Part shown: positions 1 through 64,000 of the stretch, piece by piece
How positions within the stretch are numbered: the first letter of the stretch is position 1
How the letters are laid out: every line of letters begins with the position of its first letter
DNA from: an uncultured Anaerolineae bacterium
GTDB lineage: Bacteria > Chloroflexota > Anaerolineae > VGOG01
NCBI GenBank assembly: GCA_964510205.1
Contig: CAZEBW010000004.1
Span: forward strand, 3,638-67,637
Reading direction: 5' to 3'
DNA: 64,000 bases
The notes under the pieces: generated by a model
Database searches by the model: none
What the model was told of the DNA's origin: nothing
The model's input: only the letters and a program-made list of their open reading frames with translations
Position numbers and translations under genes: made by a program

Positions 1-894
1 GCGGGGGAGGCCGTGGTGCCGCTGCGCACCCAACTGCCGGTGGACAGGCACGAGGGCGTGACTCTGTTCATGCCCGCCTATCTTTCGGACAGCGATGACC
101 TGGGAGTCAAGATCGTCTCTGTCTTCCCCCGCAATCTGGACAAGCGTCTTCCTACCATCTTCGCCTTGGTGATCGTGGTGGAGGCCGCTACCGGCCGGCC
201 GCTGGCGGCGATGGACGGCGCTTATCTGACCGCCCTGCGCACGGGCGCGGCTTCGGGGGCGGCTACCGACCTGTTGGCCAGGGAGGACGCCGGGGCAGCG
301 GCCATCTTCGGGGCGGGAGCGCAGGGGCGCACCCAGCTTCTGGCCGTTTGCGAGGCGCGGGACATCGAAACAGCCTGGGTGTACGACGTCAACCTCCAGG
401 CGGCGGAGAAATACGCCCAGGAAATGGCGGGAAAGGGGAGGGTTCCCGCTGATGTCCGGGTCGCCTCCTCCCCAGCGGAAGCGGTCCGCGAGGCCGATGT
501 CATCTGCGCGGCCACCACTTCCAGCACGCCCGTCTTCGCCGACGGCGACCTCAAGCCCGGCGCCCACATCAACGCCGTGGGGTCTTTCACGCCGCAGATG
601 CAGGAGGTGCCGGAGCAGACGGTCGCCAGGGCCAGGCTGGTGGTAGGCTCGCGGGAGGGATGCCTGGCCGAGACGGGCGACCTGATCATCCCCATCCAGA
701 AGGGCCTGATCACCGAACACGATATCTACGCCGAGCTGGGGGAAATCGCTGCGGGGCTCAAGCCGGGGCGCGACCATGCCGACCAGATCACGCTCTTCAA
801 GTCGGTGGGCAATGCTGTGCAGGACGTGTCGGTGGCCCGCGCGGTGCTGACGCAGGCCGAGGCGCTGGGGCTAGGTATTGAGGTGGAACTGTGA
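1..894 (+). CDS. Ornithine cyclodeaminase / mu-crystallin family protein (5' end runs off the window)
   Basis: Track ORF 13..894 starts at an internal GTG and the frame stays open to base 1. It has a Rossmann GAGAQG motif and the DGAYLTALRTGAASG and INAVGS blocks typical of the OCD/mu-crystallin family. Confidence 0.8.
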   Translation, partial: AGEAVVPLRTQLPVDRHEGVTLFMPAYLSDSDDLGVKIVSVFPRNLDKRLPTIFALVIVVEAATGRPLAAMDGAYLTALRTGAASGAATDLLAREDAGAAAIFGAGAQGRTQLLAVCEARDIETAWVYDVNLQAAEKYAQEMAGKGRVPADVRVASSPAEAVREADVICAATTSSTPVFADGDLKPGAHINAVGSFTPQMQEVPEQTVARARLVVGSREGCLAETGDLIIPIQKGLITEHDIYAELGEIAAGLKPGRDHADQITLFKSVGNAVQDVSVARAVLTQAEALGLGIEVEL

Positions 895-901
895 GGCGCG
901 C

Positions 902-1711
902 TCAAGAGGCGAATTTGAGGAGCAGCGCCAGGCCGATCAGCCCCACCGCAGCGAACTCGATGACAATCCGCCGATTGAGGGCCTCCAGCAACCCCTGGCG
1001 GGCGAGGCCAGTGGTCAGGTAGAAGACGAGCAGCAGCAGGATGCCAGCGGTCAAGCTGTGCATCTGCAAGTGGCTCAAGGCCCAGAGGATTTCCCCCATG
1101 ACCAGGCCCACGATCAGCGCGTAGAGACCGCTTCGCCGCAGGCCCTGCTCGGTGCTGTGCAGCAGAGTGAGAGCCAACAGGCTGCTCCCGACCATCGCTG
1201 CCACCGACGAGAGCAGCGGGCGGTCCGCGCCCTCGTGGATGAGCGTGAAAAGAACGAGGGCCATGAGATAGGCGATGAAGTTCAGGCCCAAGTGAGTGAC
1301 GTTGTGGAACGAGGCGGTAGGATCAACGGAACGATACTCAGCGGAGATGATCAATGGAAGAACGATTCCCATCGCGGCCAGACCGCCCAGAGTGTAGATT
1401 GCATTTGGAGCCTTGGGCAGCAGAATCGCGGCCAGCAGCGTGGCCAGGCTGGGTAGGATGCAGGGAACGAAGGTGTGTTTGGACAGGGGATGGAGGCGCA
1501 TGATGGATGCGGCGCCGCTGTAGGCCAGGCCGGTCAGCAGCGCCGCCGTCAGCCAGTGCGCCAGTTCCCTGGCCGCGGAGAGTCGGATCGTCACAGGGAT
1601 GCTCAGCACGGCGAAGCCGAAAGTCCTCTGCGGCAAGACGACGAACAGCGAGAGGGCCAAACAGAGCAGTATCACACTTACCACCACGCTGAGCTTGTCG
1701 TAGTTGGGCAT
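902..1711 (-). CDS. Polytopic membrane protein, function unknown
   Basis: A 269-aa ORF that is almost entirely hydrophobic helices. No recognisable catalytic motif. Confidence 0.55.
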   Translation of the reverse strand: MPNYDKLSVVVSVILLCLALSLFVVLPQRTFGFAVLSIPVTIRLSAARELAHWLTAALLTGLAYSGAASIMRLHPLSKHTFVPCILPSLATLLAAILLPKAPNAIYTLGGLAAMGIVLPLIISAEYRSVDPTASFHNVTHLGLNFIAYLMALVLFTLIHEGADRPLLSSVAAMVGSSLLALTLLHSTEQGLRRSGLYALIVGLVMGEILWALSHLQMHSLTAGILLLLVFYLTTGLARQGLLEALNRRIVIEFAAVGLIGLALLLKFAS

Positions 1712-1756
1712 AGGCTCATTCTACAACTACCCCTCGTTTTTGTCAAACAGTTCTCT

Positions 1757-1832
1757 GGGGTCAGGGAATCAGGGAATCGGGGAATCGGGGAGCTGATTCT
1801 GATCCCTGATCACTGATTCCTGATTCCCTGGT
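1757..1832. repeat. Heptamer tandem array GGGAATC followed by its reverse complement (foldback-capable)
   Basis: The sequence tcagggaatcagggaatcggggaatcgggga is followed by ctgattctgatccctgatcactgattcctgattccctg. It lies between divergent genes. Confidence 0.8.
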
Positions 1833-1839
1833 CACTTGA

Positions 1840-3929
<2,090 letters not shown>

Positions 3930-3930
<1 letters not shown>

Positions 3931-3963
3931 AACGGATTGGAGGAAGGAAATCCGTTCTTTTCT
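3930..3963 (+). terminator. Rho-independent terminator after ligA
   Basis: Stem gaacggatt / aatccgttc followed by ttttctt. Confidence 0.6.
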
Positions 3964-3995
3964 TAATCTGTTGTAGTGTTGTTGCGAGGAATGCC

Positions 3996-5183
3996 ATGCC
4001 ACAAGTCGTCCTGAAACGAGGCCGTGAAAAACCTATCCTGAATCGTCACCCCTGGATCTTCTCCGGGGCCATCCAGCGCGTCGAGGGGGAGTGTGATGAC
4101 GGGGATGTGGTGGAGGTGGCCGACCAGCGGGGGCGCTTCCTGGCGCGAGGCTACCTAAACCGCCGCTCTCAGATCGCGGTGCGTCTCCTCACCTGGGATG
4201 AGGACGAGGTCATCGGGACGGACTTCTGGCGGCGTCGGCTGGAGCGGGCCTTCGCCAGCCGGCAGGCCCTGGCCGCTGATCCCTCCACCGACGCCTACCG
4301 CCTGGTCAACGCCGAGTCCGACCTACTGCCCGGCCTGGTTCTCGATCGCTACGGCGATTACCTGGTGGCCCAGTTTCTAACGCTGGGAATCGAGCGGTGG
4401 AAGGCCGAACTGGTTGGCCTGGCGGCTGATCTGCTGCAGCCCAGGGGCGTCTACGAGCGGAGTGACGCGGAGGTGCGGGAGAAAGAGGGATTGGCTGCGG
4501 TCAGCGGCCTGCTGCACGGCGAGCAGCCGCCGGACCTGGTGGACATAATGGAGAACGGCCACCGTTTCTGGGTGGACATAAAGGCGGGGCACAAAACCGG
4601 CTTCTATCTCGACCAGCGGGAGAACCGTGCCAAGCTGACCAGGTACTGTGCGGGCAAAGCGGTGCTCAACGGCTTCGCCTACACGGGGGCTTTCGCCGTC
4701 TACGCCGCTGCGGCGGGGGCGGGGCGCATCACCAATGTGGAATCCTCGGCCGAGGCCCTGGCGCTGGCCCGGCGCAACATGGCCCTCAACGGTTTCGCCG
4801 ACCGCGACGACGGGTACATTGAGGGGGACGTTTTTCAGGTGCTGCGGGGGTATCGCGATCAGGGGCGGACCTTTGAACTGGTCATCCTCGATCCGCCGAA
4901 GTTCGCCCACTCCAAGGCCCAGGTGCAGTCAGCCTGCCGGGGCTACAAGGACATCAACTTGCTGGCCATGCAGCTCCTGGCCCCCGGCGGCGTCCTGGCC
5001 ACCTTCTCTTGCTCAGGCCGGGTGAGCGCCGATCTCTTCCAGAAGGTGCTCTTCGGGGCCAGCGTGGACGCCGCCCGCGATGTGCAGATCATCGAGAAGC
5101 TGTCCCAGTCCTCCGATCACGCCATCCTGCTCACCTTCCCTGAGTCGGAGTACCTGAAGGGGTTTGTGTGTCGGGTGTTTTGA
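3996..5183 (+). CDS. rlmI: Class I SAM-dependent rRNA methyltransferase, RlmI/YccW-like (PUA + MTase)
   Basis: N-terminal PUA-like region, then a SAM methyltransferase core (LNGFAYTGAF, ILDPPKF). GAGGA RBS lies 6 nt upstream of the ATG. Confidence 0.8.
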   Translation: MPQVVLKRGREKPILNRHPWIFSGAIQRVEGECDDGDVVEVADQRGRFLARGYLNRRSQIAVRLLTWDEDEVIGTDFWRRRLERAFASRQALAADPSTDAYRLVNAESDLLPGLVLDRYGDYLVAQFLTLGIERWKAELVGLAADLLQPRGVYERSDAEVREKEGLAAVSGLLHGEQPPDLVDIMENGHRFWVDIKAGHKTGFYLDQRENRAKLTRYCAGKAVLNGFAYTGAFAVYAAAAGAGRITNVESSAEALALARRNMALNGFADRDDGYIEGDVFQVLRGYRDQGRTFELVILDPPKFAHSKAQVQSACRGYKDINLLAMQLLAPGGVLATFSCSGRVSADLFQKVLFGASVDAARDVQIIEKLSQSSDHAILLTFPESEYLKGFVCRVF

Positions 5184-6229
5184 AATGCGGTGACCGCGCC
5201 CTGCTGTCCCACCTCACCCTCTATCTCAAACGCTACATCTAAGAACTGTTCTACCACCCAGATATTGGTCAGCAAGTGCTGGGTGATCTCGCAGGTGGTG
5301 AAAGCTGACGGGCCAGAGGCTAGGGCCAGGGGCAGAATCAACTGATCGGCCAGGTACTTGCCCAGGCAGGCGCCGCTTTGGTGGTAGGCCATGAACTCGC
5401 GGCAGGCATCCTCGGCCACTTTCTCGGCAGGCTTGCCGCGCTTTCCCAAAGAGGAGAAGCCGGCCACTGCATTCTCGTACTCCGCCGCGAGAAAGAGGAC
5501 GGTGCCTTTGCCTGGCGAGGGCGCGTCCACGATCTCTACCTGCGGCTCGAAACCGCGCTCTCGCAGATATCCCTCCGCGCGCTTCTGCTGCCTCTGTCCG
5601 ATGTGGGCGGGCAGGTTGGAGGCCGCGGAGACGCCCCACAGGCGCTTCAGTTCGCCCCGCTGGGTCAAATCCAGGCCCGAAAGTTCGCTCTCTCCTCGGC
5701 CCTGGATTGCCACCGTCATCTCCCCTCCGCCTATGGGATACCAGCCCCACTTCTCGACCTCGGCTTTAGCTTCCAGGCCCGTGCGGGCCAGGGTGGGCAG
5801 GTAGACGTGTTTGAGGTAGTGAAAAGAGGGGCTCCAGGCCACGTGGGTGCCGCCGCGTACGGTCAGGCGGGATGAGCCGGAGGCGAAGGCCAGGGGCAGC
5901 AGCAGGGTTTGGGCGACCAGACTGGTTGCGCCCGCGCTTCCGCCCTTGCGGGCCTCGGCCACGTCGAATAAATACTGCCCAGCGCGAGGCGACGACCGAG
6001 GCTTGAAAGTCAGCTCCAGGGAGCCCAGGCTGGCGCCTTCTAGCTCGGCCTGGCAGACTTGAGCTGTGGCCCGGACCCCGGTGAGGTGTTGGGCTTGCAG
6101 GCCGGGCCTGCGGCGCTGAGCGCGGACGTTCTCGATGCGTGTGGGTTGGCCCAGGATCGCGGATAGGGTCAGGGAAGTGCGCAGCACCTGCCCGCCTCCC
6201 TCGCCATAAGAGCCATTGATGACGATCAT
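5117..6229 (-). CDS. rtcA: RNA 3'-terminal phosphate cyclase RtcA
   Basis: N-terminus MIVINGSYGEGGGQVLRTSLTLSAI and collinear RtcA-like sequence. Start placed at ATG 6229 (GGAGGA RBS) rather than the track start 6301. The 3' end overlaps convergent rlmI by 67 nt. Confidence 0.85.
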   Translation of the reverse strand: MIVINGSYGEGGGQVLRTSLTLSAILGQPTRIENVRAQRRRPGLQAQHLTGVRATAQVCQAELEGASLGSLELTFKPRSSPRAGQYLFDVAEARKGGSAGATSLVAQTLLLPLAFASGSSRLTVRGGTHVAWSPSFHYLKHVYLPTLARTGLEAKAEVEKWGWYPIGGGEMTVAIQGRGESELSGLDLTQRGELKRLWGVSAASNLPAHIGQRQQKRAEGYLRERGFEPQVEIVDAPSPGKGTVLFLAAEYENAVAGFSSLGKRGKPAEKVAEDACREFMAYHQSGACLGKYLADQLILPLALASGPSAFTTCEITQHLLTNIWVVEQFLDVAFEIEGEVGQQGAVTAFQNTRHTNPFRYSDSGKVSRMA

Positions 6230-6383
6230 CGTTCCTCCTTCTTCCCTCAGTGGCAGATGCAAATACCATACCACATTGTCCCCAAAAGTCAAATGGGTCA
6301 TTTTTCGCCTGGCAAAAACGCTCAGCCATTGGCCATCTCTCCAACGTGTATTTCAATTTGGGGGCAAGACCGAGAGACAGCGT

Positions 6384-6478
6384 CATGTGTCATTGCGAGG
6401 AGCGGAGCGACGAAGCAATCCCCTACGCACATTGGAGATTGCTTCGGGCGCACACACCGCGCCCTCGCAATGACATTT
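6384..6478. repeat. Palindromic (MITE/REP-like) element, copy 1
   Basis: Terminal inverted repeats tgtcattgcgag / ctcgcaatgaca with an inner stem gaagcaatc / gattgcttc. A near-identical left half recurs at 42154-42240. Confidence 0.75.
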
Positions 6479-6516
6479 GCCCTAGAACTGAAACGCACAT
6501 CTCTCCAAATCGCTTT

Positions 6517-6545
6517 TTGCGTTGAATCCGACTATCGTGTATAAT
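6517..6545 (+). promoter_or_regulatory. Putative sigma-70 promoter for the Flp pilin gene
   Basis: TTGCGT (6517-6522), 17-nt spacer, TATAAT (6540-6545), about 40 nt upstream of the start codon. Confidence 0.4.
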
Positions 6546-6586
6546 AAGGCAGTGTGTCCTTTACCACCTGAAGAGGAGGTCAATAA

Positions 6587-6739
6587 GTGATACCATTTCT
6601 GTCACGTGAAGAAGGACAGGGGCTCATTGAGTATGCCCTGATCATCGTCTTGGTAGCCATAGTCGTCACTGCCATCTTGCTGTTGCTGTGGGACAAGATA
6701 TACGTCTTGCTGAACCAGTTTATCAACTTCATTAGCTGA
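6587..6739 (+). CDS. flp: Flp/Fap-family type IVb (Tad) pilin, 50 aa (absent from the ORF track, below its size cut-off)
   Basis: GTG start with a GAGGAGG RBS 7 nt upstream. Translation is VIPFLSREEGQGLIEYALIIVLVAIVVTAILLLLWDKIYVLLNQFINFIS. The G/LIEYAL motif plus a hydrophobic helix is the Flp signature. Confidence 0.7.
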   Translation: MIPFLSREEGQGLIEYALIIVLVAIVVTAILLLLWDKIYVLLNQFINFIS

Positions 6740-6923
6740 CTCGTCGTCTTCGTGCACTCGACCTGACATTTGCCGTGTTTTTTCTTGCTTCAGTGGATCC
6801 AGATTCTGAGCAGAGCGGACCTTCGCGCCATTCGGCTGCGTGCGCTCAGGCCCGTGCTGATCCGGCCGCAATGACAGGCATGGGGGCCGCCTCTGCTGGA
6901 AATCCTGGCAGGCCAGGGGAAAC

Positions 6924-7628
6924 TTGACCGCTTTAGATTTGGTGCAGGGAATCAAAAGAGGTCTCCTGGATTTGCTGTTCCCCCCTCGCTGTGCGAGCTG
7001 TCGAGAGGTGGGGAGTTTGCTCTGTGCCAAGTGCCTCGATGAGTTCGAGTTGATTGAACCGCCCCTCTGCCCCCGCTGTGGTCGCCCCAGGTCCAACGGT
7101 CGCCTTTGCCCCCTTTGCCAACGCGGCCCGCTGCGAATAGACGGTGTTCGTGCTGTGGCCTATTTTGATGGAACCTTGCGCGATACCATTCACCGCTTCA
7201 AGTACTCAAACCTGCGGGATCTGGCCATCCCCTTGGGCAAGCTGATGGGCGACTATTGGGAGAAGAGCCCCCTTCCGGCTGACATCATTGCCCCCGTGCC
7301 CTTGCATCCAGCCCGACTGCGTGAGCGCGGCTACAATCAGGCGGCGCTCCTGGCCAGAGAGTTGGGGAAAAGCATCGGGTTGCCGGTCGTAGAGCACAGC
7401 TTGGTGCGCGTGCGGGCCACTCGCCCCCAGGTGGAGTTGGGTGCGCTGGAGCGCAAGGAGAACGTTCAGGACGCTTTTCGCTGCCCGAACGCCGAGCTGG
7501 GGGGCAAGCGAATCCTGTTGATTGACGACGTGTGCACCACCGGCGCCACGTTGGAGGCTTGCAGCATCGCCTTGCAGCAGGTCGGCGCTCGTTCCGTTTG
7601 GGCCTTCACCTTAGCCAGGGCCAGATGA
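6924..7628 (+). CDS. comF: ComF family protein (zinc ribbon + phosphoribosyltransferase fold)
   Basis: N-terminal CxxC pairs (CASC..CAKC, CPRCG..CPLC) and a C-terminal PRTase motif ILLIDDVCTTGAT. Confidence 0.8.
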   Translation: MTALDLVQGIKRGLLDLLFPPRCASCREVGSLLCAKCLDEFELIEPPLCPRCGRPRSNGRLCPLCQRGPLRIDGVRAVAYFDGTLRDTIHRFKYSNLRDLAIPLGKLMGDYWEKSPLPADIIAPVPLHPARLRERGYNQAALLARELGKSIGLPVVEHSLVRVRATRPQVELGALERKENVQDAFRCPNAELGGKRILLIDDVCTTGATLEACSIALQQVGARSVWAFTLARAR

Positions 7629-7742
7629 GCAGTGATCTGAAACGGCTTGCCTCATGCTGGCGGCGGATGATAAATCGCCAGTTCCAGGGCGGGCTGAGGC
7701 CGATGGTAGGACGCAAAACCGATTAAGGAAAGGAGATGTCAA

Positions 7743-8288
7743 ATGCAGTTGATCATCCAGGGTAAGAACATTGACGTGACCGATCGCTTGGAGGAGTACA
7801 TTGAGAAGAAAGTGGGCAAGCTGGACCGCTATCTGCCCACCATAAGCGAGGCGCGGGTAGAGCTGGCTGTTGAGGACACCAAGAGCGCTAAGGATCGCCA
7901 GGTAGCGCAGTTGACCGTGCGGAGCAAGGGCACATTTTTGCGGGCCGAAGAGAGAACTGCTGATATGTTCTCCTCGATTGACGTTGTTACGGACAAGATG
8001 TACCGCCAGATCGTTCGCTACAAGGGCAAACGCTATGGCCGAGGTCGCGGGCCAGGTGAGATGCCGCCAGTGGAGGACTTCGCATTTGAAGAGGAAGAAG
8101 AATCGTCTCGCATCGTCAGAACCAAGCGTTTCCAGTTGGCTCCCATGGATGCAGAAGAGGCCATCGAGCAAATGGAGCTTCTGGGCCACGACTTCTTCCT
8201 GTTCTTCAATGTTTACAACAATGCCATAAACGTCGTCTATCGGCGTAAGGATGGCAACTACGGGCTGCTTGAGCCGGAGCTGGCGTAG
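7743..8288 (+). CDS. hpf: Ribosome hibernation promoting factor, long form
   Basis: MQLIIQGKNIDVTDRLEEYIEKKVGKLDRY N-terminal S30AE domain plus a C-terminal dimerisation domain. Confidence 0.9.
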   Translation: MQLIIQGKNIDVTDRLEEYIEKKVGKLDRYLPTISEARVELAVEDTKSAKDRQVAQLTVRSKGTFLRAEERTADMFSSIDVVTDKMYRQIVRYKGKRYGRGRGPGEMPPVEDFAFEEEEESSRIVRTKRFQLAPMDAEEAIEQMELLGHDFFLFFNVYNNAINVVYRRKDGNYGLLEPELA

Positions 8289-8325
8289 AGACGAAACTGT
8301 CGGCGCTCAAAAGGAAAGTCAGCAA

Positions 8326-8787
8326 ATGAAGACCATACTTATCGTCTGCACGGGCAACATCTGCCGTTCACCTATGGCCATGGGGCTGCTGCGGGACAAG
8401 CTGCGGGAGGAGGGATTAGAGGACCAGTACGCGGTATCGTCGGCGGGCGTGTGGGGGCTGGATAGCCAACCGCCTTCCGCGTACGCCATTCAGATGATGG
8501 CGGAGCGAGGTATTGACATCAGCGATCACCGCAGCCGCGACCTCAGCTCGGCGGATGTGGAGGAGGCCGACCTCATTTTGACCATGGAGCGCGGGCAGGC
8601 CGAGGCCATCCGGGTGGAGTTCCCTCAACACGCTCACAAAGTTCATTTGCTGAGCCAGATGGCCGGGCGGCACTACGACGTCCGCGATCCCTACGGCGAC
8701 CCTTTGCCCGAATACCGCCAATGCGCCAACGAGATCGAAAGGTTGATCGGGGAGGGCTATCCGCGCATCATGCAGTTGGTGGGCTGA
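8326..8787 (+). CDS. Low-molecular-weight protein tyrosine phosphatase
   Basis: CTGNICRS P-loop (C-X5-R-S) and a downstream DPYG motif. Start placed at MKTILIVCTGN. Confidence 0.85.
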   Translation: MKTILIVCTGNICRSPMAMGLLRDKLREEGLEDQYAVSSAGVWGLDSQPPSAYAIQMMAERGIDISDHRSRDLSSADVEEADLILTMERGQAEAIRVEFPQHAHKVHLLSQMAGRHYDVRDPYGDPLPEYRQCANEIERLIGEGYPRIMQLVG

Positions 8788-8797
8788 GTGCAGCCGA

Positions 8798-8904
8798 AAT
8801 CCAAAAGAGTGTGGCTAAAATCTGTGGAAGGTAGTAGCGACTTCAGTCGCTTGGAACGACTAAAGTCGTCACTACCACAAGTTTTAGCCACACCCAATCC
8901 AAAA
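8798..8904. mobile_element. MITE-like hairpin element with flanking 9-bp direct repeat
   Basis: 12-bp terminal inverted repeats gtgtggctaaaa (8809-8820) and ttttagccacac (8882-8893), with an internal stem tagtagcgacttcagtcg / cgactaaagtcgtcactac. AATCCAAAA lies 2 nt outside both ends (8798-8806 and 8896-8904). Confidence 0.45.
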
Positions 8905-8906
8905 AG

Positions 8907-8937
8907 GGGAGACCGCCGGCGGTCTCCCCTTTTCTCA
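8907..8937. terminator. Bidirectional rho-independent terminator between convergent genes
   Basis: Perfect stem ggggagaccgcc / ggcggtctcccc, flanked by an A-tract upstream and a T-tract downstream. Confidence 0.7.
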
Positions 8938-8950
8938 TTCTCTTCAGTCG

Positions 8951-9466
8951 TCACCATCCCTCTATGAACTGCTGCCAGTCGGCGTTTTCTTTGACGTAAC
9001 GGCCAAAGAGGTAGGTACTCGTGGCAGCGGGTTCGTAAGGGCGCCGCAGCAACTGCATGTGGGCCTCTTGGAGCGTTCGTCCGCCCTTTCGATGGTTGCA
9101 GTCCGGGCACGCGCTCACCAGGTTCTCCCACTCGTGCTGTCCCCCATTGTGACGTGGGTTGACGTGATCCACGGTCAGGTTTTTGGTCTGTTTCCCGCAG
9201 TATTGGCAGGTGTAGTTGTCTCGCCGGAAGATCTCTTTTTTGGTGAGCTTGACCCGGGGGCGAGGCCGCTTGATCAGGCAGGCCAGCTTGATCACCGAAG
9301 GGCACTGGAAAGTGGTGGAAGGGGTGCGGATGACGCCCCGGCTGTTCTCCAGGACGTCGGCCTTGCCCACCACGACCAGGGTGATGGCCCTCTTGACGCT
9401 GCAAACATTCAGAGGTTCGTAATTTAGGTTAAGCACGAGAACAGGATAATCTAGCAAGCCTCTCAA
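8951..9466 (-). CDS. HNH endonuclease
   Basis: CQYCG...DHVNPRHNGG...N...CPDCNHRKG HNH/zinc motif. Confidence 0.85.
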   Translation of the reverse strand: MRGLLDYPVLVLNLNYEPLNVCSVKRAITLVVVGKADVLENSRGVIRTPSTTFQCPSVIKLACLIKRPRPRVKLTKKEIFRRDNYTCQYCGKQTKNLTVDHVNPRHNGGQHEWENLVSACPDCNHRKGGRTLQEAHMQLLRRPYEPAATSTYLFGRYVKENADWQQFIEGW

Positions 9467-9524
9467 CGATGCCTCCTCTGGCTTTTCGATCCAGTACCGA
9501 TTATAACACGACCTGGCGATTAGG

Positions 9525-10298
9525 TCAAGCTTGCCCTTGCCACAGCCGCCTCAGGCGCAGGTACATCACCAGATTGTAATAAGCCATCAACAGGCTTAGG
9601 AGTAATCCGTGGAAGCCGTCCTTGTAGCCCTCCAGCGAGACGTAGCGCCGCTTGAACTCCCGGAGGGGCTGCAGGATGAAGTTATGCGGCTTGGGCCGGA
9701 CGCCTTGCTCAAACATGATCTTGGCTTCGTAGTCAGTGTAGCGGTTCTGCCTCTGGATGAATTGAGCCAGGGTGTCGTAGTTGTAGTGGATCAGGGGATG
9801 TTCCAGATGCCCCGCTTCGCCGTCCAGGATGACGACCTCGTGGACCTCCCGCTGGGGATCGTAGCGGGCTTGGCCCTGCCGCAGGAGGCGCAGTTGATAG
9901 TCGGGATACCAGCCGGCGTGGCGGATCACGCGGCCGAAGATGTAGTTGTGGCGCGGCGCCCACCAGCCCGACCGCGATTCGTCCTGGATGGCGCGGCGTA
10001 TCTCGGCCGCCAGCTCCGGTGTAGCGCGTTCGTCGGCGTCCACGAAAAACACCCAATCGCTGTCCACGGCATCCAGGGCGGCGTTGCGCTGCTGGGCGAA
10101 ATTCTGAAACGGGTGCTGGAGCACCGTCGCCCCCGCCTCTCGTGCCACCGCCACCGTGCCGTCCTGGCTGAACGAGTCGAAGACCACCACCTCGTCGGCC
10201 CATTTCACGCTGGCGATGCAGTCGGCGATGTTCTTCTCCTCGTCCTTGGTGAGAATGATGACACTCAGCTTCGACCGAGATTGGCTATTTGTCCTCAA
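9525..10298 (-). CDS. Glycosyltransferase family 2
   Basis: LSVIILTKDEEKNI...VVVFDSFSQDGT...FFVDADE (DxD) pattern. Confidence 0.85.
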   Translation of the reverse strand: MRTNSQSRSKLSVIILTKDEEKNIADCIASVKWADEVVVFDSFSQDGTVAVAREAGATVLQHPFQNFAQQRNAALDAVDSDWVFFVDADERATPELAAEIRRAIQDESRSGWWAPRHNYIFGRVIRHAGWYPDYQLRLLRQGQARYDPQREVHEVVILDGEAGHLEHPLIHYNYDTLAQFIQRQNRYTDYEAKIMFEQGVRPKPHNFILQPLREFKRRYVSLEGYKDGFHGLLLSLLMAYYNLVMYLRLRRLWQGQA

Positions 10299-10311
10299 GC
10301 AATCACTCCCT

Positions 10312-11268
10312 TTACGACATCTCCGCCACAGTCCGATACGCTGCCAGGCGTCCTTCTAGTTCCGCTTCGCTGATCTCACCGTGCTCGTGGGCGGCCATCG
10401 CTCGACGCTTCTCCGCTCGCAGTCCCAGCCGCACCATGCGGCGCACAGTCCACTGATAGAAACGGCCATAGTGCTTCTCGAACAGCAGATAGCGGCTCTT
10501 CCACAGGGCCGCAAACATCTCGCCCCGCACCTGCCGGGTGCTCCTGGCCTCGTGGTGCACCACCTCAGCCTGGGGCACGCAGTAGACGCCCCAGCCCGCT
10601 TTCTTCATCCGCAGGCACCAATCAATCTCCTCGCAGTAGATGAAAAACCGTTCGTCCAGCAGTCCCACCTCTTGGATGGCCTCCCCCCGCCCCATCAGCG
10701 CTGCTCCGAGGGGATGGTCAATAGCGAAGGGCTGCCCGCGCTCGTACAGTCGGCGGGGATAGCGGCCGTTGAGGCGGGAGTTGAGCAGGCGGTGATGGAG
10801 GGGGAAAAAGTCGAGAAAGGCCTGGGCCAGGGTGGGGAAGGCGAAGGCCGAGTGCTGCAGGCTGCCGTCGGGATAGAGCAGCTTGGCCCCGGCCACGCCG
10901 GCGCGGGGATTCTCGTCCAAAAAGCGCACCATCGTGGCCAGCGCGTCGCCCAGCACCTCCGTATCGGGATTCAGCAGCAGAACATAGCGGGGCTGCTCGT
11001 GACGCTTGACGGAGGCAAACCCCATCCCCCGCAGCGCTTGGTTGTTGGCCGCGGCAAAGCCCACGTTCGTCTCGTTGGCCATCAGCCTGGCCTGGGGGAA
11101 GCGCTCCCGCACCATCTCGATACTCCCGTCCGTGGAGGCGTTGTCCACTACCCAAACCTCGGCCGTCAGATTCGAGCGTTGCAGGCTGCCATAAACCGAG
11201 GTCAGGCAAGCTGCCAGCAGCCCCCGCACGTTCCAATTGACGATGATGATGGCCAGGTTCGAGTTCAA
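10312..11268 (-). CDS. Glycosyltransferase family 2 (rhamnosyltransferase-like)
   Basis: AIIIVNWNVRGLL...VVDNASTDGS...LLNPDTE pattern. Confidence 0.85.
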   Translation of the reverse strand: MNSNLAIIIVNWNVRGLLAACLTSVYGSLQRSNLTAEVWVVDNASTDGSIEMVRERFPQARLMANETNVGFAAANNQALRGMGFASVKRHEQPRYVLLLNPDTEVLGDALATMVRFLDENPRAGVAGAKLLYPDGSLQHSAFAFPTLAQAFLDFFPLHHRLLNSRLNGRYPRRLYERGQPFAIDHPLGAALMGRGEAIQEVGLLDERFFIYCEEIDWCLRMKKAGWGVYCVPQAEVVHHEARSTRQVRGEMFAALWKSRYLLFEKHYGRFYQWTVRRMVRLGLRAEKRRAMAAHEHGEISEAELEGRLAAYRTVAEMS

Positions 11269-11400
11269 GCCTCCCTCCTGCAGAAGCGACGTGTGCTACT
11301 GGCCTAGATTATACTCGTGGTGGGGTAAAAGGCAAGCTCTGGTTGGGGAGAAAAGAAAGAGGCCATCCCGGTGGGTGAGGGGTGGGATGGCCCGGTCAAT

Positions 11401-11430
11401 TTGACAAGATTAGAACATGTGTGCTATAAT
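11401..11430 (+). promoter_or_regulatory. Near-consensus sigma-70 promoter
   Basis: TTGACA (11401-11406), 18-nt spacer ending in TGc, TATAAT (11425-11430). A GAGGAGGGA RBS precedes ATG 11486. Confidence 0.55.
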
Positions 11431-11485
11431 CAATCTCGAAAAACCGTTCTGTTACTTACGCTTCTAATGCAGAGGAGGGAGTGAA

Positions 11486-11725
11486 ATGGGTTTGGATATT
11501 TGGTTCAAGGAAGACATTAGGAACATTCTATTGGGTGTGGAGTTGGCCAATGGGCATCTGGCCAGTCGCTACAGTGATGACGAAGTGCGGGCTTATCGTG
11601 AGGGGTTTAAGGCTGCTCTGGCAGCGACGGCGGTGAGTTTTGGGATCTATCAATTCGGACCGCGGGCGGAAGCGCATCGCATTGGGAGCCAAACTGCGCT
11701 CTCCACAATTGCAGAGCAGCCTTGA
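11486..11725 (+). CDS. Small hypothetical protein (79 aa)
   Basis: ORF with a strong RBS and promoter. No recognisable domain. Convergent with the 3' end of the island operon. Confidence 0.5.
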   Translation: MGLDIWFKEDIRNILLGVELANGHLASRYSDDEVRAYREGFKAALAATAVSFGIYQFGPRAEAHRIGSQTALSTIAEQP

Positions 11726-11840
11726 ACCCGGCTGATTGATTCTTAACCCCGATGCCATTCTCCACTGGGACGCCAGGCATGCTTTGTGCAAGGCGTGTCT
11801 GCTGCTGGTCTCGGTAGAGCGGTTGCGATGCCCCCACTTT

Positions 11841-13340
11841 TCATGGAAGCGGTGGCAGTAGTATCCTATTGATGGTTATGCCCCACTGGTCACTTCTTCG
11901 TTCAAGCCCTTCCATTAGTTGCTGGCATGCTGTGGCCTTGTTCGGCGGATCATGTACATCCTGTTGCCTGTATCCACATAACGCCTCATTCAGGAGCACG
12001 GCCATTTCCTGCACGATTTCTTTGTCCCAAATAGTCTTCATGTCGGCTTCGGTCAGTTTTTTCTTCTTGGTCTTCTTGTGGTTATTCTCACCAGATTCTC
12101 TAAAGAAGTGAGGTGCATGAACCGCTTTTTCCTTATTGACCTGGTAGTAAACTACTGGGGCAAGCTGCAAGACCCCATCTGCTAGTGCGACTTTCTGTTT
12201 GGGGCAACGGCATCTCAGCTCCATGGTCGGGATTACAGCTTGAATTTGGCTGTACAAGGGAAGCTGAAGAATACTTTGACCTTCTTCCAGCACCCTGATT
12301 TCGCGACTGTCTCCGATCACAGCAATCCTGTCGGGTGGGACGGTGAAGGTGAACGCCCTGTATCCAACGAGCACCAGAAGGACAAGCAAGAGTGGCAAGG
12401 CCGTACCCGCGGCAGTCAAGACAACGATGTGCAGTGAACTGCGCACGGAAAGCAGTATGCTCGCCAGCAGCATCAGTAGTACAATGACCACAAAGCCTGC
12501 CAACGCGCTGACAAAGGCGAGCACAGGGCTGGACAGTATTAGGTTGATGGCATCGCGAGCGTATGTGAGCAATGTCTCGAGTTGAATAGCAAGCGATGGT
12601 GGAGATTGCTCCGCCGCTCCGTCCTTCTCCTGCTCTGACGGCCTCATGCCTTGCGGACTGGCGTCTCCAGGTGGAAGGGATTCTTCGTCAATGTCCTCTG
12701 AGTTCATGGCTAGTCGTTCCGTCGTTTGCTCAGGCATACTCTCTTCACCCTCCTCTTGTTTTTGCTTCGCCTCTTGGCCTGACGGCTCCGTTTGTACGGG
12801 ACCAGCTCTTCCACGTCGAAGCGGTCCTCCGCCGGTATCTCCTGAATCCATGGCTACTTGTTGGTCTCGCAGGATCTTCCGGTATCGTGACTCGACTGTG
12901 CGCCTTAGGCGGCGGTCCATGTCCTGCAGCAGTTCCAGGCTGCGTGAACAGGCTTGACTTGCCTTGAGCCATTTGCCTTGGGCCTCGCACACCGTGGCCA
13001 ATCCAAAGAGGGCTACTGCTTGACTATGTTTGTCACTCAGAAAGAAGCGAGTGCTCTCTTGATACTTGTTGGCTGCCTCATCCAAGTGTTCCTGAGCGTG
13101 AAAGATAGCTGCGAGGTGAATAAGGGCTACCCCTTGAGCATATGAGTCATCCAACATGTCCAATTCGAGAGATCCTCTTGCTGATCTAATGCTTTGCTCA
13201 GCTATCGATTGGGCTGCTTTGTACCGGCCAGCTCGTCGCAGTTTGTCGGCCTCCTTGTTGAGCACGGTACCGCGATTAGTTCGTTCTCTTAGTTGGCGTA
13301 TGATCTGGTTGGCTTGTCGGTGGTAAGGATCGGATGTCAT
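11841..13340 (-). CDS. TPR-like N-domain / acidic linker / 2 TM / divergent SPFH (band-7)-like C-domain protein
   Basis: N-terminal helical-repeat region (AAQSIAEQS...LFGLATVCEAQGKWLKA), an E/S/P-rich linker and two hydrophobic helices. The C-terminal pattern (RIAVIG..REIRVLEEGQ...VVYYQV...WGITINRILLPP) is collinear with the SPFH fold. Start set at MTSDPY (ATG 13340). Confidence 0.55.
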   Translation of the reverse strand: MTSDPYHRQANQIIRQLRERTNRGTVLNKEADKLRRAGRYKAAQSIAEQSIRSARGSLELDMLDDSYAQGVALIHLAAIFHAQEHLDEAANKYQESTRFFLSDKHSQAVALFGLATVCEAQGKWLKASQACSRSLELLQDMDRRLRRTVESRYRKILRDQQVAMDSGDTGGGPLRRGRAGPVQTEPSGQEAKQKQEEGEESMPEQTTERLAMNSEDIDEESLPPGDASPQGMRPSEQEKDGAAEQSPPSLAIQLETLLTYARDAINLILSSPVLAFVSALAGFVVIVLLMLLASILLSVRSSLHIVVLTAAGTALPLLLVLLVLVGYRAFTFTVPPDRIAVIGDSREIRVLEEGQSILQLPLYSQIQAVIPTMELRCRCPKQKVALADGVLQLAPVVYYQVNKEKAVHAPHFFRESGENNHKKTKKKKLTEADMKTIWDKEIVQEMAVLLNEALCGYRQQDVHDPPNKATACQQLMEGLERRSDQWGITINRILLPPLP

Positions 13341-13419
13341 TGAAGTCCCCCCATAGAAGGAAAGCCCACCGGGATGCAGGAGAGTTGGGCCGGATAAACT
13401 AAGGTGTTCTGCGATATCG

Positions 13420-14727
13420 CTATGGGCTGCCAGGCGGCAATGCAATCGCTGATCTTATGGATTGCAGAGTGGCCATCACGTCGGAAGGCAGAAGGATCTT
13501 GGTCGCTGGATCGGAGGCCATTTTCTCCAGAGCTTCAATGAAACGCAAGGCTATGAATTGTGGAATCGGGATGTTCTTAGTCTCCATCTGACGGAAGCCT
13601 TCGGTGATGGCTATGATCATTCTAGTTTGAGCTTGTGCTCTGGCAACCTCAATCAGGTTATATACTTCAGCCTGTGCCTCGCCTTCAGTGATGAGGACTT
13701 GCTTGCGACTCTCCGCCATGCGCGCTTCCCAGTCTACTTGCCATTTCTTTTGCATTCCTTCCCTAATTTCCGGAGGCACCTCAATATTCAGCATCTGAAA
13801 GCTTATGATAGTGCCTCCCCAGCCTTCGGCTATCTTTCGCAGGGAATCTCGGACACGCTGCTTGATGTCGCTTTGAGGGAACGTGTTGGGATCCAGTGGG
13901 TCAAAGATATCATCCAAGTAACGTTTGCCAATCTCGTCGCGAAGCAGATTCTTGGCTACTTCGATAGTGGCGATTTCCCAGTCATAGCTATCGTAGGTAG
14001 CTTTGAGGACCGCCTCTCTAGAGAATGGATAGGGCTTCTCTGGGTTCCACACCTTGGCTGGATCCTGCGCGATGCGGAATAGAACGCTATAGTGGATGGT
14101 CACCGGTATGCCATCTTTGGTTGAGGCATTATCTAGCGTTCCTCTCCTGAACCGTTTCCGTGTGACGATGACCTTCCTGATACTTTCAAAAGGCTTGGTG
14201 CGCACTGCACCGGGCCCCTCAATGCGAGTGAATTTCCCCATCCGCTCGAAGACAACGGCTTGCTCGTTGCGTATTACGATCAAATTGGCTACCTTGAAGC
14301 CGGCGAGTGCGCCTTTGGACTTCACCTCGTCCACTTGGCCATCTTCAACGATGATGTAGCTTCCCAGGAATAGCTCTCCGGTGACAAAAGAGAGTAAATA
14401 CCGAAAGCAGTCCCACTGATTGCCGCCCCGGCTGACCAGTATGAGTTGCGAGGCCAGAAACAGGAGACTGCCTGTTAAGAATAGATAGACAGCCAGCCCC
14501 AATACTGCCCCCGTCAGGCCTCTCGTGACGAAGGAGAAGGTCAGAAACACCCCACTTGCAGTGAAGAATATCGCCAGCGCCACGCCCTTGCTCTGGCCCA
14601 TCCTGACAAGACACCCAAGGGAGACCACAGCGAGCCATACTAGGCCCCATTTGGGCTCGTGAACTACAGAGACTAAAATCAGTAGTGGAAGCAGGGCTAC
14701 GGACAACACAAGCAAGATCTTCTTCAT
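13420..14727 (-). CDS. SPFH/band-7 (stomatin/prohibitin-like) membrane protein
   Basis: Four N-terminal TM helices, then VIRNEQAVVFERMGKF...TKDGIPVTIHYSVLFRI...GWGGTIISFQMLNIEVP and a coiled-coil tail. AAGGAGAG RBS precedes ATG 14727. Confidence 0.75.
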   Translation of the reverse strand: MKKILLVLSVALLPLLILVSVVHEPKWGLVWLAVVSLGCLVRMGQSKGVALAIFFTASGVFLTFSFVTRGLTGAVLGLAVYLFLTGSLLFLASQLILVSRGGNQWDCFRYLLSFVTGELFLGSYIIVEDGQVDEVKSKGALAGFKVANLIVIRNEQAVVFERMGKFTRIEGPGAVRTKPFESIRKVIVTRKRFRRGTLDNASTKDGIPVTIHYSVLFRIAQDPAKVWNPEKPYPFSREAVLKATYDSYDWEIATIEVAKNLLRDEIGKRYLDDIFDPLDPNTFPQSDIKQRVRDSLRKIAEGWGGTIISFQMLNIEVPPEIREGMQKKWQVDWEARMAESRKQVLITEGEAQAEVYNLIEVARAQAQTRMIIAITEGFRQMETKNIPIPQFIALRFIEALEKMASDPATKILLPSDVMATLQSIRSAIALPPGSP

Positions 14728-14903
14728 AGCACAAGCTCTCCTTGTTTCTGTCAGCACTCTTAAGGTACGTGAGACTGCCGTCCAGTGCGTTCAACACGAG
14801 CTTATCTGACGGCGCCACAGGTATCACCCAGTTTCCATAGATCGAGGCAAAACCAAAAGGCCGCGGCTCGATATCGAAAACGTTTTGCAATGAGGGTGCT
14901 CAC

Positions 14904-16418
14904 TCAGCTCTGGGCGATCAAAATGGGGGAAGCCCAAGTCAAGTCATCCTTATTACGCATTGCCAGCTCTCGCCGGGCATCCAGCAGTGCCAGTTCAGGG
15001 CTGCCGTGCTGGAGCATAGAACGATAGAACGCCAGTGCCATTTCCTTGGCGCTCACTGCCGGCACTGACCACCTGTAGCCCAAAACAGACGGCACCCCTG
15101 ATTGGATAATTCCATCAGCGATACCCAGGTAGTCATCGTCCAGCAAATCAACCGGGCTGCCGGTACGAGTGCCCTCGCAGCACGTCAGGTGAAACAAACG
15201 GGTGTCAGAATCTTCCAACAGCCATCTCAGCTCATTTCCGGTCATTGGCTTTATATTCCCTGACCGGTTGCTGTCTTCCCAGAAGAACAATCTGCTCTGT
15301 TCCGGAGACCCCTCGTGAAAGACTCCGTGACCAACATAATGCACGATGTGATGCTTACACCCACGGAGCATTTCTTGCACTGCACTGTATGTAGCTGCTT
15401 CGGTTCTGACATGAGTCAAATCCAACCAGTTCAGTGGCGACAGCAAATCCACCAACTCTTCTCCGATTTTGTCAATCAGATCAATGCGTGGCTCAGTGTT
15501 GGACACGAGCAGTAGAACACGCAGGTTCTCGCCTGAACTGGCGAGACGTCGTATGAGTTCAGCAGAGATGGGTTCACGCCTCGTCACTACGCCTCGAATT
15601 TGGCGGACCATTGGATGGAGCAGTGTAAGGTAATCACCAGCCTCATCGGAAAAGATGAACTCCAGTGGCAATCCTGCCAGATCTCGGGTGGATTCAAACA
15701 CGAGGTGCAAGTATTGGTTCATTTGCGTCCTACCGAGTGCTCGGTGATACCCGTTGAGTACCGCAGAGTGCTGTTCGAACAGCAGGCGGTATAGCTCCCG
15801 TCCCACGTCTTTGATCAGAAAGCGGCGGTCTGCTGTGCTCATCATGCGTTCGCTTCCCCAGCGTGCAAAACGTGGAGCGTCGAGGCTTAGTGGATTGACA
15901 GAGGTGTATGTGAAGCGGATGTTGCCACGGCCCCGCACAAGAAGTCGCTGCCCTGGCTCTAGCGAGATTGTAATTTCGCACTCTTGGCTCGGCTCAAAGA
16001 CCGGCAATTGCCATTTCAATGACCTACTGATCACGCTATCCATCACTTTAACCACATCTTCTATCATGGTCTTTGGGAGGTACTCGGCTACAAGTCGCCG
16101 TCCAGTTGCATCAGGTTCCAGGGCGCGCCTCATCGTGTCAGGGGTACCATAGCCGGTGATAATGACAATCGGGAGCCCAGGGAATCGTCGTTTAAGCTCA
16201 GCAGCTAGATCAAGGCCTTCTAGGTTGCCTTCATCTGTCTCGTCCAAGCGCATGTCAAGTAGGGCTGCGTCGAAATGCTCTCGGTCAGACAAATCCAGGG
16301 CTCGCGCAACACTGGCAGCCGTTTTGGTTGCGTAGCCCTCGTCAATCAAGAGTTGTGAAAGGGTCACTCGCCAGTCAAACAAATCATCTACGATAAGCAC
16401 CTGGATTTGTTTAGTCAT
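14904..16418 (-). CDS. Response-regulator receiver fused to CHAT (caspase-like) peptidase domain
   Basis: REC features: VLIVDD...LLDMRLDE...ITGYG...LPK. CHAT features: HIVHYVGHG (His), LFHLTCCEG (Cys), SVLGYRWSV. The ATG overlaps the stop of the upstream kinase by 8 nt. Confidence 0.85.
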   Translation of the reverse strand: MTKQIQVLIVDDLFDWRVTLSQLLIDEGYATKTAASVARALDLSDREHFDAALLDMRLDETDEGNLEGLDLAAELKRRFPGLPIVIITGYGTPDTMRRALEPDATGRRLVAEYLPKTMIEDVVKVMDSVISRSLKWQLPVFEPSQECEITISLEPGQRLLVRGRGNIRFTYTSVNPLSLDAPRFARWGSERMMSTADRRFLIKDVGRELYRLLFEQHSAVLNGYHRALGRTQMNQYLHLVFESTRDLAGLPLEFIFSDEAGDYLTLLHPMVRQIRGVVTRREPISAELIRRLASSGENLRVLLLVSNTEPRIDLIDKIGEELVDLLSPLNWLDLTHVRTEAATYSAVQEMLRGCKHHIVHYVGHGVFHEGSPEQSRLFFWEDSNRSGNIKPMTGNELRWLLEDSDTRLFHLTCCEGTRTGSPVDLLDDDYLGIADGIIQSGVPSVLGYRWSVPAVSAKEMALAFYRSMLQHGSPELALLDARRELAMRNKDDLTWASPILIAQS

Positions 16419-17205
16419 GGCTGCTATCCGTGGGAGTTTCTATGGCTTTGATCACAGGGAGTGTGATCGCTATCGTCGTGCCGTGGCCAATCTCAGTATG
16501 TTTTACACTAATCTCTCCACCAAACCTGGCAAGTATCAAATGCGCTAACCAGAGACCCAGGCCCTTGTTGGTCCCGGTTGACGGAATCGGACCCTGAAAA
16601 AGATCGGCAAGAATGAGTTGCGGTATCCCTGTTCCGTTATCTGCAATCTCTACTCGCACTGTGTTGTCCGCGTCCACGTACTGGGTATGGATGTCAATAT
16701 GTCCGGGTTTTTTGCTTGTTGCTTGGATCGAGTTTTCGAGCACCGCCCGGAAAACCTCCGCGAGCAAGTGGCTATCAGCACGCACGGGAGGGACATCCTC
16801 TGGAAAATCAAAACTCACCCGTACTGTCTTGGAAGTGTGGCTAGCAGAAAGTTCTTCCCAGACCTCATACAGCAGTGAGTTTACGTCTAAGGGCATAGGC
16901 GGCTCACTCGGCTCTCTGAGTACTTCGACGGCGGCACTTAATTCGCTCAAACTGCTAATGGTCTTTTCTATGGCTGTGACCAGGTCGAGGGCGGCTCTAT
17001 CGTTGCTATTGATGTATTCCTTAAGACGACCGACTCGAACTCCCAGCAACCCAGTCAAGTTGGAGAGCTGGTGCAGTAATGCAGCAGAAGCCATCCCCAG
17101 TGCAATGAGGCTGGCCTCCTCCCCGTGGCTACGGTTAGGATGTGCACTTTCTTGCGGTAGGGGTGGATTTGGTCTCTGACTTTCCCGGTCATTTGGTGGA
17201 CTCAT
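16411..17205 (-). CDS. Sensor-less cytoplasmic histidine kinase (DHp + HATPase_c only)
   Basis: H-box-like AALLHQLSNLTG. ATPase N/G boxes VLENSIQAT, IADNGTGIP, GLGLWLAHLI. No TM or sensor domain. Confidence 0.8.
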   Translation of the reverse strand: MSPPNDRESQRPNPPLPQESAHPNRSHGEEASLIALGMASAALLHQLSNLTGLLGVRVGRLKEYINSNDRAALDLVTAIEKTISSLSELSAAVEVLREPSEPPMPLDVNSLLYEVWEELSASHTSKTVRVSFDFPEDVPPVRADSHLLAEVFRAVLENSIQATSKKPGHIDIHTQYVDADNTVRVEIADNGTGIPQLILADLFQGPIPSTGTNKGLGLWLAHLILARFGGEISVKHTEIGHGTTIAITLPVIKAIETPTDSSHD

Positions 17206-17241
17206 TTGTCGGATTCTCCCAAGCGCGGCGCGTCCTTCAGT

Positions 17242-18717
17242 TCACTCCTGATGAATCAAGATAGGCGACAACCAGGTTGGATCGTTTCTGTCCATAGCGG
17301 CCAGCTCGCGCCTTGCGCTCCAGAGGGCGAACTCCGGCCCCCCTTGCTCCAATAAGGACTGGTAGAAAGCCAACGCCAGCCGACGGGCTCCATCATCTGA
17401 CACAGGCCAGCGGAAGCCCAGCACCGAGGGTGCGCCGGCCTGCGCGACAGCGTCGGCCAGCCCAAGGAAATCGTCATCCAGCAAAGCAGCCTGAGCGCCG
17501 CTGGCTGTGCCATAGCAACTGCTCATGTACACCAGACGTGCTTCCGAGCGCCTGAGTAGCATCTTTAGTTCGGTTGCTTTCATCGGCATGACGCCACCTT
17601 GCTTATTCTCCTGGGCCCAGAAGTATAGGCTGCTATCTTCAGGGGACTCGGTCCTGTACGAGCCATGTCCTGCGTAATGTACAATGTCGTAACTGGGCTT
17701 CCCCAACTCTGATCTTACGCGCTCATACGTGGCGCGCTCCGTGGGGATGAGTTTAACACTGACAGGGATGCAGTCCTGGCTCTTTAAGTACTCGTACAGT
17801 GCCTGCGCCTCGGCATCTACGCCGTCTATTGGAGGCTGTGTGTTAGAGGCGATAATCAGAATTCGCAATTCCTGAGTCAGTGCCAGCAGCGAAGGGGAAA
17901 TCAGGCTGCGTTTCGGGGTAGCATTGTATAGAAAACGGGCGAGGGGGTGTTGAAGTACCAGGTACTCTGGAGGATCATCCGAGCGCATAAATTCCAATGG
18001 TAGTCTGAGAAATTCCCTGGGCGTCTCAAAAAGCATTGAAAACGACTGGCTCTTGGCGCGCGCTTCCACATAGGCTTTTTCGGCTTCAGGGTGCTCAGTA
18101 AATATGTCACGCCACAGACTGTGGCCGATCTCCCCAACCTGGAAACGCAAATTGCTCACGTCTCTTCTGGCGAGTTCTGTCCGCCTTGCATAGCGTTCGA
18201 GTGCCACACGCAACACTTTCCACGAGCGCAAGGAACAGACGTGGCGACCGCGCGCCCTGATCACCAGAGGCTGTCCGGCTGTGAGTGATAGAGATAGCTG
18301 GGTAGCATCACCTGTCTTCTCAAACCTCGGCTTGGTTGCCTCCTGGCGTGCTTTCGCGATAGTCTCCAGAACTTGTTCAGCCACATCCGGGGTTTTTTCG
18401 ATGAAGTCAACTACTCCGAGATATCGAATCGCGCGTACAATTTGCTTGGTTCTCGGGTAGCGTGTGAGCAGGATGACGCGAACCCGCGGATTGAGGGCGC
18501 GGAATGCCATCGCCAGGCTCAATCCGCTTTCGTCCTCTTCATCATCTCCGTGCAGGCGCACGTCAATGAGAGCAAAGTCGAACGGTTCTTGCGTGACAGC
18601 AACCAGGGCTTGTTCCTCGTTGGCCGCTGACCGGACGGTGTATCCTTCATCGGAAAGTCGCCCTGCTAACGTGGTACAGAAATCGGCATGGTCATCTACT
18701 ATCAGAATCTTGCACAT
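17242..18717 (-). CDS. Response-regulator receiver fused to CHAT (caspase-like) peptidase domain
   Basis: REC features: ILIVDD...LIDVRLHGDDEEDE...LLTRY...IEK. CHAT features: DIVHYAGHG (His), LVYMSSCYG (Cys), SVLGFRWPV. Start chosen at MCKILIVDD (ATG 18717, GAGGG RBS); upstream in-frame ATGs at 18732 and 18768 are possible. Confidence 0.85.
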   Translation of the reverse strand: MCKILIVDDHADFCTTLAGRLSDEGYTVRSAANEEQALVAVTQEPFDFALIDVRLHGDDEEDESGLSLAMAFRALNPRVRVILLTRYPRTKQIVRAIRYLGVVDFIEKTPDVAEQVLETIAKARQEATKPRFEKTGDATQLSLSLTAGQPLVIRARGRHVCSLRSWKVLRVALERYARRTELARRDVSNLRFQVGEIGHSLWRDIFTEHPEAEKAYVEARAKSQSFSMLFETPREFLRLPLEFMRSDDPPEYLVLQHPLARFLYNATPKRSLISPSLLALTQELRILIIASNTQPPIDGVDAEAQALYEYLKSQDCIPVSVKLIPTERATYERVRSELGKPSYDIVHYAGHGSYRTESPEDSSLYFWAQENKQGGVMPMKATELKMLLRRSEARLVYMSSCYGTASGAQAALLDDDFLGLADAVAQAGAPSVLGFRWPVSDDGARRLALAFYQSLLEQGGPEFALWSARRELAAMDRNDPTWLSPILIHQE

Positions 18718-18757
18718 TGCTACCCTCTTCATCAACTGTCTGATGGGACGCTCCGGG

Positions 18758-19639
18758 TCATCCAGCATTCCCCCAATTTGCCTGTATGTAACTCGTTGTC
18801 GCCTTTACGTCCAGGCTGCGAGTCGAATTGCCAATACGCACCCAGAACTTGTGAACATCGCCCGTCGCCAGGAACACCGGCTTTGGGCTTTTTTCAATCG
18901 CAACGATGCAGACGTGTTTACCATCTATGGGTTCGAAGCGTGTGCGAATGTATGGCATATATTCTAGACCCACATAGGTCTTGACAATATCCGTCAATGC
19001 CAATTGAAACCCATCGGTATTTGGCTTGCGCAGAGTTTGTAAGTCTTTTTCAATACCTAGCACCGTGCCATCGTCAGCGACGCCAATGAGTAGGGTCCCA
19101 CCCTTGCTGTTCAACATTCCTGTGATTGCCACGGCGATCGTTTCCTGCAGGCTCTTGTTAGTTGTGTTTTTCTTGAAATCCCAGCGGATACTGGACTTGA
19201 ATTCCACGTGGTCATTTTCACCTTGGGCAATCAAATTGAGTACCGAGCGTTCAAATGCGCGGTTCACGTACTCCGGCAGTTGGTCTACTTCAGATTTTTC
19301 CAGGAAGCCAAACGCTGGTGATACTCCCTCGCGATCAGGTTGAAGGACCTCCCTCACCATCCTGACGTTTGCATAGCCGGTCAAGATAATGATGGCCACA
19401 TGGGGGTCCTTCTCTCTGATCTCGCGCATAAGCAAGATGCCATCTTGGTTGTCCTCGTCGGCCTCGTCCAAGCGCACGTCCAGAACTGCGACGTGAAAAC
19501 GCTCGGCGTCCAACATTTGCAGAGCCTCAACTCTGCTGGATGCCGAGCGTACTTCATAGCCTTCGTCTGACAAAAGGCCCGACAATGTTGCGCACACGTC
19601 GGGCAGGTCATCTACTACGAGAACGCGACCTTTGTACAT
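18758..19639 (-). CDS. Response-regulator receiver fused to AlbA_2 (Schlafen-like, putative nucleic-acid-binding) domain
   Basis: REC features: VLVVDD...VLDVRLDEADEDN...LTGYA...LEK. C-terminal features: GENDHVEFKSS...MLNSKGGTLLIGVADDGTVLGI, matching the AlbA_2/divergent-AAA pattern. AGGAG RBS precedes ATG 19639. Confidence 0.75.
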   Translation of the reverse strand: MYKGRVLVVDDLPDVCATLSGLLSDEGYEVRSASSRVEALQMLDAERFHVAVLDVRLDEADEDNQDGILLMREIREKDPHVAIIILTGYANVRMVREVLQPDREGVSPAFGFLEKSEVDQLPEYVNRAFERSVLNLIAQGENDHVEFKSSIRWDFKKNTTNKSLQETIAVAITGMLNSKGGTLLIGVADDGTVLGIEKDLQTLRKPNTDGFQLALTDIVKTYVGLEYMPYIRTRFEPIDGKHVCIVAIEKSPKPVFLATGDVHKFWVRIGNSTRSLDVKATTSYIQANWGNAG

Positions 19640-19665
19640 GGCACTCCTGCCGATTGCATCTTGTC

Positions 19666-20067
19666 TTATCGTGCCAACACTTCCTGTACTATCTTGACCA
19701 ACTCTTCGGTCTGGGTTTTCGGGATATAGTTCGCTACAAGTCTCCGGCCCTGCGTATCTGGCTCCATTGCCCGTCTCATGGTATCCGGCGTGCCGTAGCC
19801 TGTGATCATTACGACTTCGGTAGTGGGCCAATGTTGTTTGATCTCATCCGCCAGGTCCAGCCCCTCGGTGTTACTCTCGTCCGTCTCGTCCAGGCGCATG
19901 TCCAGTACTGCCAGATCAAAATGGCTGGTTTTGAGCAACTCCAATGCCGCAGGCGAAGACTCGGCAACCTGGACATCGTATCCCGCGTCCTCCAACAAGC
20001 CACCGAGCGTCGTGCGCCAATCTAGCAGGTCATCTACCACCAGAATCTTCTGCCGTTTGTTTGTCAT
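19666..20067 (-). CDS. Stand-alone response-regulator receiver
   Basis: ILVVDD...VLDMRLDETDESN...ITGYG...IPK. Closest in sequence to the REC of the 14904-16418 protein. Shows an ATGA start/stop overlap with the upstream gene. Confidence 0.9.
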   Translation of the reverse strand: MTNKRQKILVVDDLLDWRTTLGGLLEDAGYDVQVAESSPAALELLKTSHFDLAVLDMRLDETDESNTEGLDLADEIKQHWPTTEVVMITGYGTPDTMRRAMEPDTQGRRLVANYIPKTQTEELVKIVQEVLAR

Positions 20068-20453
20068 TCTCTTACTCCTTCGTGCTTACCATGGCGATTA
20101 CGCGGCACCTGTGGAAACAGAATGATCTCCCTGACCTGCTCGAAGAGATCCTCGCTTCCGAAAGACTTGGCGAAGTAGCGCATGGCTCCCAACCGGTAGG
20201 CCGCAAGCGCCTCTTGGGTCGTGGGTTGTACTGTTGTTACGACCACCCGCTTATCAGAGTATTTCTCAGCGATGACTGCAAGCACGTCCAGGCGGCGGGA
20301 GCTTGCGATGACCAGGTCGAACTGATCCGCTTCGAGTTCAGCGAGTGCTGCCTTGGTGTCAGGCGCAACGACGATTTCAAACTTGTTGAGATCGCTCTTG
20401 GCGAACTCAATCCAGCGAGGTTCGTCGTCAATGATCAGAATGCGAGTTTTCAT
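20064..20453 (-). CDS. Atypical (pseudo-)receiver domain protein; phospho-acceptor Asp replaced by Ser
   Basis: ILIIDDE...FDLVIASSRR...VVVTT...FAKSF. The acidic pair, Thr and Lys are kept, but the D57-equivalent reads S. AGGAGG lies 7 nt upstream of ATG 20453. Confidence 0.7.
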   Translation of the reverse strand: MKTRILIIDDEPRWIEFAKSDLNKFEIVVAPDTKAALAELEADQFDLVIASSRRLDVLAVIAEKYSDKRVVVTTVQPTTQEALAAYRLGAMRYFAKSFGSEDLFEQVREIILFPQVPRNRHGKHEGVRE

Positions 20454-20455
20454 GA

Positions 20456-23400
20456 TCACACCTCCTTTCCCGTCCCCGGCGCTGGGATCTGAACCAGCAT
20501 TGTTGTTCCAGTGGGATCGGTCTCTTCTATTATAGCATCACCGCCAATACTTTGCAACATCAGTCGGCTGAGCCAGAGACCCAGACCTGCCCCTCCGCCT
20601 GGCTCCTTGGATGGGACTGGTTTGACGAAGAGACGTTGCTGGACTTGCAGTGGGATGCCCGGTCCTGTATCCTGAACCCGCACACAGATATTACTGTCGG
20701 TCAGACGACTGGTAACTGCTAACTGGCCACCCGCCTTCATTGCTCGGTAGGCATTGTCAACCAAGTTGTAGAAGACCTCAGCGATCTGACCGATCGGGGC
20801 CCGAATCTGCGGCAGCGATTGATCCAGGTCTAGGGTATGTTCGATCGTTGATCGAATGGGATCCGTTCGCCACTGTTCTCTCACTTTACCCACCACGTCA
20901 CTCAGCACTGCGTTAATGTCCACATCCTGATCCTCGACCTCTCGCAGCGGTTCTTGAATGCGCGCGATGATATCCGACGTATAGCGGGCGTTACGTTCGA
21001 TGATGTCAAGGATCTCTGCAATCGTATCATTCGACATATCAACGCGCTTCCGCAGGCGCGTCACGTTGGGAACGATGATGTTGAAGGTATTATTGACACG
21101 ATGTTGTAAAGCTGCGATGGCCGTGCCCAGTGTGGCCAAGCGCTTGGTCGCGATGACTTCACTGCGTGCCTCCTCATATAACCGGGCATTCTCAAGGGCA
21201 ATGGCTGCCTGGTTGGCCATAGAGGAGATGACCTGCAAGTCCTGTTCATCGTAGGCCTGCTCTCTTTCCCAGTCGTAGATAGCGATCACGCCCAGAACCC
21301 TATTCTCCAGAACCATCGGGACACCTATCCAAGATTTGGCGACACGCCCGATGAACTCTTGATGTCCGGGCTGTCCATACCACGCTTTAGATTCCACTTG
21401 GGTGCGATGCAGGATTGGCTTCTTGGTAAGGATGACTTCTTCGGTCTTACCCCGCTTCTCCATATCAGCCTTGCGGGGATCGTAATGCACCTGCTCACCG
21501 TGCTCCGTTGCCAGACCGAAGCGGATCATCCCTGTTTCCTCGTCATACAGCGCGATGTACATGTCCTGTGCGCCGGTCAACTCCCTGGCCTGCTCGTAGA
21601 TTAGCTCCAGAATCTCATCTTGCTTCAGACGAATACCGGAGGTTAGTGCCTGTCCTACCTCATTCAGTGCCGCCAACGCCTGAACGCGCCGTGCGAGCTG
21701 CTGGTTGATCTCGTAGTAAAGCGTTGCATTATCCAACGCGATTGCCGCTTGGTTGGCCACAGAGGAGATGACCTGCAAGTCCTGTTCATCGTAGGCCTGC
21801 TCTCTTTCCCAGTCATAAATGGCGATCATACCCAGTACCTTCTCACCTGTGACCATGGGAACGCCCAAGTAAGAAGGCTGAACACGCCCGATGAACTCTT
21901 GATGTCCGGGCTGTCCATACCACGCTTTAGATTCCACTTGGGTGCGATGCAGGATTGGCTTCTTGGTAAGGATGACTTCTTCGGTCTTACCCCGCTTCTC
22001 CATATCAGCCTTGCGGGGATCGTAATGCACCTGCTCACCGTGCTCCGTTGCCAGACCGAAGCGGATCATCCCTGTTTCCTCGTCATACAGCGCGATGTAC
22101 ATGTCCTGTGCGCCGGTCAACTCCCTGGCCTGCTCGTAGATTAGCTCCAGAATCTCATCTTGCTTCAGACGAATACCGGAGGTTAGTGTCTGTCCCACCT
22201 CGTTCACTGCCTGTATAGCTTTATACAAGCGTGCGCTTTTAATAGCAACCGCTGCTGCCCCAGCTAGGGCCTCAACCAGACGCATGTGATCGTCTGTAAA
22301 GGCTCCGATTTGGGTACTCTCCAGATTGAGCGTTCCAATCACTCTGTCACGGTGTATCAACGGTGTTGTGAGTTCGGATTGTACTTCCTCAAACCACTCC
22401 TTGTAGTACGGATCGCTTTTGATATCGTTGCAAAGATATGTCTTTCTACTCAAGGCAACGTGTCCGTTGATGCTCGTCTCGTCTAGGGGTAGTCTCGTGA
22501 GGGTTCGCGTCGGCGTCTCATCCCTCTTGTTTCTCGCCCCAAATCGCAGTTCACGTGTCCGCTCGTCCAGCAACCAAATACTCGTATACTTGGCTGGCGT
22601 CAGCCTGGCCGCTTGCTCTGCGATTTGCTCCAGCAGATCCTCTAGGGAAGCAGTGCCAATGAGCGCGTATAGGTTCTGAAGAGCTCTGATATCATCAATT
22701 CGCTCTTGTAGGCTAGTCTGAGCCTCTTCGTACACACGGGCGTTATAGATAGCTGTCGCCGCTTGATTAGCGAACAGCTCGATAGCCCCCCGTTGCTCAG
22801 GAGTGAAGGGTTGTCGGCTCCGGTAATTGACGAACATAGCGCCCACGGTTTCGCCTGCTGCTTCGAGGGGGACGGCGGCTGACGATAGGATTCCCTCGCG
22901 CACTACAAAGCGCTTTTCCGGGCGCTCAGGGCGCTCTACGGTGAATGGGCCGGTGAGCAGGGTATCCGTCTGAGTATCGGGAGAGTAGAGGGGCTCTCCA
23001 CCCTCGACCACTTTCACAACGACATCATCCTTGAATATTTCGTCCTTGACAACTGTGGGGTCTCGGCGCTCTCCTTCCAAGATAGGTGGCATGATGTAAC
23101 GGTCATCCGCCTCAACGTACTGGTACACATCCACGAGATCGGCACCCAATACACTCCTGGCACTTCGCGCCACCTGACGCAATACCTCTCTCAACCCCTG
23201 TGCCGAAAGCTCAGCCGAGAGTATTCGTCCCCCAATCTGGTGCAGCCTCTGCAAGACTGCAGCCCGGCTGGTTGCCTGCTCAAGAAGTTGAGCATTGTGT
23301 ACAGCCACGGCGGACTGGCTGGCCACCGCCTCTAACAGCATCTGATCGTGCTCGTCAAAGCCGCTCAGCCCGTCCATATCAGCAGAGATCACCCCAATAA

Positions 23401-24193
23401 CCTCGTCTTGCAAGATTATGGGCGCCAGCACCATTGAGCGCTCGACGATGTCTGACGACAAACCGGGGACAAACTGAGGGTGCTTGACCGCATCCGGGAC
23501 GAGTTCTGATTGCTTGGTTTGGGCTACCCACCCGGCCAACCCGACCCCTTGGGCGAACTGCTGTCGTGCGATGCCTGCTGACGAGGCAGCTTCCAACGCT
23601 AGGTCACCGCTCTTATCCACTAGAAAAACGCTGATGTGCTTGCAATCCAGCACTCTTTCTGCGGCTTGCATAATGCGTGCGAAAAGATCGGCACGGCGCA
23701 ATTCGGAACTGATCAAGAGGCTCACTGCGTTCAGGGTCGCCAGATCCTGAATTCGACGCTGCGTGGCAGCCACTTGAGCGGAAGAACTCTCAATCAGCGC
23801 CTTCTCGAAATCAGTGAAATCCCTTGCCTCACGGGTATAAACGTCAAGCACACCAACGATTTTCCTTTTTACTCGTAGTGGTACCACCATAGCCGACTTC
23901 AGTCCCATAGCGGTGGTTTCTGGTTTGTACTTCCAGCGAGCATCGGTGTCAACGTCTGTCACGACGATTGCCTGTTCAGTCGCAAAAACGTCAGACGCGA
24001 CACTGGGCTCATCCAGGCGCAGAAACGCATCGCGAACGTATTCCTCTGACAACTCTGTCGCTGCAGCGATCCGGAGGGTTTCCCCCGTTTCATCGGCAAG
24101 CCAGATACAGGCCGGCAGTCCCAGAGTCTGGCTTATGGTCTCCACCACGGGTTGAAAGAACTGCTTTTTATCAAGTTCTTGAGAGGGGATCAT
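20456..24193 (-). CDS. Multi-GAF cytoplasmic histidine kinase (HisKA_2-like H-box + HATPase_c)
   Basis: 1245 aa with about five to six GAF-like modules judged by periodic motifs (e.g. VPL...VIGVL...). The C-terminus has AALQHRVNNTFN (an HRVxN-type H-box) plus LVDNAYRAM, VQDTGPGIP, GLGLWLSRLM. No TM segment. AAGGAGAG RBS. Confidence 0.9.
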   Translation of the reverse strand: MIPSQELDKKQFFQPVVETISQTLGLPACIWLADETGETLRIAAATELSEEYVRDAFLRLDEPSVASDVFATEQAIVVTDVDTDARWKYKPETTAMGLKSAMVVPLRVKRKIVGVLDVYTREARDFTDFEKALIESSSAQVAATQRRIQDLATLNAVSLLISSELRRADLFARIMQAAERVLDCKHISVFLVDKSGDLALEAASSAGIARQQFAQGVGLAGWVAQTKQSELVPDAVKHPQFVPGLSSDIVERSMVLAPIILQDEVIGVISADMDGLSGFDEHDQMLLEAVASQSAVAVHNAQLLEQATSRAAVLQRLHQIGGRILSAELSAQGLREVLRQVARSARSVLGADLVDVYQYVEADDRYIMPPILEGERRDPTVVKDEIFKDDVVVKVVEGGEPLYSPDTQTDTLLTGPFTVERPERPEKRFVVREGILSSAAVPLEAAGETVGAMFVNYRSRQPFTPEQRGAIELFANQAATAIYNARVYEEAQTSLQERIDDIRALQNLYALIGTASLEDLLEQIAEQAARLTPAKYTSIWLLDERTRELRFGARNKRDETPTRTLTRLPLDETSINGHVALSRKTYLCNDIKSDPYYKEWFEEVQSELTTPLIHRDRVIGTLNLESTQIGAFTDDHMRLVEALAGAAAVAIKSARLYKAIQAVNEVGQTLTSGIRLKQDEILELIYEQARELTGAQDMYIALYDEETGMIRFGLATEHGEQVHYDPRKADMEKRGKTEEVILTKKPILHRTQVESKAWYGQPGHQEFIGRVQPSYLGVPMVTGEKVLGMIAIYDWEREQAYDEQDLQVISSVANQAAIALDNATLYYEINQQLARRVQALAALNEVGQALTSGIRLKQDEILELIYEQARELTGAQDMYIALYDEETGMIRFGLATEHGEQVHYDPRKADMEKRGKTEEVILTKKPILHRTQVESKAWYGQPGHQEFIGRVAKSWIGVPMVLENRVLGVIAIYDWEREQAYDEQDLQVISSMANQAAIALENARLYEEARSEVIATKRLATLGTAIAALQHRVNNTFNIIVPNVTRLRKRVDMSNDTIAEILDIIERNARYTSDIIARIQEPLREVEDQDVDINAVLSDVVGKVREQWRTDPIRSTIEHTLDLDQSLPQIRAPIGQIAEVFYNLVDNAYRAMKAGGQLAVTSRLTDSNICVRVQDTGPGIPLQVQQRLFVKPVPSKEPGGGAGLGLWLSRLMLQSIGGDAIIEETDPTGTTMLVQIPAPGTGKEV
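21211..22200. repeat. In-frame 540-bp tandem duplication (one GAF module) inside the kinase gene
   Basis: 21342-21648 is identical to 21882-22188 (307/307 by eye). 21221-21274 is identical to 21761-21814. The roughly 65 bp between the two blocks are strongly diverged. Confidence 0.9.
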
Positions 24194-24228
24194 GGGTCAC
24201 TCTCCTTGTCATCTGTAAATGGGCAGAT

Positions 24229-25569
24229 TCAATTATGAGGTTGGTGTCTCCAGACTTCCAATGACTCCCTATATCCCGCTTCCGAAAATGCTAACCCCTT
24301 CTCCCTCAGCATCATAGCGGTGAGAAGGTGAGGTAATCCTTTCTTCTTTTCCAGGAAGACGATTTGTGGGCCGGAAAGCGTACGCCTACCATTCTTCTTC
24401 AGGAATTGCATGAGCTGGCGACGTCCGCGCTCAACGGTCTTTAAGAAACGCTGTGCCTCGGTTGAGAAATAGGATTCCAGTTTCTCCTCGTCCTCCGGCG
24501 CCGCTCGCGAAGCGTTGCGCACTGTTTGGGAAATGCAATCTATCAGTGTGGGTAGAAACCCCCTGGTTTCGATGCCCAGAACAATCTGCCGCGTTACGAC
24601 ACCTCGAATCAATAGCTTAATGAGACGCTCTCGCCCATTCTTACCTGGAGGTGGAGCGCCATCTGCGACTAGGAAATACAGCGCCTTTAGATAATCTGCC
24701 ATCACATGTTCGCTGGCAGTGATCAACGATTCTGGCAGGTCAGGTGCGCGAACGAGACTATGTATGGTGTCTGTGATCGGTTGGTAACTACTTATCTCAA
24801 ACACTGATTGAGCATCTTGCAGGATCATTGCCACGCGCTCAGTGCCAATCACCGTTTCGAAGAAAGGCTCCGTCATCGGTTGGAGCCTTTGGGTCTTAGT
24901 GTCTATCTCGGTGCTGACAAAGAGTGAATTGGCGAATTCAACGAACCGACCGCACTGGCAAGGCGGCCGACAATCGGGGCCGCAGCCAAAGACCGCGCCT
25001 CGATCAAAGAACATCTCAGTATTGGGCCCGCATTTACGATAGCGAACTACCCCTTCAATGCCATTTCCTTGTTTCCAGAGGTTGTCCTTGACTCCCAGAC
25101 CTATGATCTGCTCTTCAGGCATCCCGATACTCCGCCAAGCTTGATGAGCCTCTACATCCTCGTCAAACGCATGCTTTGAAATCTTACCCCCGGCGAAATA
25201 AGTGACCCATATGTTGTCTGGCTTGATTCTCAGGTTTGAGGTCATGAACTCCCACATTTGCTGGATAACAGTTGCCTTGCTGAGAGCATTAAAGGAAAAA
25301 GCGGCGGGCATTTCAAACAAGCTTAGGTGCACATTGTCGGTTCCAACGGTGTCAATGTCGAAATATCTGAAGCACTTTTGCACCAGTGCATACTTATGCC
25401 CGGCACGCTTGCCCATCTGATCAAGAGCCTTTTCAAATTGCGGTAATCCAGCACTCATTACGAACGACATAGGAATAGAGGGATGCAACAGCGAGGCACT
25501 AGGCAGAACGGAGAATCCTTTGCCCTGGTAATAATCGAGGAACGTTTGGCTAATGGCTGGGGATCGCAT
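24229..25569 (-). CDS. Alanyl-tRNA synthetase catalytic-core paralog (aminoacylation + tRNA-recognition domains only; no editing or C-Ala domains)
   Basis: 446 aa, collinear with roughly the first 450 residues of bacterial AlaRS. Matching blocks: FLDYYQGKGF, VMSAGLPQF (vs FTNAGMNQF), QKCFRYFDIDTVG (vs QRCVR..NDLENVG), LFEMPAAFSF (vs FFEMLGNFSF), KCGPNTEMFFD (vs GPCGPCTEIFYD), ETVIGTERV (vs DTGMGLERI), YFLVADGAPPPGKNGRE (vs AFLIADGVMPSNENRGY). Confidence 0.8.
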   Translation of the reverse strand: MRSPAISQTFLDYYQGKGFSVLPSASLLHPSIPMSFVMSAGLPQFEKALDQMGKRAGHKYALVQKCFRYFDIDTVGTDNVHLSLFEMPAAFSFNALSKATVIQQMWEFMTSNLRIKPDNIWVTYFAGGKISKHAFDEDVEAHQAWRSIGMPEEQIIGLGVKDNLWKQGNGIEGVVRYRKCGPNTEMFFDRGAVFGCGPDCRPPCQCGRFVEFANSLFVSTEIDTKTQRLQPMTEPFFETVIGTERVAMILQDAQSVFEISSYQPITDTIHSLVRAPDLPESLITASEHVMADYLKALYFLVADGAPPPGKNGRERLIKLLIRGVVTRQIVLGIETRGFLPTLIDCISQTVRNASRAAPEDEEKLESYFSTEAQRFLKTVERGRRQLMQFLKKNGRRTLSGPQIVFLEKKKGLPHLLTAMMLREKGLAFSEAGYRESLEVWRHQPHN

Positions 25570-25621
25570 TTTCTAGCTCCAAATCACGCGATACACCGAA
25601 CGTTATTGTAGATGCATGAAT

Positions 25622-25650
25622 ATTATATCAAACCTGTCCTTAAATGTCAA
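25622..25650 (-). promoter_or_regulatory. Perfect consensus sigma-70 promoter for the island operon
   Basis: The minus strand reads TTGACA (25650-25645), an exact 17-nt spacer, then TATAAT (25627-25622), set in an AT-rich gap. About 50 nt of 5'UTR with a GGAG RBS precedes ATG 25569. Confidence 0.65.
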
Positions 25651-25704
25651 GGCATCCAAAATACTGGATAGACATACACCGTATCGTTCAAGGAGTTGGG
25701 GTAA

Positions 25705-26070
25705 TCACACATTCGGGTGATGGCACTTCTTCCCAGTCGAAAATATCTCTAGCGAAGGGGCATCATATCGAGGCCCTCCTTCGAAGTCCCTAACGAACCG
25801 GTAAAACTCGTCAATGAAGCTGACTAATTCATCAGTATGCTCACTGATCGCCTTGACATCAGGGGAGATGTTCTCCTTGAGTTCCCTCTTGAACTTTTCA
25901 TCCTTCTCCTCAAGAGCAGCCCAATCCCAAGCCCCGTCAAGGTACTTGCGAATCTCCCCTAGCACATGATCTCGTGCGAGTGTGAGATCAGATGGGCAAT
26001 CTTTTGCCTTTAATCTACGATAATCTAATTCCATTTCCCTGCAAAGGGCTGGCGCATGGTCTCTGTCCAT
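25705..26070 (-). CDS. Hypothetical protein; possibly the C-terminal part of a frameshifted lipoprotein gene
   Basis: 121-aa ORF. Its frame is open upstream to 26124 and it overlaps the 26025-26249 ORF. Confidence 0.4.
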   Translation of the reverse strand: MDRDHAPALCREMELDYRRLKAKDCPSDLTLARDHVLGEIRKYLDGAWDWAALEEKDEKFKRELKENISPDVKAISEHTDELVSFIDEFYRFVRDFEGGPRYDAPSLEIFSTGKKCHHPNV

Positions 26071-26249
26071 CCCCTCGAAACTCTCAACACGTGAGTCAAA
26101 TTCATTGAGCGATTGACCAGCTCACAGGCATATTCCCTTACCAATTTGACATCAGCAGGTTTTGAGGATGTCTGCTCAGGGCTGCAGGCCATGACCACCG
26201 GCATTAGAAAACAAAACAGAAGTAGCAAGACAATCTTTTTCATGAGCAC
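26025..26249 (-). CDS. Lipoprotein signal peptide ORF (74 aa); possibly the N-terminal part of a frameshifted gene
   Basis: MLMKKIVLLLLFCFLMPVVMACS is a lipobox signal. The ORF ends 45 nt after the next ORF begins in another frame. Confidence 0.4.
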   Translation of the reverse strand: MLMKKIVLLLLFCFLMPVVMACSPEQTSSKPADVKLVREYACELVNRSMNLTHVLRVSRGWTETMRQPFAGKWN

Positions 26250-26440
26250 TCTACCTCCTCAGATGGTGTGGCAGATCGTAGTGCCGGCAGGTCAGAGCCA
26301 GAAGCTGATTGGCCCCGACATTTCATAGATTAGTTAGGGCTCTAGAAGAGTGTAATCCATTCGCCACGGTTCATTTACGGGGGTTACCTGCGTCATGCTT
26401 CCACCCCTCTACACGGCGGTTGCGCCCCCCCAAAAAACGC

Positions 26441-27730
26441 CTACTCGTTCCAAGCCCCCCCACTAGCCACATCAACCGTGATCAGCACGGGGTCAACCCG
26501 GTCCTGGACGATTTCGACGCCCTCGTGGATCAGGCCCGCCCAGACGTAGAAGGGGTTGCGCGGGGGCTTGTCCAATATCTGGATGGCGCCGGCGATGGTC
26601 ACTCTCTGGCCGGGCATGAGGTAGTGGAATACGTCGTCTCCCTTGACCACCGCCTCTAGTTCGTCGTGCTGGCCTAGGGACCAGCGGAAGGGGTAGGGAT
26701 AGGCGGGGTTCTCTTCGAAGTCTAGGCCGAAGCGCCAGGCGCCGTCCGATTGGTGCCACTCCAGGGTGCTGAAGTTCTGACGGCTGGTGTAGGTGGCGCC
26801 CGGCTCGGGGCCGGTGGTGCGAACGGGGGTGTCGCCGTAGTTCTCCACGGTGGCGGTGAAGTACAGCGTCCCGCTCAGGGGGATGGTGAGAGAGGTGAAA
26901 TCGCCCCGCAAGCCCTCGTCGGTGGCATACTCCACCACGGCGTTGATGATGTCGGCGCGGGGCACCCCGCCGTGCTGGATGGTCAGGGTGCTTCGCTCCT
27001 CCACCCGCTGGCCCAAGATGTCCTCGGCGATGGCCGTCACGGTGTAGGTGCCATCGGGCGGGGGGACGGACCCCAGATCAACGCCGCCCTCGTAGTCGTA
27101 CTCGTGCAGGCCCACCTCTCCCGGCTCGATCCGCTGCGATACTTTCTCTGGAATGAAGAACTTCTCCCCTTCGTCGTTGAGGAGATAGACGCGCACGGTG
27201 GCCGGCTTGGGGAGGAAGTAGTTGATGGTCACGTGGTCGCCAACGCCGTCGCGGTTGGGGCTGAAAACCTGGGGGGAGACGGAGAAGCCTCTCAGCTCAG
27301 GAAGGCTGGTGTCAGCGTCAACGATGGTCAGGCTGCCCTCCGCCTTCTGGGTGTGGCCGTCCTCGCCGGTGGCCTCGACGACCCAGGCGTACTGCCCATT
27401 GGGCAACATGCGCCGCTTGACCGAACCGCCGTCAGCCACGTCCACCACCCCGCCGAATAGGGTCCAGTAGGTCTCGTCCTGGGCCGAGCGTCGCTCTTCC
27501 TTTCGATGGTAGTGCCGCTCGCCGGCCTGGTCAATGAAGTAGATGGACACGCTGGCGTTGCGGGAGAGCTTGTAAAGGATGTTGGCGGCGTCGTCGTGCC
27601 CGTCGGCATTGGGCGAGATCACGTCGGGATAGAACTCCACGTCGTAGAGCAGCGGGCGGGACGAGCAGCCGGTCATGCTGAGCCCCGTCAGGATCAATGC
27701 GATCACCAGCGCGATAGACAAGTGTTTCAA
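26441..27730 (-). CDS. Secreted lipoprotein with tandem FlgD-Ig-like domains
   Basis: Lipobox LSMTGCS. Repeated ISPNADGHDD / FSPNRDGVGD motifs, each followed by a beta-rich segment. Confidence 0.65.
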   Translation of the reverse strand: MKHLSIALVIALILTGLSMTGCSSRPLLYDVEFYPDVISPNADGHDDAANILYKLSRNASVSIYFIDQAGERHYHRKEERRSAQDETYWTLFGGVVDVADGGSVKRRMLPNGQYAWVVEATGEDGHTQKAEGSLTIVDADTSLPELRGFSVSPQVFSPNRDGVGDHVTINYFLPKPATVRVYLLNDEGEKFFIPEKVSQRIEPGEVGLHEYDYEGGVDLGSVPPPDGTYTVTAIAEDILGQRVEERSTLTIQHGGVPRADIINAVVEYATDEGLRGDFTSLTIPLSGTLYFTATVENYGDTPVRTTGPEPGATYTSRQNFSTLEWHQSDGAWRFGLDFEENPAYPYPFRWSLGQHDELEAVVKGDDVFHYLMPGQRVTIAGAIQILDKPPRNPFYVWAGLIHEGVEIVQDRVDPVLITVDVASGGAWNE

Positions 27731-27759
27731 ATCAGCGGCACCTCCTTAACGTTGTGAGT

Positions 27760-27872
27760 TCTCCCGGAAAGTGCTCGAAGCCCCGTCCTCGGGGCGGCTT
27801 TCGTAGCGCAGCTACGCCAGCGACGCCCCCGGGGACGGGGGCTGGGAGCATCTTCAAAGACTTTCCGGGAGA
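27760..27872. repeat. Nested multi-hairpin intergenic element
   Basis: Outer stem tctcccggaaagt..gaag / cttc..actttccgggaga. Inner stems ccccgtcc..ggggc, cgtagcgcagctacg and gcccccggggacggggg. Confidence 0.6.
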
Positions 27873-27920
27873 TCTCTTGTCAGCCTGAAGTTTACCAGAT
27901 TGTGGATGAATAGTCAAGAC

Positions 27921-27975
27921 GGTTCACTTTTCACGTTTTTTACGTTTCACGTTTCACGCTTCACGCATCACGTAG
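27921..27975. repeat. Heptamer tandem array TTTCACG (about 7 imperfect copies)
   Basis: ggttcacttttcacgttttttacgtttcacgtttcacgcttcacgcatcacgtagg. Confidence 0.8.
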
Positions 27976-28123
27976 GTATCTTGCTTAAGCAGGTAGCGAT
28001 TTGTCATGCAGCTTTCTCTATCTCCTGATCTCTGGTTTTCGCATGATTTTACTTTTTCCCCCAGTTGGTATAAAATACAAGGCCGAAGTTCAAAGGCCAC
28101 CCGTTGGGATCGGATGACGAGAT

Positions 28124-29482
28124 ATGCTAACCTACCAAGACGCGCTCGACTACATCTACGGCTTCACCGATTACGAGAAGAAGATCTCCTACCTATACTC
28201 GCCGGAGCACTTCGATCTGGCGCGCGTGGAAAAGCTGTTGGCCTCGCTCGATGACCCCCACCGACGCTTTAAGTCCATTCACATCGCTGGCACCAAGGGC
28301 AAGGGTTCAGTGGCGGCGATGAGCGAATCTGTCCTGCGGGCGGCGGGCTACCGCACGGGTCTCTACACTTCGCCGCACCTGCACACTTTTCGAGAGCGGA
28401 TTCAGGTCAACGGCCAGTTGATTCCCGAGGAAGCGGTGGCTTCTCTCACCGAGCGATTGCAGCCCCTGGTGAGCCAGATCGAGGGCATCACCACCTTCGA
28501 GATCATGACTGCCCTGGGCTTTCTCTTTTTCGCCGAGCAGGGCGTGGAGCTGGCCGTTCTGGAGGTGGGCATGGGCGGCCGACTGGACGCCACCAACGTC
28601 GTGGATCCTCTGGTAGCCGTCATTACCTCCATTAGTTACGATCACACGCGTGTGCTGGGGGAGACCCTGCCCCTGATCGCACGGGAGAAGGCGGGCATTA
28701 TCAAGGACAAGGCTTTGGTGGTCAGTGCGCCCCAGGCGCCGCCGGCCATGGCCGTCATCGAAGAGGTGTGCAGGGAGCGCGATGCCGAGCTGATGGTCGT
28801 CGGCCGAGACTGGACGTGGGAGGCCGGGGAGGCCAACCTGGACGGGCAGTGGTTTGGAGTAACGAGTACCGAGGGACGAGTACCGAGGGACGAGTTCTGG
28901 ATTCCTTTGCTGGGCAGGCACCAGGTGGATAACGCCACCGTCGTCGTGGCCGCTGTGGACAAGCTGCGCCAACGAGGCGTCAACATTCCCCAGGCCAGCA
29001 TCGCCGAGGGCCTGCGGCGGGTTCGCTGGCCGGGACGGCTGGAGATTCTGGGCCGCGAACCCTGGCTGGTGGTGGACGGGGCGCACAACGGCGATTCGGC
29101 GAACAAGTTGGTGGCGGCGATCAAGGCCTTGTTTCCCTATCGGAAGCTGATTCTGGTGTTCGGCGCCCTGGCGGGCCACAGCGCGTCCGATATGCTGCGT
29201 GCCCTCTTGCCAGCGGCGGATGAGGTGATCCTCACCCAGGCCCATCGCATCAGGGCCGTGGCGACATCGGATTTGCTCCGAGAGGCGGAGGCCGTCTCCA
29301 CTTCCAAGACGAAGGCGGCAGTGGTCGCTGAAACAGTGGCCGAGTCCTTAGAACGCGCGTTGGCCCTGGCCGGCCCTGATGATCTGATTTGCGCCACCGG
29401 CTCGTTTTCCATCGTGACTGAAGTGCGCGAGGCCTGGGCCGAGAGGCAGGGCGCGGAGACGCCAGAGCGCGATGTGGGGTAG
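28124..29482 (+). CDS. folC: Folylpolyglutamate synthase / dihydrofolate synthase
   Basis: HIAGTKGKGS P-loop, Mur-ligase-family collinearity and the typical N-terminus YQDALDYIY. Confidence 0.9.
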   Translation: MLTYQDALDYIYGFTDYEKKISYLYSPEHFDLARVEKLLASLDDPHRRFKSIHIAGTKGKGSVAAMSESVLRAAGYRTGLYTSPHLHTFRERIQVNGQLIPEEAVASLTERLQPLVSQIEGITTFEIMTALGFLFFAEQGVELAVLEVGMGGRLDATNVVDPLVAVITSISYDHTRVLGETLPLIAREKAGIIKDKALVVSAPQAPPAMAVIEEVCRERDAELMVVGRDWTWEAGEANLDGQWFGVTSTEGRVPRDEFWIPLLGRHQVDNATVVVAAVDKLRQRGVNIPQASIAEGLRRVRWPGRLEILGREPWLVVDGAHNGDSANKLVAAIKALFPYRKLILVFGALAGHSASDMLRALLPAADEVILTQAHRIRAVATSDLLREAEAVSTSKTKAAVVAETVAESLERALALAGPDDLICATGSFSIVTEVREAWAERQGAETPERDVG

Positions 29483-29502
29483 AGAGCGATAACGGAGGAG
29501 AG

Positions 29503-31119
29503 TTGATGAAAGCTATACTGTCTCCAAGTGGCAGACGTAAAACGTCAAGCGTGAAACGTGAAACGTCAAACGTAGAACGTCAAGCGTCAGGTGCCAGGGG
29601 TCAAACGTTGAGGTTCAAAGCTATCTTGGCGACCTTGCTGATAAGCTTGGGGGCGCTGATCTTGTGCCAATCCCTGAGGGTGGAAGGGTCGCCCGTCCCC
29701 GCCTCTCCTGTCCTCCAGACTGAGGAGGAGAGGACGGCGGCGAGCGACGCGCCGTATCGGGCCCGCATCGTGATCAGCACTTCCTCTGACTGGACGCGGC
29801 TCTACGTTCGAGGTGGAGAGCGCATTTTGAACGCCAAAACTGCTATCCTGCAGGGCGACGCCGCCACGACGAAAGCGGAGTGGGACGGCGACGAGCTCTA
29901 TTTGGAACAGCCTCTGGCCAATGCTCCAGCCCAGACGGTCAAAGTGCAGTACGATCTGGTGATGACGGGCCTGGACAGTGACGGCCACGTCTTCTTCGAG
30001 AGCCAGAAAGGCGATTTGGGCGTCACCACCACGGAGTTCTACAATTACAGCTCATCTTCCGCTACTCCCATCGCCTCCTGGTCCAATCTGCTGGACAAAG
30101 CGGGCGATCCTTCCAATCCCTTCTCTTTTTCCATAGCCAGTTCCCATTTCACAACGGGTGGTCCCCTGCCCCTGCGGCACGTCTCGCCCAGATTGGTTTT
30201 GGCCTTTTATTATCCCTGGTACGATCTCGATTCCTGGTCGAGCCCAGTTCTCGAGGACCATCCGCTCATGCCTGCTAGTTCCGGCGACGTGGAAGCCATC
30301 ACCAGGCACGTCACCTGGGCACAGCAGCATGGCATTCACGGCTTCATCTCGTCCTGGTGGGGTTCGGGCAACTACCGCGATGCCAATTTCGCCAAGTTGC
30401 TCTCCGTGGCGGAAGGCACCGATTTCAAAGCAACTATCTACTTCGAAACCCTGGGCGAACGTTTCAGGACCCCCCAGGACGTTGTTCATCAGTTGGAGTA
30501 CGTCCTGGATTCCTACAGCGATCACCCCAACTTCCTGCGCTATCGGGGCCAGCCGGTGATTTTTCTTTACGCTGTGGACCACGTAGCCAGAGAGCCCGGC
30601 CAACCCCCCCTTCAGTCCTGGCAAGCCATACTGGGGCAGATGCGGGCTGATGGTTACGATGCAGTGTGGCTCGGCCAGACCTTCGATCCCAGCTATCTGC
30701 AGGTGTTCGACGGCCTGCACGCCTACGGCTTCTATGCCCCAGATATGGCTGAGGTGTACGCTTCGGTTTCGGGCCAGGTGAGGAGCTATCAATTCCTGCA
30801 CGACCCGACCGCCGAGCGGAAGATCTGGGCGCCAGCGGTCATGCCGGGCTATGACGACGACCTGTTGGGCCGCCCAGGTTCCTGGTATCTGGATCGAGCC
30901 GGTGGGGACGCCTACGGCTTCACTTTCCAAGCGGCCATTCAGTCCCAGGCCGATTGGATCGTCATCACCAGCTTCAACGAGTGGTGGGAGCACACTCACA
31001 TCGAGCCCAGCGACCGCTACGGGTTCACTTATCTGGGGCTGACTAAGGAGTGGTCGGACGCTTTTCTGGCTGGAGCTCCTCAACTCACTTTCCTGCCCCT
31101 GATCACCAAGAACTGGTAG
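29503..31119 (+). CDS. Membrane-anchored glycoside hydrolase, GH99-like
   Basis: N-terminal TM anchor. LAFYYPWYDLDSW and ITSFNEWWEHTHIEPS resemble GH99 endo-alpha-mannosidase blocks (recalled from memory). An alternative TTG start at 29608 would exclude the repeat-encoded tail. Confidence 0.5.
   Translation: MMKAILSPSGRRKTSSVKRETSNVERQASGARGQTLRFKAILATLLISLGALILCQSLRVEGSPVPASPVLQTEEERTAASDAPYRARIVISTSSDWTRLYVRGGERILNAKTAILQGDAATTKAEWDGDELYLEQPLANAPAQTVKVQYDLVMTGLDSDGHVFFESQKGDLGVTTTEFYNYSSSSATPIASWSNLLDKAGDPSNPFSFSIASSHFTTGGPLPLRHVSPRLVLAFYYPWYDLDSWSSPVLEDHPLMPASSGDVEAITRHVTWAQQHGIHGFISSWWGSGNYRDANFAKLLSVAEGTDFKATIYFETLGERFRTPQDVVHQLEYVLDSYSDHPNFLRYRGQPVIFLYAVDHVAREPGQPPLQSWQAILGQMRADGYDAVWLGQTFDPSYLQVFDGLHAYGFYAPDMAEVYASVSGQVRSYQFLHDPTAERKIWAPAVMPGYDDDLLGRPGSWYLDRAGGDAYGFTFQAAIQSQADWIVITSFNEWWEHTHIEPSDRYGFTYLGLTKEWSDAFLAGAPQLTFLPLITKNW
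29534..29590. repeat. Heptamer tandem array GAAACGT (reverse complement of the TTTCACG family)
   Basis: gacgtaaaacgtcaagcgtgaaacgtgaaacgtcaaacgtagaacgtcaagcgtcagg. It lies in the 5' end of the 29503 ORF and is encoded as RRKTSSVKRETSNVERQAS. Confidence 0.8.
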
Positions 31120-31160
31120 GTCAATCTAGACTCTACTGAAAGAAGGTGAACTGCTGGCAA

Positions 31161-31207
31161 GACCCTAAAGGTTTCCAAAACCTTTAGGGTCTCCACGCTG
31201 CTTTTTT
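31161..31207 (+). terminator. Rho-independent terminator
   Basis: 14-bp perfect stem gaccctaaaggttt / aaacctttagggtc, with a T-run (gcttttttc) a few nt downstream. Confidence 0.6.
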
Positions 31208-31247
31208 CGGGGGAGTCAATCTATCAAACTATTGGAGGCTTAGCTGA

Positions 31248-33704
31248 ATGTCGGATACCGATATGGACAAACTTCTTGAGGAGGGAGGCTTCTTGGCCGT
31301 CAGTGGCCGGCGAGCCGAAGGAGTCCTTCAGAATGCTTGGGAGGAGGTGCGTGAAGCAACCAACGAAATCGCTGAATATCCCTTGCTTCCCCTGCGCGAT
31401 ACGGTGGTTTTCCCGCACATGGTCACCCCGCTCTTTGTGGGCCGCGATCGCTCGCTGAAGGCTGTGGAGGCGGCGATGGCTACCGATGGCATCATCGTCG
31501 TGGCGGCCCAGAAGGATGCCGAAATCGAAGAGCCAGGCTGTGATGACATCTACGCCGTCGGCACCGAGATGACTATCGCCCGCATGTGGCACCTGCCCGA
31601 CGGCACGACCAACATCTGGGGGAAGGGCACGCGAAGGGTCGAGATCCTCAATTGCGTGCACGTTGACCCCTACATCAAAGTGAGAGTCAGGAACATAGTG
31701 GAACCCAGCGAGGAGGATCTGTCCACTCAGGCCCTGATGCGCGCCGTGCTGGCTCTGTTCGAAAAGTGTGTGCAACTGGACCGCAATCTGCCCGAAGACG
31801 CTTACGTGATCGCCCTGAACATTGACGAGCCGGGGTGGTTGGCAGACCTGGTTGCTTCTGCCCTGAACATAGATATCGAAAAACGCCAGGAAGTGCTGGA
31901 GACCATTCAGCCGCTCAGCCGCCTGCAGCGATTGAGCATCCTTCTGGCCCAGGAGCTGGACGTCCTGGAGCTGGAGGACCGCATCCACGCTCAGGTCCAG
32001 GAAGAGGTGGACAAGTCTCAGCGCGAGTATTTCCTGCGCCAGCAAATGAAGGCCATCCAGACCGAGTTGGGCGAGATTGATGGCCAGTTCCAAGAGGTCA
32101 ACGAGCTGAAGGAGAAGATCGCCGCCATCGGGATGCCGCAGGAGGTGCGCGAGAAGGCGGAGAAGGAGCTTGGCCGTCTCTCTTCCATGCCCGTCGCCTC
32201 TCCTGAGGTGAGCGTCATTCGCACCTACCTCGATTGGTTGATCGAATTACCGTGGAGCGAGGACACCAACAATAACATGGACATCGCGGCTGCAGCCCAG
32301 GTGTTGGAAGAAAGCCACTATGGCCTGGACAAAGCCAAGGAGCGCATTTTGGAATACATGGCCGTCCGCAAGCTGGCCGGCGAGAAAATGCGCAGCCCGA
32401 TCTTGTGCTTCGTGGGGCCGCCGGGAACGGGCAAGACCTCCCTCGGCAAAGCCATCGCTCAGGCGTTGGGAAGGAAGTTCGTGCGGGTCAGCCTGGGCGG
32501 CGTCCGAGATGAGGCGGAGATACGGGGGCACCGGCGCACTTACGTGGGCTCTATGCCGGGCCGCGTCATCCAGACCATGCGCCGCGCCGGAACCCTCAAC
32601 CCCCTCTTCATGCTGGACGAGATAGACAAAATGGGCGTTGACTTTCGGGGCGATCCCTCGGCCGCCCTGCTGGAGGTGTTAGACCCTGAGCAGAACCACG
32701 CTTTCTCCGATCACTACCTGGACGTGAACTATGACCTGTCAAAAGTGATGTTCATCACCACGGCCAATATCCTCGACCCCGTCCCGCCTGCCCTGCGTGA
32801 CCGTATGGAGGTCATCGAGTTCCCCGGCTACATCGAGGAGGAGAAGCTGGAGATCGCCAGGCGATTTCTCTGCCCCCGGCAGTTGACGGAAAATGGCTTG
32901 GACGATACGGAGCTCCACTTTTCAGATGAAGCATTGCGTCACATCATCCGCGAGTATACTTACGAAGCTGGGGTGCGCAATCTGGAGCGAGAGATCGCCA
33001 ATGTGTGTCGCAAAGTAGCCCGGCGAGTGGCTGATGGCGGGCCGCCCGCCCAGCGCGTCACCATCCAGTCGCTGCCCAAATATCTAGGCCCGCCGCAGTT
33101 TACCTACGGCCTGGCTGAGGAAGAAGACGAGATCGGGGTGGCTATGGGCATCGCCTGGACGGAGGCTGGCGGAGACATCATGCCCGTGGAAGTGAGCCTG
33201 ATGGAGGGCAAGGGGAATCTCATGCTGACTGGCCAGTTGGGCGAGGTGATGCAGGAGTCGGGCCAGGCGGCGCTTTCCTATGCCCGTTCTCACGCCGAGG
33301 CGTTGGGCATCCAGGGGCAGGACTTCGATAAGCTGGACATCCACATCCACGTGCCAGAAGGGGCCATCCCCAAGGACGGGCCTTCGGCGGGAATCACCAT
33401 GTCCACGGCCCTCATCTCGGCCTTAGCCCACCGTCCCGTCCGCCACGATGTGGGCATGACGGGCGAGATCACCCTGCGGGGGCGGGTGCTGCCCGTGGGC
33501 GGCATCAAGGAGAAGGTGCTGGCCGCCCACCGCGCCGGGCTGAAAACCGTCATCCTGCCCAAGAGAAACGAAAAGGACATGGTCGAAATTCCTAACAAGG
33601 TCAAACGGGACCTGGAGTTCATCTTCGTGGAGCGAATGGATGAGGTGCTGGCCGCGGCTCTGCTGCCGGCAGACAAGAAGCGCAAGAAGAGGTCCCTACA
33701 CTGA
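31248..33704 (+). CDS. lon: ATP-dependent Lon protease (endopeptidase La)
   Basis: N-terminal LON domain, Walker [10 protein letters not shown], and the PKDGPSAG catalytic Ser region. Confidence 0.95.
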
Positions 33705-33781
33705 GAGGCGCGCAATCGAGCGTGATCCTGCCTGGGTGAAGGGGCAGCGGCTGGCACGGGCGATTTACGAAAGGCGGAACA

Positions 33782-34810
33782 ATGATATCGGTCATTAGAA
33801 AAGCAGTTCTCCTGGGCGTGGTACTGGGCCTGCTGAGCCTTGCTGGCTGCGACTTCGGCGACCTGTTGGCAGGGAGAGGGACGCCGACGCCGAACATACC
33901 TGATCTCAGTGAGCTGGTCCCCGATGACTGGACCATCGAGAAAAGAGTGGAAGTAGACGTTGACGGGGACAGCGAGGTCGAGTGGCTCGTCATCTACCGC
34001 TACGACAAATCTCCCAGAGGCTTCGGCGGCCCTCTGGGGGGCGTGATTTATGACCGCCAGCCCGACAGGTCGCCCGAGAATCTGGCCACGCCGGAGCCGT
34101 ACCGGCCGTCCATTCTGGTGGCTTACCACCTCTTGCCGGGGAAGGGCGGAAAGGGCTATTTGGGGGAAAACCTGGGCGGCGAGGATACGCCCTGGCCTAG
34201 AGTGGCGCAATATGATGCCAACGGGGATGGCCGCGAGGAACTGGTGATCCTGGGCTACTCCTTTCCCGGTTTCCCCACTAGCCTGGCCATCTTCCGTTGG
34301 GTGGATAGGCAGAGAGGCTATGAGACTCTGATCCGCACAGAGGGCGAGGGCGCAGACGTGCTGTGGGGCGATGCCGGGGTCGAGCTGAAACCCGCCTTTG
34401 GCGAGGGGCCTATAGGAACGGTCATCGTGAGAAGCAGGCTGCATCACCCCTACTGGTATCTGCGTAGTCAGATTGGCCGCCGAATCGTTTACGAGTGGGA
34501 TGATGCCCAGACGAAGCTGGTGAAGAAATCCGAAAACATTGATTTCGTCTTTGGTCGCCCTCGGGGCGCCGAGCAGTCCAAGCAGAAGCAGTACCCCGTG
34601 GCCTATCCCGAGGCTGCCGTGCTGGCGTACTACGAAGATGGGCGCATAGAGGACATCGTTGCTGTGCAGGAAAACGAGGACGGGGAGGCTAAGGTGAACG
34701 TGCGACTGACGGTTGATGGCCAGCTTGTGGAGGATGTCTGTAGCCTCACCAGGAAATCCACCGGAAAGGTGAAGGACGTGACAAAGTGGGAGGTGAGTTG
34801 TCCGGAATGA
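33782..34810 (+). CDS. Hypothetical lipoprotein
   Basis: Signal plus lipobox LLSLAGCDF. No recognisable domain. Confidence 0.6.
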
Positions 34811-34815
34811 TGTCT

Positions 34816-34882
34816 GTGATTCGTAGGTTCGTAGATTCGTAAATTCGTGGGTTCGTAGATTCGTAAGTTCGTAGATTCGTGT
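34816..34882. repeat. Octamer tandem array TTCGTAGA (about 8 imperfect copies)
   Basis: gtgattcgtaggttcgtagattcgtaaattcgtgggttcgtagattcgtaagttcgtagattcgtg, immediately upstream of eno. Confidence 0.85.
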
Positions 34883-34902
34883 TACCGACTGGAGGAGGCT
34901 GA

Positions 34903-36216
<1,314 letters not shown>

Positions 36217-36344
36217 TGATTTGACATCAGGCCCGATTAACGGTACAATAGAAGGTGATGTTATATTCTCTTGCTTGGGCTCGGTCTGAGACCTTCGCCC
36301 AACGGAGGATGTCGGTTCTGGGCTGTCCAAGTTAGGAGGATCAC

Positions 36345-36695
36345 ATGCGAGCTACTTTACCCAAAATACCCCAGAGTGTGGAGCGAACCCTCGGCCCAGA
36401 GGCGACGGGTGACTTGAGCCAGTGGTTCGAGATTGTTCTGGTTGAACACGCCGTGCGTCGTGACGAGTATCGTGAGGTGCTTTCACGTCTGGACATCCTA
36501 GAGCACGACGTCGCCGATGTGAAGGACGGAATCACCGACCTGCACCGCACAATGGATGATCGCTTCGATCGGATGAACGAGCGCTTCGATGAAATGTACA
36601 GGCACATCAGCACCATGACCCGCTGGACGGTGGGGACGCTGGCTCTGTTGGGCACCATCATGACCATCCTGATGGCTATCGCTCAGTTCACCTGA
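36345..36695 (+). CDS. Tail-anchored coiled-coil protein, function unknown
   Basis: 116 aa, with a heptad-rich middle (LDILEHDVADVKDGITDLHRTMDDRFDRMNERFDEMY) and a C-terminal TM helix. Confidence 0.55.
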   Translation: MRATLPKIPQSVERTLGPEATGDLSQWFEIVLVEHAVRRDEYREVLSRLDILEHDVADVKDGITDLHRTMDDRFDRMNERFDEMYRHISTMTRWTVGTLALLGTIMTILMAIAQFT

Positions 36696-36740
36696 TTACA
36701 ACTAGCTTCTTGCATAAACGGCAGGGATTTCATCCAGAAA

Positions 36741-36778
36741 AGCCACCAGAGGTCTTACCTCTGGTGGCTTTTTGTCTT
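36741..36778 (+). terminator. Rho-independent terminator
   Basis: Stem agccaccagagg / cctctggtggct with loop tctta, followed by ttttgtctt. Confidence 0.7.
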
Positions 36779-36783
36779 GGAGA

Positions 36784-36960
36784 GCCCACCCTCCCCTAGC
36801 CCCTCCCTGTGAGGGAGGGGAACATCATGCTCCTCCCCCTCGGAGGGGGAGGCTGGGTGGGGGAGCTTCAGTAGATCACAGTCGCTCGCGGTGGATTGCC
36901 AAATCCACCGCCAAACCGCTGGATCTGGCGATCCAGCGGGAGCAAATTGTGATGTACTGA
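36784..36960. repeat. Composite nested-hairpin elements
   Basis: First half: cccaccc..gggtggg enclosing cccctccct/gggagggg and cctccccctc/gggggagg. Second half: outer stem gcttcagtagatcaca / tgtgatgtactgagc enclosing gcggtggatt/aatccaccgc and cgctggatc/gatccagcg. The 5' part recurs at 57545-57600. Confidence 0.6.
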
Positions 36961-36973
36961 GCTTCGATGATTT

Positions 36974-38437
36974 CTAGACAGACTCTTCCAGCTCCGGACG
37001 AGCCTCTTCTGTCAGCCTGGCGGCAGCCACCGCCAAACCGATGTACAGCCAGAACAGGGCCACGGCGTGGGGGAAGCTGAAGAGGTAATGGTCGAGGATG
37101 CCGCCTATCAGTCCCCCCACCACGGCTGTTTGAAGACCCAACAGGATGGCCTCCAAACGCGGATCGTGCTCCATGTTTTTCCAACTGCGCCAGGTATACC
37201 TGAAGAAGATGGCCATGATGACCAAGAACACGCCCAGCCCCACCAGGCCCATCTCCTCGGCGATGAGCAGGTAGAGGCTGGATACGCCCAGGTAGATGTC
37301 TATATCGGGCGTGCCGATGAAGCCTACGCCGATCCAGGGGTAGCGGCTGATGAGGATGAAGGCGTCTTTGTACTCCCCCAGACGCATTTGGCTGGCCAGG
37401 TCTTGAAACTGCACTCCCTCGGTGAAGTGTATGACGTATTCTCGCGTCTGCGGCAGGAGCAGGACGAGCAGGCCCGCAGCAGCCAGCACGGGCAACAGGC
37501 GGCGATACTTGATCACGGCCAGCAGGACCAGGGCGCAGCCGAGGCCGGCCATTGAGCCTCGCGAGAAGGTCAGAATCAGACAGAGGCCCATCGCCGCCAA
37601 CATGGGTGCGGCCAATGTGCGCTTCAGGAGCGGGCGCCGCGTGAAAAGCTGGGGGACGGTCAGCGACGCCACCAGGATCAACAGGCCGCCCAAAATGTTG
37701 GGGTCCACGGAGGTGCCGATGGCCCGCATGGGCAGCGAGGGGTCGTCGCGGATGAAGCGCAGCACCCCCCAGCCGGCCGGGTAGTTGAAGACGCGCAGGG
37801 CGGAGAGGAGGCGGACGGTGAGGGCGCGGGGCAGGAGATAGAGCACCACGCCAATCAGGGCTTCCCCGAAGCCGGCCAAGATGATGACCAGCACCAACTG
37901 CTCCAGCTCCTTGCGGGTGCGCACGCAGTTGACCGTTACGAAAAACAGGGCGATGCCCATGATGATCTCGGCGAAGCGGCGCACGGCGTTGGGCGTGGGA
38001 CTGGCGTGGGCCAGGCCGGCCACGAAGGAGACGAAGGCCAGGAACAGGAAAATGACGATGGGCAGGGCCAAAGGGGAGGTCACGAACTCCTGCTGCTGGC
38101 CGGTGACCAGGTGGGCCAGCCAGACGGCGAACAGCACCGCCAGCACCAGGTTCGGAAAAGTGGGGGTGAAGCCGATCTTGATGGGCAGGGCGCCGAAGGG
38201 CAGCAGGCAGACGATGCCGATGAGGGCCATGAAGCCGAATTGAGTGCTCTGCAACATCATCAGTCCGCTGACAAGCGCCATCACCAGGGCCGCCGTGATC
38301 AGCGGGCCGGGATAGGCGATCAGCCATCCCCCGATGATTCCCAGCGCCAGGCAGAGGGCTATCACCGCCAGGGCCACCACCCAGCGCTTGTCGGATACGA
38401 AAATGGATTGTAGGCGGTTGTAGGTGGAGTTTTGCAT
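36974..38437 (-). CDS. O-antigen ligase / polymerase family (Wzy_C-like) membrane protein
   Basis: About 12 TM helices, with a loop LTFSRGSMAGLG typical of the O-antigen ligase family. Confidence 0.7.
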   Translation of the reverse strand: MQNSTYNRLQSIFVSDKRWVVALAVIALCLALGIIGGWLIAYPGPLITAALVMALVSGLMMLQSTQFGFMALIGIVCLLPFGALPIKIGFTPTFPNLVLAVLFAVWLAHLVTGQQQEFVTSPLALPIVIFLFLAFVSFVAGLAHASPTPNAVRRFAEIIMGIALFFVTVNCVRTRKELEQLVLVIILAGFGEALIGVVLYLLPRALTVRLLSALRVFNYPAGWGVLRFIRDDPSLPMRAIGTSVDPNILGGLLILVASLTVPQLFTRRPLLKRTLAAPMLAAMGLCLILTFSRGSMAGLGCALVLLAVIKYRRLLPVLAAAGLLVLLLPQTREYVIHFTEGVQFQDLASQMRLGEYKDAFILISRYPWIGVGFIGTPDIDIYLGVSSLYLLIAEEMGLVGLGVFLVIMAIFFRYTWRSWKNMEHDPRLEAILLGLQTAVVGGLIGGILDHYLFSFPHAVALFWLYIGLAVAAARLTEEARPELEESV

Positions 38438-38447
38438 AAAGACCTCC

Positions 38448-38580
38448 GGGGTTCGTAGATTCGTAAATTCGTAAATTCGTAAATTCGTAGATTCGTAGAT
38501 TCGTGGGTTCGTGGATTTGATCCCGAATTTATGAGTCCCGAGTCTACGAATCTACCAGTTTCACGTTTCACGTTTTACGG
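38448..38580. repeat. Octamer array TTCGTAGA (about 9 copies), one inverted unit, then TTTCACG heptamers
   Basis: ggggttcgtagattcgtaaattcgtaaattcgtaaattcgtagattcgtagattcgtgggttcgtgg ... tctacgaatcta ... cagtttcacgtttcacgttttacgg. Confidence 0.85.
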
Positions 38581-38800
38581 TAATGGTGACAGGCAGTAGG
38601 ATTCTGTTGTCCTTTATCTCTCCATCATCTCCCAAGATTGGCAATCGTTGCTCTGTCGCCAGTTCGTACATTCCGACCTCCAGCCAATGTGGTCCCGCTG
38701 GAGTGTCCTCTCGGACAGTCAGGATGTACTCGTCTTCGATGACCTCGCCGACGTCCCAGACGGAAGTGGGATAATCGCCCTCCAAAGGCTGGCTGTCCAT
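38561..38800 (-). pseudogene. Detached C-terminal half of the second C-terminal module of the 38882-40990 GT-C protein
   Basis: In the same frame as the upstream ORF, 27 sense codons after its TAA. YPTSVWDVGEVIEDEYILTV...LEVGMYELATEQRLPIL...NRILL aligns with the ends of the paralogs. Confidence 0.7.
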
Positions 38801-38821
38801 CTGCCCCCAGATGTGCGCCGC

Positions 38822-38893
38822 GACGTCATGTGATGAAGCCGCCGCGACGTCATATGATGAAGCGGCCTCGACGTCATATGATTAAGCGGCCTC
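38822..38893. repeat. 24-bp tandem repeat, 3 copies
   Basis: gacgtcatgtgatgaagccgccgc / gacgtcatatgatgaagcggcctc / gacgtcatatgatTaagcggcctc. The third copy carries the stop codon of the GT-C ORF. Confidence 0.9.
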
Positions 38894-40990
38894 GTCAATC
38901 AGGTGGGTGAAGATGGTGTAATCGGTGTCCATCTCTGCCTCAGCTCGCCAGTAGAGGGTCAGGTGGATCTCCTCGTCTGGCCTAAGCTCGACTTTGTCCA
39001 CTTTGTATCCGATCAGAGTGACCTTGTTATCCAGGTTGAAATCCAACGGGTTATCAATCGCTACCTCCCGACGTTCTCGCGGGAGCATCTTCAACTGACC
39101 GATGACGACGCTTGGGGGATCAAGTTTTGAACCAGTGGTGGGGTCGTAGTGCCCCACCTCAACTCGCACGAGGCTGGGCGCTTGGGCGTCCTCGCTGATG
39201 GGCAGCCGATAGGCGTCGGCGATGATCCCCCCTGGGGCCCACAAGCTGGTGGGATACGAACCCCAACCGGGATAGGTGTCCTCAGATCCCACTAGTTCGC
39301 CCCCGCGCCCCAGCAGGTGGATAAACAGGTAGTAGTCCTTCTCCTCCATCTCCGCCAGCCCCTGCCAGTAGAAAGTGACGCCCAGCGTCTCGCCCGGCCT
39401 GACCGTCTCTCTATCTAGTTTGAAACCGAGCAGTCGGATTTTCTCTCCAAAATCGTGGACCACCCCTGGCGGGACCTCGCTGGGGGAGACGATGGGCGGC
39501 CTGGCGTAGGCAGGGTGGATGTAGACAAATGGACAGAGGGCGGCGAAGGCGAACATGGCCAGACCTATCACCGTCACCAGGATGTTAACGTATCTCCCAG
39601 ATACCAGTTGGCTCAGGCCCAGCATCAGCAGGACGGATATGGCGGAGATGGCGGGAAATAGCAGCCGTCCCTGGCTGGCGGGCGTCGTCCACGTCCAGCG
39701 AACTAGTCCCGCGAAGACGATGCCCAGCCAGAGGATGAGGACAAAGAAACCAGGTTTTTCCCGTTTCACAGTACTTCCCTGGGCGTTTGGAGTGTTCGTA
39801 AACTGGTGTGTTTTGGGTCCAAAGGATGCGAAAAACCTGGTTTCTGACAACCAACGCCGTCTCACAAACCAAATCCCCAAGCCCACCAGGGCCAGCAAGC
39901 TTACCACGTCCAGGATGGCGTAGGCGGCGGGCGCAACCAAGATGCTGAACCAGCCAAACAGCGCCCAGAAAGACATGCGCAGGCCCCGAAACTCGCCCCA
40001 CAGTTCTGACAGATTCGATGGCCCACTATCTCGGCCCACCACGGCCAGCATGGCGTTGAGGCCGGTCGGGTCCCCGTAAAGCTGCCAATTCCTGACGTAC
40101 CACCAGCCAGCCACCGCCAGCACTACGGCAAGGACGATCAGCCCCCCGATCAACGGCCTCGCCGACCGGCGGCGGTAGGCTTGCACGACGAGGACGACGG
40201 CGGTCAAGATCAACAGGCCCAGGCCGCTGAGCTTGGAGAGGCAGGCCAAACCTAGGACGAGGCCCAACAACACGTAATACGCAATACGCAATACGAACAG
40301 GCGGCGTGTTGCGTACTGCGTATTGCGTATTTCGTATTGCGTATTGCGTACCAACAGAAGCAGCGTCAGTGACGATAGGAAGACCACTAGATTGTCGTTG
40401 TTGATGGAGCTGCTGATGAACAAGAACTGCGGGATGAAGGCGTTGATGGCTGCGGCGCCGAGGGCGAGGTGTTCGCGGTCAGGGAAGACCTCCAGAGCGA
40501 GTCTATGCGTCAAGAACACGGTGCCTGCCCCCAGGAGCACCGACAGCAGGCGGACGAGGTGCACCGCCAAAGCTGTGCCCTGAAAGGGGAAACTCTCCCG
40601 CCGGGTATGGACGATCACGTTCTTGTTGCCTGCATCCAGCGGCGTGCCGACGTTGCGCTGGGGATTGTACCAGAGTAGGTCCTCCGCCTCGCTGGTATCG
40701 CTCCAGAAAGTGGTCAGTGCGCCGATCAGGTAATACAGAGGCGGCTGGCTGCCCTCCTGCTCCCACAATCCCGGCTCTTCGGGGTTCTGCACCGGCAGTC
40801 CCTTCCCATCAGCAAGATGCTTGATGAAGAAGTAGTGGTAGATCTCATCGGGCGCCTCGAAGATGGGCGTGACCAGGCTGTAGGTGATGCCCAGGGCGAT
40901 GAACGTGGTTAGAATTAGGGTTATGGCCCAGTGTTGTCTCATAGTGCAAAGTCCTACGTCCCACGTCCTACGTCTCACGTCCGAAGTCAT
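38882..40990 (-). CDS. GT-C fold glycosyltransferase (PMT/ArnT-like, GT39/83 type), paralog 1; truncated by an in-frame TAA
   Basis: N-terminal loop FEAPDEIYHYFFIKHLADGKGLP (acidic DE motif), about 11 TM helices, and C-terminal LTLYW-type modules. ATGA start/stop overlap with paralog 2. Confidence 0.8.
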   Translation of the reverse strand: MTSDVRRRTWDVGLCTMRQHWAITLILTTFIALGITYSLVTPIFEAPDEIYHYFFIKHLADGKGLPVQNPEEPGLWEQEGSQPPLYYLIGALTTFWSDTSEAEDLLWYNPQRNVGTPLDAGNKNVIVHTRRESFPFQGTALAVHLVRLLSVLLGAGTVFLTHRLALEVFPDREHLALGAAAINAFIPQFLFISSSINNDNLVVFLSSLTLLLLVRNTQYEIRNTQYATRRLFVLRIAYYVLLGLVLGLACLSKLSGLGLLILTAVVLVVQAYRRRSARPLIGGLIVLAVVLAVAGWWYVRNWQLYGDPTGLNAMLAVVGRDSGPSNLSELWGEFRGLRMSFWALFGWFSILVAPAAYAILDVVSLLALVGLGIWFVRRRWLSETRFFASFGPKTHQFTNTPNAQGSTVKREKPGFFVLILWLGIVFAGLVRWTWTTPASQGRLLFPAISAISVLLMLGLSQLVSGRYVNILVTVIGLAMFAFAALCPFVYIHPAYARPPIVSPSEVPPGVVHDFGEKIRLLGFKLDRETVRPGETLGVTFYWQGLAEMEEKDYYLFIHLLGRGGELVGSEDTYPGWGSYPTSLWAPGGIIADAYRLPISEDAQAPSLVRVEVGHYDPTTGSKLDPPSVVIGQLKMLPRERREVAIDNPLDFNLDNKVTLIGYKVDKVELRPDEEIHLTLYWRAEAEMDTDYTIFTHLIDEAA
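40273..40351. repeat. Inverted pair of heptamer arrays AATACGC / GCGTATT inside a CDS
   Basis: gtaatacgcaatacgcaatacgaa...ttgcgtactgcgtattgcgtatttcgtattgcgtattgcgtac, translated as VRNTQYEIRNTQYATRRLFVLRIAYY. Confidence 0.85.
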
Positions 40991-41024
40991 TGACTTAGGA
41001 CCTCGGACTTAGGACCTAGGACTA
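40951..41024. repeat. Inverted heptamer arrays GTCCTAC(G) / GGACCTA spanning a gene junction
   Basis: gtcctacgtcccacgtcctacgtctcacgtcc and ggacctcggacttaggacctaggac. These encode the N-terminus of paralog 1 and the C-terminus of paralog 2. Confidence 0.75.
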
Positions 41025-43332
41025 TTCTCACTTTGCTCAACAGGATTCGGTTGCCCATCAGCCGGCCGTCCTGGTCGAGGAGGTCTAAGCGATTCCCGGT
41101 CTCAGCCAGGTAGAGCCCCACCTCGATCTCGTAGACGTCGGGAGGGGCGTCGGGGGCGATGTCTAGCTCGTATTGGTCCACGACGATTTGCCCCCTGGCC
41201 CAGGCGGAAGTGGAAGGCTGCGGCTGGCGGTCCGCTCCTGCCCAGATCTGATCTCCCTCTCTCAGCAGGTGGACGAAGACGGTGTAGGCGTCCCTCATCT
41301 CGGCCAGGCTCTGCCAGTACAGAGTAAGGTGGATGGCTTCGCCCGGCTCGGCCTTTCTGCGGTCCATCTCGTAGCCCACCAGGGCGATCTGGCCCCCAAA
41401 GTTGAAATGCACCGGATTGGGCAGCCCGGTTTCGGACCTGGGCAAGACCCCGATTTTCCCGAAGCGCACGTTATCTCCCGCAAGTTCTCCATTGGCCCCG
41501 TACACGGGTAGGCGTTCGCCCGTCGCAGCGTCGTAAGGCCCCACCTCCAGTTGGGCCGAACTGGGGGCGTAGGTCGTCTCTGGCAGCGTCAGGGTGTAGG
41601 CGTCCGCGATGGCGTCGCCGGCCTGCCACAGCGTGGTAGGGAAGCTGCCCAGTCCGGGGAAGGTGTTCCTCTGGGCTATGACGAGATCGTTTTCGTCCAG
41701 CAGGTGAACGAAGACGGCGTAGTCCCGGTTCATCTCGGCCAGGGATTGCCAGTACAGGGTGACGGTTAGCGAATCGCCGGGTTGCAGGTTGTAGGTTGTA
41801 GGTTGCAGGTTGTAGCCCAGCAGCTTCATCACTCCGCCGAAGTTCATATCCAGGCGATTTGGGATGGCCTCGATCTGTTCGGGAGAGAGCAGGGGCGGCC
41901 TGGCGTAGGCTGGGGCGATGTAGGCCACGGGACAGATGCAGGCGAACACGAACATCGCTCCGGCCAGCAGGGCTGTGGCCTTGCCTCGCCAGCGGGTGGG
42001 AATGAGTTGTAACCATCCCAGCAGGGGCAGGATGGCGAGGGACGCAGTGGCTGGGAAGAGGTGCCGCCCAGAGGGTGCAAAGACCCACTGCAGCCAGCGC
42101 AGCAGGGCGGCGAAGACCAGTAAGCTCCACAGCAGGAGCAGGGCTAAGCCCTGCCATGTGTCATTGCGAGGAGCGGAGCGACGAAGCAATCTCCTCCTTG
42201 CGGCTTGGGGATTGCTTCGCTTCGCTCGCAATGACACATCCGTGAGTTTGGTCCCGTTTCTAACGACTAGAACTAACAGCCCCAGGGCGCCCAGGCGCAC
42301 CACAATTCGCAGGACGGTGTAGATCCAAGGGTGGACGTGGACATTGCCCCAGCCGAAGGCGGCCCAAAAGGACAGCTCCATCTGAGAGAACTCGTGGATC
42401 AACTCGCCGAGGGTGAGCTGCGGCCGGCCGGGGCCCACGATGGCTTGGTGGATCTGCACCCCCAGCGGGTCGCCGTGCAATCGCCAATTCAAAGTATACC
42501 ACCATCCGGCTACGATGGCAACAACAGCAAAGACGATCAGGCATGCCTTGAGAAAGGCCCACCCAGAGCCTCTGCGCCAGGCGGCCATGGCGATGGCCAC
42601 GACCGCAGCAGGCAGCAGGGCCAGCGCGCTCGCTTTGGTGATGAGGGCCAATCCCACGGTCAGCCCCAGCCAGACCAGACGGCGGGTGGAGAGGCCCCTT
42701 CTCCTCAGGCGGACCATGAGCCACAGGGCCAGGGTGCACAGGGCCGACACTGCGCTGTCGTTGCTCACTGCACTTGATATAAAGATGAACTGCGGATTGA
42801 AGGCCACCAGGCCCGCTGCACCAGCGGCGAAAGAACGTTGCCGGGGGAACAACTCCAGCGCAATCAGATAGGTGGCCAAGACGGTGGTTGCTCCCCAGAG
42901 CACCGACACCAGGCGGGCCATACGAACGGCCAACACCGCGCCGCGATAGGGGAAGCGTTCCTCGTTGGTGTGAAGCACTCGGTTTTTGTTGTCGTTGACC
43001 GTGCCAGGCGCGCTGTAGCCCCAGAAAGGATTGAGCCACGCCAGGTTCTGCCAATCGTCGTCTTCGATCCAGAACGTAGCCAAAGCCGCCGTGACATAAT
43101 ACAGTGGGGGCTGGGTGGCCTCCTGTCTCATCAGAGGCTGCGTTTGCGCCAGGCTCTGCACCGGCAGACCTTTCCCGTCGCCCAGCCATTTGACGTAAGG
43201 GTAATGCCACAACTCGTCGGGCTTCTCGAAGAGGGGCGTGGCTGCGTTGTAGGCGATGCCCAGGGCGAAAAACGCGGTTAGGATTAGGATGATGGCCCAA
43301 TGTTGTTTGATGGTCCGAGGTCCCCTATCCAT
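40987..43332 (-). CDS. GT-C fold glycosyltransferase (PMT/ArnT-like), paralog 2
   Basis: FEKPDELWHYPYVKWLGDGKGLP, multi-TM core, and two C-terminal modules of about 120 aa (TVTLYWQSLAEM..., HLTLYWQSLAEM...). Confidence 0.85.
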   Translation of the reverse strand: MDRGPRTIKQHWAIILILTAFFALGIAYNAATPLFEKPDELWHYPYVKWLGDGKGLPVQSLAQTQPLMRQEATQPPLYYVTAALATFWIEDDDWQNLAWLNPFWGYSAPGTVNDNKNRVLHTNEERFPYRGAVLAVRMARLVSVLWGATTVLATYLIALELFPRQRSFAAGAAGLVAFNPQFIFISSAVSNDSAVSALCTLALWLMVRLRRRGLSTRRLVWLGLTVGLALITKASALALLPAAVVAIAMAAWRRGSGWAFLKACLIVFAVVAIVAGWWYTLNWRLHGDPLGVQIHQAIVGPGRPQLTLGELIHEFSQMELSFWAAFGWGNVHVHPWIYTVLRIVVRLGALGLLVLVVRNGTKLTDVSLRAKRSNPQAARRRLLRRSAPRNDTWQGLALLLLWSLLVFAALLRWLQWVFAPSGRHLFPATASLAILPLLGWLQLIPTRWRGKATALLAGAMFVFACICPVAYIAPAYARPPLLSPEQIEAIPNRLDMNFGGVMKLLGYNLQPTTYNLQPGDSLTVTLYWQSLAEMNRDYAVFVHLLDENDLVIAQRNTFPGLGSFPTTLWQAGDAIADAYTLTLPETTYAPSSAQLEVGPYDAATGERLPVYGANGELAGDNVRFGKIGVLPRSETGLPNPVHFNFGGQIALVGYEMDRRKAEPGEAIHLTLYWQSLAEMRDAYTVFVHLLREGDQIWAGADRQPQPSTSAWARGQIVVDQYELDIAPDAPPDVYEIEVGLYLAETGNRLDLLDQDGRLMGNRILLSKVRIVLGPKSEVLSQ
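41779..41816. repeat. Heptamer array GGTTGTA/GGTTGCA inside a CDS
   Basis: gggttgcaggttgtaggttgtaggttgcaggttgtag, translated as YNLQPTTYNLQP. Confidence 0.85.
42154..42240. repeat. Palindromic (MITE/REP-like) element, copy 2, in-frame inside the GT-C paralog 2 CDS
   Basis: catgtgtcattgcgaggagcggagcgacgaagcaatc...gattgcttcgcttcgctcgcaatgacacatc, translated as a loop ...DVSLRAKRSNPQAARRRLLRRSAPRNDTW... Confidence 0.8.
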
Positions 43333-43418
43333 AGTCCATAGTCCTAGGTCCGATGGAAGGCGGCCTCGGACCTAGCGCGATTTCACAAAACAGGCATTGA
43401 TTCTTGAGACAGCGTCCG

Positions 43419-43530
43419 CCAGGGGCTCCGCTGCGCTCAAGCCCCTGGCTCAGTCTACAAAGCCCCCGCTGGGGCTGGGGTCGTCAGGCCGCAGGCCTTT
43501 GTACCTGAGCCCGGCGGCTTCAGCCCCGGG
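43419..43530. repeat. Intergenic nested-hairpin element
   Basis: gccagggg...cccctggc, and ctcagtctacaaagcc...ggcctttgtacctgag enclosing gcccc/ggggc stems. Confidence 0.4.
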
Positions 43531-43583
43531 CGGAGTGGCGGCGGAGTCAACCTTTGTTGTGTGATGCAGTGCTAGGCTTGGAT

Positions 43584-45926
43584 TTATTTGACTCGTACTT
43601 TGCTCAACAGCACGCGGTCGTCCAGCAGCCGCCCGCCCTCCCCCACGATTCTCAGGCGGTCGCCTGTCTCCGCCAGGTAGAAGCCTATCTCGACGTCGTA
43701 CACGTCGGCGGGAGTGTCGGCATAGATGGTAAGTTCGTATTCGTCCACTATCGTCTGGCCGGGCTGCCAAGTCGAAGTGGGGGACTTGCCGTCCAGGGGC
43801 CAGCTATCCTCTTGGGCCCAGATGCGGTTCTCTTCTCCCAAAACGTGGGTGAACACGGAGTAGTCTTCTTTCATGTCAGCCAGCCCCTGCCAGTAGAGGG
43901 TCAGGTGGATGGTCTCGCCGGGCGCGGCCGTCCGTCGGTCCATATCGTATCCGACGAGGGCGATCTTGTTTGCGAAGTTGAAGTGGACGGGGTTGGGCGC
44001 CTCTGCTTCAGCTCGGGGCAGGATCTCGAATTGGTGGAAGCGGACGTTGTCGCCCAGGGCCTCTCCATTGGGAGCGTAGGCCGACAGCCGCTCCCCGGTG
44101 TCGAAGTTGTAGAGTCCCACGGCCAGTTGGGCTTGGTTGGGGGCGAAGGCCGTCTCTGGCAGGATGAGGACGTAGCGGTTGGCGATGGCCTCTCCTGGCG
44201 ACCAGAGGCTGGTGGGATAGAGGCCCTGTCCGGGGTACATGTCTCGTTGGGCGACGATGAGCTCGGTTTGGTCGAGCAGGTGGACGAAGGTGCTGTAGTT
44301 CTCGTTCATTTCGGCCAGGGCTTGCCAGTAGAGGGTGACCTCCAGTGAATCGCCAGGTTTCAGGTGACTGGGTATTGGGTATTGGGTATTGGGTATTGCG
44401 TAGCCTAGCAGCTTGATCACTTCGCCGAAGGAGACGTCGAGGCGGTTGGGGATGGCCGCGATCTCTGCTGGTGAGAGGGGTTGGGGTTTGGCGTAGGCGG
44501 GGGCGATGTAGCGGAAGGGGGTGGCGGCGGCGATGATGAACATCAGGCTGCCCAGCAGGCAGGCCAGCGTTTTGGTGTAAGCGAAGCGGCGGTTTTTGTA
44601 AGCGAAGCGACGGCGTCGGGGCACGAACTGGCTCAGGCCCAAGAAGAGCAGGATGGAGAGGGCCGAGATAGCTGAAAAGACCAGTCGCCCTTGAGAGGAC
44701 CAGGTCAGCAGCGCCCAGCGGATCAGGGATATGAACACGATGGCCGGCCAGGCCAGCAGCAGCGCTACTTTGATCCAGGCCTCTGGCCGTGGTTTGTCTC
44801 CAATCAATTTGCGAATCAGGAAGGCGATCACCCCCAGGGCGGCTGCTATGGCCATGAGATTCAGCAGGTCGTAGACCCAGGCATCCATGGGCACGTTCAC
44901 CCCGCCGAACAGGCCCCAGTACGACATGGCGAAGCCCTCACGCTCCCCCCACAATTGACGGAGGGTGGCGGGCGGGTGGCGCCGGCCCAGAATGTCCAGG
45001 AACACGTTTAGCCCCAGGGGGTCGCCGTAGAGCTTCCAATTCCTGACAAACCACCAGCCTGACAGGAGTGCAGCCAGACCCACCACGATGAGGCCGCCTT
45101 GCAGGAGAGTTCGCCAGGAGCGTTGACGGTAAGCAGCGTAGGCGACGGTCAGGCCCGCCAGCGCCAGGAGACCGATGGCGCTCTCTTTGGTCAGGATGGC
45201 CAATCCTATGACCAGCCCCAGCCATGCCCAATCGCGGTTTGCGGTTTGCGGTTTGCGATTTGCGATTTGTGGTTTGCGATTTGTGATTTTGACCATCATC
45301 AGCAGGGCCAGGCTGCACAAGGGCACCACCAAGTTGTCGTTGTTGATCGCGCCGCTGACGAACAGGAACATGGGAGTGAAGGCGTTGACGGCGGCTGCGC
45401 CCAGGGCCAAGTCCTCGCGGCCGGGGAAGATCTCCAGAGCGAGCAGGTAAGTCAGCAGCACCGTGGCCGCTCCCATCAACACCGAGAGGAAGCGTATGAG
45501 GTGCACGGCCAGGGCCGTCCCATGCCAGGGGAAGGCCTCTTGTTCGGAGTGTATGACCAAATTGGTGTTGCCGTCGGCGGTCAGCACGCCGTTATCCACG
45601 TGGGGGTTGGGCCATAACAGGGGCGGCTGGCCGTGGTAGGCGTCGTCGGTGTCAATCCAGAAAGTGGCCAGGGCGCCCAGGGCGTAGTACAGGGGCGGCT
45701 GGCTCCCCTCCTGCCGCCAGGGCTGATCAATGCCGGGATCCTGCACGGGTAGACCGTGGCCGTCCGCCAGGTGCTTGACGAAGGGGTAGTGCCACAACTC
45801 GTCGGAGGCCTCGAAGATGGGTGTGACTACGCTGTAGGCAACGCCCAGGGCGATAAACGTGGCCAGGATGAGGGCGATGGCTAAAGGTTGTAGGTTGTAG
45901 GTTCTAGATTTTAGGGTTGCGTTCAT
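43584..45926 (-). CDS. GT-C fold glycosyltransferase (PMT/ArnT-like), paralog 3
   Basis: FEASDELWHYPFVKHLADGHGLP, multi-TM core, and two C-terminal modules. ATGA overlap with paralog 4. Confidence 0.85.
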   Translation of the reverse strand: MNATLKSRTYNLQPLAIALILATFIALGVAYSVVTPIFEASDELWHYPFVKHLADGHGLPVQDPGIDQPWRQEGSQPPLYYALGALATFWIDTDDAYHGQPPLLWPNPHVDNGVLTADGNTNLVIHSEQEAFPWHGTALAVHLIRFLSVLMGAATVLLTYLLALEIFPGREDLALGAAAVNAFTPMFLFVSGAINNDNLVVPLCSLALLMMVKITNRKPQIANRKPQTANRDWAWLGLVIGLAILTKESAIGLLALAGLTVAYAAYRQRSWRTLLQGGLIVVGLAALLSGWWFVRNWKLYGDPLGLNVFLDILGRRHPPATLRQLWGEREGFAMSYWGLFGGVNVPMDAWVYDLLNLMAIAAALGVIAFLIRKLIGDKPRPEAWIKVALLLAWPAIVFISLIRWALLTWSSQGRLVFSAISALSILLFLGLSQFVPRRRRFAYKNRRFAYTKTLACLLGSLMFIIAAATPFRYIAPAYAKPQPLSPAEIAAIPNRLDVSFGEVIKLLGYAIPNTQYPIPSHLKPGDSLEVTLYWQALAEMNENYSTFVHLLDQTELIVAQRDMYPGQGLYPTSLWSPGEAIANRYVLILPETAFAPNQAQLAVGLYNFDTGERLSAYAPNGEALGDNVRFHQFEILPRAEAEAPNPVHFNFANKIALVGYDMDRRTAAPGETIHLTLYWQGLADMKEDYSVFTHVLGEENRIWAQEDSWPLDGKSPTSTWQPGQTIVDEYELTIYADTPADVYDVEIGFYLAETGDRLRIVGEGGRLLDDRVLLSKVRVK
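44368..44405. repeat. Heptamer array GGGTATT inside a CDS
   Basis: ctgggtattgggtattgggtattgggtattgcgtagcc, translated as IPNTQYPIPS. Confidence 0.85.
45229..45293. repeat. Heptamer array GGTTTGC/GATTTGC (about 8 copies) inside a CDS
   Basis: cgcggtttgcggtttgcggtttgcgatttgcgatttgtggtttgcgatttgtgatttt, translated as KITNRKPQIANRKPQTANRDW. Confidence 0.85.
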
Positions 45927-48900
45927 TGCACTTGCACCTTGCTCAACAGAATGCGGTCGCCGGGCAAAGGTTCGCCCTGTTCATCGAAAGCGGGAAGTCG
46001 CTGCATGGTCTCCAAATCGTACATCCCCACTTCGATCTGGTACTCGCCGGCCGGTGCGGCCGCGTCCACGATGATCTCGTATTCGTCTACCACGACCTCG
46101 CCGGGAAGCCAGCTCGTCGTCGGATGCGCGCCCCTCATGGGAAGGTTATCTTTTTGCCCCCAGGTGCGATTCTGGGCGTCTACGAGGTGGGTGAAGACGG
46201 TGTAGCTGGTCTCCATTTCTTGCTGTAAGCGAAGCGGCGCTTGCCAGTAGAGGGTGAGGTGCAGCGTGCCGCCTGGCTTCACGGTGGTCTTGTCGAGATC
46301 GTAGCCGAGGAAGGCCACCTTGTCAGCCAGGTTCGCTCGCAAGGGATGTTGGATGTCGGTGGGCGCGGTGAAAAGCCGCTCAGGGGCGATTACCGACAAT
46401 GTCGCCAGAGGTTGGAAGTCGGAAGTTGGAGATTGGAGGTTGGAAGGTTGAATTTTGAAGTTTAAGCTTTGCTCGCCCGTTGGAGCAGCGGCATCAACCG
46501 CCAGGTCGTATTGGCCGCGAATGACCTCGCCTTCCTTCCAGCGGCTGGTGGGGTATTCTTCGTTGGCCAATGGGAACTCTCCCCTGGCCCAAACGTTTCC
46601 CGTGCTGTCTTGCATCTGTAGATGAAGGCGGTAGTCGCTTTCCATCGAGCGCAGCGCCCGCCAGAAGAGCGCGGCTCGCATTGTCTCCCCCGCCCGCGCT
46701 TCGGTGGACGACAGGTCGTAGCCCAGGAGTTCCACCTGGCCGTCGAAGTCGTGACGCAGGGGGTGGGGGATGGCCAGCTCCTCGATGGTCGGCGGCACGC
46801 TGGGGCTGGCTACGGCGACTGTCCCCAAGGCGTACTCCGTACCCGCTGGCGCGTTCCTTTCGTCCAAGATGCGCAGGCTTTGCAGCGTGTCCACATCATA
46901 AACGACCAGCTCCACTTGATAGCGGCCCGGCGGGATGCCAGGCAGCAGGGAGAGGGTATGATGCCTCTCCACGATCCCGCCCACCTCCCAGGCATAGGTC
47001 GCCAGGCCGTCTTCGTTCTCCAGCCATTCGTCTGTTTGGCTCCAAAGGCGCCCCTGTTCGTCCACCAGGCGGAGGGAGAGGGCGTAGCCCTCCTGCATCT
47101 GCGCCTGGGTCTCCCACCGAAGGGCGACCCCCAACTGCTTTCTGTACTCGATGATGTCCCCGGTGAAGCCGTGGCCCGTCAGCCGCAAGCGGTTGCCGAA
47201 ATTGACGTTAGCCTGGACCTGGATGGGGCTCAAATCCAGGTCCAGAGGAGAGGTGAGGAGATAGCGAGAGACGGTGGTATGGGGAAGGGCCTCTCGGCCG
47301 ATGAGCAGGGCATGGGTATTCAGTTGGTAACTGATCCAATTGCCCATATCGCTTTCTGGGTAGGCCACGTACCATAGCTGTCGGGGCGCGGCGGACTCTG
47401 TTAGCTTGTCGGTCATGTCGGTCCAGCCCTGGCTATCGGAGACGACGTAGTAGGTCAGCGGCCCTTGATAATGCTTGACGAAGGGCGAGTCGGCGTCGAG
47501 CAGCACGACGTCGTCCGGCTGAGCCTGGCTCTCCAAATAGGCGATCAGCTCTTGGTAGTAAGTGTTGGGATAGATCCAGGCGTAGTCCACGCCGCGAATC
47601 TTGACCACGTGCTCTGGCTGCTGTTGACCGTGGAGAGCCGCTGTGACGGGCGAGTCTTGCTGCACATCGCTGACGTAGAGCACGGCGTAATCGGCGGTAG
47701 CTGTGTTGTGCTCCGTCAGTGCTTCCGTCTGGCCCTTGAACAGGGGGGCGAACCCTGGGATGTCCCAGGTGGCAACGCGAAGGTCTGTTGCATTCTCCTT
47801 TTGATTCAAATATCTGGCCGCCAGATCCATGCCCTCGCCCCAGCCCGCGGGCAGGATTTGGATGGCTCTGGATGTGCCGCCCAGCAGGGGGTTGGCGTAG
47901 GCCAGATAGTAGGGATGGTAGGGCAAGGCGAGAGCAGCCTGGAGGAGCACCACTAAGCTCAGAGCCAGCTCGATCCCCCATCTCCAATGCCTGGATAGGA
48001 AGGCTTCGATGAAATAGACCCACCCAACAGCGGCCAGGATGTCAAGGGCCAGAAAGGCGGGCAATAGATACCGCTCGAACTTCTTGGCCCCCACGGCCAG
48101 AGTGATCGTGACCAGGGAAACGTAGACGAGCAGGGCGAGTACCTCGAACCACTTCGAACCTCTTTTCTTTACGATGGCCCAAAATGCTGCTGCCAGTAGG
48201 CCCAGCCAGACGAGGGGCGTCGTCCTGAAGAGCAGGCTGAAGGGATAGAACCAGGGGCCTGGGTCGGAGACGGACTGACCGAGGAAGAAGTTGACGGGGT
48301 GAGGGGTGGCGGCGAAGCGGTGGGCGAGTCCGAAGGTGCCGCGCAGGGTCTCGACGGGAGAGACCCACATAGCTGGCCAAAGGGCCACAAAAGCGATAAC
48401 CGCTACCATGCACCACACCGAGAGGGACCGTAGCGAACTGAAAATCGGCTTGGCCCACGCCTGCCCTGAGCCTTGTCCTGAGGCCGCTTCGCCTACAGTC
48501 GAAGCGTGTCGCCGGAGGATTGCCGACTTCGTGAGACCCTCGAAGCTGAGCAAAAGGGCGGCGAAGGGTAGCAGAGCGAAGGCGGTGGCCTTGGTCAGAA
48601 AGGCCAGGCCGGCTAGGCACCCTGAGAGGCCGAGGTAAACAAGGGAGCGATTATGCCTCAGGTAGACGAGAAGGCTCAGGACGGACAGGATCATCAGGTT
48701 GGCCGCCGCCCCGTCGGTGTGGAAGACTCGCGAATGGGCCAGGTGGAAGGGGTCGAAGCAAATCAAGAGCGCGGCCAGGAGGGCCACCCTCCCCCCGAAG
48801 AGTTTCCTGGTCAGGAGGTATACCCCCACCGCGCTCGCTGCGCCGAGGAGAACGAGTGGGAGCTTGGCTGCCACCAGGAAGAGGGCCAGGCGGCGCAGGG

Positions 48901-49234
48901 CAGCTACGTTGTACAAATCAAGCGTGGCTAGCTGTTGCAGCCAGTTCCACTCGGCCGCCCCTTGCCCCAGCAGGAGCTGGCCGGCTGCCCCCAAAGCCCC
49001 GGCCCACATGATGGTCACCCCAGGCGCCCCCACCTGGAAGGTATCGGCGAAGCGCCCGCTCTCTATGGCAGAGAGGAAGCGGAGCGAGCGGTAGACCCAC
49101 ATTGGCTCGTCCCAGGTGATGAAGGTGTTGAGGGCCAGGATGCGGGGCAGCAAGGCCAAAACGAAAAGGCCCAGGCAGATGAGCGTTTGTCGCTTCTTGT
49201 TACGAAATCGCATTCGCCGCTGGCTCATTTTCAA
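45923..49234 (-). CDS. GT-C fold glycosyltransferase (ArnT/PMT-like), paralog 4, 1103 aa
   Basis: ITWDEPMWVYRSLRF N-loop, multi-TM core, a central soluble region and three C-terminal modules. Confidence 0.8.
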   Translation of the reverse strand: MKMSQRRMRFRNKKRQTLICLGLFVLALLPRILALNTFITWDEPMWVYRSLRFLSAIESGRFADTFQVGAPGVTIMWAGALGAAGQLLLGQGAAEWNWLQQLATLDLYNVAALRRLALFLVAAKLPLVLLGAASAVGVYLLTRKLFGGRVALLAALLICFDPFHLAHSRVFHTDGAAANLMILSVLSLLVYLRHNRSLVYLGLSGCLAGLAFLTKATAFALLPFAALLLSFEGLTKSAILRRHASTVGEAASGQGSGQAWAKPIFSSLRSLSVWCMVAVIAFVALWPAMWVSPVETLRGTFGLAHRFAATPHPVNFFLGQSVSDPGPWFYPFSLLFRTTPLVWLGLLAAAFWAIVKKRGSKWFEVLALLVYVSLVTITLAVGAKKFERYLLPAFLALDILAAVGWVYFIEAFLSRHWRWGIELALSLVVLLQAALALPYHPYYLAYANPLLGGTSRAIQILPAGWGEGMDLAARYLNQKENATDLRVATWDIPGFAPLFKGQTEALTEHNTATADYAVLYVSDVQQDSPVTAALHGQQQPEHVVKIRGVDYAWIYPNTYYQELIAYLESQAQPDDVVLLDADSPFVKHYQGPLTYYVVSDSQGWTDMTDKLTESAAPRQLWYVAYPESDMGNWISYQLNTHALLIGREALPHTTVSRYLLTSPLDLDLSPIQVQANVNFGNRLRLTGHGFTGDIIEYRKQLGVALRWETQAQMQEGYALSLRLVDEQGRLWSQTDEWLENEDGLATYAWEVGGIVERHHTLSLLPGIPPGRYQVELVVYDVDTLQSLRILDERNAPAGTEYALGTVAVASPSVPPTIEELAIPHPLRHDFDGQVELLGYDLSSTEARAGETMRAALFWRALRSMESDYRLHLQMQDSTGNVWARGEFPLANEEYPTSRWKEGEVIRGQYDLAVDAAAPTGEQSLNFKIQPSNLQSPTSDFQPLATLSVIAPERLFTAPTDIQHPLRANLADKVAFLGYDLDKTTVKPGGTLHLTLYWQAPLRLQQEMETSYTVFTHLVDAQNRTWGQKDNLPMRGAHPTTSWLPGEVVVDEYEIIVDAAAPAGEYQIEVGMYDLETMQRLPAFDEQGEPLPGDRILLSKVQVQ
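46409..46468. repeat. Heptamer array GGTTGGA/AGTTGGA (about 8 copies) inside a CDS
   Basis: gaggttggaagtcggaagttggagattggaggttggaaggttgaattttgaagtttaagc, translated as LNFKIQPSNLQSPTSDFQP. Confidence 0.85.
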
Positions 49235-49276
49235 CTCCGAGGTAATGCGTTTCTCCCGCTATTCTTGTGCCTGCTC

Positions 49277-50302
49277 TCAATCTGGCTCTGCGGTGAGGGC
49301 TGAGCTCTCAACGGCAGCCTCGTGCGAAGCGCCTGCCCGCTCAATCAACTCAAATCCTTCCCGCGAGAGATAGAAGTAGCCCAAGGCCAGGGGGAGTATG
49401 TGAGTGGCCCGAAAAAGGAGGGCGAAGGCTAGTGCATCGCTCCTGTCGGCGGAGAAGACCGCGAGTATGCCGGCGAAAACGAATTCCAGAGTACCCACTT
49501 TGCCAGGCAGAGCCGGGACGAGGCTTGCCAAGTTGAAGATGACCAGCAGAAGGACATAGATGTATCCGGACAGGGATATGCCTAACGAGGCGCCGGTCAG
49601 AAGAAAGGTGATCAGCATAAGAGACCAAGCCGAAAACGATAGAAGGACTGAGAGCGCCATCCCTCTTCCCTCTTTCAAAATCAACATCCCTTTGCTGAAG
49701 GAGGCCAACAGGTTCTTGGCTTTGGAGGCCAGAGAGGGAGAGATTTTGGCCAACCCCGTGGTCAGCAGATGGGTGATGTCTTCCCCTCGGTGATACCAGC
49801 TCGCCAGGAGAAGGAGGCCGACGGCAAATAGAAGGCCGGCCAGACCACCCACGTACATGATCCAGTCGGGCAGCGGGAAAAGACGGAGGAGCACCAGCAG
49901 GCCAAAGAGTAGAATCAGCACATCGAGCATCCTCTCCACGACGATGGTCGCCAGAACCGTGCTGGTCCGCAGGCTTTCCCCTCTTGCCAGCGCGAAAGCG
50001 CGCAACAACTCGCCCGATTGGACGGGTAGAAAGTAGTTGCCGAAATAACCAATCAAAATCCTGGGCAGCAGAATGCGGACCCTCAAATCCTTAACCGGCC
50101 TGAGAAGATACTTCCAACGGGCGGCTCGCAAGCCGAAAGCCCCCAGGCGAAGCAAATTGGCCAGAACCAGATAGGAGTAGTCAGCTCCTCGCAGGGCCAA
50201 CGCGAGCTTTCCCGCCTCGATATTTCTCACGACCAGGAACAATAGGAGAAGGCTGATTCCAGTTCCGATCAGCAGCCGATATCTTTTCACCGTCAACCCC
50301 AA
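49277..50302 (-). CDS. Lysylphosphatidylglycerol-synthase-TM-like (flippase-like, UPF0104) membrane protein
   Basis: N-terminus RYRLLIGTGISLLLLFLVVRNI...LRAARWKYLL and about 8 TM helices, typical of the LPG_synthase_TM family. Confidence 0.7.
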   Translation of the reverse strand: MGLTVKRYRLLIGTGISLLLLFLVVRNIEAGKLALALRGADYSYLVLANLLRLGAFGLRAARWKYLLRPVKDLRVRILLPRILIGYFGNYFLPVQSGELLRAFALARGESLRTSTVLATIVVERMLDVLILLFGLLVLLRLFPLPDWIMYVGGLAGLLFAVGLLLLASWYHRGEDITHLLTTGLAKISPSLASKAKNLLASFSKGMLILKEGRGMALSVLLSFSAWSLMLITFLLTGASLGISLSGYIYVLLLVIFNLASLVPALPGKVGTLEFVFAGILAVFSADRSDALAFALLFRATHILPLALGYFYLSREGFELIERAGASHEAAVESSALTAEPD

Positions 50303-51981
50303 TACCCCAGCCCTTTGAGCCTCTCCTCGATCAACGCGCTATCTTCCTGGGAATAGGCGCCAGCCTGGCCTCCCCGTTCCTCAGGGGCCTCGGTGTAGAG
50401 CACAGGATTGGAGACAAGAAAATCTTCCTGGAGGGCTTCTTTTAGCACTTTCCCATCCATGTCCACAGGCACGGGCAGACCCAGCAGATGTAGGATGGTG
50501 GGAGCGACGTCTATGATCTGCGCTCCCGTGATGGTCTCGTTCTCTCTGATGCCGTCACCCATCAGGGCAATCAAGCCGTTCATCCTATGGTCGCCGGAAT
50601 TGCCGAAGACATCCTCGATGATATGACGGGACGCAAACTCCAATATGCCCAGTGGCTTATATCTCATGTCCCTAGCTATAAAGGAGATATCGGGGGCTTT
50701 GTCAACGTATGGGCCATTGTAGAACTCTTCTTTGGTCAAGATCTCGCCGATAATCTTCTCACCAGTCTGAGGATCTCTAAACTGGCGCAAATCATGTACG
50801 ATTTTATCCCGAAGCTCCTCGTATTCGCGGCCAGGCTCGACAATGCCCTGGGGCTCCCTACCTTTGAGATTGATGAAGATCTGACCGTAGTTGCCTCTGG
50901 AATAGGCCCTTGTTGTGGACCAGTCCACCGACGACATGGAGAGGAACATGGCTTTCAGCAGACGAATCAGTTTGTGGCGTTGAACCAACCCGCCGGAAAG
51001 CCTCAATTTGGCCAGACCGAGCTCCATAGCCAGCCTGTATAGGAGACCGGGGGTGAACCCTCTGCTGAAAAGGGCGTACTTGGCCTTGGTGATGAAATCC
51101 TGTTTCAACCTTAAATAGCCTGACTCCATCAGCCAGATGTTGAAGTTGACGAATTTGTGAATAGGCCCAAAGCCATGATCAGACATTAAGATCACCACGG
51201 TCTCGTCGCCCGCGCTCTGAATCAACTGTTGCAGGCCGGCATCCACCTCCTTGAGAAAGGACATGATCCGACCCTCGAATTTCGCCGCCTCACTGTGGTT
51301 GTGCTTGGGATGGGTGGGATCGAAGATGTGCCACAGTTCGTGTTGGAGCCGATCCATGCCCGAGAAATGCACCATGAAGAAATCCCAATCGTAGTGCTCG
51401 AGAAGGTAGCGGCTCGTGTTAAGCCTGTACTCGAAAACCTGAAAGAGTTCCTCGATGACATGGCCGACTCGCCCTGGGCTGTAGACCTCGGTGTGCAGCA
51501 GGCGGTACTTTCCAAACTTCCTCTCCAGCTCGGGTATCAAAGTCTTGGGGTAGGAAAAGCGCCTATCTCCGGGCGGCGTCAGCATGCCGCTTATGAGGAA
51601 ACCATTGACCTGGCGCGGTGGATAGGTGACCGGCACATTGACCGTTCCTACCTTCTTACCCGCCTCGCTCACCAGGTCCCAGATCGCCTGACCGCTGCAC
51701 ATGTCGGCGCTGACGGGCTCTCGATCGAAGCTCTCTCCGTGGCGAAGGAGGAATTCGAAAACCCCATGTTTGCCGGGGTTTTTGCCCGTCATGAAGGACG
51801 CCCAGGCGGCTGCCGTCACGGGGGGAAAGACGGTGTGCAATTCACCTGCTGCCCCATTCTCAAGCATCTTTCTCAGAACAGGGAGGTGGCCCTCCTTAAT
51901 CAAGGGGTTGAGCAAATCCAAAGTCGCCCCATCGAGGCCGATGACCAAGACCCTGCGATGATTCACGTTCTCCTCTTTCAA
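50293..51981 (-). CDS. Alkaline-phosphatase-superfamily protein (type I phosphodiesterase/nucleotide pyrophosphatase family)
   Basis: VLVIGLDGATLDLL...PPVTAAAWASFMTGKNPGKHGV...ILMSDHGFGP metal/nucleophile motifs. Confidence 0.8.
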   Translation of the reverse strand: MKEENVNHRRVLVIGLDGATLDLLNPLIKEGHLPVLRKMLENGAAGELHTVFPPVTAAAWASFMTGKNPGKHGVFEFLLRHGESFDREPVSADMCSGQAIWDLVSEAGKKVGTVNVPVTYPPRQVNGFLISGMLTPPGDRRFSYPKTLIPELERKFGKYRLLHTEVYSPGRVGHVIEELFQVFEYRLNTSRYLLEHYDWDFFMVHFSGMDRLQHELWHIFDPTHPKHNHSEAAKFEGRIMSFLKEVDAGLQQLIQSAGDETVVILMSDHGFGPIHKFVNFNIWLMESGYLRLKQDFITKAKYALFSRGFTPGLLYRLAMELGLAKLRLSGGLVQRHKLIRLLKAMFLSMSSVDWSTTRAYSRGNYGQIFINLKGREPQGIVEPGREYEELRDKIVHDLRQFRDPQTGEKIIGEILTKEEFYNGPYVDKAPDISFIARDMRYKPLGILEFASRHIIEDVFGNSGDHRMNGLIALMGDGIRENETITGAQIIDVAPTILHLLGLPVPVDMDGKVLKEALQEDFLVSNPVLYTEAPEERGGQAGAYSQEDSALIEERLKGLGYWG

Positions 51982-51995
51982 ATCAGATCAATCTC

Positions 51996-53678
51996 CTAAG
52001 CTATGTAGCCCAGTCCCTTCAGCCGCTCCAGGATCAGCTCCCTGTCCTCTCCGACGTAGTCCTGGCTGCTCTCCGCTTTTTCCAAAGAGGGCTCGCCATA
52101 AGTTACCCGATGGGATTTCAGGAATCCGGGAGTAAAAGCCTTCTGCAAAACCTTGCCTTCCAGGTCGGAGGGTAGAGGTAGCCCCATAGCGTAAAGGATG
52201 GTGGGAGCGAGGTCAATGATCTGAGCCTCGTCTAAGCTCTCGCCGGCTTTGACACCTCCGCCGTGTAGGATCAATATACCATCCATACTGTGATGGCCCG
52301 TCTGTCCATAGCTGGGCTCGATGACGCGATTTGAACCGAAATCCGCATGGCCGAAGGAAACGTACTTGGAGCGCTCAGTATGCAGAACCAGATCGGGCAT
52401 CCTGTCCAGGCTTTTCCCCTGGAATATCTCCTCTTTTCTATAAGCCCTTTTGATCACCTTCTCGCCGCTTTGAGGATCGCGCAAGCTCTGCGCTTCGCCG
52501 ATTAACCTGTCTCGCAGCCTCTCGTACTCCCGCCCCGGCTCGACAATTCCCTGCGGGTACTTTTCCTTGAGATTGATGTAGACCTGCCCGAAGTTGCCCA
52601 CGGCGAAGGCCCTGGTCTTCGACCAGTTGACATCGGAGAAGGAGAGGAAGAGCTTTTTCAGGAGGCCGAGGGATTTCCCCCGTTTCACGTTTGCCCGCAG
52701 GCCGCTTAGGCCCAAATACGTCGCTAGCTTCAGGATATTCATGGGGGTGAATCCCGCCTGGAACATAGCATACTTGGCCAGGCTGAGCGGATCTTTCTTC
52801 AGGCTCAGCAAGCCCAATTGGCGCAGCCAGTTGTTGACGTGGAAGAAACGATGGAAGGGACCGAATCCGTGATCCGACATCACCACAACGATGGTATCCT
52901 CGTCCGCTTGAGCCAGAATCCGACCCAGGTGGCGGTCAATCTCCCGATAGAAGCTCAGGATGGACTCCCTGTGCAGATCTGCCTGGATGGGATCGTATAG
53001 AGGGTGCTTTTCGTCGAGGAGATGCCAGAGCTCATGTTGCAGCAAATCCACCGATTCGAAGACAGAGACGAAGAAATCCCACTCCCTGTTCTCCAGCAGG
53101 TAAAGCACAGCCTCGACTCTTTGGGCCTCGAACGCTTTCACATCCTCAACGAAACGTTCAATGTTACCAGATCGGTTGCCCTCAGGCGGGGAGAGCGGGA
53201 AATCCCCCACCTTTCGCCGCAGCTCTTCCCTGAGCGAAGGGGGATAGGTGTAATCGCTATCGGGACCAGGGGCCATAAAAGAGCTGACGATGAAGCCGTT
53301 CACCGCCTCGGGGGGATAGGTGACGGGAAAGCTCACTAGCCCCACCTTGCAGCCAGCATCGCTGATGAGATTCCACAGCGTCCTTGAGGTTCTGAAGGTG
53401 GCGTTGGCGACAGATACCTGATAGCTGCCAGGGCGGGGAAAGACGAAATCCACCAACCCGTGTTGTCCAGGGTTCTTGCCCGTGGCGAAGGATGTCCAGG
53501 CCGAGGCCGAGACGGGAGGGATGGTGGTGGTCAGGGCTCCGACCGTCCCTTCGCTCATCAACCTTTGCAGGGTAGGCAATTTGCCGTCCCTGGCCCAAGG
53601 CCGGAGCAGGTCGAAAGTGGCGCCGTCCAGTCCTATTACCAACACTCTTCTGTTCTCCGCGGCGTTCTCAGCAAACAT
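51996..53678 (-). CDS. Alkaline-phosphatase-superfamily protein, paralog
   Basis: VLVIGLDGATFDLL...PPVSASAWTSFATGKNPGQHGL...VVMSDHGFGP. Collinear with the neighbouring gene. Confidence 0.8.
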   Translation of the reverse strand: MFAENAAENRRVLVIGLDGATFDLLRPWARDGKLPTLQRLMSEGTVGALTTTIPPVSASAWTSFATGKNPGQHGLVDFVFPRPGSYQVSVANATFRTSRTLWNLISDAGCKVGLVSFPVTYPPEAVNGFIVSSFMAPGPDSDYTYPPSLREELRRKVGDFPLSPPEGNRSGNIERFVEDVKAFEAQRVEAVLYLLENREWDFFVSVFESVDLLQHELWHLLDEKHPLYDPIQADLHRESILSFYREIDRHLGRILAQADEDTIVVVMSDHGFGPFHRFFHVNNWLRQLGLLSLKKDPLSLAKYAMFQAGFTPMNILKLATYLGLSGLRANVKRGKSLGLLKKLFLSFSDVNWSKTRAFAVGNFGQVYINLKEKYPQGIVEPGREYERLRDRLIGEAQSLRDPQSGEKVIKRAYRKEEIFQGKSLDRMPDLVLHTERSKYVSFGHADFGSNRVIEPSYGQTGHHSMDGILILHGGGVKAGESLDEAQIIDLAPTILYAMGLPLPSDLEGKVLQKAFTPGFLKSHRVTYGEPSLEKAESSQDYVGEDRELILERLKGLGYIA

Positions 53679-53848
53679 ATCTTACCTCAGTGGACGGATT
53701 ATAGACGAAAGCGTGGGTAAAGTCAATGCAGGCCAAACAGCATTTTCCCCCTCGTTGTAGAGGGGGATGACGATAGATCCGTCTGCTTTCACCTCTGCGA
53801 CCCTCCCGCAGACTCTGAGCCTGCGGGAGGGTGTTATTGGCTGTCGGT

Positions 53849-56074
53849 CTATGGCCCGAAGTTCTTGAGCACCAGCGGCAAATAGACGTGGTAGGCGGAT
53901 GTCGGCGTTGTCGTGGATGTGGCAGTGCTGGTTGCGGTAGGCGTAGGTGTGCGGGTGGCCGTTGGTGTGTTGGTCAGCGTTGGAGTCAGCGTGTTTGTAG
54001 GCGTTGGTGTGTTAGTCGGTGTTGAGCTTGGCGTGGCGGTAGAGGTTGATGTAGAGGTGGGCGTCGGCGTAGGCTCGTCTGTGATGCGCAAGATGAGGAG
54101 GCCACCTGCGTTATCGGCCACGTAGACGTAGTCCCCGGCCACCTGAACGCCTCTGGCATCGCCGGGCGTGTCAAAGGCCCCAACTTCGATGGGATTTTCC
54201 TTGTCAGCCACGGAGACGATCCGCAGGCCAGCGCTTCCATAGGCCACGTAGGCGAGGTTTCCTACGACCTGAACGTCGAAGGCCCAGCCACGGATGTCAA
54301 ATGAGCCGACCTCGGTGGGATGGGCCTTGTCGGCCACCGAGATGATCCGCAGACCGCCCCCCCGATCGGCGACGTAGGCATAACTGCCAGCCACGTGCAC
54401 ACCGCTTGCCCGGTCGGGTGTATCGCAGAAGCCTTCCTCTGTAGGATTGGCCTTGTCGGCAATGGAGATGACGCGCAGCCCGCTTTCTCCGTCGGCGACG
54501 TAAGCGTGGTTGCCGACCACGTGCACGCCGCTTGCCTGGTCGGGTGTATCGCAGAAGCCTTCCTCTGTGGGATTGGCCTCATCGGCAACGGAGATGATGC
54601 GCAGCCCGCTTTCTCCATCGGCGACGTAGGCATAAGCCGCTGTCGCTTCCGAGGCCGCTGCCGCTTCGCCCACTACATGAACGCCTTTGGCGTCATCGGG
54701 CGTCTCGGCGAAGCTGACTTCGGTGGGGTTTGCTTTGTCCGAAACGGAGATGACGCGCAGCCCAGCCACGCCATCGGCGACGTAGGCGTAAGCCGCTGCC
54801 GCTTCCGAGGCCGCTGTCGCTTCCGAGGCCGCTTCTGCTTCCGAGTCACCCACCACGTAAACGCCCTTAGCCGAACCAGTGGTATTCCAGAAGCCTTCTT
54901 CTGTAGGATTGGCCTTGTCGGCCACCGAGATGACTCTAAGTCCCTCGTCCCACTCAGCGACGTAGGCATAGTTCACTTCCGAGGCCGCTTCCACATAAAC
55001 ATCCCTTGCCTCGCCAGCGGTGTCGAAGAAGCCTTCCTCTGTCGGACTGGCCTTGTCGGCCACGGAGATGACTCGGAGGCCGCCTGTCTCATCGGCGACG
55101 TAAGCGCGGTTGTCAGCTACGTGAACGTCGAACGCTCGGTCGGGTGTGTCACAGGAACCGACTTCAGTGGGATTCTCCTTGTCGGCCACCGAGATGACCC
55201 GCAGCCCGCCGTAGTTGTGGGCGATGTAGGCATGGTCGCCCACAACGTGGACCTTCCTGGCATAGCCAGATAGGTCCAGATGGCCAGTCTCAGAAGGATT
55301 CTGCTTGTGGGCGACTGAGATCACCCGCAGACCTCTATCCCAATTGGTGACGTAGGCGTGGGCCGCTCCCGCTTCCGAGTCGTCCATGACGTGAACGCCA
55401 TTGGCCGAGCCTGGCATATCGAAGAAGCCGACCTCGGTGGGGTTGGCCTTGTCGGCGACGGAGATGATCCGAAGCCCTCCGGTTCCAGCAGCGACGTAGG
55501 CGTAGGCTCCCAAAACGTGGACGTCTTCTGCCGAGTCGGGCGTGTAGAGGGAGCCTACCTCGGTTGGATTCGCCTTGTCAGCAACGGAAATGATCCGCAG
55601 CCCGCTCCACTCGTCGGCCAGGTAGGCGTACTCGCCAACGACATGAACGCTGTGGGCACGGTCCAAATCTAGGTGACCTACCTCAGTGGGGTTGCCTTTG
55701 TCGGCAAGCGAGATGATCCTTAGGCCCCCGTCCCCAGCGGCGATATAAGCGTAGGCCGTTTCCACTTCCGAGTCCCCTTCCACGTGGATGTCCCTCACGA
55801 TGCCGGGGAGCGCTTCAGTGCGTCCCATCTCGGTGGGGTTGGCCGGATCGGAGACATCCACGATGACCAGCTTCAGCCCGTTGCCGACATAAGCGTACTG
55901 TCCGGCGACGTGAACGGCGTGAGTCGCTCCCCTAATCTGGCCCACTAACTCCAGCGCCAAACCGTTCTGGGCGCCCTGGGGCGGAAGGGCCAGCCCCGAA
56001 AGGGAAGTGCCCGCCAGGATAAGTGCGAGGCTGATGACGACCGGGGCAATCTTCCAGAGATGTTCTTTGTTCAT
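53849..56074 (-). CDS. Secreted LVIVD-repeat (beta-propeller) protein with Thr/Pro-rich linker and short conserved C-terminal tail
   Basis: Signal-anchor MNKEHLWKIAPVVISLALILAG. At least 12 repeats of GLR(I/V)ISVADKANPTEVG...DVHV.G.YAYVA. The C-terminal section is PTPTPTSTSTS... followed by YLPLVLKNFGP. Start taken at ATG 56074; 56086 is possible. Confidence 0.8.
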   Translation of the reverse strand: MNKEHLWKIAPVVISLALILAGTSLSGLALPPQGAQNGLALELVGQIRGATHAVHVAGQYAYVGNGLKLVIVDVSDPANPTEMGRTEALPGIVRDIHVEGDSEVETAYAYIAAGDGGLRIISLADKGNPTEVGHLDLDRAHSVHVVGEYAYLADEWSGLRIISVADKANPTEVGSLYTPDSAEDVHVLGAYAYVAAGTGGLRIISVADKANPTEVGFFDMPGSANGVHVMDDSEAGAAHAYVTNWDRGLRVISVAHKQNPSETGHLDLSGYARKVHVVGDHAYIAHNYGGLRVISVADKENPTEVGSCDTPDRAFDVHVADNRAYVADETGGLRVISVADKASPTEEGFFDTAGEARDVYVEAASEVNYAYVAEWDEGLRVISVADKANPTEEGFWNTTGSAKGVYVVGDSEAEAASEATAASEAAAAYAYVADGVAGLRVISVSDKANPTEVSFAETPDDAKGVHVVGEAAAASEATAAYAYVADGESGLRIISVADEANPTEEGFCDTPDQASGVHVVGNHAYVADGESGLRVISIADKANPTEEGFCDTPDRASGVHVAGSYAYVADRGGGLRIISVADKAHPTEVGSFDIRGWAFDVQVVGNLAYVAYGSAGLRIVSVADKENPIEVGAFDTPGDARGVQVAGDYVYVADNAGGLLILRITDEPTPTPTSTSTSTATPSSTPTNTPTPTNTLTPTLTNTPTATRTPTPTATSTATSTTTPTSAYHVYLPLVLKNFGP

Positions 56075-56099
56075 CTTTCCTTCCATTCGCTTCTCTTGC

Positions 56100-57305
56100 T
56101 CAGGTGATCTGATCTTGCAGAACTCTCTCGTAAAGCGCACCTGTTTTCTCAGCGATCTTCTCCCAGGTGAAGCTCTGGGCTAGTCTGGCCGCCCCCTCGC
56201 CCAGGCGCCGCCGCAGCTCGGCGTTCGACGCCAGTCTGGCAATGGCCTCGGCCAGCGCGACCGGGGCGTCGGGGGGGACGAGGAGGATGTTCTCTCCATG
56301 CACAAGCTCAGGCACGTCCGCTCGTGGGCGGGTGCTGACGGTGGGCAGGCCATGGGCCAGGGCGGCCATGAAGCTCCCCCGCCGGAACGAGGCCCCGTCC
56401 CGGTAGGGCAGCACGCAGATGTCGGAGGCCAGCAAGTTGGCTGAGACCTCGGCCTGGGGAGTGTAGCCCGTCCAAAACACGCTATCCGTCAGGCCCAGCT
56501 CCGCGATCAAACCTTCGACCCTCTTCAGATAGGCCAGGTTGGTGGGATCGCTGGAGCCTACTTTGCCCCCTACCATCATCAGTTGGAGGTTGGAGGTTGA
56601 TTGCATCAGCCTAGCCAGGGCACGTATCAGGGTTTCGGCTCCTTTGCTCTTGTTGAGGAAGCCGAAGTAGGAGAGCAGGATGTCATCCGGTCCCACGCCC
56701 CAACGGGCTCGCCAGGCCTCGCGGTCGTAGTCCGCCGGCGGTGCGGGGCTGATGTTGGAGCCGATGGGGATCAGCGATAGGGAGCGGATGGACGAATAAT
56801 CGGACAGCCTGGCGAAATCCTCGGCGTTGGTGGCGATGACGGCGTCGCTCCAGCGGGCCAGGGCCAGGTTCACCCACCAGCGCAGGGGGCCGGCTTTGGG
56901 GAAGAGGTAGGGCACCTTTAGATCGTGGAAGGTGACTACGGTCAACGGATGGTCTTTGGAAGAACGGGACGCGAGGCGCAGCGGCAGGAGATTGATGGCC
57001 GGGTGCATGTCGTAGGCGGCTGTCTGGTATTGGATGTTGACGATGTCGGAGCGGGTCTCGTTCAGTAGCTCGATGATGCGTCGCCAGGAGCCCCAATCCC
57101 ATTTCTCGATGATAGGGAAAAGGGACAAGTGACCAGTGACAAGGGGCAGCCCTGATCCCTTGTCCCTAGTCCCTAGTCCCTTGACCGAGGTGATAACGCT
57201 GACCTCAACTCCCAGCTCGGCCAGCGCCTTACCCAGCTCGTTGGTGAAATCTCCCACACCGCCTTGCATGGGTGGGAACTCGCCGCTGATTAGACACACT
57301 TTCAT
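56100..57305 (-). CDS. Glycosyltransferase family 4 (GT-B)
   Basis: MKVCLISGEFPPMQGGVGDF N-terminus and a C-terminal E-x7-E-type region (GSFMAALAHGLPTV...ELV). Confidence 0.85.
   Translation of the reverse strand: MKVCLISGEFPPMQGGVGDFTNELGKALAELGVEVSVITSVKGLGTRDKGSGLPLVTGHLSLFPIIEKWDWGSWRRIIELLNETRSDIVNIQYQTAAYDMHPAINLLPLRLASRSSKDHPLTVVTFHDLKVPYLFPKAGPLRWWVNLALARWSDAVIATNAEDFARLSDYSSIRSLSLIPIGSNISPAPPADYDREAWRARWGVGPDDILLSYFGFLNKSKGAETLIRALARLMQSTSNLQLMMVGGKVGSSDPTNLAYLKRVEGLIAELGLTDSVFWTGYTPQAEVSANLLASDICVLPYRDGASFRRGSFMAALAHGLPTVSTRPRADVPELVHGENILLVPPDAPVALAEAIARLASNAELRRRLGEGAARLAQSFTWEKIAEKTGALYERVLQDQIT
57122..57187. repeat. Imperfect inverted heptamer arrays (GGGACAA.. / CCCTAGT) inside the GT4 CDS
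   Basis: gggacaagtgaccagtgacaagggg...cccttgtccctagtccctagtcccttg, translated as KGLGTRDKGSGLPLVTGH. Confidence 0.7.
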
Positions 57306-57334
57306 GCTTCGGTCCTGCTTTCGAGAACACGGAT

Positions 57335-57518
57335 GTACAGGGTAGTCCCCCTCTTGGGTGTTGTTGATTGGCCCTCGGTCTGAAGACCTCGGCTGATACA
57401 GGAAATCCGTTGAAACGGATTCAGAACAAATGCGATTTATCGCATTTTATGTCTCAGCCGGGCAATTCATTGCTCGGCAAGGCCAGCAACACTCTACGGG
57501 GGGACTACCGAGTACAGG
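57335..57518. mobile_element. MITE-like multi-hairpin element flanked by a GTACAGG direct repeat
   Basis: Outer inverted repeats gtagtccccc (57342-) and gggggactac (-57508). Internal stems cctcggtc/gacctcgg, gaaatccgtt/aacggattc, aatgcgat/atcgcatt and ccgggcaat/attgctcgg. GTACAGG occurs at 57335-57341 and 57512-57518. Confidence 0.45.
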
Positions 57519-57544
57519 ATTTACGGATTTTGCCTCAAGCTGGG

Positions 57545-57600
57545 TAGCTTCAGTAGATCGCGGTCGCTCCCGTTGAATTGCCAAACCGACTGAGCTTGAT
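57545..57600. repeat. Partial copy of the 36865-36960 hairpin element
   Basis: gcttcagtagatcgcggtcgctcccgttgaattgccaaaccgactgagc compared with gcttcagtagatcacagtcgctcgcggtggattgccaaatcc... Confidence 0.6.
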
Positions 57601-57603
57601 CCG

Positions 57604-58539
57604 TTAATCCTGCGAATCCGCCGTTATCCTCCCTAACACTTGCCAATACGACTTAATCCGCGCTGCTCGCAGCGGTCGCTTGTGCCCCACCAGCCACTTG
57701 AGGGCTTCTACGATCAGTTGATAGAAATAGGTGACTAGGATAAACAACCGCAACGCCTCTGCTTGCCACGGGCCGTGATGCTTGCGGAAATAGCGGATTT
57801 TGCTGCGCTGGAATTGGATGTGCTGGAAGGATTTGACCTGCTCGCTCGATTGCCCCCCGTGGTGGACCACTTTGGCCGTGGACAGGTAGATTATCTTCCA
57901 GCCTCGCTCCTGGGCTCGACGGCACCAATCCAATTCCTCAGAGTACATGAAGAAGCCTTCGTCTAGTGGCCCCACCTGTTCGATGGCCTCGCGGCGGGCC
58001 AGCAAGCAGGCTCCAGTGACCCAGTCCACCTCTTGCACCTCGTCGTCCGGGCGGTCTGCGATGTAGTAGCGTCCGGCGACGCGGTTGTGGGGGAACCACT
58101 GCTGCATGATCGTGCTTTCCAGGAAAGCGGTGGTCAGGGTCGGGAAGCGGCGGCGCGAGGACTGGATGCTGCCGTCGGGGTTCAGGAGCTGCGGCCCCAG
58201 CGCGCCCACTTGAGGATGCTCGTCCATGTACTCGACCATCGTCGCCAGCGCGTCGCCGACCACTTCCGTGTCCGGGTTCAGCAGCAGGACGTATCGCCCC
58301 CGGCTGACGGCGATGCCCTGGTTGTTGCCCACGGTGAAGCCCACGTTCTCGCGGTTGGCGATGAGCCGCACCTGGGGGAACTCCTTTTCAACCATCGCTG
58401 CGCTGCCATCTGAGGAAGCGTTGTCTACTACGATGACCTCGAGCCGGAAGTTGGAAGGTGGAAGGTGGAAGATGGAATCGAGACAACGCTTCAGGAGGTC
58501 TCGTACATTCCAGTTCACGATCACAATGGACAGATCCAT
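57604..58539 (-). CDS. Glycosyltransferase family 2
   Basis: LSIVIVNWNVRDLL...VVDNASSDGS...LLNPDTE. Start taken at MDLSIV (ATG 58539); the track start at 58623 lies in a repeat array. Confidence 0.85.
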   Translation of the reverse strand: MDLSIVIVNWNVRDLLKRCLDSIFHLPPSNFRLEVIVVDNASSDGSAAMVEKEFPQVRLIANRENVGFTVGNNQGIAVSRGRYVLLLNPDTEVVGDALATMVEYMDEHPQVGALGPQLLNPDGSIQSSRRRFPTLTTAFLESTIMQQWFPHNRVAGRYYIADRPDDEVQEVDWVTGACLLARREAIEQVGPLDEGFFMYSEELDWCRRAQERGWKIIYLSTAKVVHHGGQSSEQVKSFQHIQFQRSKIRYFRKHHGPWQAEALRLFILVTYFYQLIVEALKWLVGHKRPLRAARIKSYWQVLGRITADSQD

Positions 58540-58587
58540 TCTAACCTTCGACCTCCAATCTCCAACCTCTAACCTCCAACCTCCATT
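58446..58587. repeat. Inverted heptamer arrays GGAAGGT/GGTGGAA and CCTCCAA bracketing the GT2 start codon
   Basis: ggaagttggaaggtggaaggtggaagatgg (58446-58476, in the CDS, encoded as HLPPSNFRLE) and ccttcgacctccaatctccaacctctaacctccaacctcc (58545-58585, in the 5' leader). Confidence 0.8.
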
Positions 58588-58706
58588 TGCTAAGACGGCG
58601 GCTTCTAGGCCGCCGCGTCTCAAACATCTATCCCCAAGTTACCAATTCAGGACTCTCACCCCTCACCGCAAGACAGATGGCCGCCACCTCTCATTGCCTC
58701 GTTGCC

Positions 58707-59684
58707 TCATTCTCGCCGCTCTACCACAAAATTGGCTAGGTCGAGCATGGCCTGGCGGTATTCGTTGGGGGGCAGGAGCGTGAGGGCCTCGCGGCTCTTG
58801 GCGGCGAAACGCTTGGCTTCGGCCGTGGAAGACTCAATCGCTCCCGATTCCTTGATCGCTTTCAGCGCTTGCGCCTCATCGCCTCCCCGATCTCGCCCGT
58901 TCAGCACGCTGGTCACTGTCTCGTCCTCTGGATGGGCCTCCAGGAAATAGAGAGTGGGCAGGGTGAGGATGCCCTGGCGCAGGTCGCTGCCGACAGGCTT
59001 TCCCAGCACATCCTCGTTGCCTGCGAAGTCGAGGATGTCGTCCACGATTTGAAAGGCCATTCCCAAGTTGTAGCCATAATCGCGCAGGGCTTGTATTTCT
59101 GGCTCCGGTGCGCCGCTCAGGACGCCCCCCGCCTCCGTTGAGGCGGCGAAGAGAGAGGCGGTCTTGCTGTAAATGCGTTGGTAGTAGTATTCCCTAGCGG
59201 TAGCCGTTGTTCGCTCCCCCTCTTTGCTGTCAAAGATCTGATTCAACTCGCCGCTGCAGATCGTCATCAGGGTTTGGGCGAAGATGGAGACCACGCGCAC
59301 GCTCTCGGTCTCGGCGGCAAACGCCGCTGATCTGGCGAAGAGGTAATCACCGGTCAGCACCGTCGCTGCGCTGTTCCACATGGTATTCAGGGTGGGGTTG
59401 CCGCGGCGTAGAAAAGCGTTGTCTATCAAATCGTCGTGGACGAGAGTGGCTGTGTGCAGCGTCTCCACGGCTGCGGCCAGGGAAGTGACCTTTTCGGCGT
59501 CGGCGGGATAGAACTTGCTCGATAGGAGAACCAGAGCAGGGCGCATCCGCTTGCCGCCGCCGCTCAGCAGATAGTCCAGTATGGTCCTCATTTGTTCGTA
59601 TTCGATGCGGTAGACTTCGCGCATCTTGCGCTCTACACGCTCCAGGTCCTGGCGGATGATTTTGAAGATGGGGATGACCTTCAA
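58707..59684 (-). CDS. Polyprenyl diphosphate synthase (trans-IPPS, hepta/octaprenyl type)
   Basis: First and second Asp-rich motifs LVHDDLIDN and FQIVDDILDF. Confidence 0.9.
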   Translation of the reverse strand: MKVIPIFKIIRQDLERVERKMREVYRIEYEQMRTILDYLLSGGGKRMRPALVLLSSKFYPADAEKVTSLAAAVETLHTATLVHDDLIDNAFLRRGNPTLNTMWNSAATVLTGDYLFARSAAFAAETESVRVVSIFAQTLMTICSGELNQIFDSKEGERTTATAREYYYQRIYSKTASLFAASTEAGGVLSGAPEPEIQALRDYGYNLGMAFQIVDDILDFAGNEDVLGKPVGSDLRQGILTLPTLYFLEAHPEDETVTSVLNGRDRGGDEAQALKAIKESGAIESSTAEAKRFAAKSREALTLLPPNEYRQAMLDLANFVVERRE

Positions 59685-59700
59685 GGCTGTTTCCTTTCGT

Positions 59701-60489
59701 TCAGAGATCTAATGCAAATAGTGCTCGCGCATTGTCCGAGGTAATTCGCGCCACTTCTTCTACCGACATCTCCTTTAGGCGGGCGATGGCCTGAGCCACC
59801 AGCTTTACGTAAGCAGGCTCGTTGCGTTTCCCTCGATGGGGATGGGGCGTCAGGTAGGGACAATCGGTCTCCACCAGCAGCTTTTCCAGGGGCAGTTGAC
59901 GGACCAAGTCCCGCAGGCGTCGGGCATTGTCAAAAGTCACGGGGCCGGCGACGGAGATATAGAAACCCAGTTCGATGGCCTCTTGCGCCATAGCCAAATC
60001 GCCGGAGAAGCAGTGCAGAACCCCCGCTGGCTGATGGCTGCTCTTGGCCCAACGGCGCAGAGTGGCCATAATCTCTTCGTGGGCTTCGCGATCGTGGATG
60101 ATAACCGGTTTCCCCACTTCGCTCGCCAGGGCCAACTGCTGTTGGAATGCCCGGCGCTGCTGATCTCGGGGCGAGAGATCGCGATAGAAGTCCAGCCCGA
60201 TTTCGCCGATGGCGACCACTTTGGGATGGAGCGCCAAGGCCCCCAGCTCTTCCAGCATTCTCCTCGTCACGGTCTTGGCGTCGTGAGGGTGCACACCTAC
60301 CGCTGCGTAGACCTGGGGGTAAGCCTCGGCCAGGGCCACCGCCGCCTGGCTGGAAGCCAAGTCGGCTCCGACATTGACGATAGTCCTCACCCCAGCGGCC
60401 TGGGCTCGCTCGATGACTCGCTTCCGATCGTCGTCGAATTGGGGGAAGTCGAGATGGGTGTGGGTATCAACCAGCAGCGTGTCTGGCAT
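59701..60489 (-). CDS. tatD: TatD family metal-dependent hydrolase
   Basis: VDTHTHLDF...IGEIGLDFY...HCFSG...ETDCPYL motifs. Confidence 0.9.
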   Translation of the reverse strand: MPDTLLVDTHTHLDFPQFDDDRKRVIERAQAAGVRTIVNVGADLASSQAAVALAEAYPQVYAAVGVHPHDAKTVTRRMLEELGALALHPKVVAIGEIGLDFYRDLSPRDQQRRAFQQQLALASEVGKPVIIHDREAHEEIMATLRRWAKSSHQPAGVLHCFSGDLAMAQEAIELGFYISVAGPVTFDNARRLRDLVRQLPLEKLLVETDCPYLTPHPHRGKRNEPAYVKLVAQAIARLKEMSVEEVARITSDNARALFALDL

Positions 60490-60907
60490 CTCGTCGTTTC
60501 CTGGGCTGAATGAAAGTGGTCTCGTGCTCCTCGAAGATCACCCGGAAGGTCTCAAGGAAGTCCTGCCTGCCCAGCAAAGGGGGGATGTCATCCCTGTCCA
60601 GGAAGCCAAGCGGGATATGCCTCTCCCAGCGACCAAGCTTGACCGTCACATCACGGCATAGATAAATTGTCTCGCTGCCGCCAATGCCGTGGGTACCGTG
60701 TTCTATGCAATCCACATTGACATCTATCCCCAGTAGAGGAGCATACCGTTTGGGCATAATGGTGTAATCGGCTCCGGTATCAACTATCATGCTGACGGAT
60801 ACCCAATTGTCCTGCTCTTTCGTCTGGACCAGAACGTCAGCAACAGGGCGATACACGACGCCGAAGAGATCGGAGGGCACGGCTTTGTGACGGAATTTTA
60901 GAGCCAT
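60467..60907 (-). CDS. Retropepsin-like aspartic peptidase
   Basis: MIVDTGADYTIMP D-T-G active-site motif, about 146 aa. The 3' end overlaps the tatD start by 23 nt. Confidence 0.7.
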   Translation of the reverse strand: MALKFRHKAVPSDLFGVVYRPVADVLVQTKEQDNWVSVSMIVDTGADYTIMPKRYAPLLGIDVNVDCIEHGTHGIGGSETIYLCRDVTVKLGRWERHIPLGFLDRDDIPPLLGRQDFLETFRVIFEEHETTFIQPRKRRDARHAAG

Positions 60908-61125
60908 AGGATGTATAGCTCCTCTTTCGTGACATAGGTTAGCAGAGGGATTCTACCTGGATGTTTCTTCCTGACCTCTTCCAACAGTCGTACCCCCTGT
61001 TCTTCGTCCTCAATTTCGTGTATCTCCTCGCCGATCACGAGGACATGCTTTCCCCTGAACTCTTCTTCTCTTGCCTGAAGGGTTTGATGTTCCAGTGAGA
61101 AATCGGTTTGCATTTCCATTATCAA
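60898..61125 (-). CDS. Small acidic protein (DUF5678-like), partner of the retropepsin-like gene
   Basis: 75 aa with FRGKHVLVIGEEIHEIEDEE...IPLLTYV. 10-nt overlap with the downstream peptidase gene. Confidence 0.5.
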   Translation of the reverse strand: MIMEMQTDFSLEHQTLQAREEEFRGKHVLVIGEEIHEIEDEEQGVRLLEEVRKKHPGRIPLLTYVTKEELYILWL

Positions 61126-61135
61126 TCCTCCCTCA

Positions 61136-62560
61136 TTAAGGTTCCAGCCCCGCCAGCCTCATCCCCTCCTCCAGGAGGGGCCTCACCTTGTCCTGGTGCG
61201 TTGTCTCGCAGTAGATGCGGAGCAGGCCGGGCTCGGTGCCGGAGAAGCGCATCAAAAGCCAACCGCCGTCCTCCAGGCTGAACTTGTAGCCATCGGTGGT
61301 GTTAAGGTCTGTCACCTCGAGGCCAGCCACGGACTCCGGCCTAGCCTCATCCACGCGCCGCTGCACAGTTTCTCGCTCTTCACGCGGGAAGTAGTGGTCA
61401 ATGCGGTCGTAGTAGTAGCGAGCGCCGACGACTTCGTACAGGTGGTCCAGGAGCTGGGAGGGGGTCTTGCCCGTTTGCACCATGAAATCGAGGAAGTAGA
61501 GATTGGCCAGGATGCCGTCCCGGTCGGGGACGTTGCCCCGAAAGGCGTAGCCTCCACTCTCCTCCCCGCCGATCATGGCCTCCACCTCCAGCATCTTGGG
61601 GGCCACGTACTTGAAGCCTACCCCGGTCTGGTATACCGGCACGTCGTAGATCTGCCCCAGCTTCTCCAGAACCGAGGTGGTGGAGAGGGTTTTCACAATC
61701 GGACCCCGCCAGCCTCGCACTTCCAGCAGGTACAGCGCCAACAGGCCGTAGACCTGCAACTGGTTGACGAAGCGGCCATGCTCGTCGCCTATGCCGATGC
61801 GGTCGGCGTCGCCGTCGTTGATGATGGCCACGTCGGCTCCTAGCTCCACTACCGTGGCCAGGCACGGGTCCACGTTGGGGGGGATGGGCTCGGGTCGAAC
61901 CATGTCGGGGAAGAGGGGATTGCGCAGGTTGTGGATCTCGATGATCTCTGTGCTGCCGCCCCCCAGGATGCGCGGGAACCAGCCGATGCCGTTGCCCCAC
62001 ATGGGATCCGCGACGATGGTCAGGCCAGCGGCTTTGATAGGCTCGACGTCAATCAGGTCTCGCAGGTGGGCCAGATAGGCCGGCGCCGGGTCGAAGCGCT
62101 CCACTAGGCCCTGATCCTCGGCCTCGTCCAACGCCAGGCGTTTCACCTCCTCAATGGGCGGGATGTGAGCCTCGATCTCTTTTAGCCCATCGGGAGCGAT
62201 GGCGCCCCCGTGCTCGTCCCGCACCTTGAAGCCGTTGTCGGTGGGCGGATTGTGGCTGGCGGTGATGTTGACCGCTCCCGCCGCCCCCAGCGCCACCACG
62301 CTGTGGCCGATGACCGGGGTGGGGGTGGCCCCCTCGGTGAGGTGGACGCGGATGTCGTGGGCGGCCATCACCTCGGCCACGGCAGCGGCGAAGTGCTCCG
62401 AGGCGAAGCGGCGGTCGTGGCCCACTACCACGCCCTTTTCGGAGCCGCCATTGTCGAGCAGATAGCGGGCGAAACCTTGGGCGCAGCGCCGCACATTGTC
62501 GAAAGTGTAATCCTCGGCGATTTGAGCACGCCATCCGTCGGTGCCAAATTTGATCTTCAT
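61136..62560 (-). CDS. Phosphoglucomutase/phosphomannomutase family protein
   Basis: KFGTDGWR, phosphoserine loop [14 protein letters not shown], and Mg site INDGDADR. Confidence 0.9.
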
Positions 62561-62964
62561 TCGTCTTCTAATCCTTTCCTCACCATCGCCAGGACCTCGG
62601 AGGCCAGGCTGATAGCTTCTGCGGCATCCTGTTCGTCGTAGACTTCAGCTGGCACCCCGCCTGGCAAGGCATTGGGGTAGCGAGTGGGAATGTAGAAACG
62701 GTCCAGTTTGCCTGCCGATCCAGCGAGGTCAGCGAAGCTCTTCTCGTACTCTCTGCAGCGACGGCTGAGCTCAGCCACCGAGTGCCCCACTACCACCCGC
62801 TCTCCTTGAGCGAACAGGAAGGCTTTAAGGGCCTTCTCTGCTGCTTGCTGGGCGCTGAAGCAGGCTATCGAGTAGTATTCCCCGTCCGCATTGTGTTCAG
62901 CAGCTCGGAGGTCGTATTCGGCTTGCTTCAGCCAGCGCTCTGCTTCACCCTTAGGGTCTTTCAT
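62557..62964 (-). CDS. HEPN domain protein (toxin-like component of a MNT-HEPN pair)
   Basis: Helical protein of about 135 aa with the [14 protein letters not shown] motif of the HEPN family. The stop overlaps the pgm start by 4 nt. Confidence 0.75.
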
Positions 62965-63292
62965 AGATGACGACTCCTTCTTTCAGTACCATTTCGATAA
63001 AGGGATTTCTCCGCTCTTGCATCTCGGCGAACTCTTGAGGGGTGTAGACCAATACGTCCATAGCGAAAGTGGGTTTGACGAGTTCATACACCCTTCCCAG
63101 TCTGTCCAGAAAGCGCTCCTGGGTCTCTTTGATGATCACCAAGTCGAGGTCGCTGTATTCATCCTCATCTCCGCGGGCCCAGGAGCCGAAAAGGATCACC
63201 TGCTGGGGGTCGTATGCTTCTAGCGAGGCAATGACGTGAGAGATTCCCTCTCGTCTTGAAACGGTTTCCATGTTATCAAAGATCTTTCTCAT
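62951..63292 (-). CDS. Minimal nucleotidyltransferase (MNT) domain protein
   Basis: ILFGSWARGDEDEYSDLDLVII (GS-x-RG...DxD). 14-nt overlap with the HEPN gene. Confidence 0.8.
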   Translation of the reverse strand: MRKIFDNMETVSRREGISHVIASLEAYDPQQVILFGSWARGDEDEYSDLDLVIIKETQERFLDRLGRVYELVKPTFAMDVLVYTPQEFAEMQERRNPFIEMVLKEGVVIYERP

Positions 63293-63552
63293 TGCTCTTT
63301 CCCGTAAAGGTAGCGATCGTGCTCTACAGCAGCGTTTGGCAGTCGGCCAGGTTGGGCATCACGTCCCAGGGAGCGAAAAACCTCCCAACCCCTTGGTGAT
63401 TCTTTTCGCTTAGCTTCATCCGGCACGGGCAAAATGCGAATCTCCCCTGGCCGCACTACTACCTGCAAACGGGTGCCCAATCCAGCATTGCGAATCCAGT
63501 GTTCGTCAATCCAGATCCCCTGTTGAACCTCTAGCATCTTTTGATTAGGCAT
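63289..63552 (-). CDS. Small hypothetical protein, possibly AbrB/SpoVT-like
   Basis: 87 aa with LQVVVRPGEIRILPV, which is swapped-hairpin-like. 4-nt overlap with the MNT gene. The domain call is weak. Confidence 0.4.
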   Translation of the reverse strand: MPNQKMLEVQQGIWIDEHWIRNAGLGTRLQVVVRPGEIRILPVPDEAKRKESPRGWEVFRSLGRDAQPGRLPNAAVEHDRYLYGKEQ

Positions 63553-63569
63553 AGTTTTGTTCTCCTCTC

Positions 63570-64000
63570 CTATCTCAGATAGTTTTCCTTCTTCAGCGCT
63601 TCCAGATCGGCATCCACCATGATCTGGATCAGCTCCTCAAAAGTGACGGCAGGCTCCCAGCCCAGCTTGGTGTGGGCCTTGTTGGCATCAGCCACCAGAC
63701 AGTCCACGTCGGCAGGGCGAAGGAATCTGGGATCGACCACCACATGGTCTTGCCAGCCCAGATCGAGGTAGCTGAAGGCCACCTCGCAGAGATATCGCAC
63801 TGAGTGAGTTTGCCCGGTACCCACCACGTAGTCGTCCGGCTCGTCCTGCTGGAGCATGAGCCACATGGCTTTGACATAGTCTCCGGCGTAGCCCCAATCT
63901 CGTTGGGCCTCTAAGTTGCCCATCCTCAGTTCATTGTCCAGGCCCAGTTTGATGCGGGCTGCGCCGTAGGTCACTTTATGGGTTGAGAACTCCAGGCCTC
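63570..64000 (-). CDS. gmd: GDP-mannose 4,6-dehydratase (3' part; 5' end beyond the window)
   Basis: [45 protein letters not shown] matches the Gmd C-terminal half. The frame is open to base 64000. Confidence 0.9.

Follow-up and report, generated by a model that had tools for sequence, protein, structure and literature searches.

In the 64-kb stretch of DNA from an uncultured Anaerolineae bacterium analysed here (the window; 64,000 nt), two exported proteins that are unrelated to each other carry the same 8-residue C-terminal tag. By their sequence scores against a curated model, the two tails are instances of a motif known as the YLP-box, and comparative evidence supports a role for this motif in surface sorting or anchoring.

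Two window proteins with a common C-terminal tail

The relevant features of the window are as follows.

53849..56074, minus strand: LVIVD-repeat, choice-of-anchor B surface protein (PF08309 LVIVD, E = 2.8e-113)
55988..56074, minus strand: predicted Sec signal peptide of the LVIVD protein, MNKEHLWKIAPVVISLALILAGTSLSGLA (from the sequence; cleavage site inferred)
53897..54079, minus strand: Thr/Pro/Ser-rich linker of the LVIVD protein, 61 residues, 80% T/P/S (residue count)
53861..53884, minus strand: YLP-box core YLPLVLKN of the LVIVD protein (six-frame regex match)
53849-53860, minus strand: FGP and stop codon following this core (sequence)
29506..31119, plus strand: GH99-like protein, 537 residues, identical to database protein P0001 (PF16317 Glyco_hydro_99, E = 9e-29)
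29611..29664, plus strand: N-terminal hydrophobic helix of the GH99-like protein, residues 36-53 (AF2 helix; hydropathy 2.70)
31090..31113, plus strand: YLP-box core FLPLITKN of the GH99-like protein (six-frame regex match)
31114-31119, plus strand: W and stop codon following this core (sequence)

The first protein exceeds the cut-off of the TIGR04312 choice_anch_B model (121.5 bits against 100). Its longest frame (53849..56140, minus strand; C-terminal end TTTPTSAYHVYLPLVLKNFGP, then the stop) would overlap the upstream GT4 gene, and translation probably starts with MNKEHL at 56074. The last LVIVD repeat is separated from AYHV by the 61-residue linker, in agreement with a reading of the sequence alone (hereafter the sequence-only reading) that had placed a Thr/Pro-rich linker of about 60 residues ahead of the tail; beyond it the protein ends in AYHVYLPLVLKNFGP. 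Four PMT_2 genes lie nearby. A long Thr/Pro linker is exceptional among proteins with the motif, being present in 2/28 and 1/26 other carriers. The second protein scores 101.1 bits against PF16317 (gathering cut-off 33 bits) and is classified on this score as glycoside hydrolase family 99-like. Its ORF (29503..31119, plus strand) ends in GAPQLTFLPLITKNW before the stop, the C-terminus reading TFLPLITKNW. An N-terminal hydrophobic segment is present in both proteins, with a maximum 15-residue hydropathy of 2.35 in the signal segment of the LVIVD protein and a value of 2.70 in the GH99-like protein, whose helix may serve as a signal peptide or, if left uncleaved, as a signal anchor.

ORF translations and the six-frame scan place both tails where the sequence-only reading had seen them, and family searches bear out that their carriers are unrelated (LVIVD repeats/TIGR04312 versus Glyco_hydro_99). 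Only 3 residues separate the motif from the stop in the LVIVD protein (LPLVLKNFGP) and 1 in the GH99-like protein (LPLITKNW); the tail is indeed, as had been pointed out, too short for a transmembrane helix. No tRNA or Rfam match was found in the window, and a simple scan called no terminator after either tail-bearing gene.

Shortness of the motif is all that speaks for chance, or for a DNA repeat at the ends of genes whose by-product the peptide would be. When all six frames of the 64 kb were searched with the regex LPL[IVLMA].[KR]N, only 2 matches came up, both of them the tails. The residue composition of the 47 ORFs in the window predicts 0.014 matches at any position and 1.3e-4 at a C-terminus; the same model gives P ~9e-9 for at least two C-terminal matches, and a C-terminal match arose in 0/2000 shuffles. 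Leu and Pro codons differ between the two tails (TTG/CTG, CCG/CCC), so that the element they have in common is the peptide and not a DNA repeat. Orthologues of the GH99-like protein at 70-80% identity keep LPL(I/L)xKN, using 4 different codons for Leu, 3 for Pro, 4 for Leu/Ile and 2 for Lys, and the spacer immediately upstream of the tail is variable in its amino acids. Since the peptide is kept despite synonymous codon changes, the orthologue comparison shows the tail to be under selection at the protein level. Codon usage in the tails and orthologues, together with the chance calculation, refutes an origin by chance or DNA repeat, to which we attach practically no probability.

Structure prediction bears on another explanation, namely that the tail belongs to the fold of the protein that carries it (for instance as the strand that closes the beta-propeller, or as one packed on the GH99 domain) and has no part in sorting. 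In an AF2 model of the GH99-like protein built from 95 sequences (pLDDT 87.8, residues 84-522 folded), tail residues 528-537 have a pLDDT below 50 and no secondary structure, beside a confidently folded GH99 domain; an earlier model, from a 26-orthologue alignment, had a pLDDT of 54. The LVIVD tail is parted from the fold by 61 low-complexity residues, and the same tail is found behind at least 28 unrelated folds. Even with a metagenomic family (L138, L221, L139, L178) in which YLP-like strands open each beta-rich repeat, followed by GGW.T.f.i.N, these data make a structural role very improbable.

The YLP-box: named motif and distribution

The sequence-only reading could name no matching known signal. 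NCBIfam, however, already contains two curated models for the YLP-box putative sorting motif, both labelled 'putative': NF053834 (ultrashort_CTERM) and NF050076 (sort_motif_YLP). Scored as isolated peptides of 21-33 residues, the LVIVD and GH99-like tails reach 13.5 and 12.3 bits against NF053834 (cut-off 10 bits); against NF050076 (cut-off 15 bits) both stay below, at 14.6 and 12.1 bits, other YLP tails from related loci scoring 15.2-19.1 bits. With the full-length proteins neither model is reported at E <= 10. The motif, its extreme C-terminal position and export are common to NF053834/NF050076 proteins and the window tails, and both window proteins combine this placement with the N-terminal export signal by which a YLP-box protein is recognized. 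The consensus in Chloroflexota can be written [YFH]-[RKH]-[IV]-Y-L-P-L-V-[LM]-[KR]-N-[YWF]-[PQ], usually with 0-3 and at most 6 residues before the stop. A literature search found no publication on the YLP-box, YLPLV-type strings or Chloroflexota sorting signals. As a modest practical result, the two window proteins can now be annotated as YLP-box surface proteins.

Scanning metagenomes with a position-blind DNA pattern for YLPLVxKN yielded 120 matches, 51 of which have at least 100 open codons upstream and make up the in-frame set. A stop follows within 8 codons in 24 of these 51 matches, against about 3% expected (p = 3e-23). In a control on viral contigs, 0/5 in-frame matches lie near a stop (37 matches overall). 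The same metagenome contigs hold 19 additional motif instances that the seed pattern does not match; a stop lies no more than 7 residues away in 10 of these. Among complete carriers, 28/32 (88%) have an N-terminal hydrophobic segment, versus 23% of 1033 other ORFs (Fisher p = 4e-14). The sequence-only reading had proposed two tests for its tail, enrichment at C-termini and among secreted proteins, and in the metagenome set both come out in its favour. The carriers fall into 28 unrelated clusters by BLAST and contain domains of the kind usual in surface proteins (DUF11, beta-helix, FG-GAP, SdrD_B, Big_1, 5'-nucleotidase, M4/C25/C13 peptidases, cohesin). Altogether, these data show that the YLP-box is modular across unrelated proteins and enriched at C-termini and on exported proteins.

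Over 1.2 Mb of genome loci, C-terminal YLP matches occur only in Anaerolineae and Caldilinea records, with none in archaeal, acidobacterial or other loci. YLP tails have a near-invariant Pro, a strongly preferred Asn, an invariant basic residue and flanking aromatic positions. One could envisage that such a peptide is a short interfacial membrane anchor, IYLPLVL dipping into the outer leaflet and the Lys/Arg snorkelling, with no need for a partner. The run of 6-7 consecutive hydrophobic residues followed by the invariant basic residue would suit this arrangement, as would the occurrence of the motif at either protein end or inside a linker. However, the Pro, the Asn and the aromatics point to specific recognition and not to generic hydrophobicity, seven residues would have weak affinity for a membrane, and the motif is confined to one bacterial lineage. 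An interfacial anchor thus seems quite unlikely.

Anchor swapping, internal copies and the proposed role

Among 120 LVIVD homologues, 46 have a YLP tail (26 strict and 20 loose), 30 a T9SS-type C-terminal domain and 5 a membrane helix with a basic tail (one of them PGF-CTERM-like); SLH domains are found in two others. It is this alternation of anchors that gave the choice-of-anchor B family (TIGR04312) its name. Distant GH99 homologues end in dockerins, in helix-plus-basic tails or in nothing, and a Caldilinea GH99-like protein with 37% identity again has VYLPVIIK at its C-terminus. As far as sequences can tell, these comparisons show the YLP tail to hold the position of established surface anchors, with anchors being swapped between homologues.

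Although the sequence-only reading took it for a C-terminal tag, the motif is not strictly C-terminal. Roughly one third of the credible in-frame matches lie elsewhere, directly behind signal peptides, between domains and, in one case, in a GSDH propeller loop. Such copies are compatible with a docking motif and not with a classical C-terminal sorting signal. They are also what might be expected of a proteolytic maturation or junction site for a dedicated protease, where cuts would remove N-terminal pro-regions, split multidomain precursors or trim the last few residues, and copies at the C-terminus would represent ends left by trimming, or remnants, instead of anchors. The motif directly follows the signal peptide at four loci (L189, L231, L149, L153). 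It also sits at the junctions LVIVD-YLPLVLRN-S8 peptidase (P0172; a typical mature-domain start comes immediately after), LVIVD-YLP-PPC-like domain (P0152) and beta-helix-YLP-lectin-like domain (L208). Moreover, four YLP genes on contig L154 adjoin a gene in which a BY-kinase is fused to an intramembrane protease domain of the CPBP (Rce1-like) type; enzymes of the Rce1 type trim CaaX, an ultrashort motif at the C-terminus. Against this, in most copies the stop follows after 0-3 residues, and the K/R is itself the last residue of some proteins (VYLPLVVR and VYLPVIIK, directly followed by the stop), so that cleavage after the motif would take away little, if anything. The swapping of anchors between homologues favours localisation over maturation, and the CPBP adjacency is not repeated on three other contigs. 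On these grounds we consider a maturation site rather unlikely.

We favour the interpretation that the YLP-box is an exposed linear peptide read by an envelope partner, with the result that its cargo is kept on the surface; this is probably its function. Carriers would be exported by Sec via their N-terminal signal. Too short to cross the membrane and not packed on its own protein, the tag would remain an exposed, flexible short peptide, which a dedicated partner in the envelope (a receptor or a processing enzyme) would bind as a linear motif, retaining the cargo or placing it on the surface. The YLP-box would fill the slot taken by T9SS C-terminal domains, PGF-CTERM-like helices, SLH domains and dockerins in the homologues of other lineages, and its recognition would be independent of a free C-terminus at a set distance. 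Surface retention as the consequence of the tag, the existence of a partner, and recognition by peptide docking, not by sortase-like transpeptidation, are what we infer from these comparisons. One point could weigh against retention: should the GH99-like protein keep its N-terminal helix as an uncleaved anchor, it would need no second retention device. In its most far-reaching form, the YLP-box would be a position-independent docking peptide serving a new, helix-free type of surface retention in Anaerolineae-type Chloroflexota, with its own receptor or enzyme unrelated to sortase-like systems; we regard this as possible but doubtful.

All-against-all clustering of 529 ORFs from 38 YLP-positive contigs revealed no partner by neighbourhood, recovering only the synteny of the GH99 gene (FolC-like and Lon genes) and generic GT2 genes. 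For a docking peptide, candidate partners are the members of a Chloroflexota-wide CPBP subfamily with TPR, LysM or SH3 ectodomains. The CPBP domain on L154 gives sub-threshold matches to myxosortase-family models and has conserved relatives in Chloroflexota. It was set aside as partner: on three other contigs CPBP ends a cluster of glycosyltransferase genes and no YLP gene lies closer than 10 kb, and phmmer detected no CPBP copy in the window or other loci. An incomplete beta-domain accepting the tag as donor strand is the other candidate; this idea was not retained either, since neither the window nor the PDB contains a homologue of the L138 family.

Surface enzymes and adhesin-like proteins bear the YLP-box in large number and variety, and it can serve as a simple predictor of the surface proteome in Anaerolineae, which are abundant in wastewater, sediment and subsurface habitats but for the most part uncultured. 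It also provides a concrete handle toward the sorting machinery of Chloroflexota, in which the building of the envelope and the holding of proteins there are poorly understood.

Comparison with known sorting systems

To our knowledge, all characterised prokaryotic C-terminal sorting signals possess a membrane helix, and we know of no cognate sorting enzyme for the YLP-box. Tripartite C-terminal signals include LPXTG/sortase, PEP-CTERM/exosortase, PGF-CTERM/archaeosortase, GlyGly-CTERM/rhombosortase and MYXO-CTERM/myxosortase (10.1101/2023.06.07.544157, PMC11980579). Like these signals, the YLP-box is short, C-terminal on Sec-exported surface proteins, modular across unrelated cargo and lineage-specific, and it fills the same slot in 'choice-of-anchor' families (TIGR04312). 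Unlike them, it is followed by no membrane helix or basic cluster, just by 0-6 residues, and occurs also near N-termini and within proteins. The window tails were rejected as LPXTG-type sortase substrates (both LPLVLKNFGP and LPLITKNW lack the T-G and have 1-3 residues after the motif), and as PEP-CTERM, PGF-CTERM, GlyGly-CTERM or MYXO-CTERM substrates, the YLP-box being the sole NCBIfam sorting-domain match and the tail too short for a helix. With the membrane helix absent, the YLP-box is not a sortase- or exosortase-type signal and its mechanism is likely unlike the sortase paradigm. Of the initial likening to a tag of the sortase, exosortase or other anchoring type, what survives is a modular tag on exported proteins at the anchor position; the sortase/exosortase architecture does not.

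The T9SS C-terminal domain (Por_Secre_tail, PF18962), which replaces the YLP tail in 30/120 LVIVD homologues, is a positional functional analogue. It is a beta-sandwich fold of 70-100 residues from diderm bacteria, whereas the YLP-box has 8-13 residues and no fold; a PF18962-type Pfam match, recognisable in the homologues having such a domain, is absent from both window proteins. Signals that work without a membrane anchor are exemplified by KDEL, PTS1 -SKL and CaaX, in which a few C-terminal residues are read linearly by a receptor or enzyme. The YLP-box resembles these in being short, located at or near the C-terminus and free of a membrane anchor. It differs from them, which belong to another kingdom and are unrelated in sequence, in that it needs no free C-terminus at a fixed position.

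Two unrelated proteins with one tail

Two exported proteins of the window end in the same short peptide, with the core (Y/F)LPL(V/I)x(K/R)N, here called the YLP-box:

29503-31119, plus strand: ORF of the GH99-like protein (Glyco_hydro_99 match, E = 9e-29), C-terminal end ...GAPQLTFLPLITKNW, then stop
53849-56140, minus strand: ORF of the LVIVD protein (13 LVIVD repeats; TIGR04312 'choice-of-anchor B', 121.5 bits, cut-off 100), C-terminal end ...TSTTTPTSAYHVYLPLVLKNFGP, then stop

The two proteins bear no relation to each other. A six-frame search of the 64-kb window with the regular expression LPL[IVLMA].[KR]N returned these two sites only, 3 residues (LVIVD protein) and 1 residue (GH99-like protein) from the stop, so that the shared ending noticed in the sequence-only reading was borne out. 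From the amino-acid make-up of 47 ORFs in the window one would predict 0.014 matches overall and 1.3e-4 C-terminal ones; two or more C-terminal matches have a probability of about 9e-9, and 2000 shuffles produced no C-terminal match. Leu and Pro are encoded differently in the two tails (TTG versus CTG; CCG versus CCC), so what they have in common is a peptide and not a piece of DNA. The Thr/Pro-rich linker of the LVIVD protein, previously put at about 60 residues, measures 61 from the last repeat to the tail (80% Thr, Pro or Ser).

The sequence-only reading named no matching signal, but NCBIfam already catalogues the tail. The isolated peptides match two models whose product name is 'YLP-box putative sorting motif-containing protein': NF053834 ('ultrashort_CTERM', cut-off 10), where the LVIVD and GH99-like tails both score above threshold (13.5 and 12.3 bits), and NF050076 ('sort_motif_YLP', cut-off 15), where both fall slightly below (14.6 and 12.1 bits). 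Full-text literature searches returned no paper naming the YLP-box. From entries with no matching paper it follows that the motif is curated yet, in the literature searched, unpublished and uncharacterised; the window tails are additional instances of it.

The GH99-like protein is 100% identical to database protein P0001, and its orthologues with 70-80% identity come from MAGs of uncultured Anaerolineae, Anaerolineales and Chloroflexota. Across 11 orthologous loci the tail reads (F/L)LP(L/I)(I/L)(T/I)KN plus 0-3 residues, encoded with four codons for Leu, three for Pro, four for Leu/Ile and two for Lys, while the six residues directly 5' of it vary. Because the codons vary and the upstream residues change while the peptide is kept, the comparison indicates that the tail is under purifying selection at the translated level.

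Anatomy, C-terminal position and export

Positions were counted with one representative for each of 28 unrelated carrier clusters, collected with a regular expression that itself fixes positions 2 and 3 and restricts positions 1 and 4-7.

Residues of the YLP-box (n = 28)
Position -3: aromatic or His
Position -2: Arg, His or Lys
Position -1: Ile, Val or Leu, 23/28
Position 1: Tyr 24/28, Phe 3/28
Position 2: Leu 28/28
Position 3: Pro 28/28
Position 4: Leu 25/28
Position 5: Val 25/28
Position 6: Leu or Met 18/28
Position 7: Lys 22/28, Arg 6/28
Position 8: Asn 22/28
Position 9 onward: frequently aromatic, next Pro or Gln, next stop

In these clusters 0-6 residues, most commonly 1-3, follow the basic residue. 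A Thr/Pro-rich linker before the box is rare (2 of 28 clusters; 1 of 26 LVIVD homologues), and the LVIVD protein of the window is atypical in having one. Carrier domains comprise DUF11, right-handed beta-helix, FG-GAP and SdrD_B; SpaA-like, Big_1/invasin and cohesin; and 5'-nucleotidase and M4, C13 and C25 peptidases, a repertoire of the surface-protein type.

A DNA pattern for Y-L-P-L-V-x-K-N, blind to position, was run on public sequence collections.

Matches to the position-blind pattern
Viral contigs (control): 37 matches; 5 with at least 100 open codons upstream; 0 within 8 codons of a stop
Metagenome contigs: at least 120 matches; 51 with at least 100 open codons upstream; 24 (47%) within 8 codons of a stop, among the matches listed

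Against a generous expectation of 3%, the metagenome excess has a binomial p of 3e-23 among the matches listed. A looser protein expression added, on the same contigs, 19 instances outside the seed pattern, 10 of them at most 7 residues from the stop, and several contigs hold 2-4 carriers each. Among genome loci from many phyla (1.2 Mb), only Anaerolineae and Caldilinea records had C-terminal matches. An N-terminal hydrophobic segment is present in 28 of 32 complete ORFs with a C-terminal box, versus 23% of 1033 other coding-like ORFs in the same DNA (Fisher p = 4e-14); GH99 orthologues make up about one third of these 32, which leaves fewer independent cases, but the remainder behave in the same way. 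The tail is thus enriched at the C-termini of secreted proteins, the opposite of what the sequence-only reading had named as evidence against itself.

Exchange of anchors and internal copies

The best 120 LVIVD homologues (30-50% identity, several phyla) differ in how they end.

C-terminal ends of LVIVD homologues
Strict YLP-type tail: 26/120
Looser YLP-type tail, e.g. RVYLPSVLKQ-stop, VHLPLVLR-stop: 20/120
T9SS-type C-terminal domain: 30/120, 2 so named by NCBI
Hydrophobic helix plus basic tail: 5/120, one PGF-CTERM-like (...PGFEALFAVAGLLAVAYLVRRD, then stop)
Other or none recognisable: 39/120, SLH domains in 2 of these

Such alternation is the 'choice-of-anchor' behaviour behind the TIGR04312 name. 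That the YLP-box occupies the slot of established sorting or anchoring devices is the strongest indirect argument for its function. Distant GH99 homologues (at most 45% identity) stop directly past the catalytic domain or end in dockerins, in a hydrophobic helix plus basic tail or in a TIGR03437-type domain; in Caldilinea aerophila the homologue (37% identity) again has a YLP-like end, ...FVYLPVIIK-stop. Three LVIVD homologues (P0155, P0163 and P0212, the first and last named Thermoanaerobaculales) share a recurrent C-terminal ...GSVLDN(T/E/L)TSDPTTVLPQ-stop, which may be a different, lineage-specific tail; a fourth, P0235, has the related ...SVVDNRSGDPVYIQP... in a non-terminal position.

By our reading of the match lists, about two thirds of credible YLP-box instances are C-terminal. 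The other in-frame copies, with the same flanking preferences, lie soon past the signal peptide (L189, L231, L149, L153), between domains with Thr/Pro linker on either side (L204), between DUF11 repeats (L219), or in the orders beta-helix, box, lectin-like domain (L208), LVIVD, YLPLVLRN, S8 peptidase (P0172) and LVIVD, box, PPC-like domain (P0152); L142 has one internal and one C-terminal copy. In a GSDH (glucose/sorbosone dehydrogenase) propeller (L187:981-2357, plus strand) a loop contains ...TSTPSTGPYPVYLPLVLKNGTPTNSMN..., apparently inserted between both halves of the Pfam match. A lipoprotein family (L138:1791-3323 and L139:6894-8162, both minus strand; L221; L178), with a weak DUF5719 match, consists of beta-rich repeats that each begin with a YLP-like strand and then GGW.T.f.i.N, the first repeat lacking the strand; no homologues were found in the PDB or the window.

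The internal copies speak against any mechanism that depends on a free C-terminus at a set distance, and likewise against sortase-like chemistry in which the leaving group is held in the membrane; they fit either a linear docking motif or a protease site. The main rival, that the YLP-box is a site of proteolytic maturation or a junction, draws on this last point, and we consider it unlikely. The best explanation is probably that the YLP-box is an exposed linear tag, which a dedicated envelope partner would read with surface retention as the outcome.

Gene surroundings, candidate partner and known signals

The LVIVD gene lies in a long envelope-glycan block:

36974-58623, minus strand: Wzy_C ligase-like, four tandem PMT_2 paralogues (protein O-mannosyltransferase-like), flippase-like LPG_synthase_TM, two type-I phosphodiesterase-like paralogues, LVIVD, GT4, GT2

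By inference, its Thr/Pro linker is a plausible O-glycosylation substrate. Three PMT_2 paralogues (40987-49234) share a C-terminal stretch, (D/N)R(I/V)LLSKV(Q/R)(V/I), probably through paralogy. A sigma-70-like promoter match (TTGACT-17-TATAAT, 11/12; 53698-53726, minus strand) lies between the LVIVD stop and the next gene. The GH99-like gene is flanked by a FolC-like Mur ligase gene and lon; 41 nt past its stop is a perfect inverted repeat (31160-31192; 15-bp arms, 3-nt loop), which a simple scan did not call a terminator because the T-run (31202-31207) is 9 nt from the stem. ORFs at about 11800-26100 have a third-position GC of 0.52-0.61 versus 0.70-0.87 elsewhere, and may be acquired DNA; they encode a histidine kinase of 1245 residues containing six GAF domains, SPFH and TPR proteins, and two proteins whose N-termini resemble response-regulator receiver domains. 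A predicted lipoprotein (26441-27730, minus strand) has as sole Pfam match CHU_C, a T9SS signal domain, at residues 34-136, an unusual position near the N-terminus.

Clustering of the gene neighbourhoods on 38 YLP-positive contigs pointed to no specific partner. On one contig (L154:864-14231) four consecutive genes with C-terminal boxes (two cohesin-like, one GH-like, one SdrD_B) lie within a glycan cluster that also holds a TMEM260/PMT-like gene, a GT2+Bac_transf fusion and a flippase-like gene. A 1156-residue protein there combines a Wzz domain, a tyrosine autokinase (BY-kinase), an Rce1-like CPBP intramembrane protease domain whose EExxxR and His motifs are intact, and an FGLLP-like membrane domain. 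The CPBP domain scores below threshold against myxosortase-family models (MrtJ 33, Mrt_core 26 bits; cut-offs 75-100). Relatives 50-69% identical occur throughout Anaerolineae and Chloroflexota, frequently fused to TPR, LysM, SH3, HTH or PAS domains. On three other contigs (L238:10001-11167, L239:10001-11407, L240:10001-11482) the CPBP gene closes a GT2/GT4 cluster at its 3' end, and no YLP gene lies closer than 10 kb. This subfamily is a lead only.

A domain search of both window proteins ruled out a T9SS domain as the identity of their tails. Nor does the tail belong to the fold of its own protein: in the AF2 model of the GH99-like protein (pLDDT 87.8, pTM 0.82; 95-sequence alignment) the fold covers residues 84-522, and residues 528-537 fall below pLDDT 50 and lack secondary structure, the tail being present in only 26 aligned orthologues, and 61 low-complexity residues separate propeller and tail in the LVIVD protein. 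Taken together, the comparisons carry a clear signature of a putative sorting or anchoring tag. To that extent the proposed sorting signal is supported; it is, however, already catalogued, not strictly C-terminal and not of the suggested sortase or exosortase type. In the literature (10.1101/2023.06.07.544157; PMC11980579), sortase, exosortase, archaeosortase, rhombosortase and myxosortase signals are described as a signature joined to a membrane helix and to a cluster of basic residues, whereas only a few residues follow the YLP-box signature, which excludes all of these as its identity.
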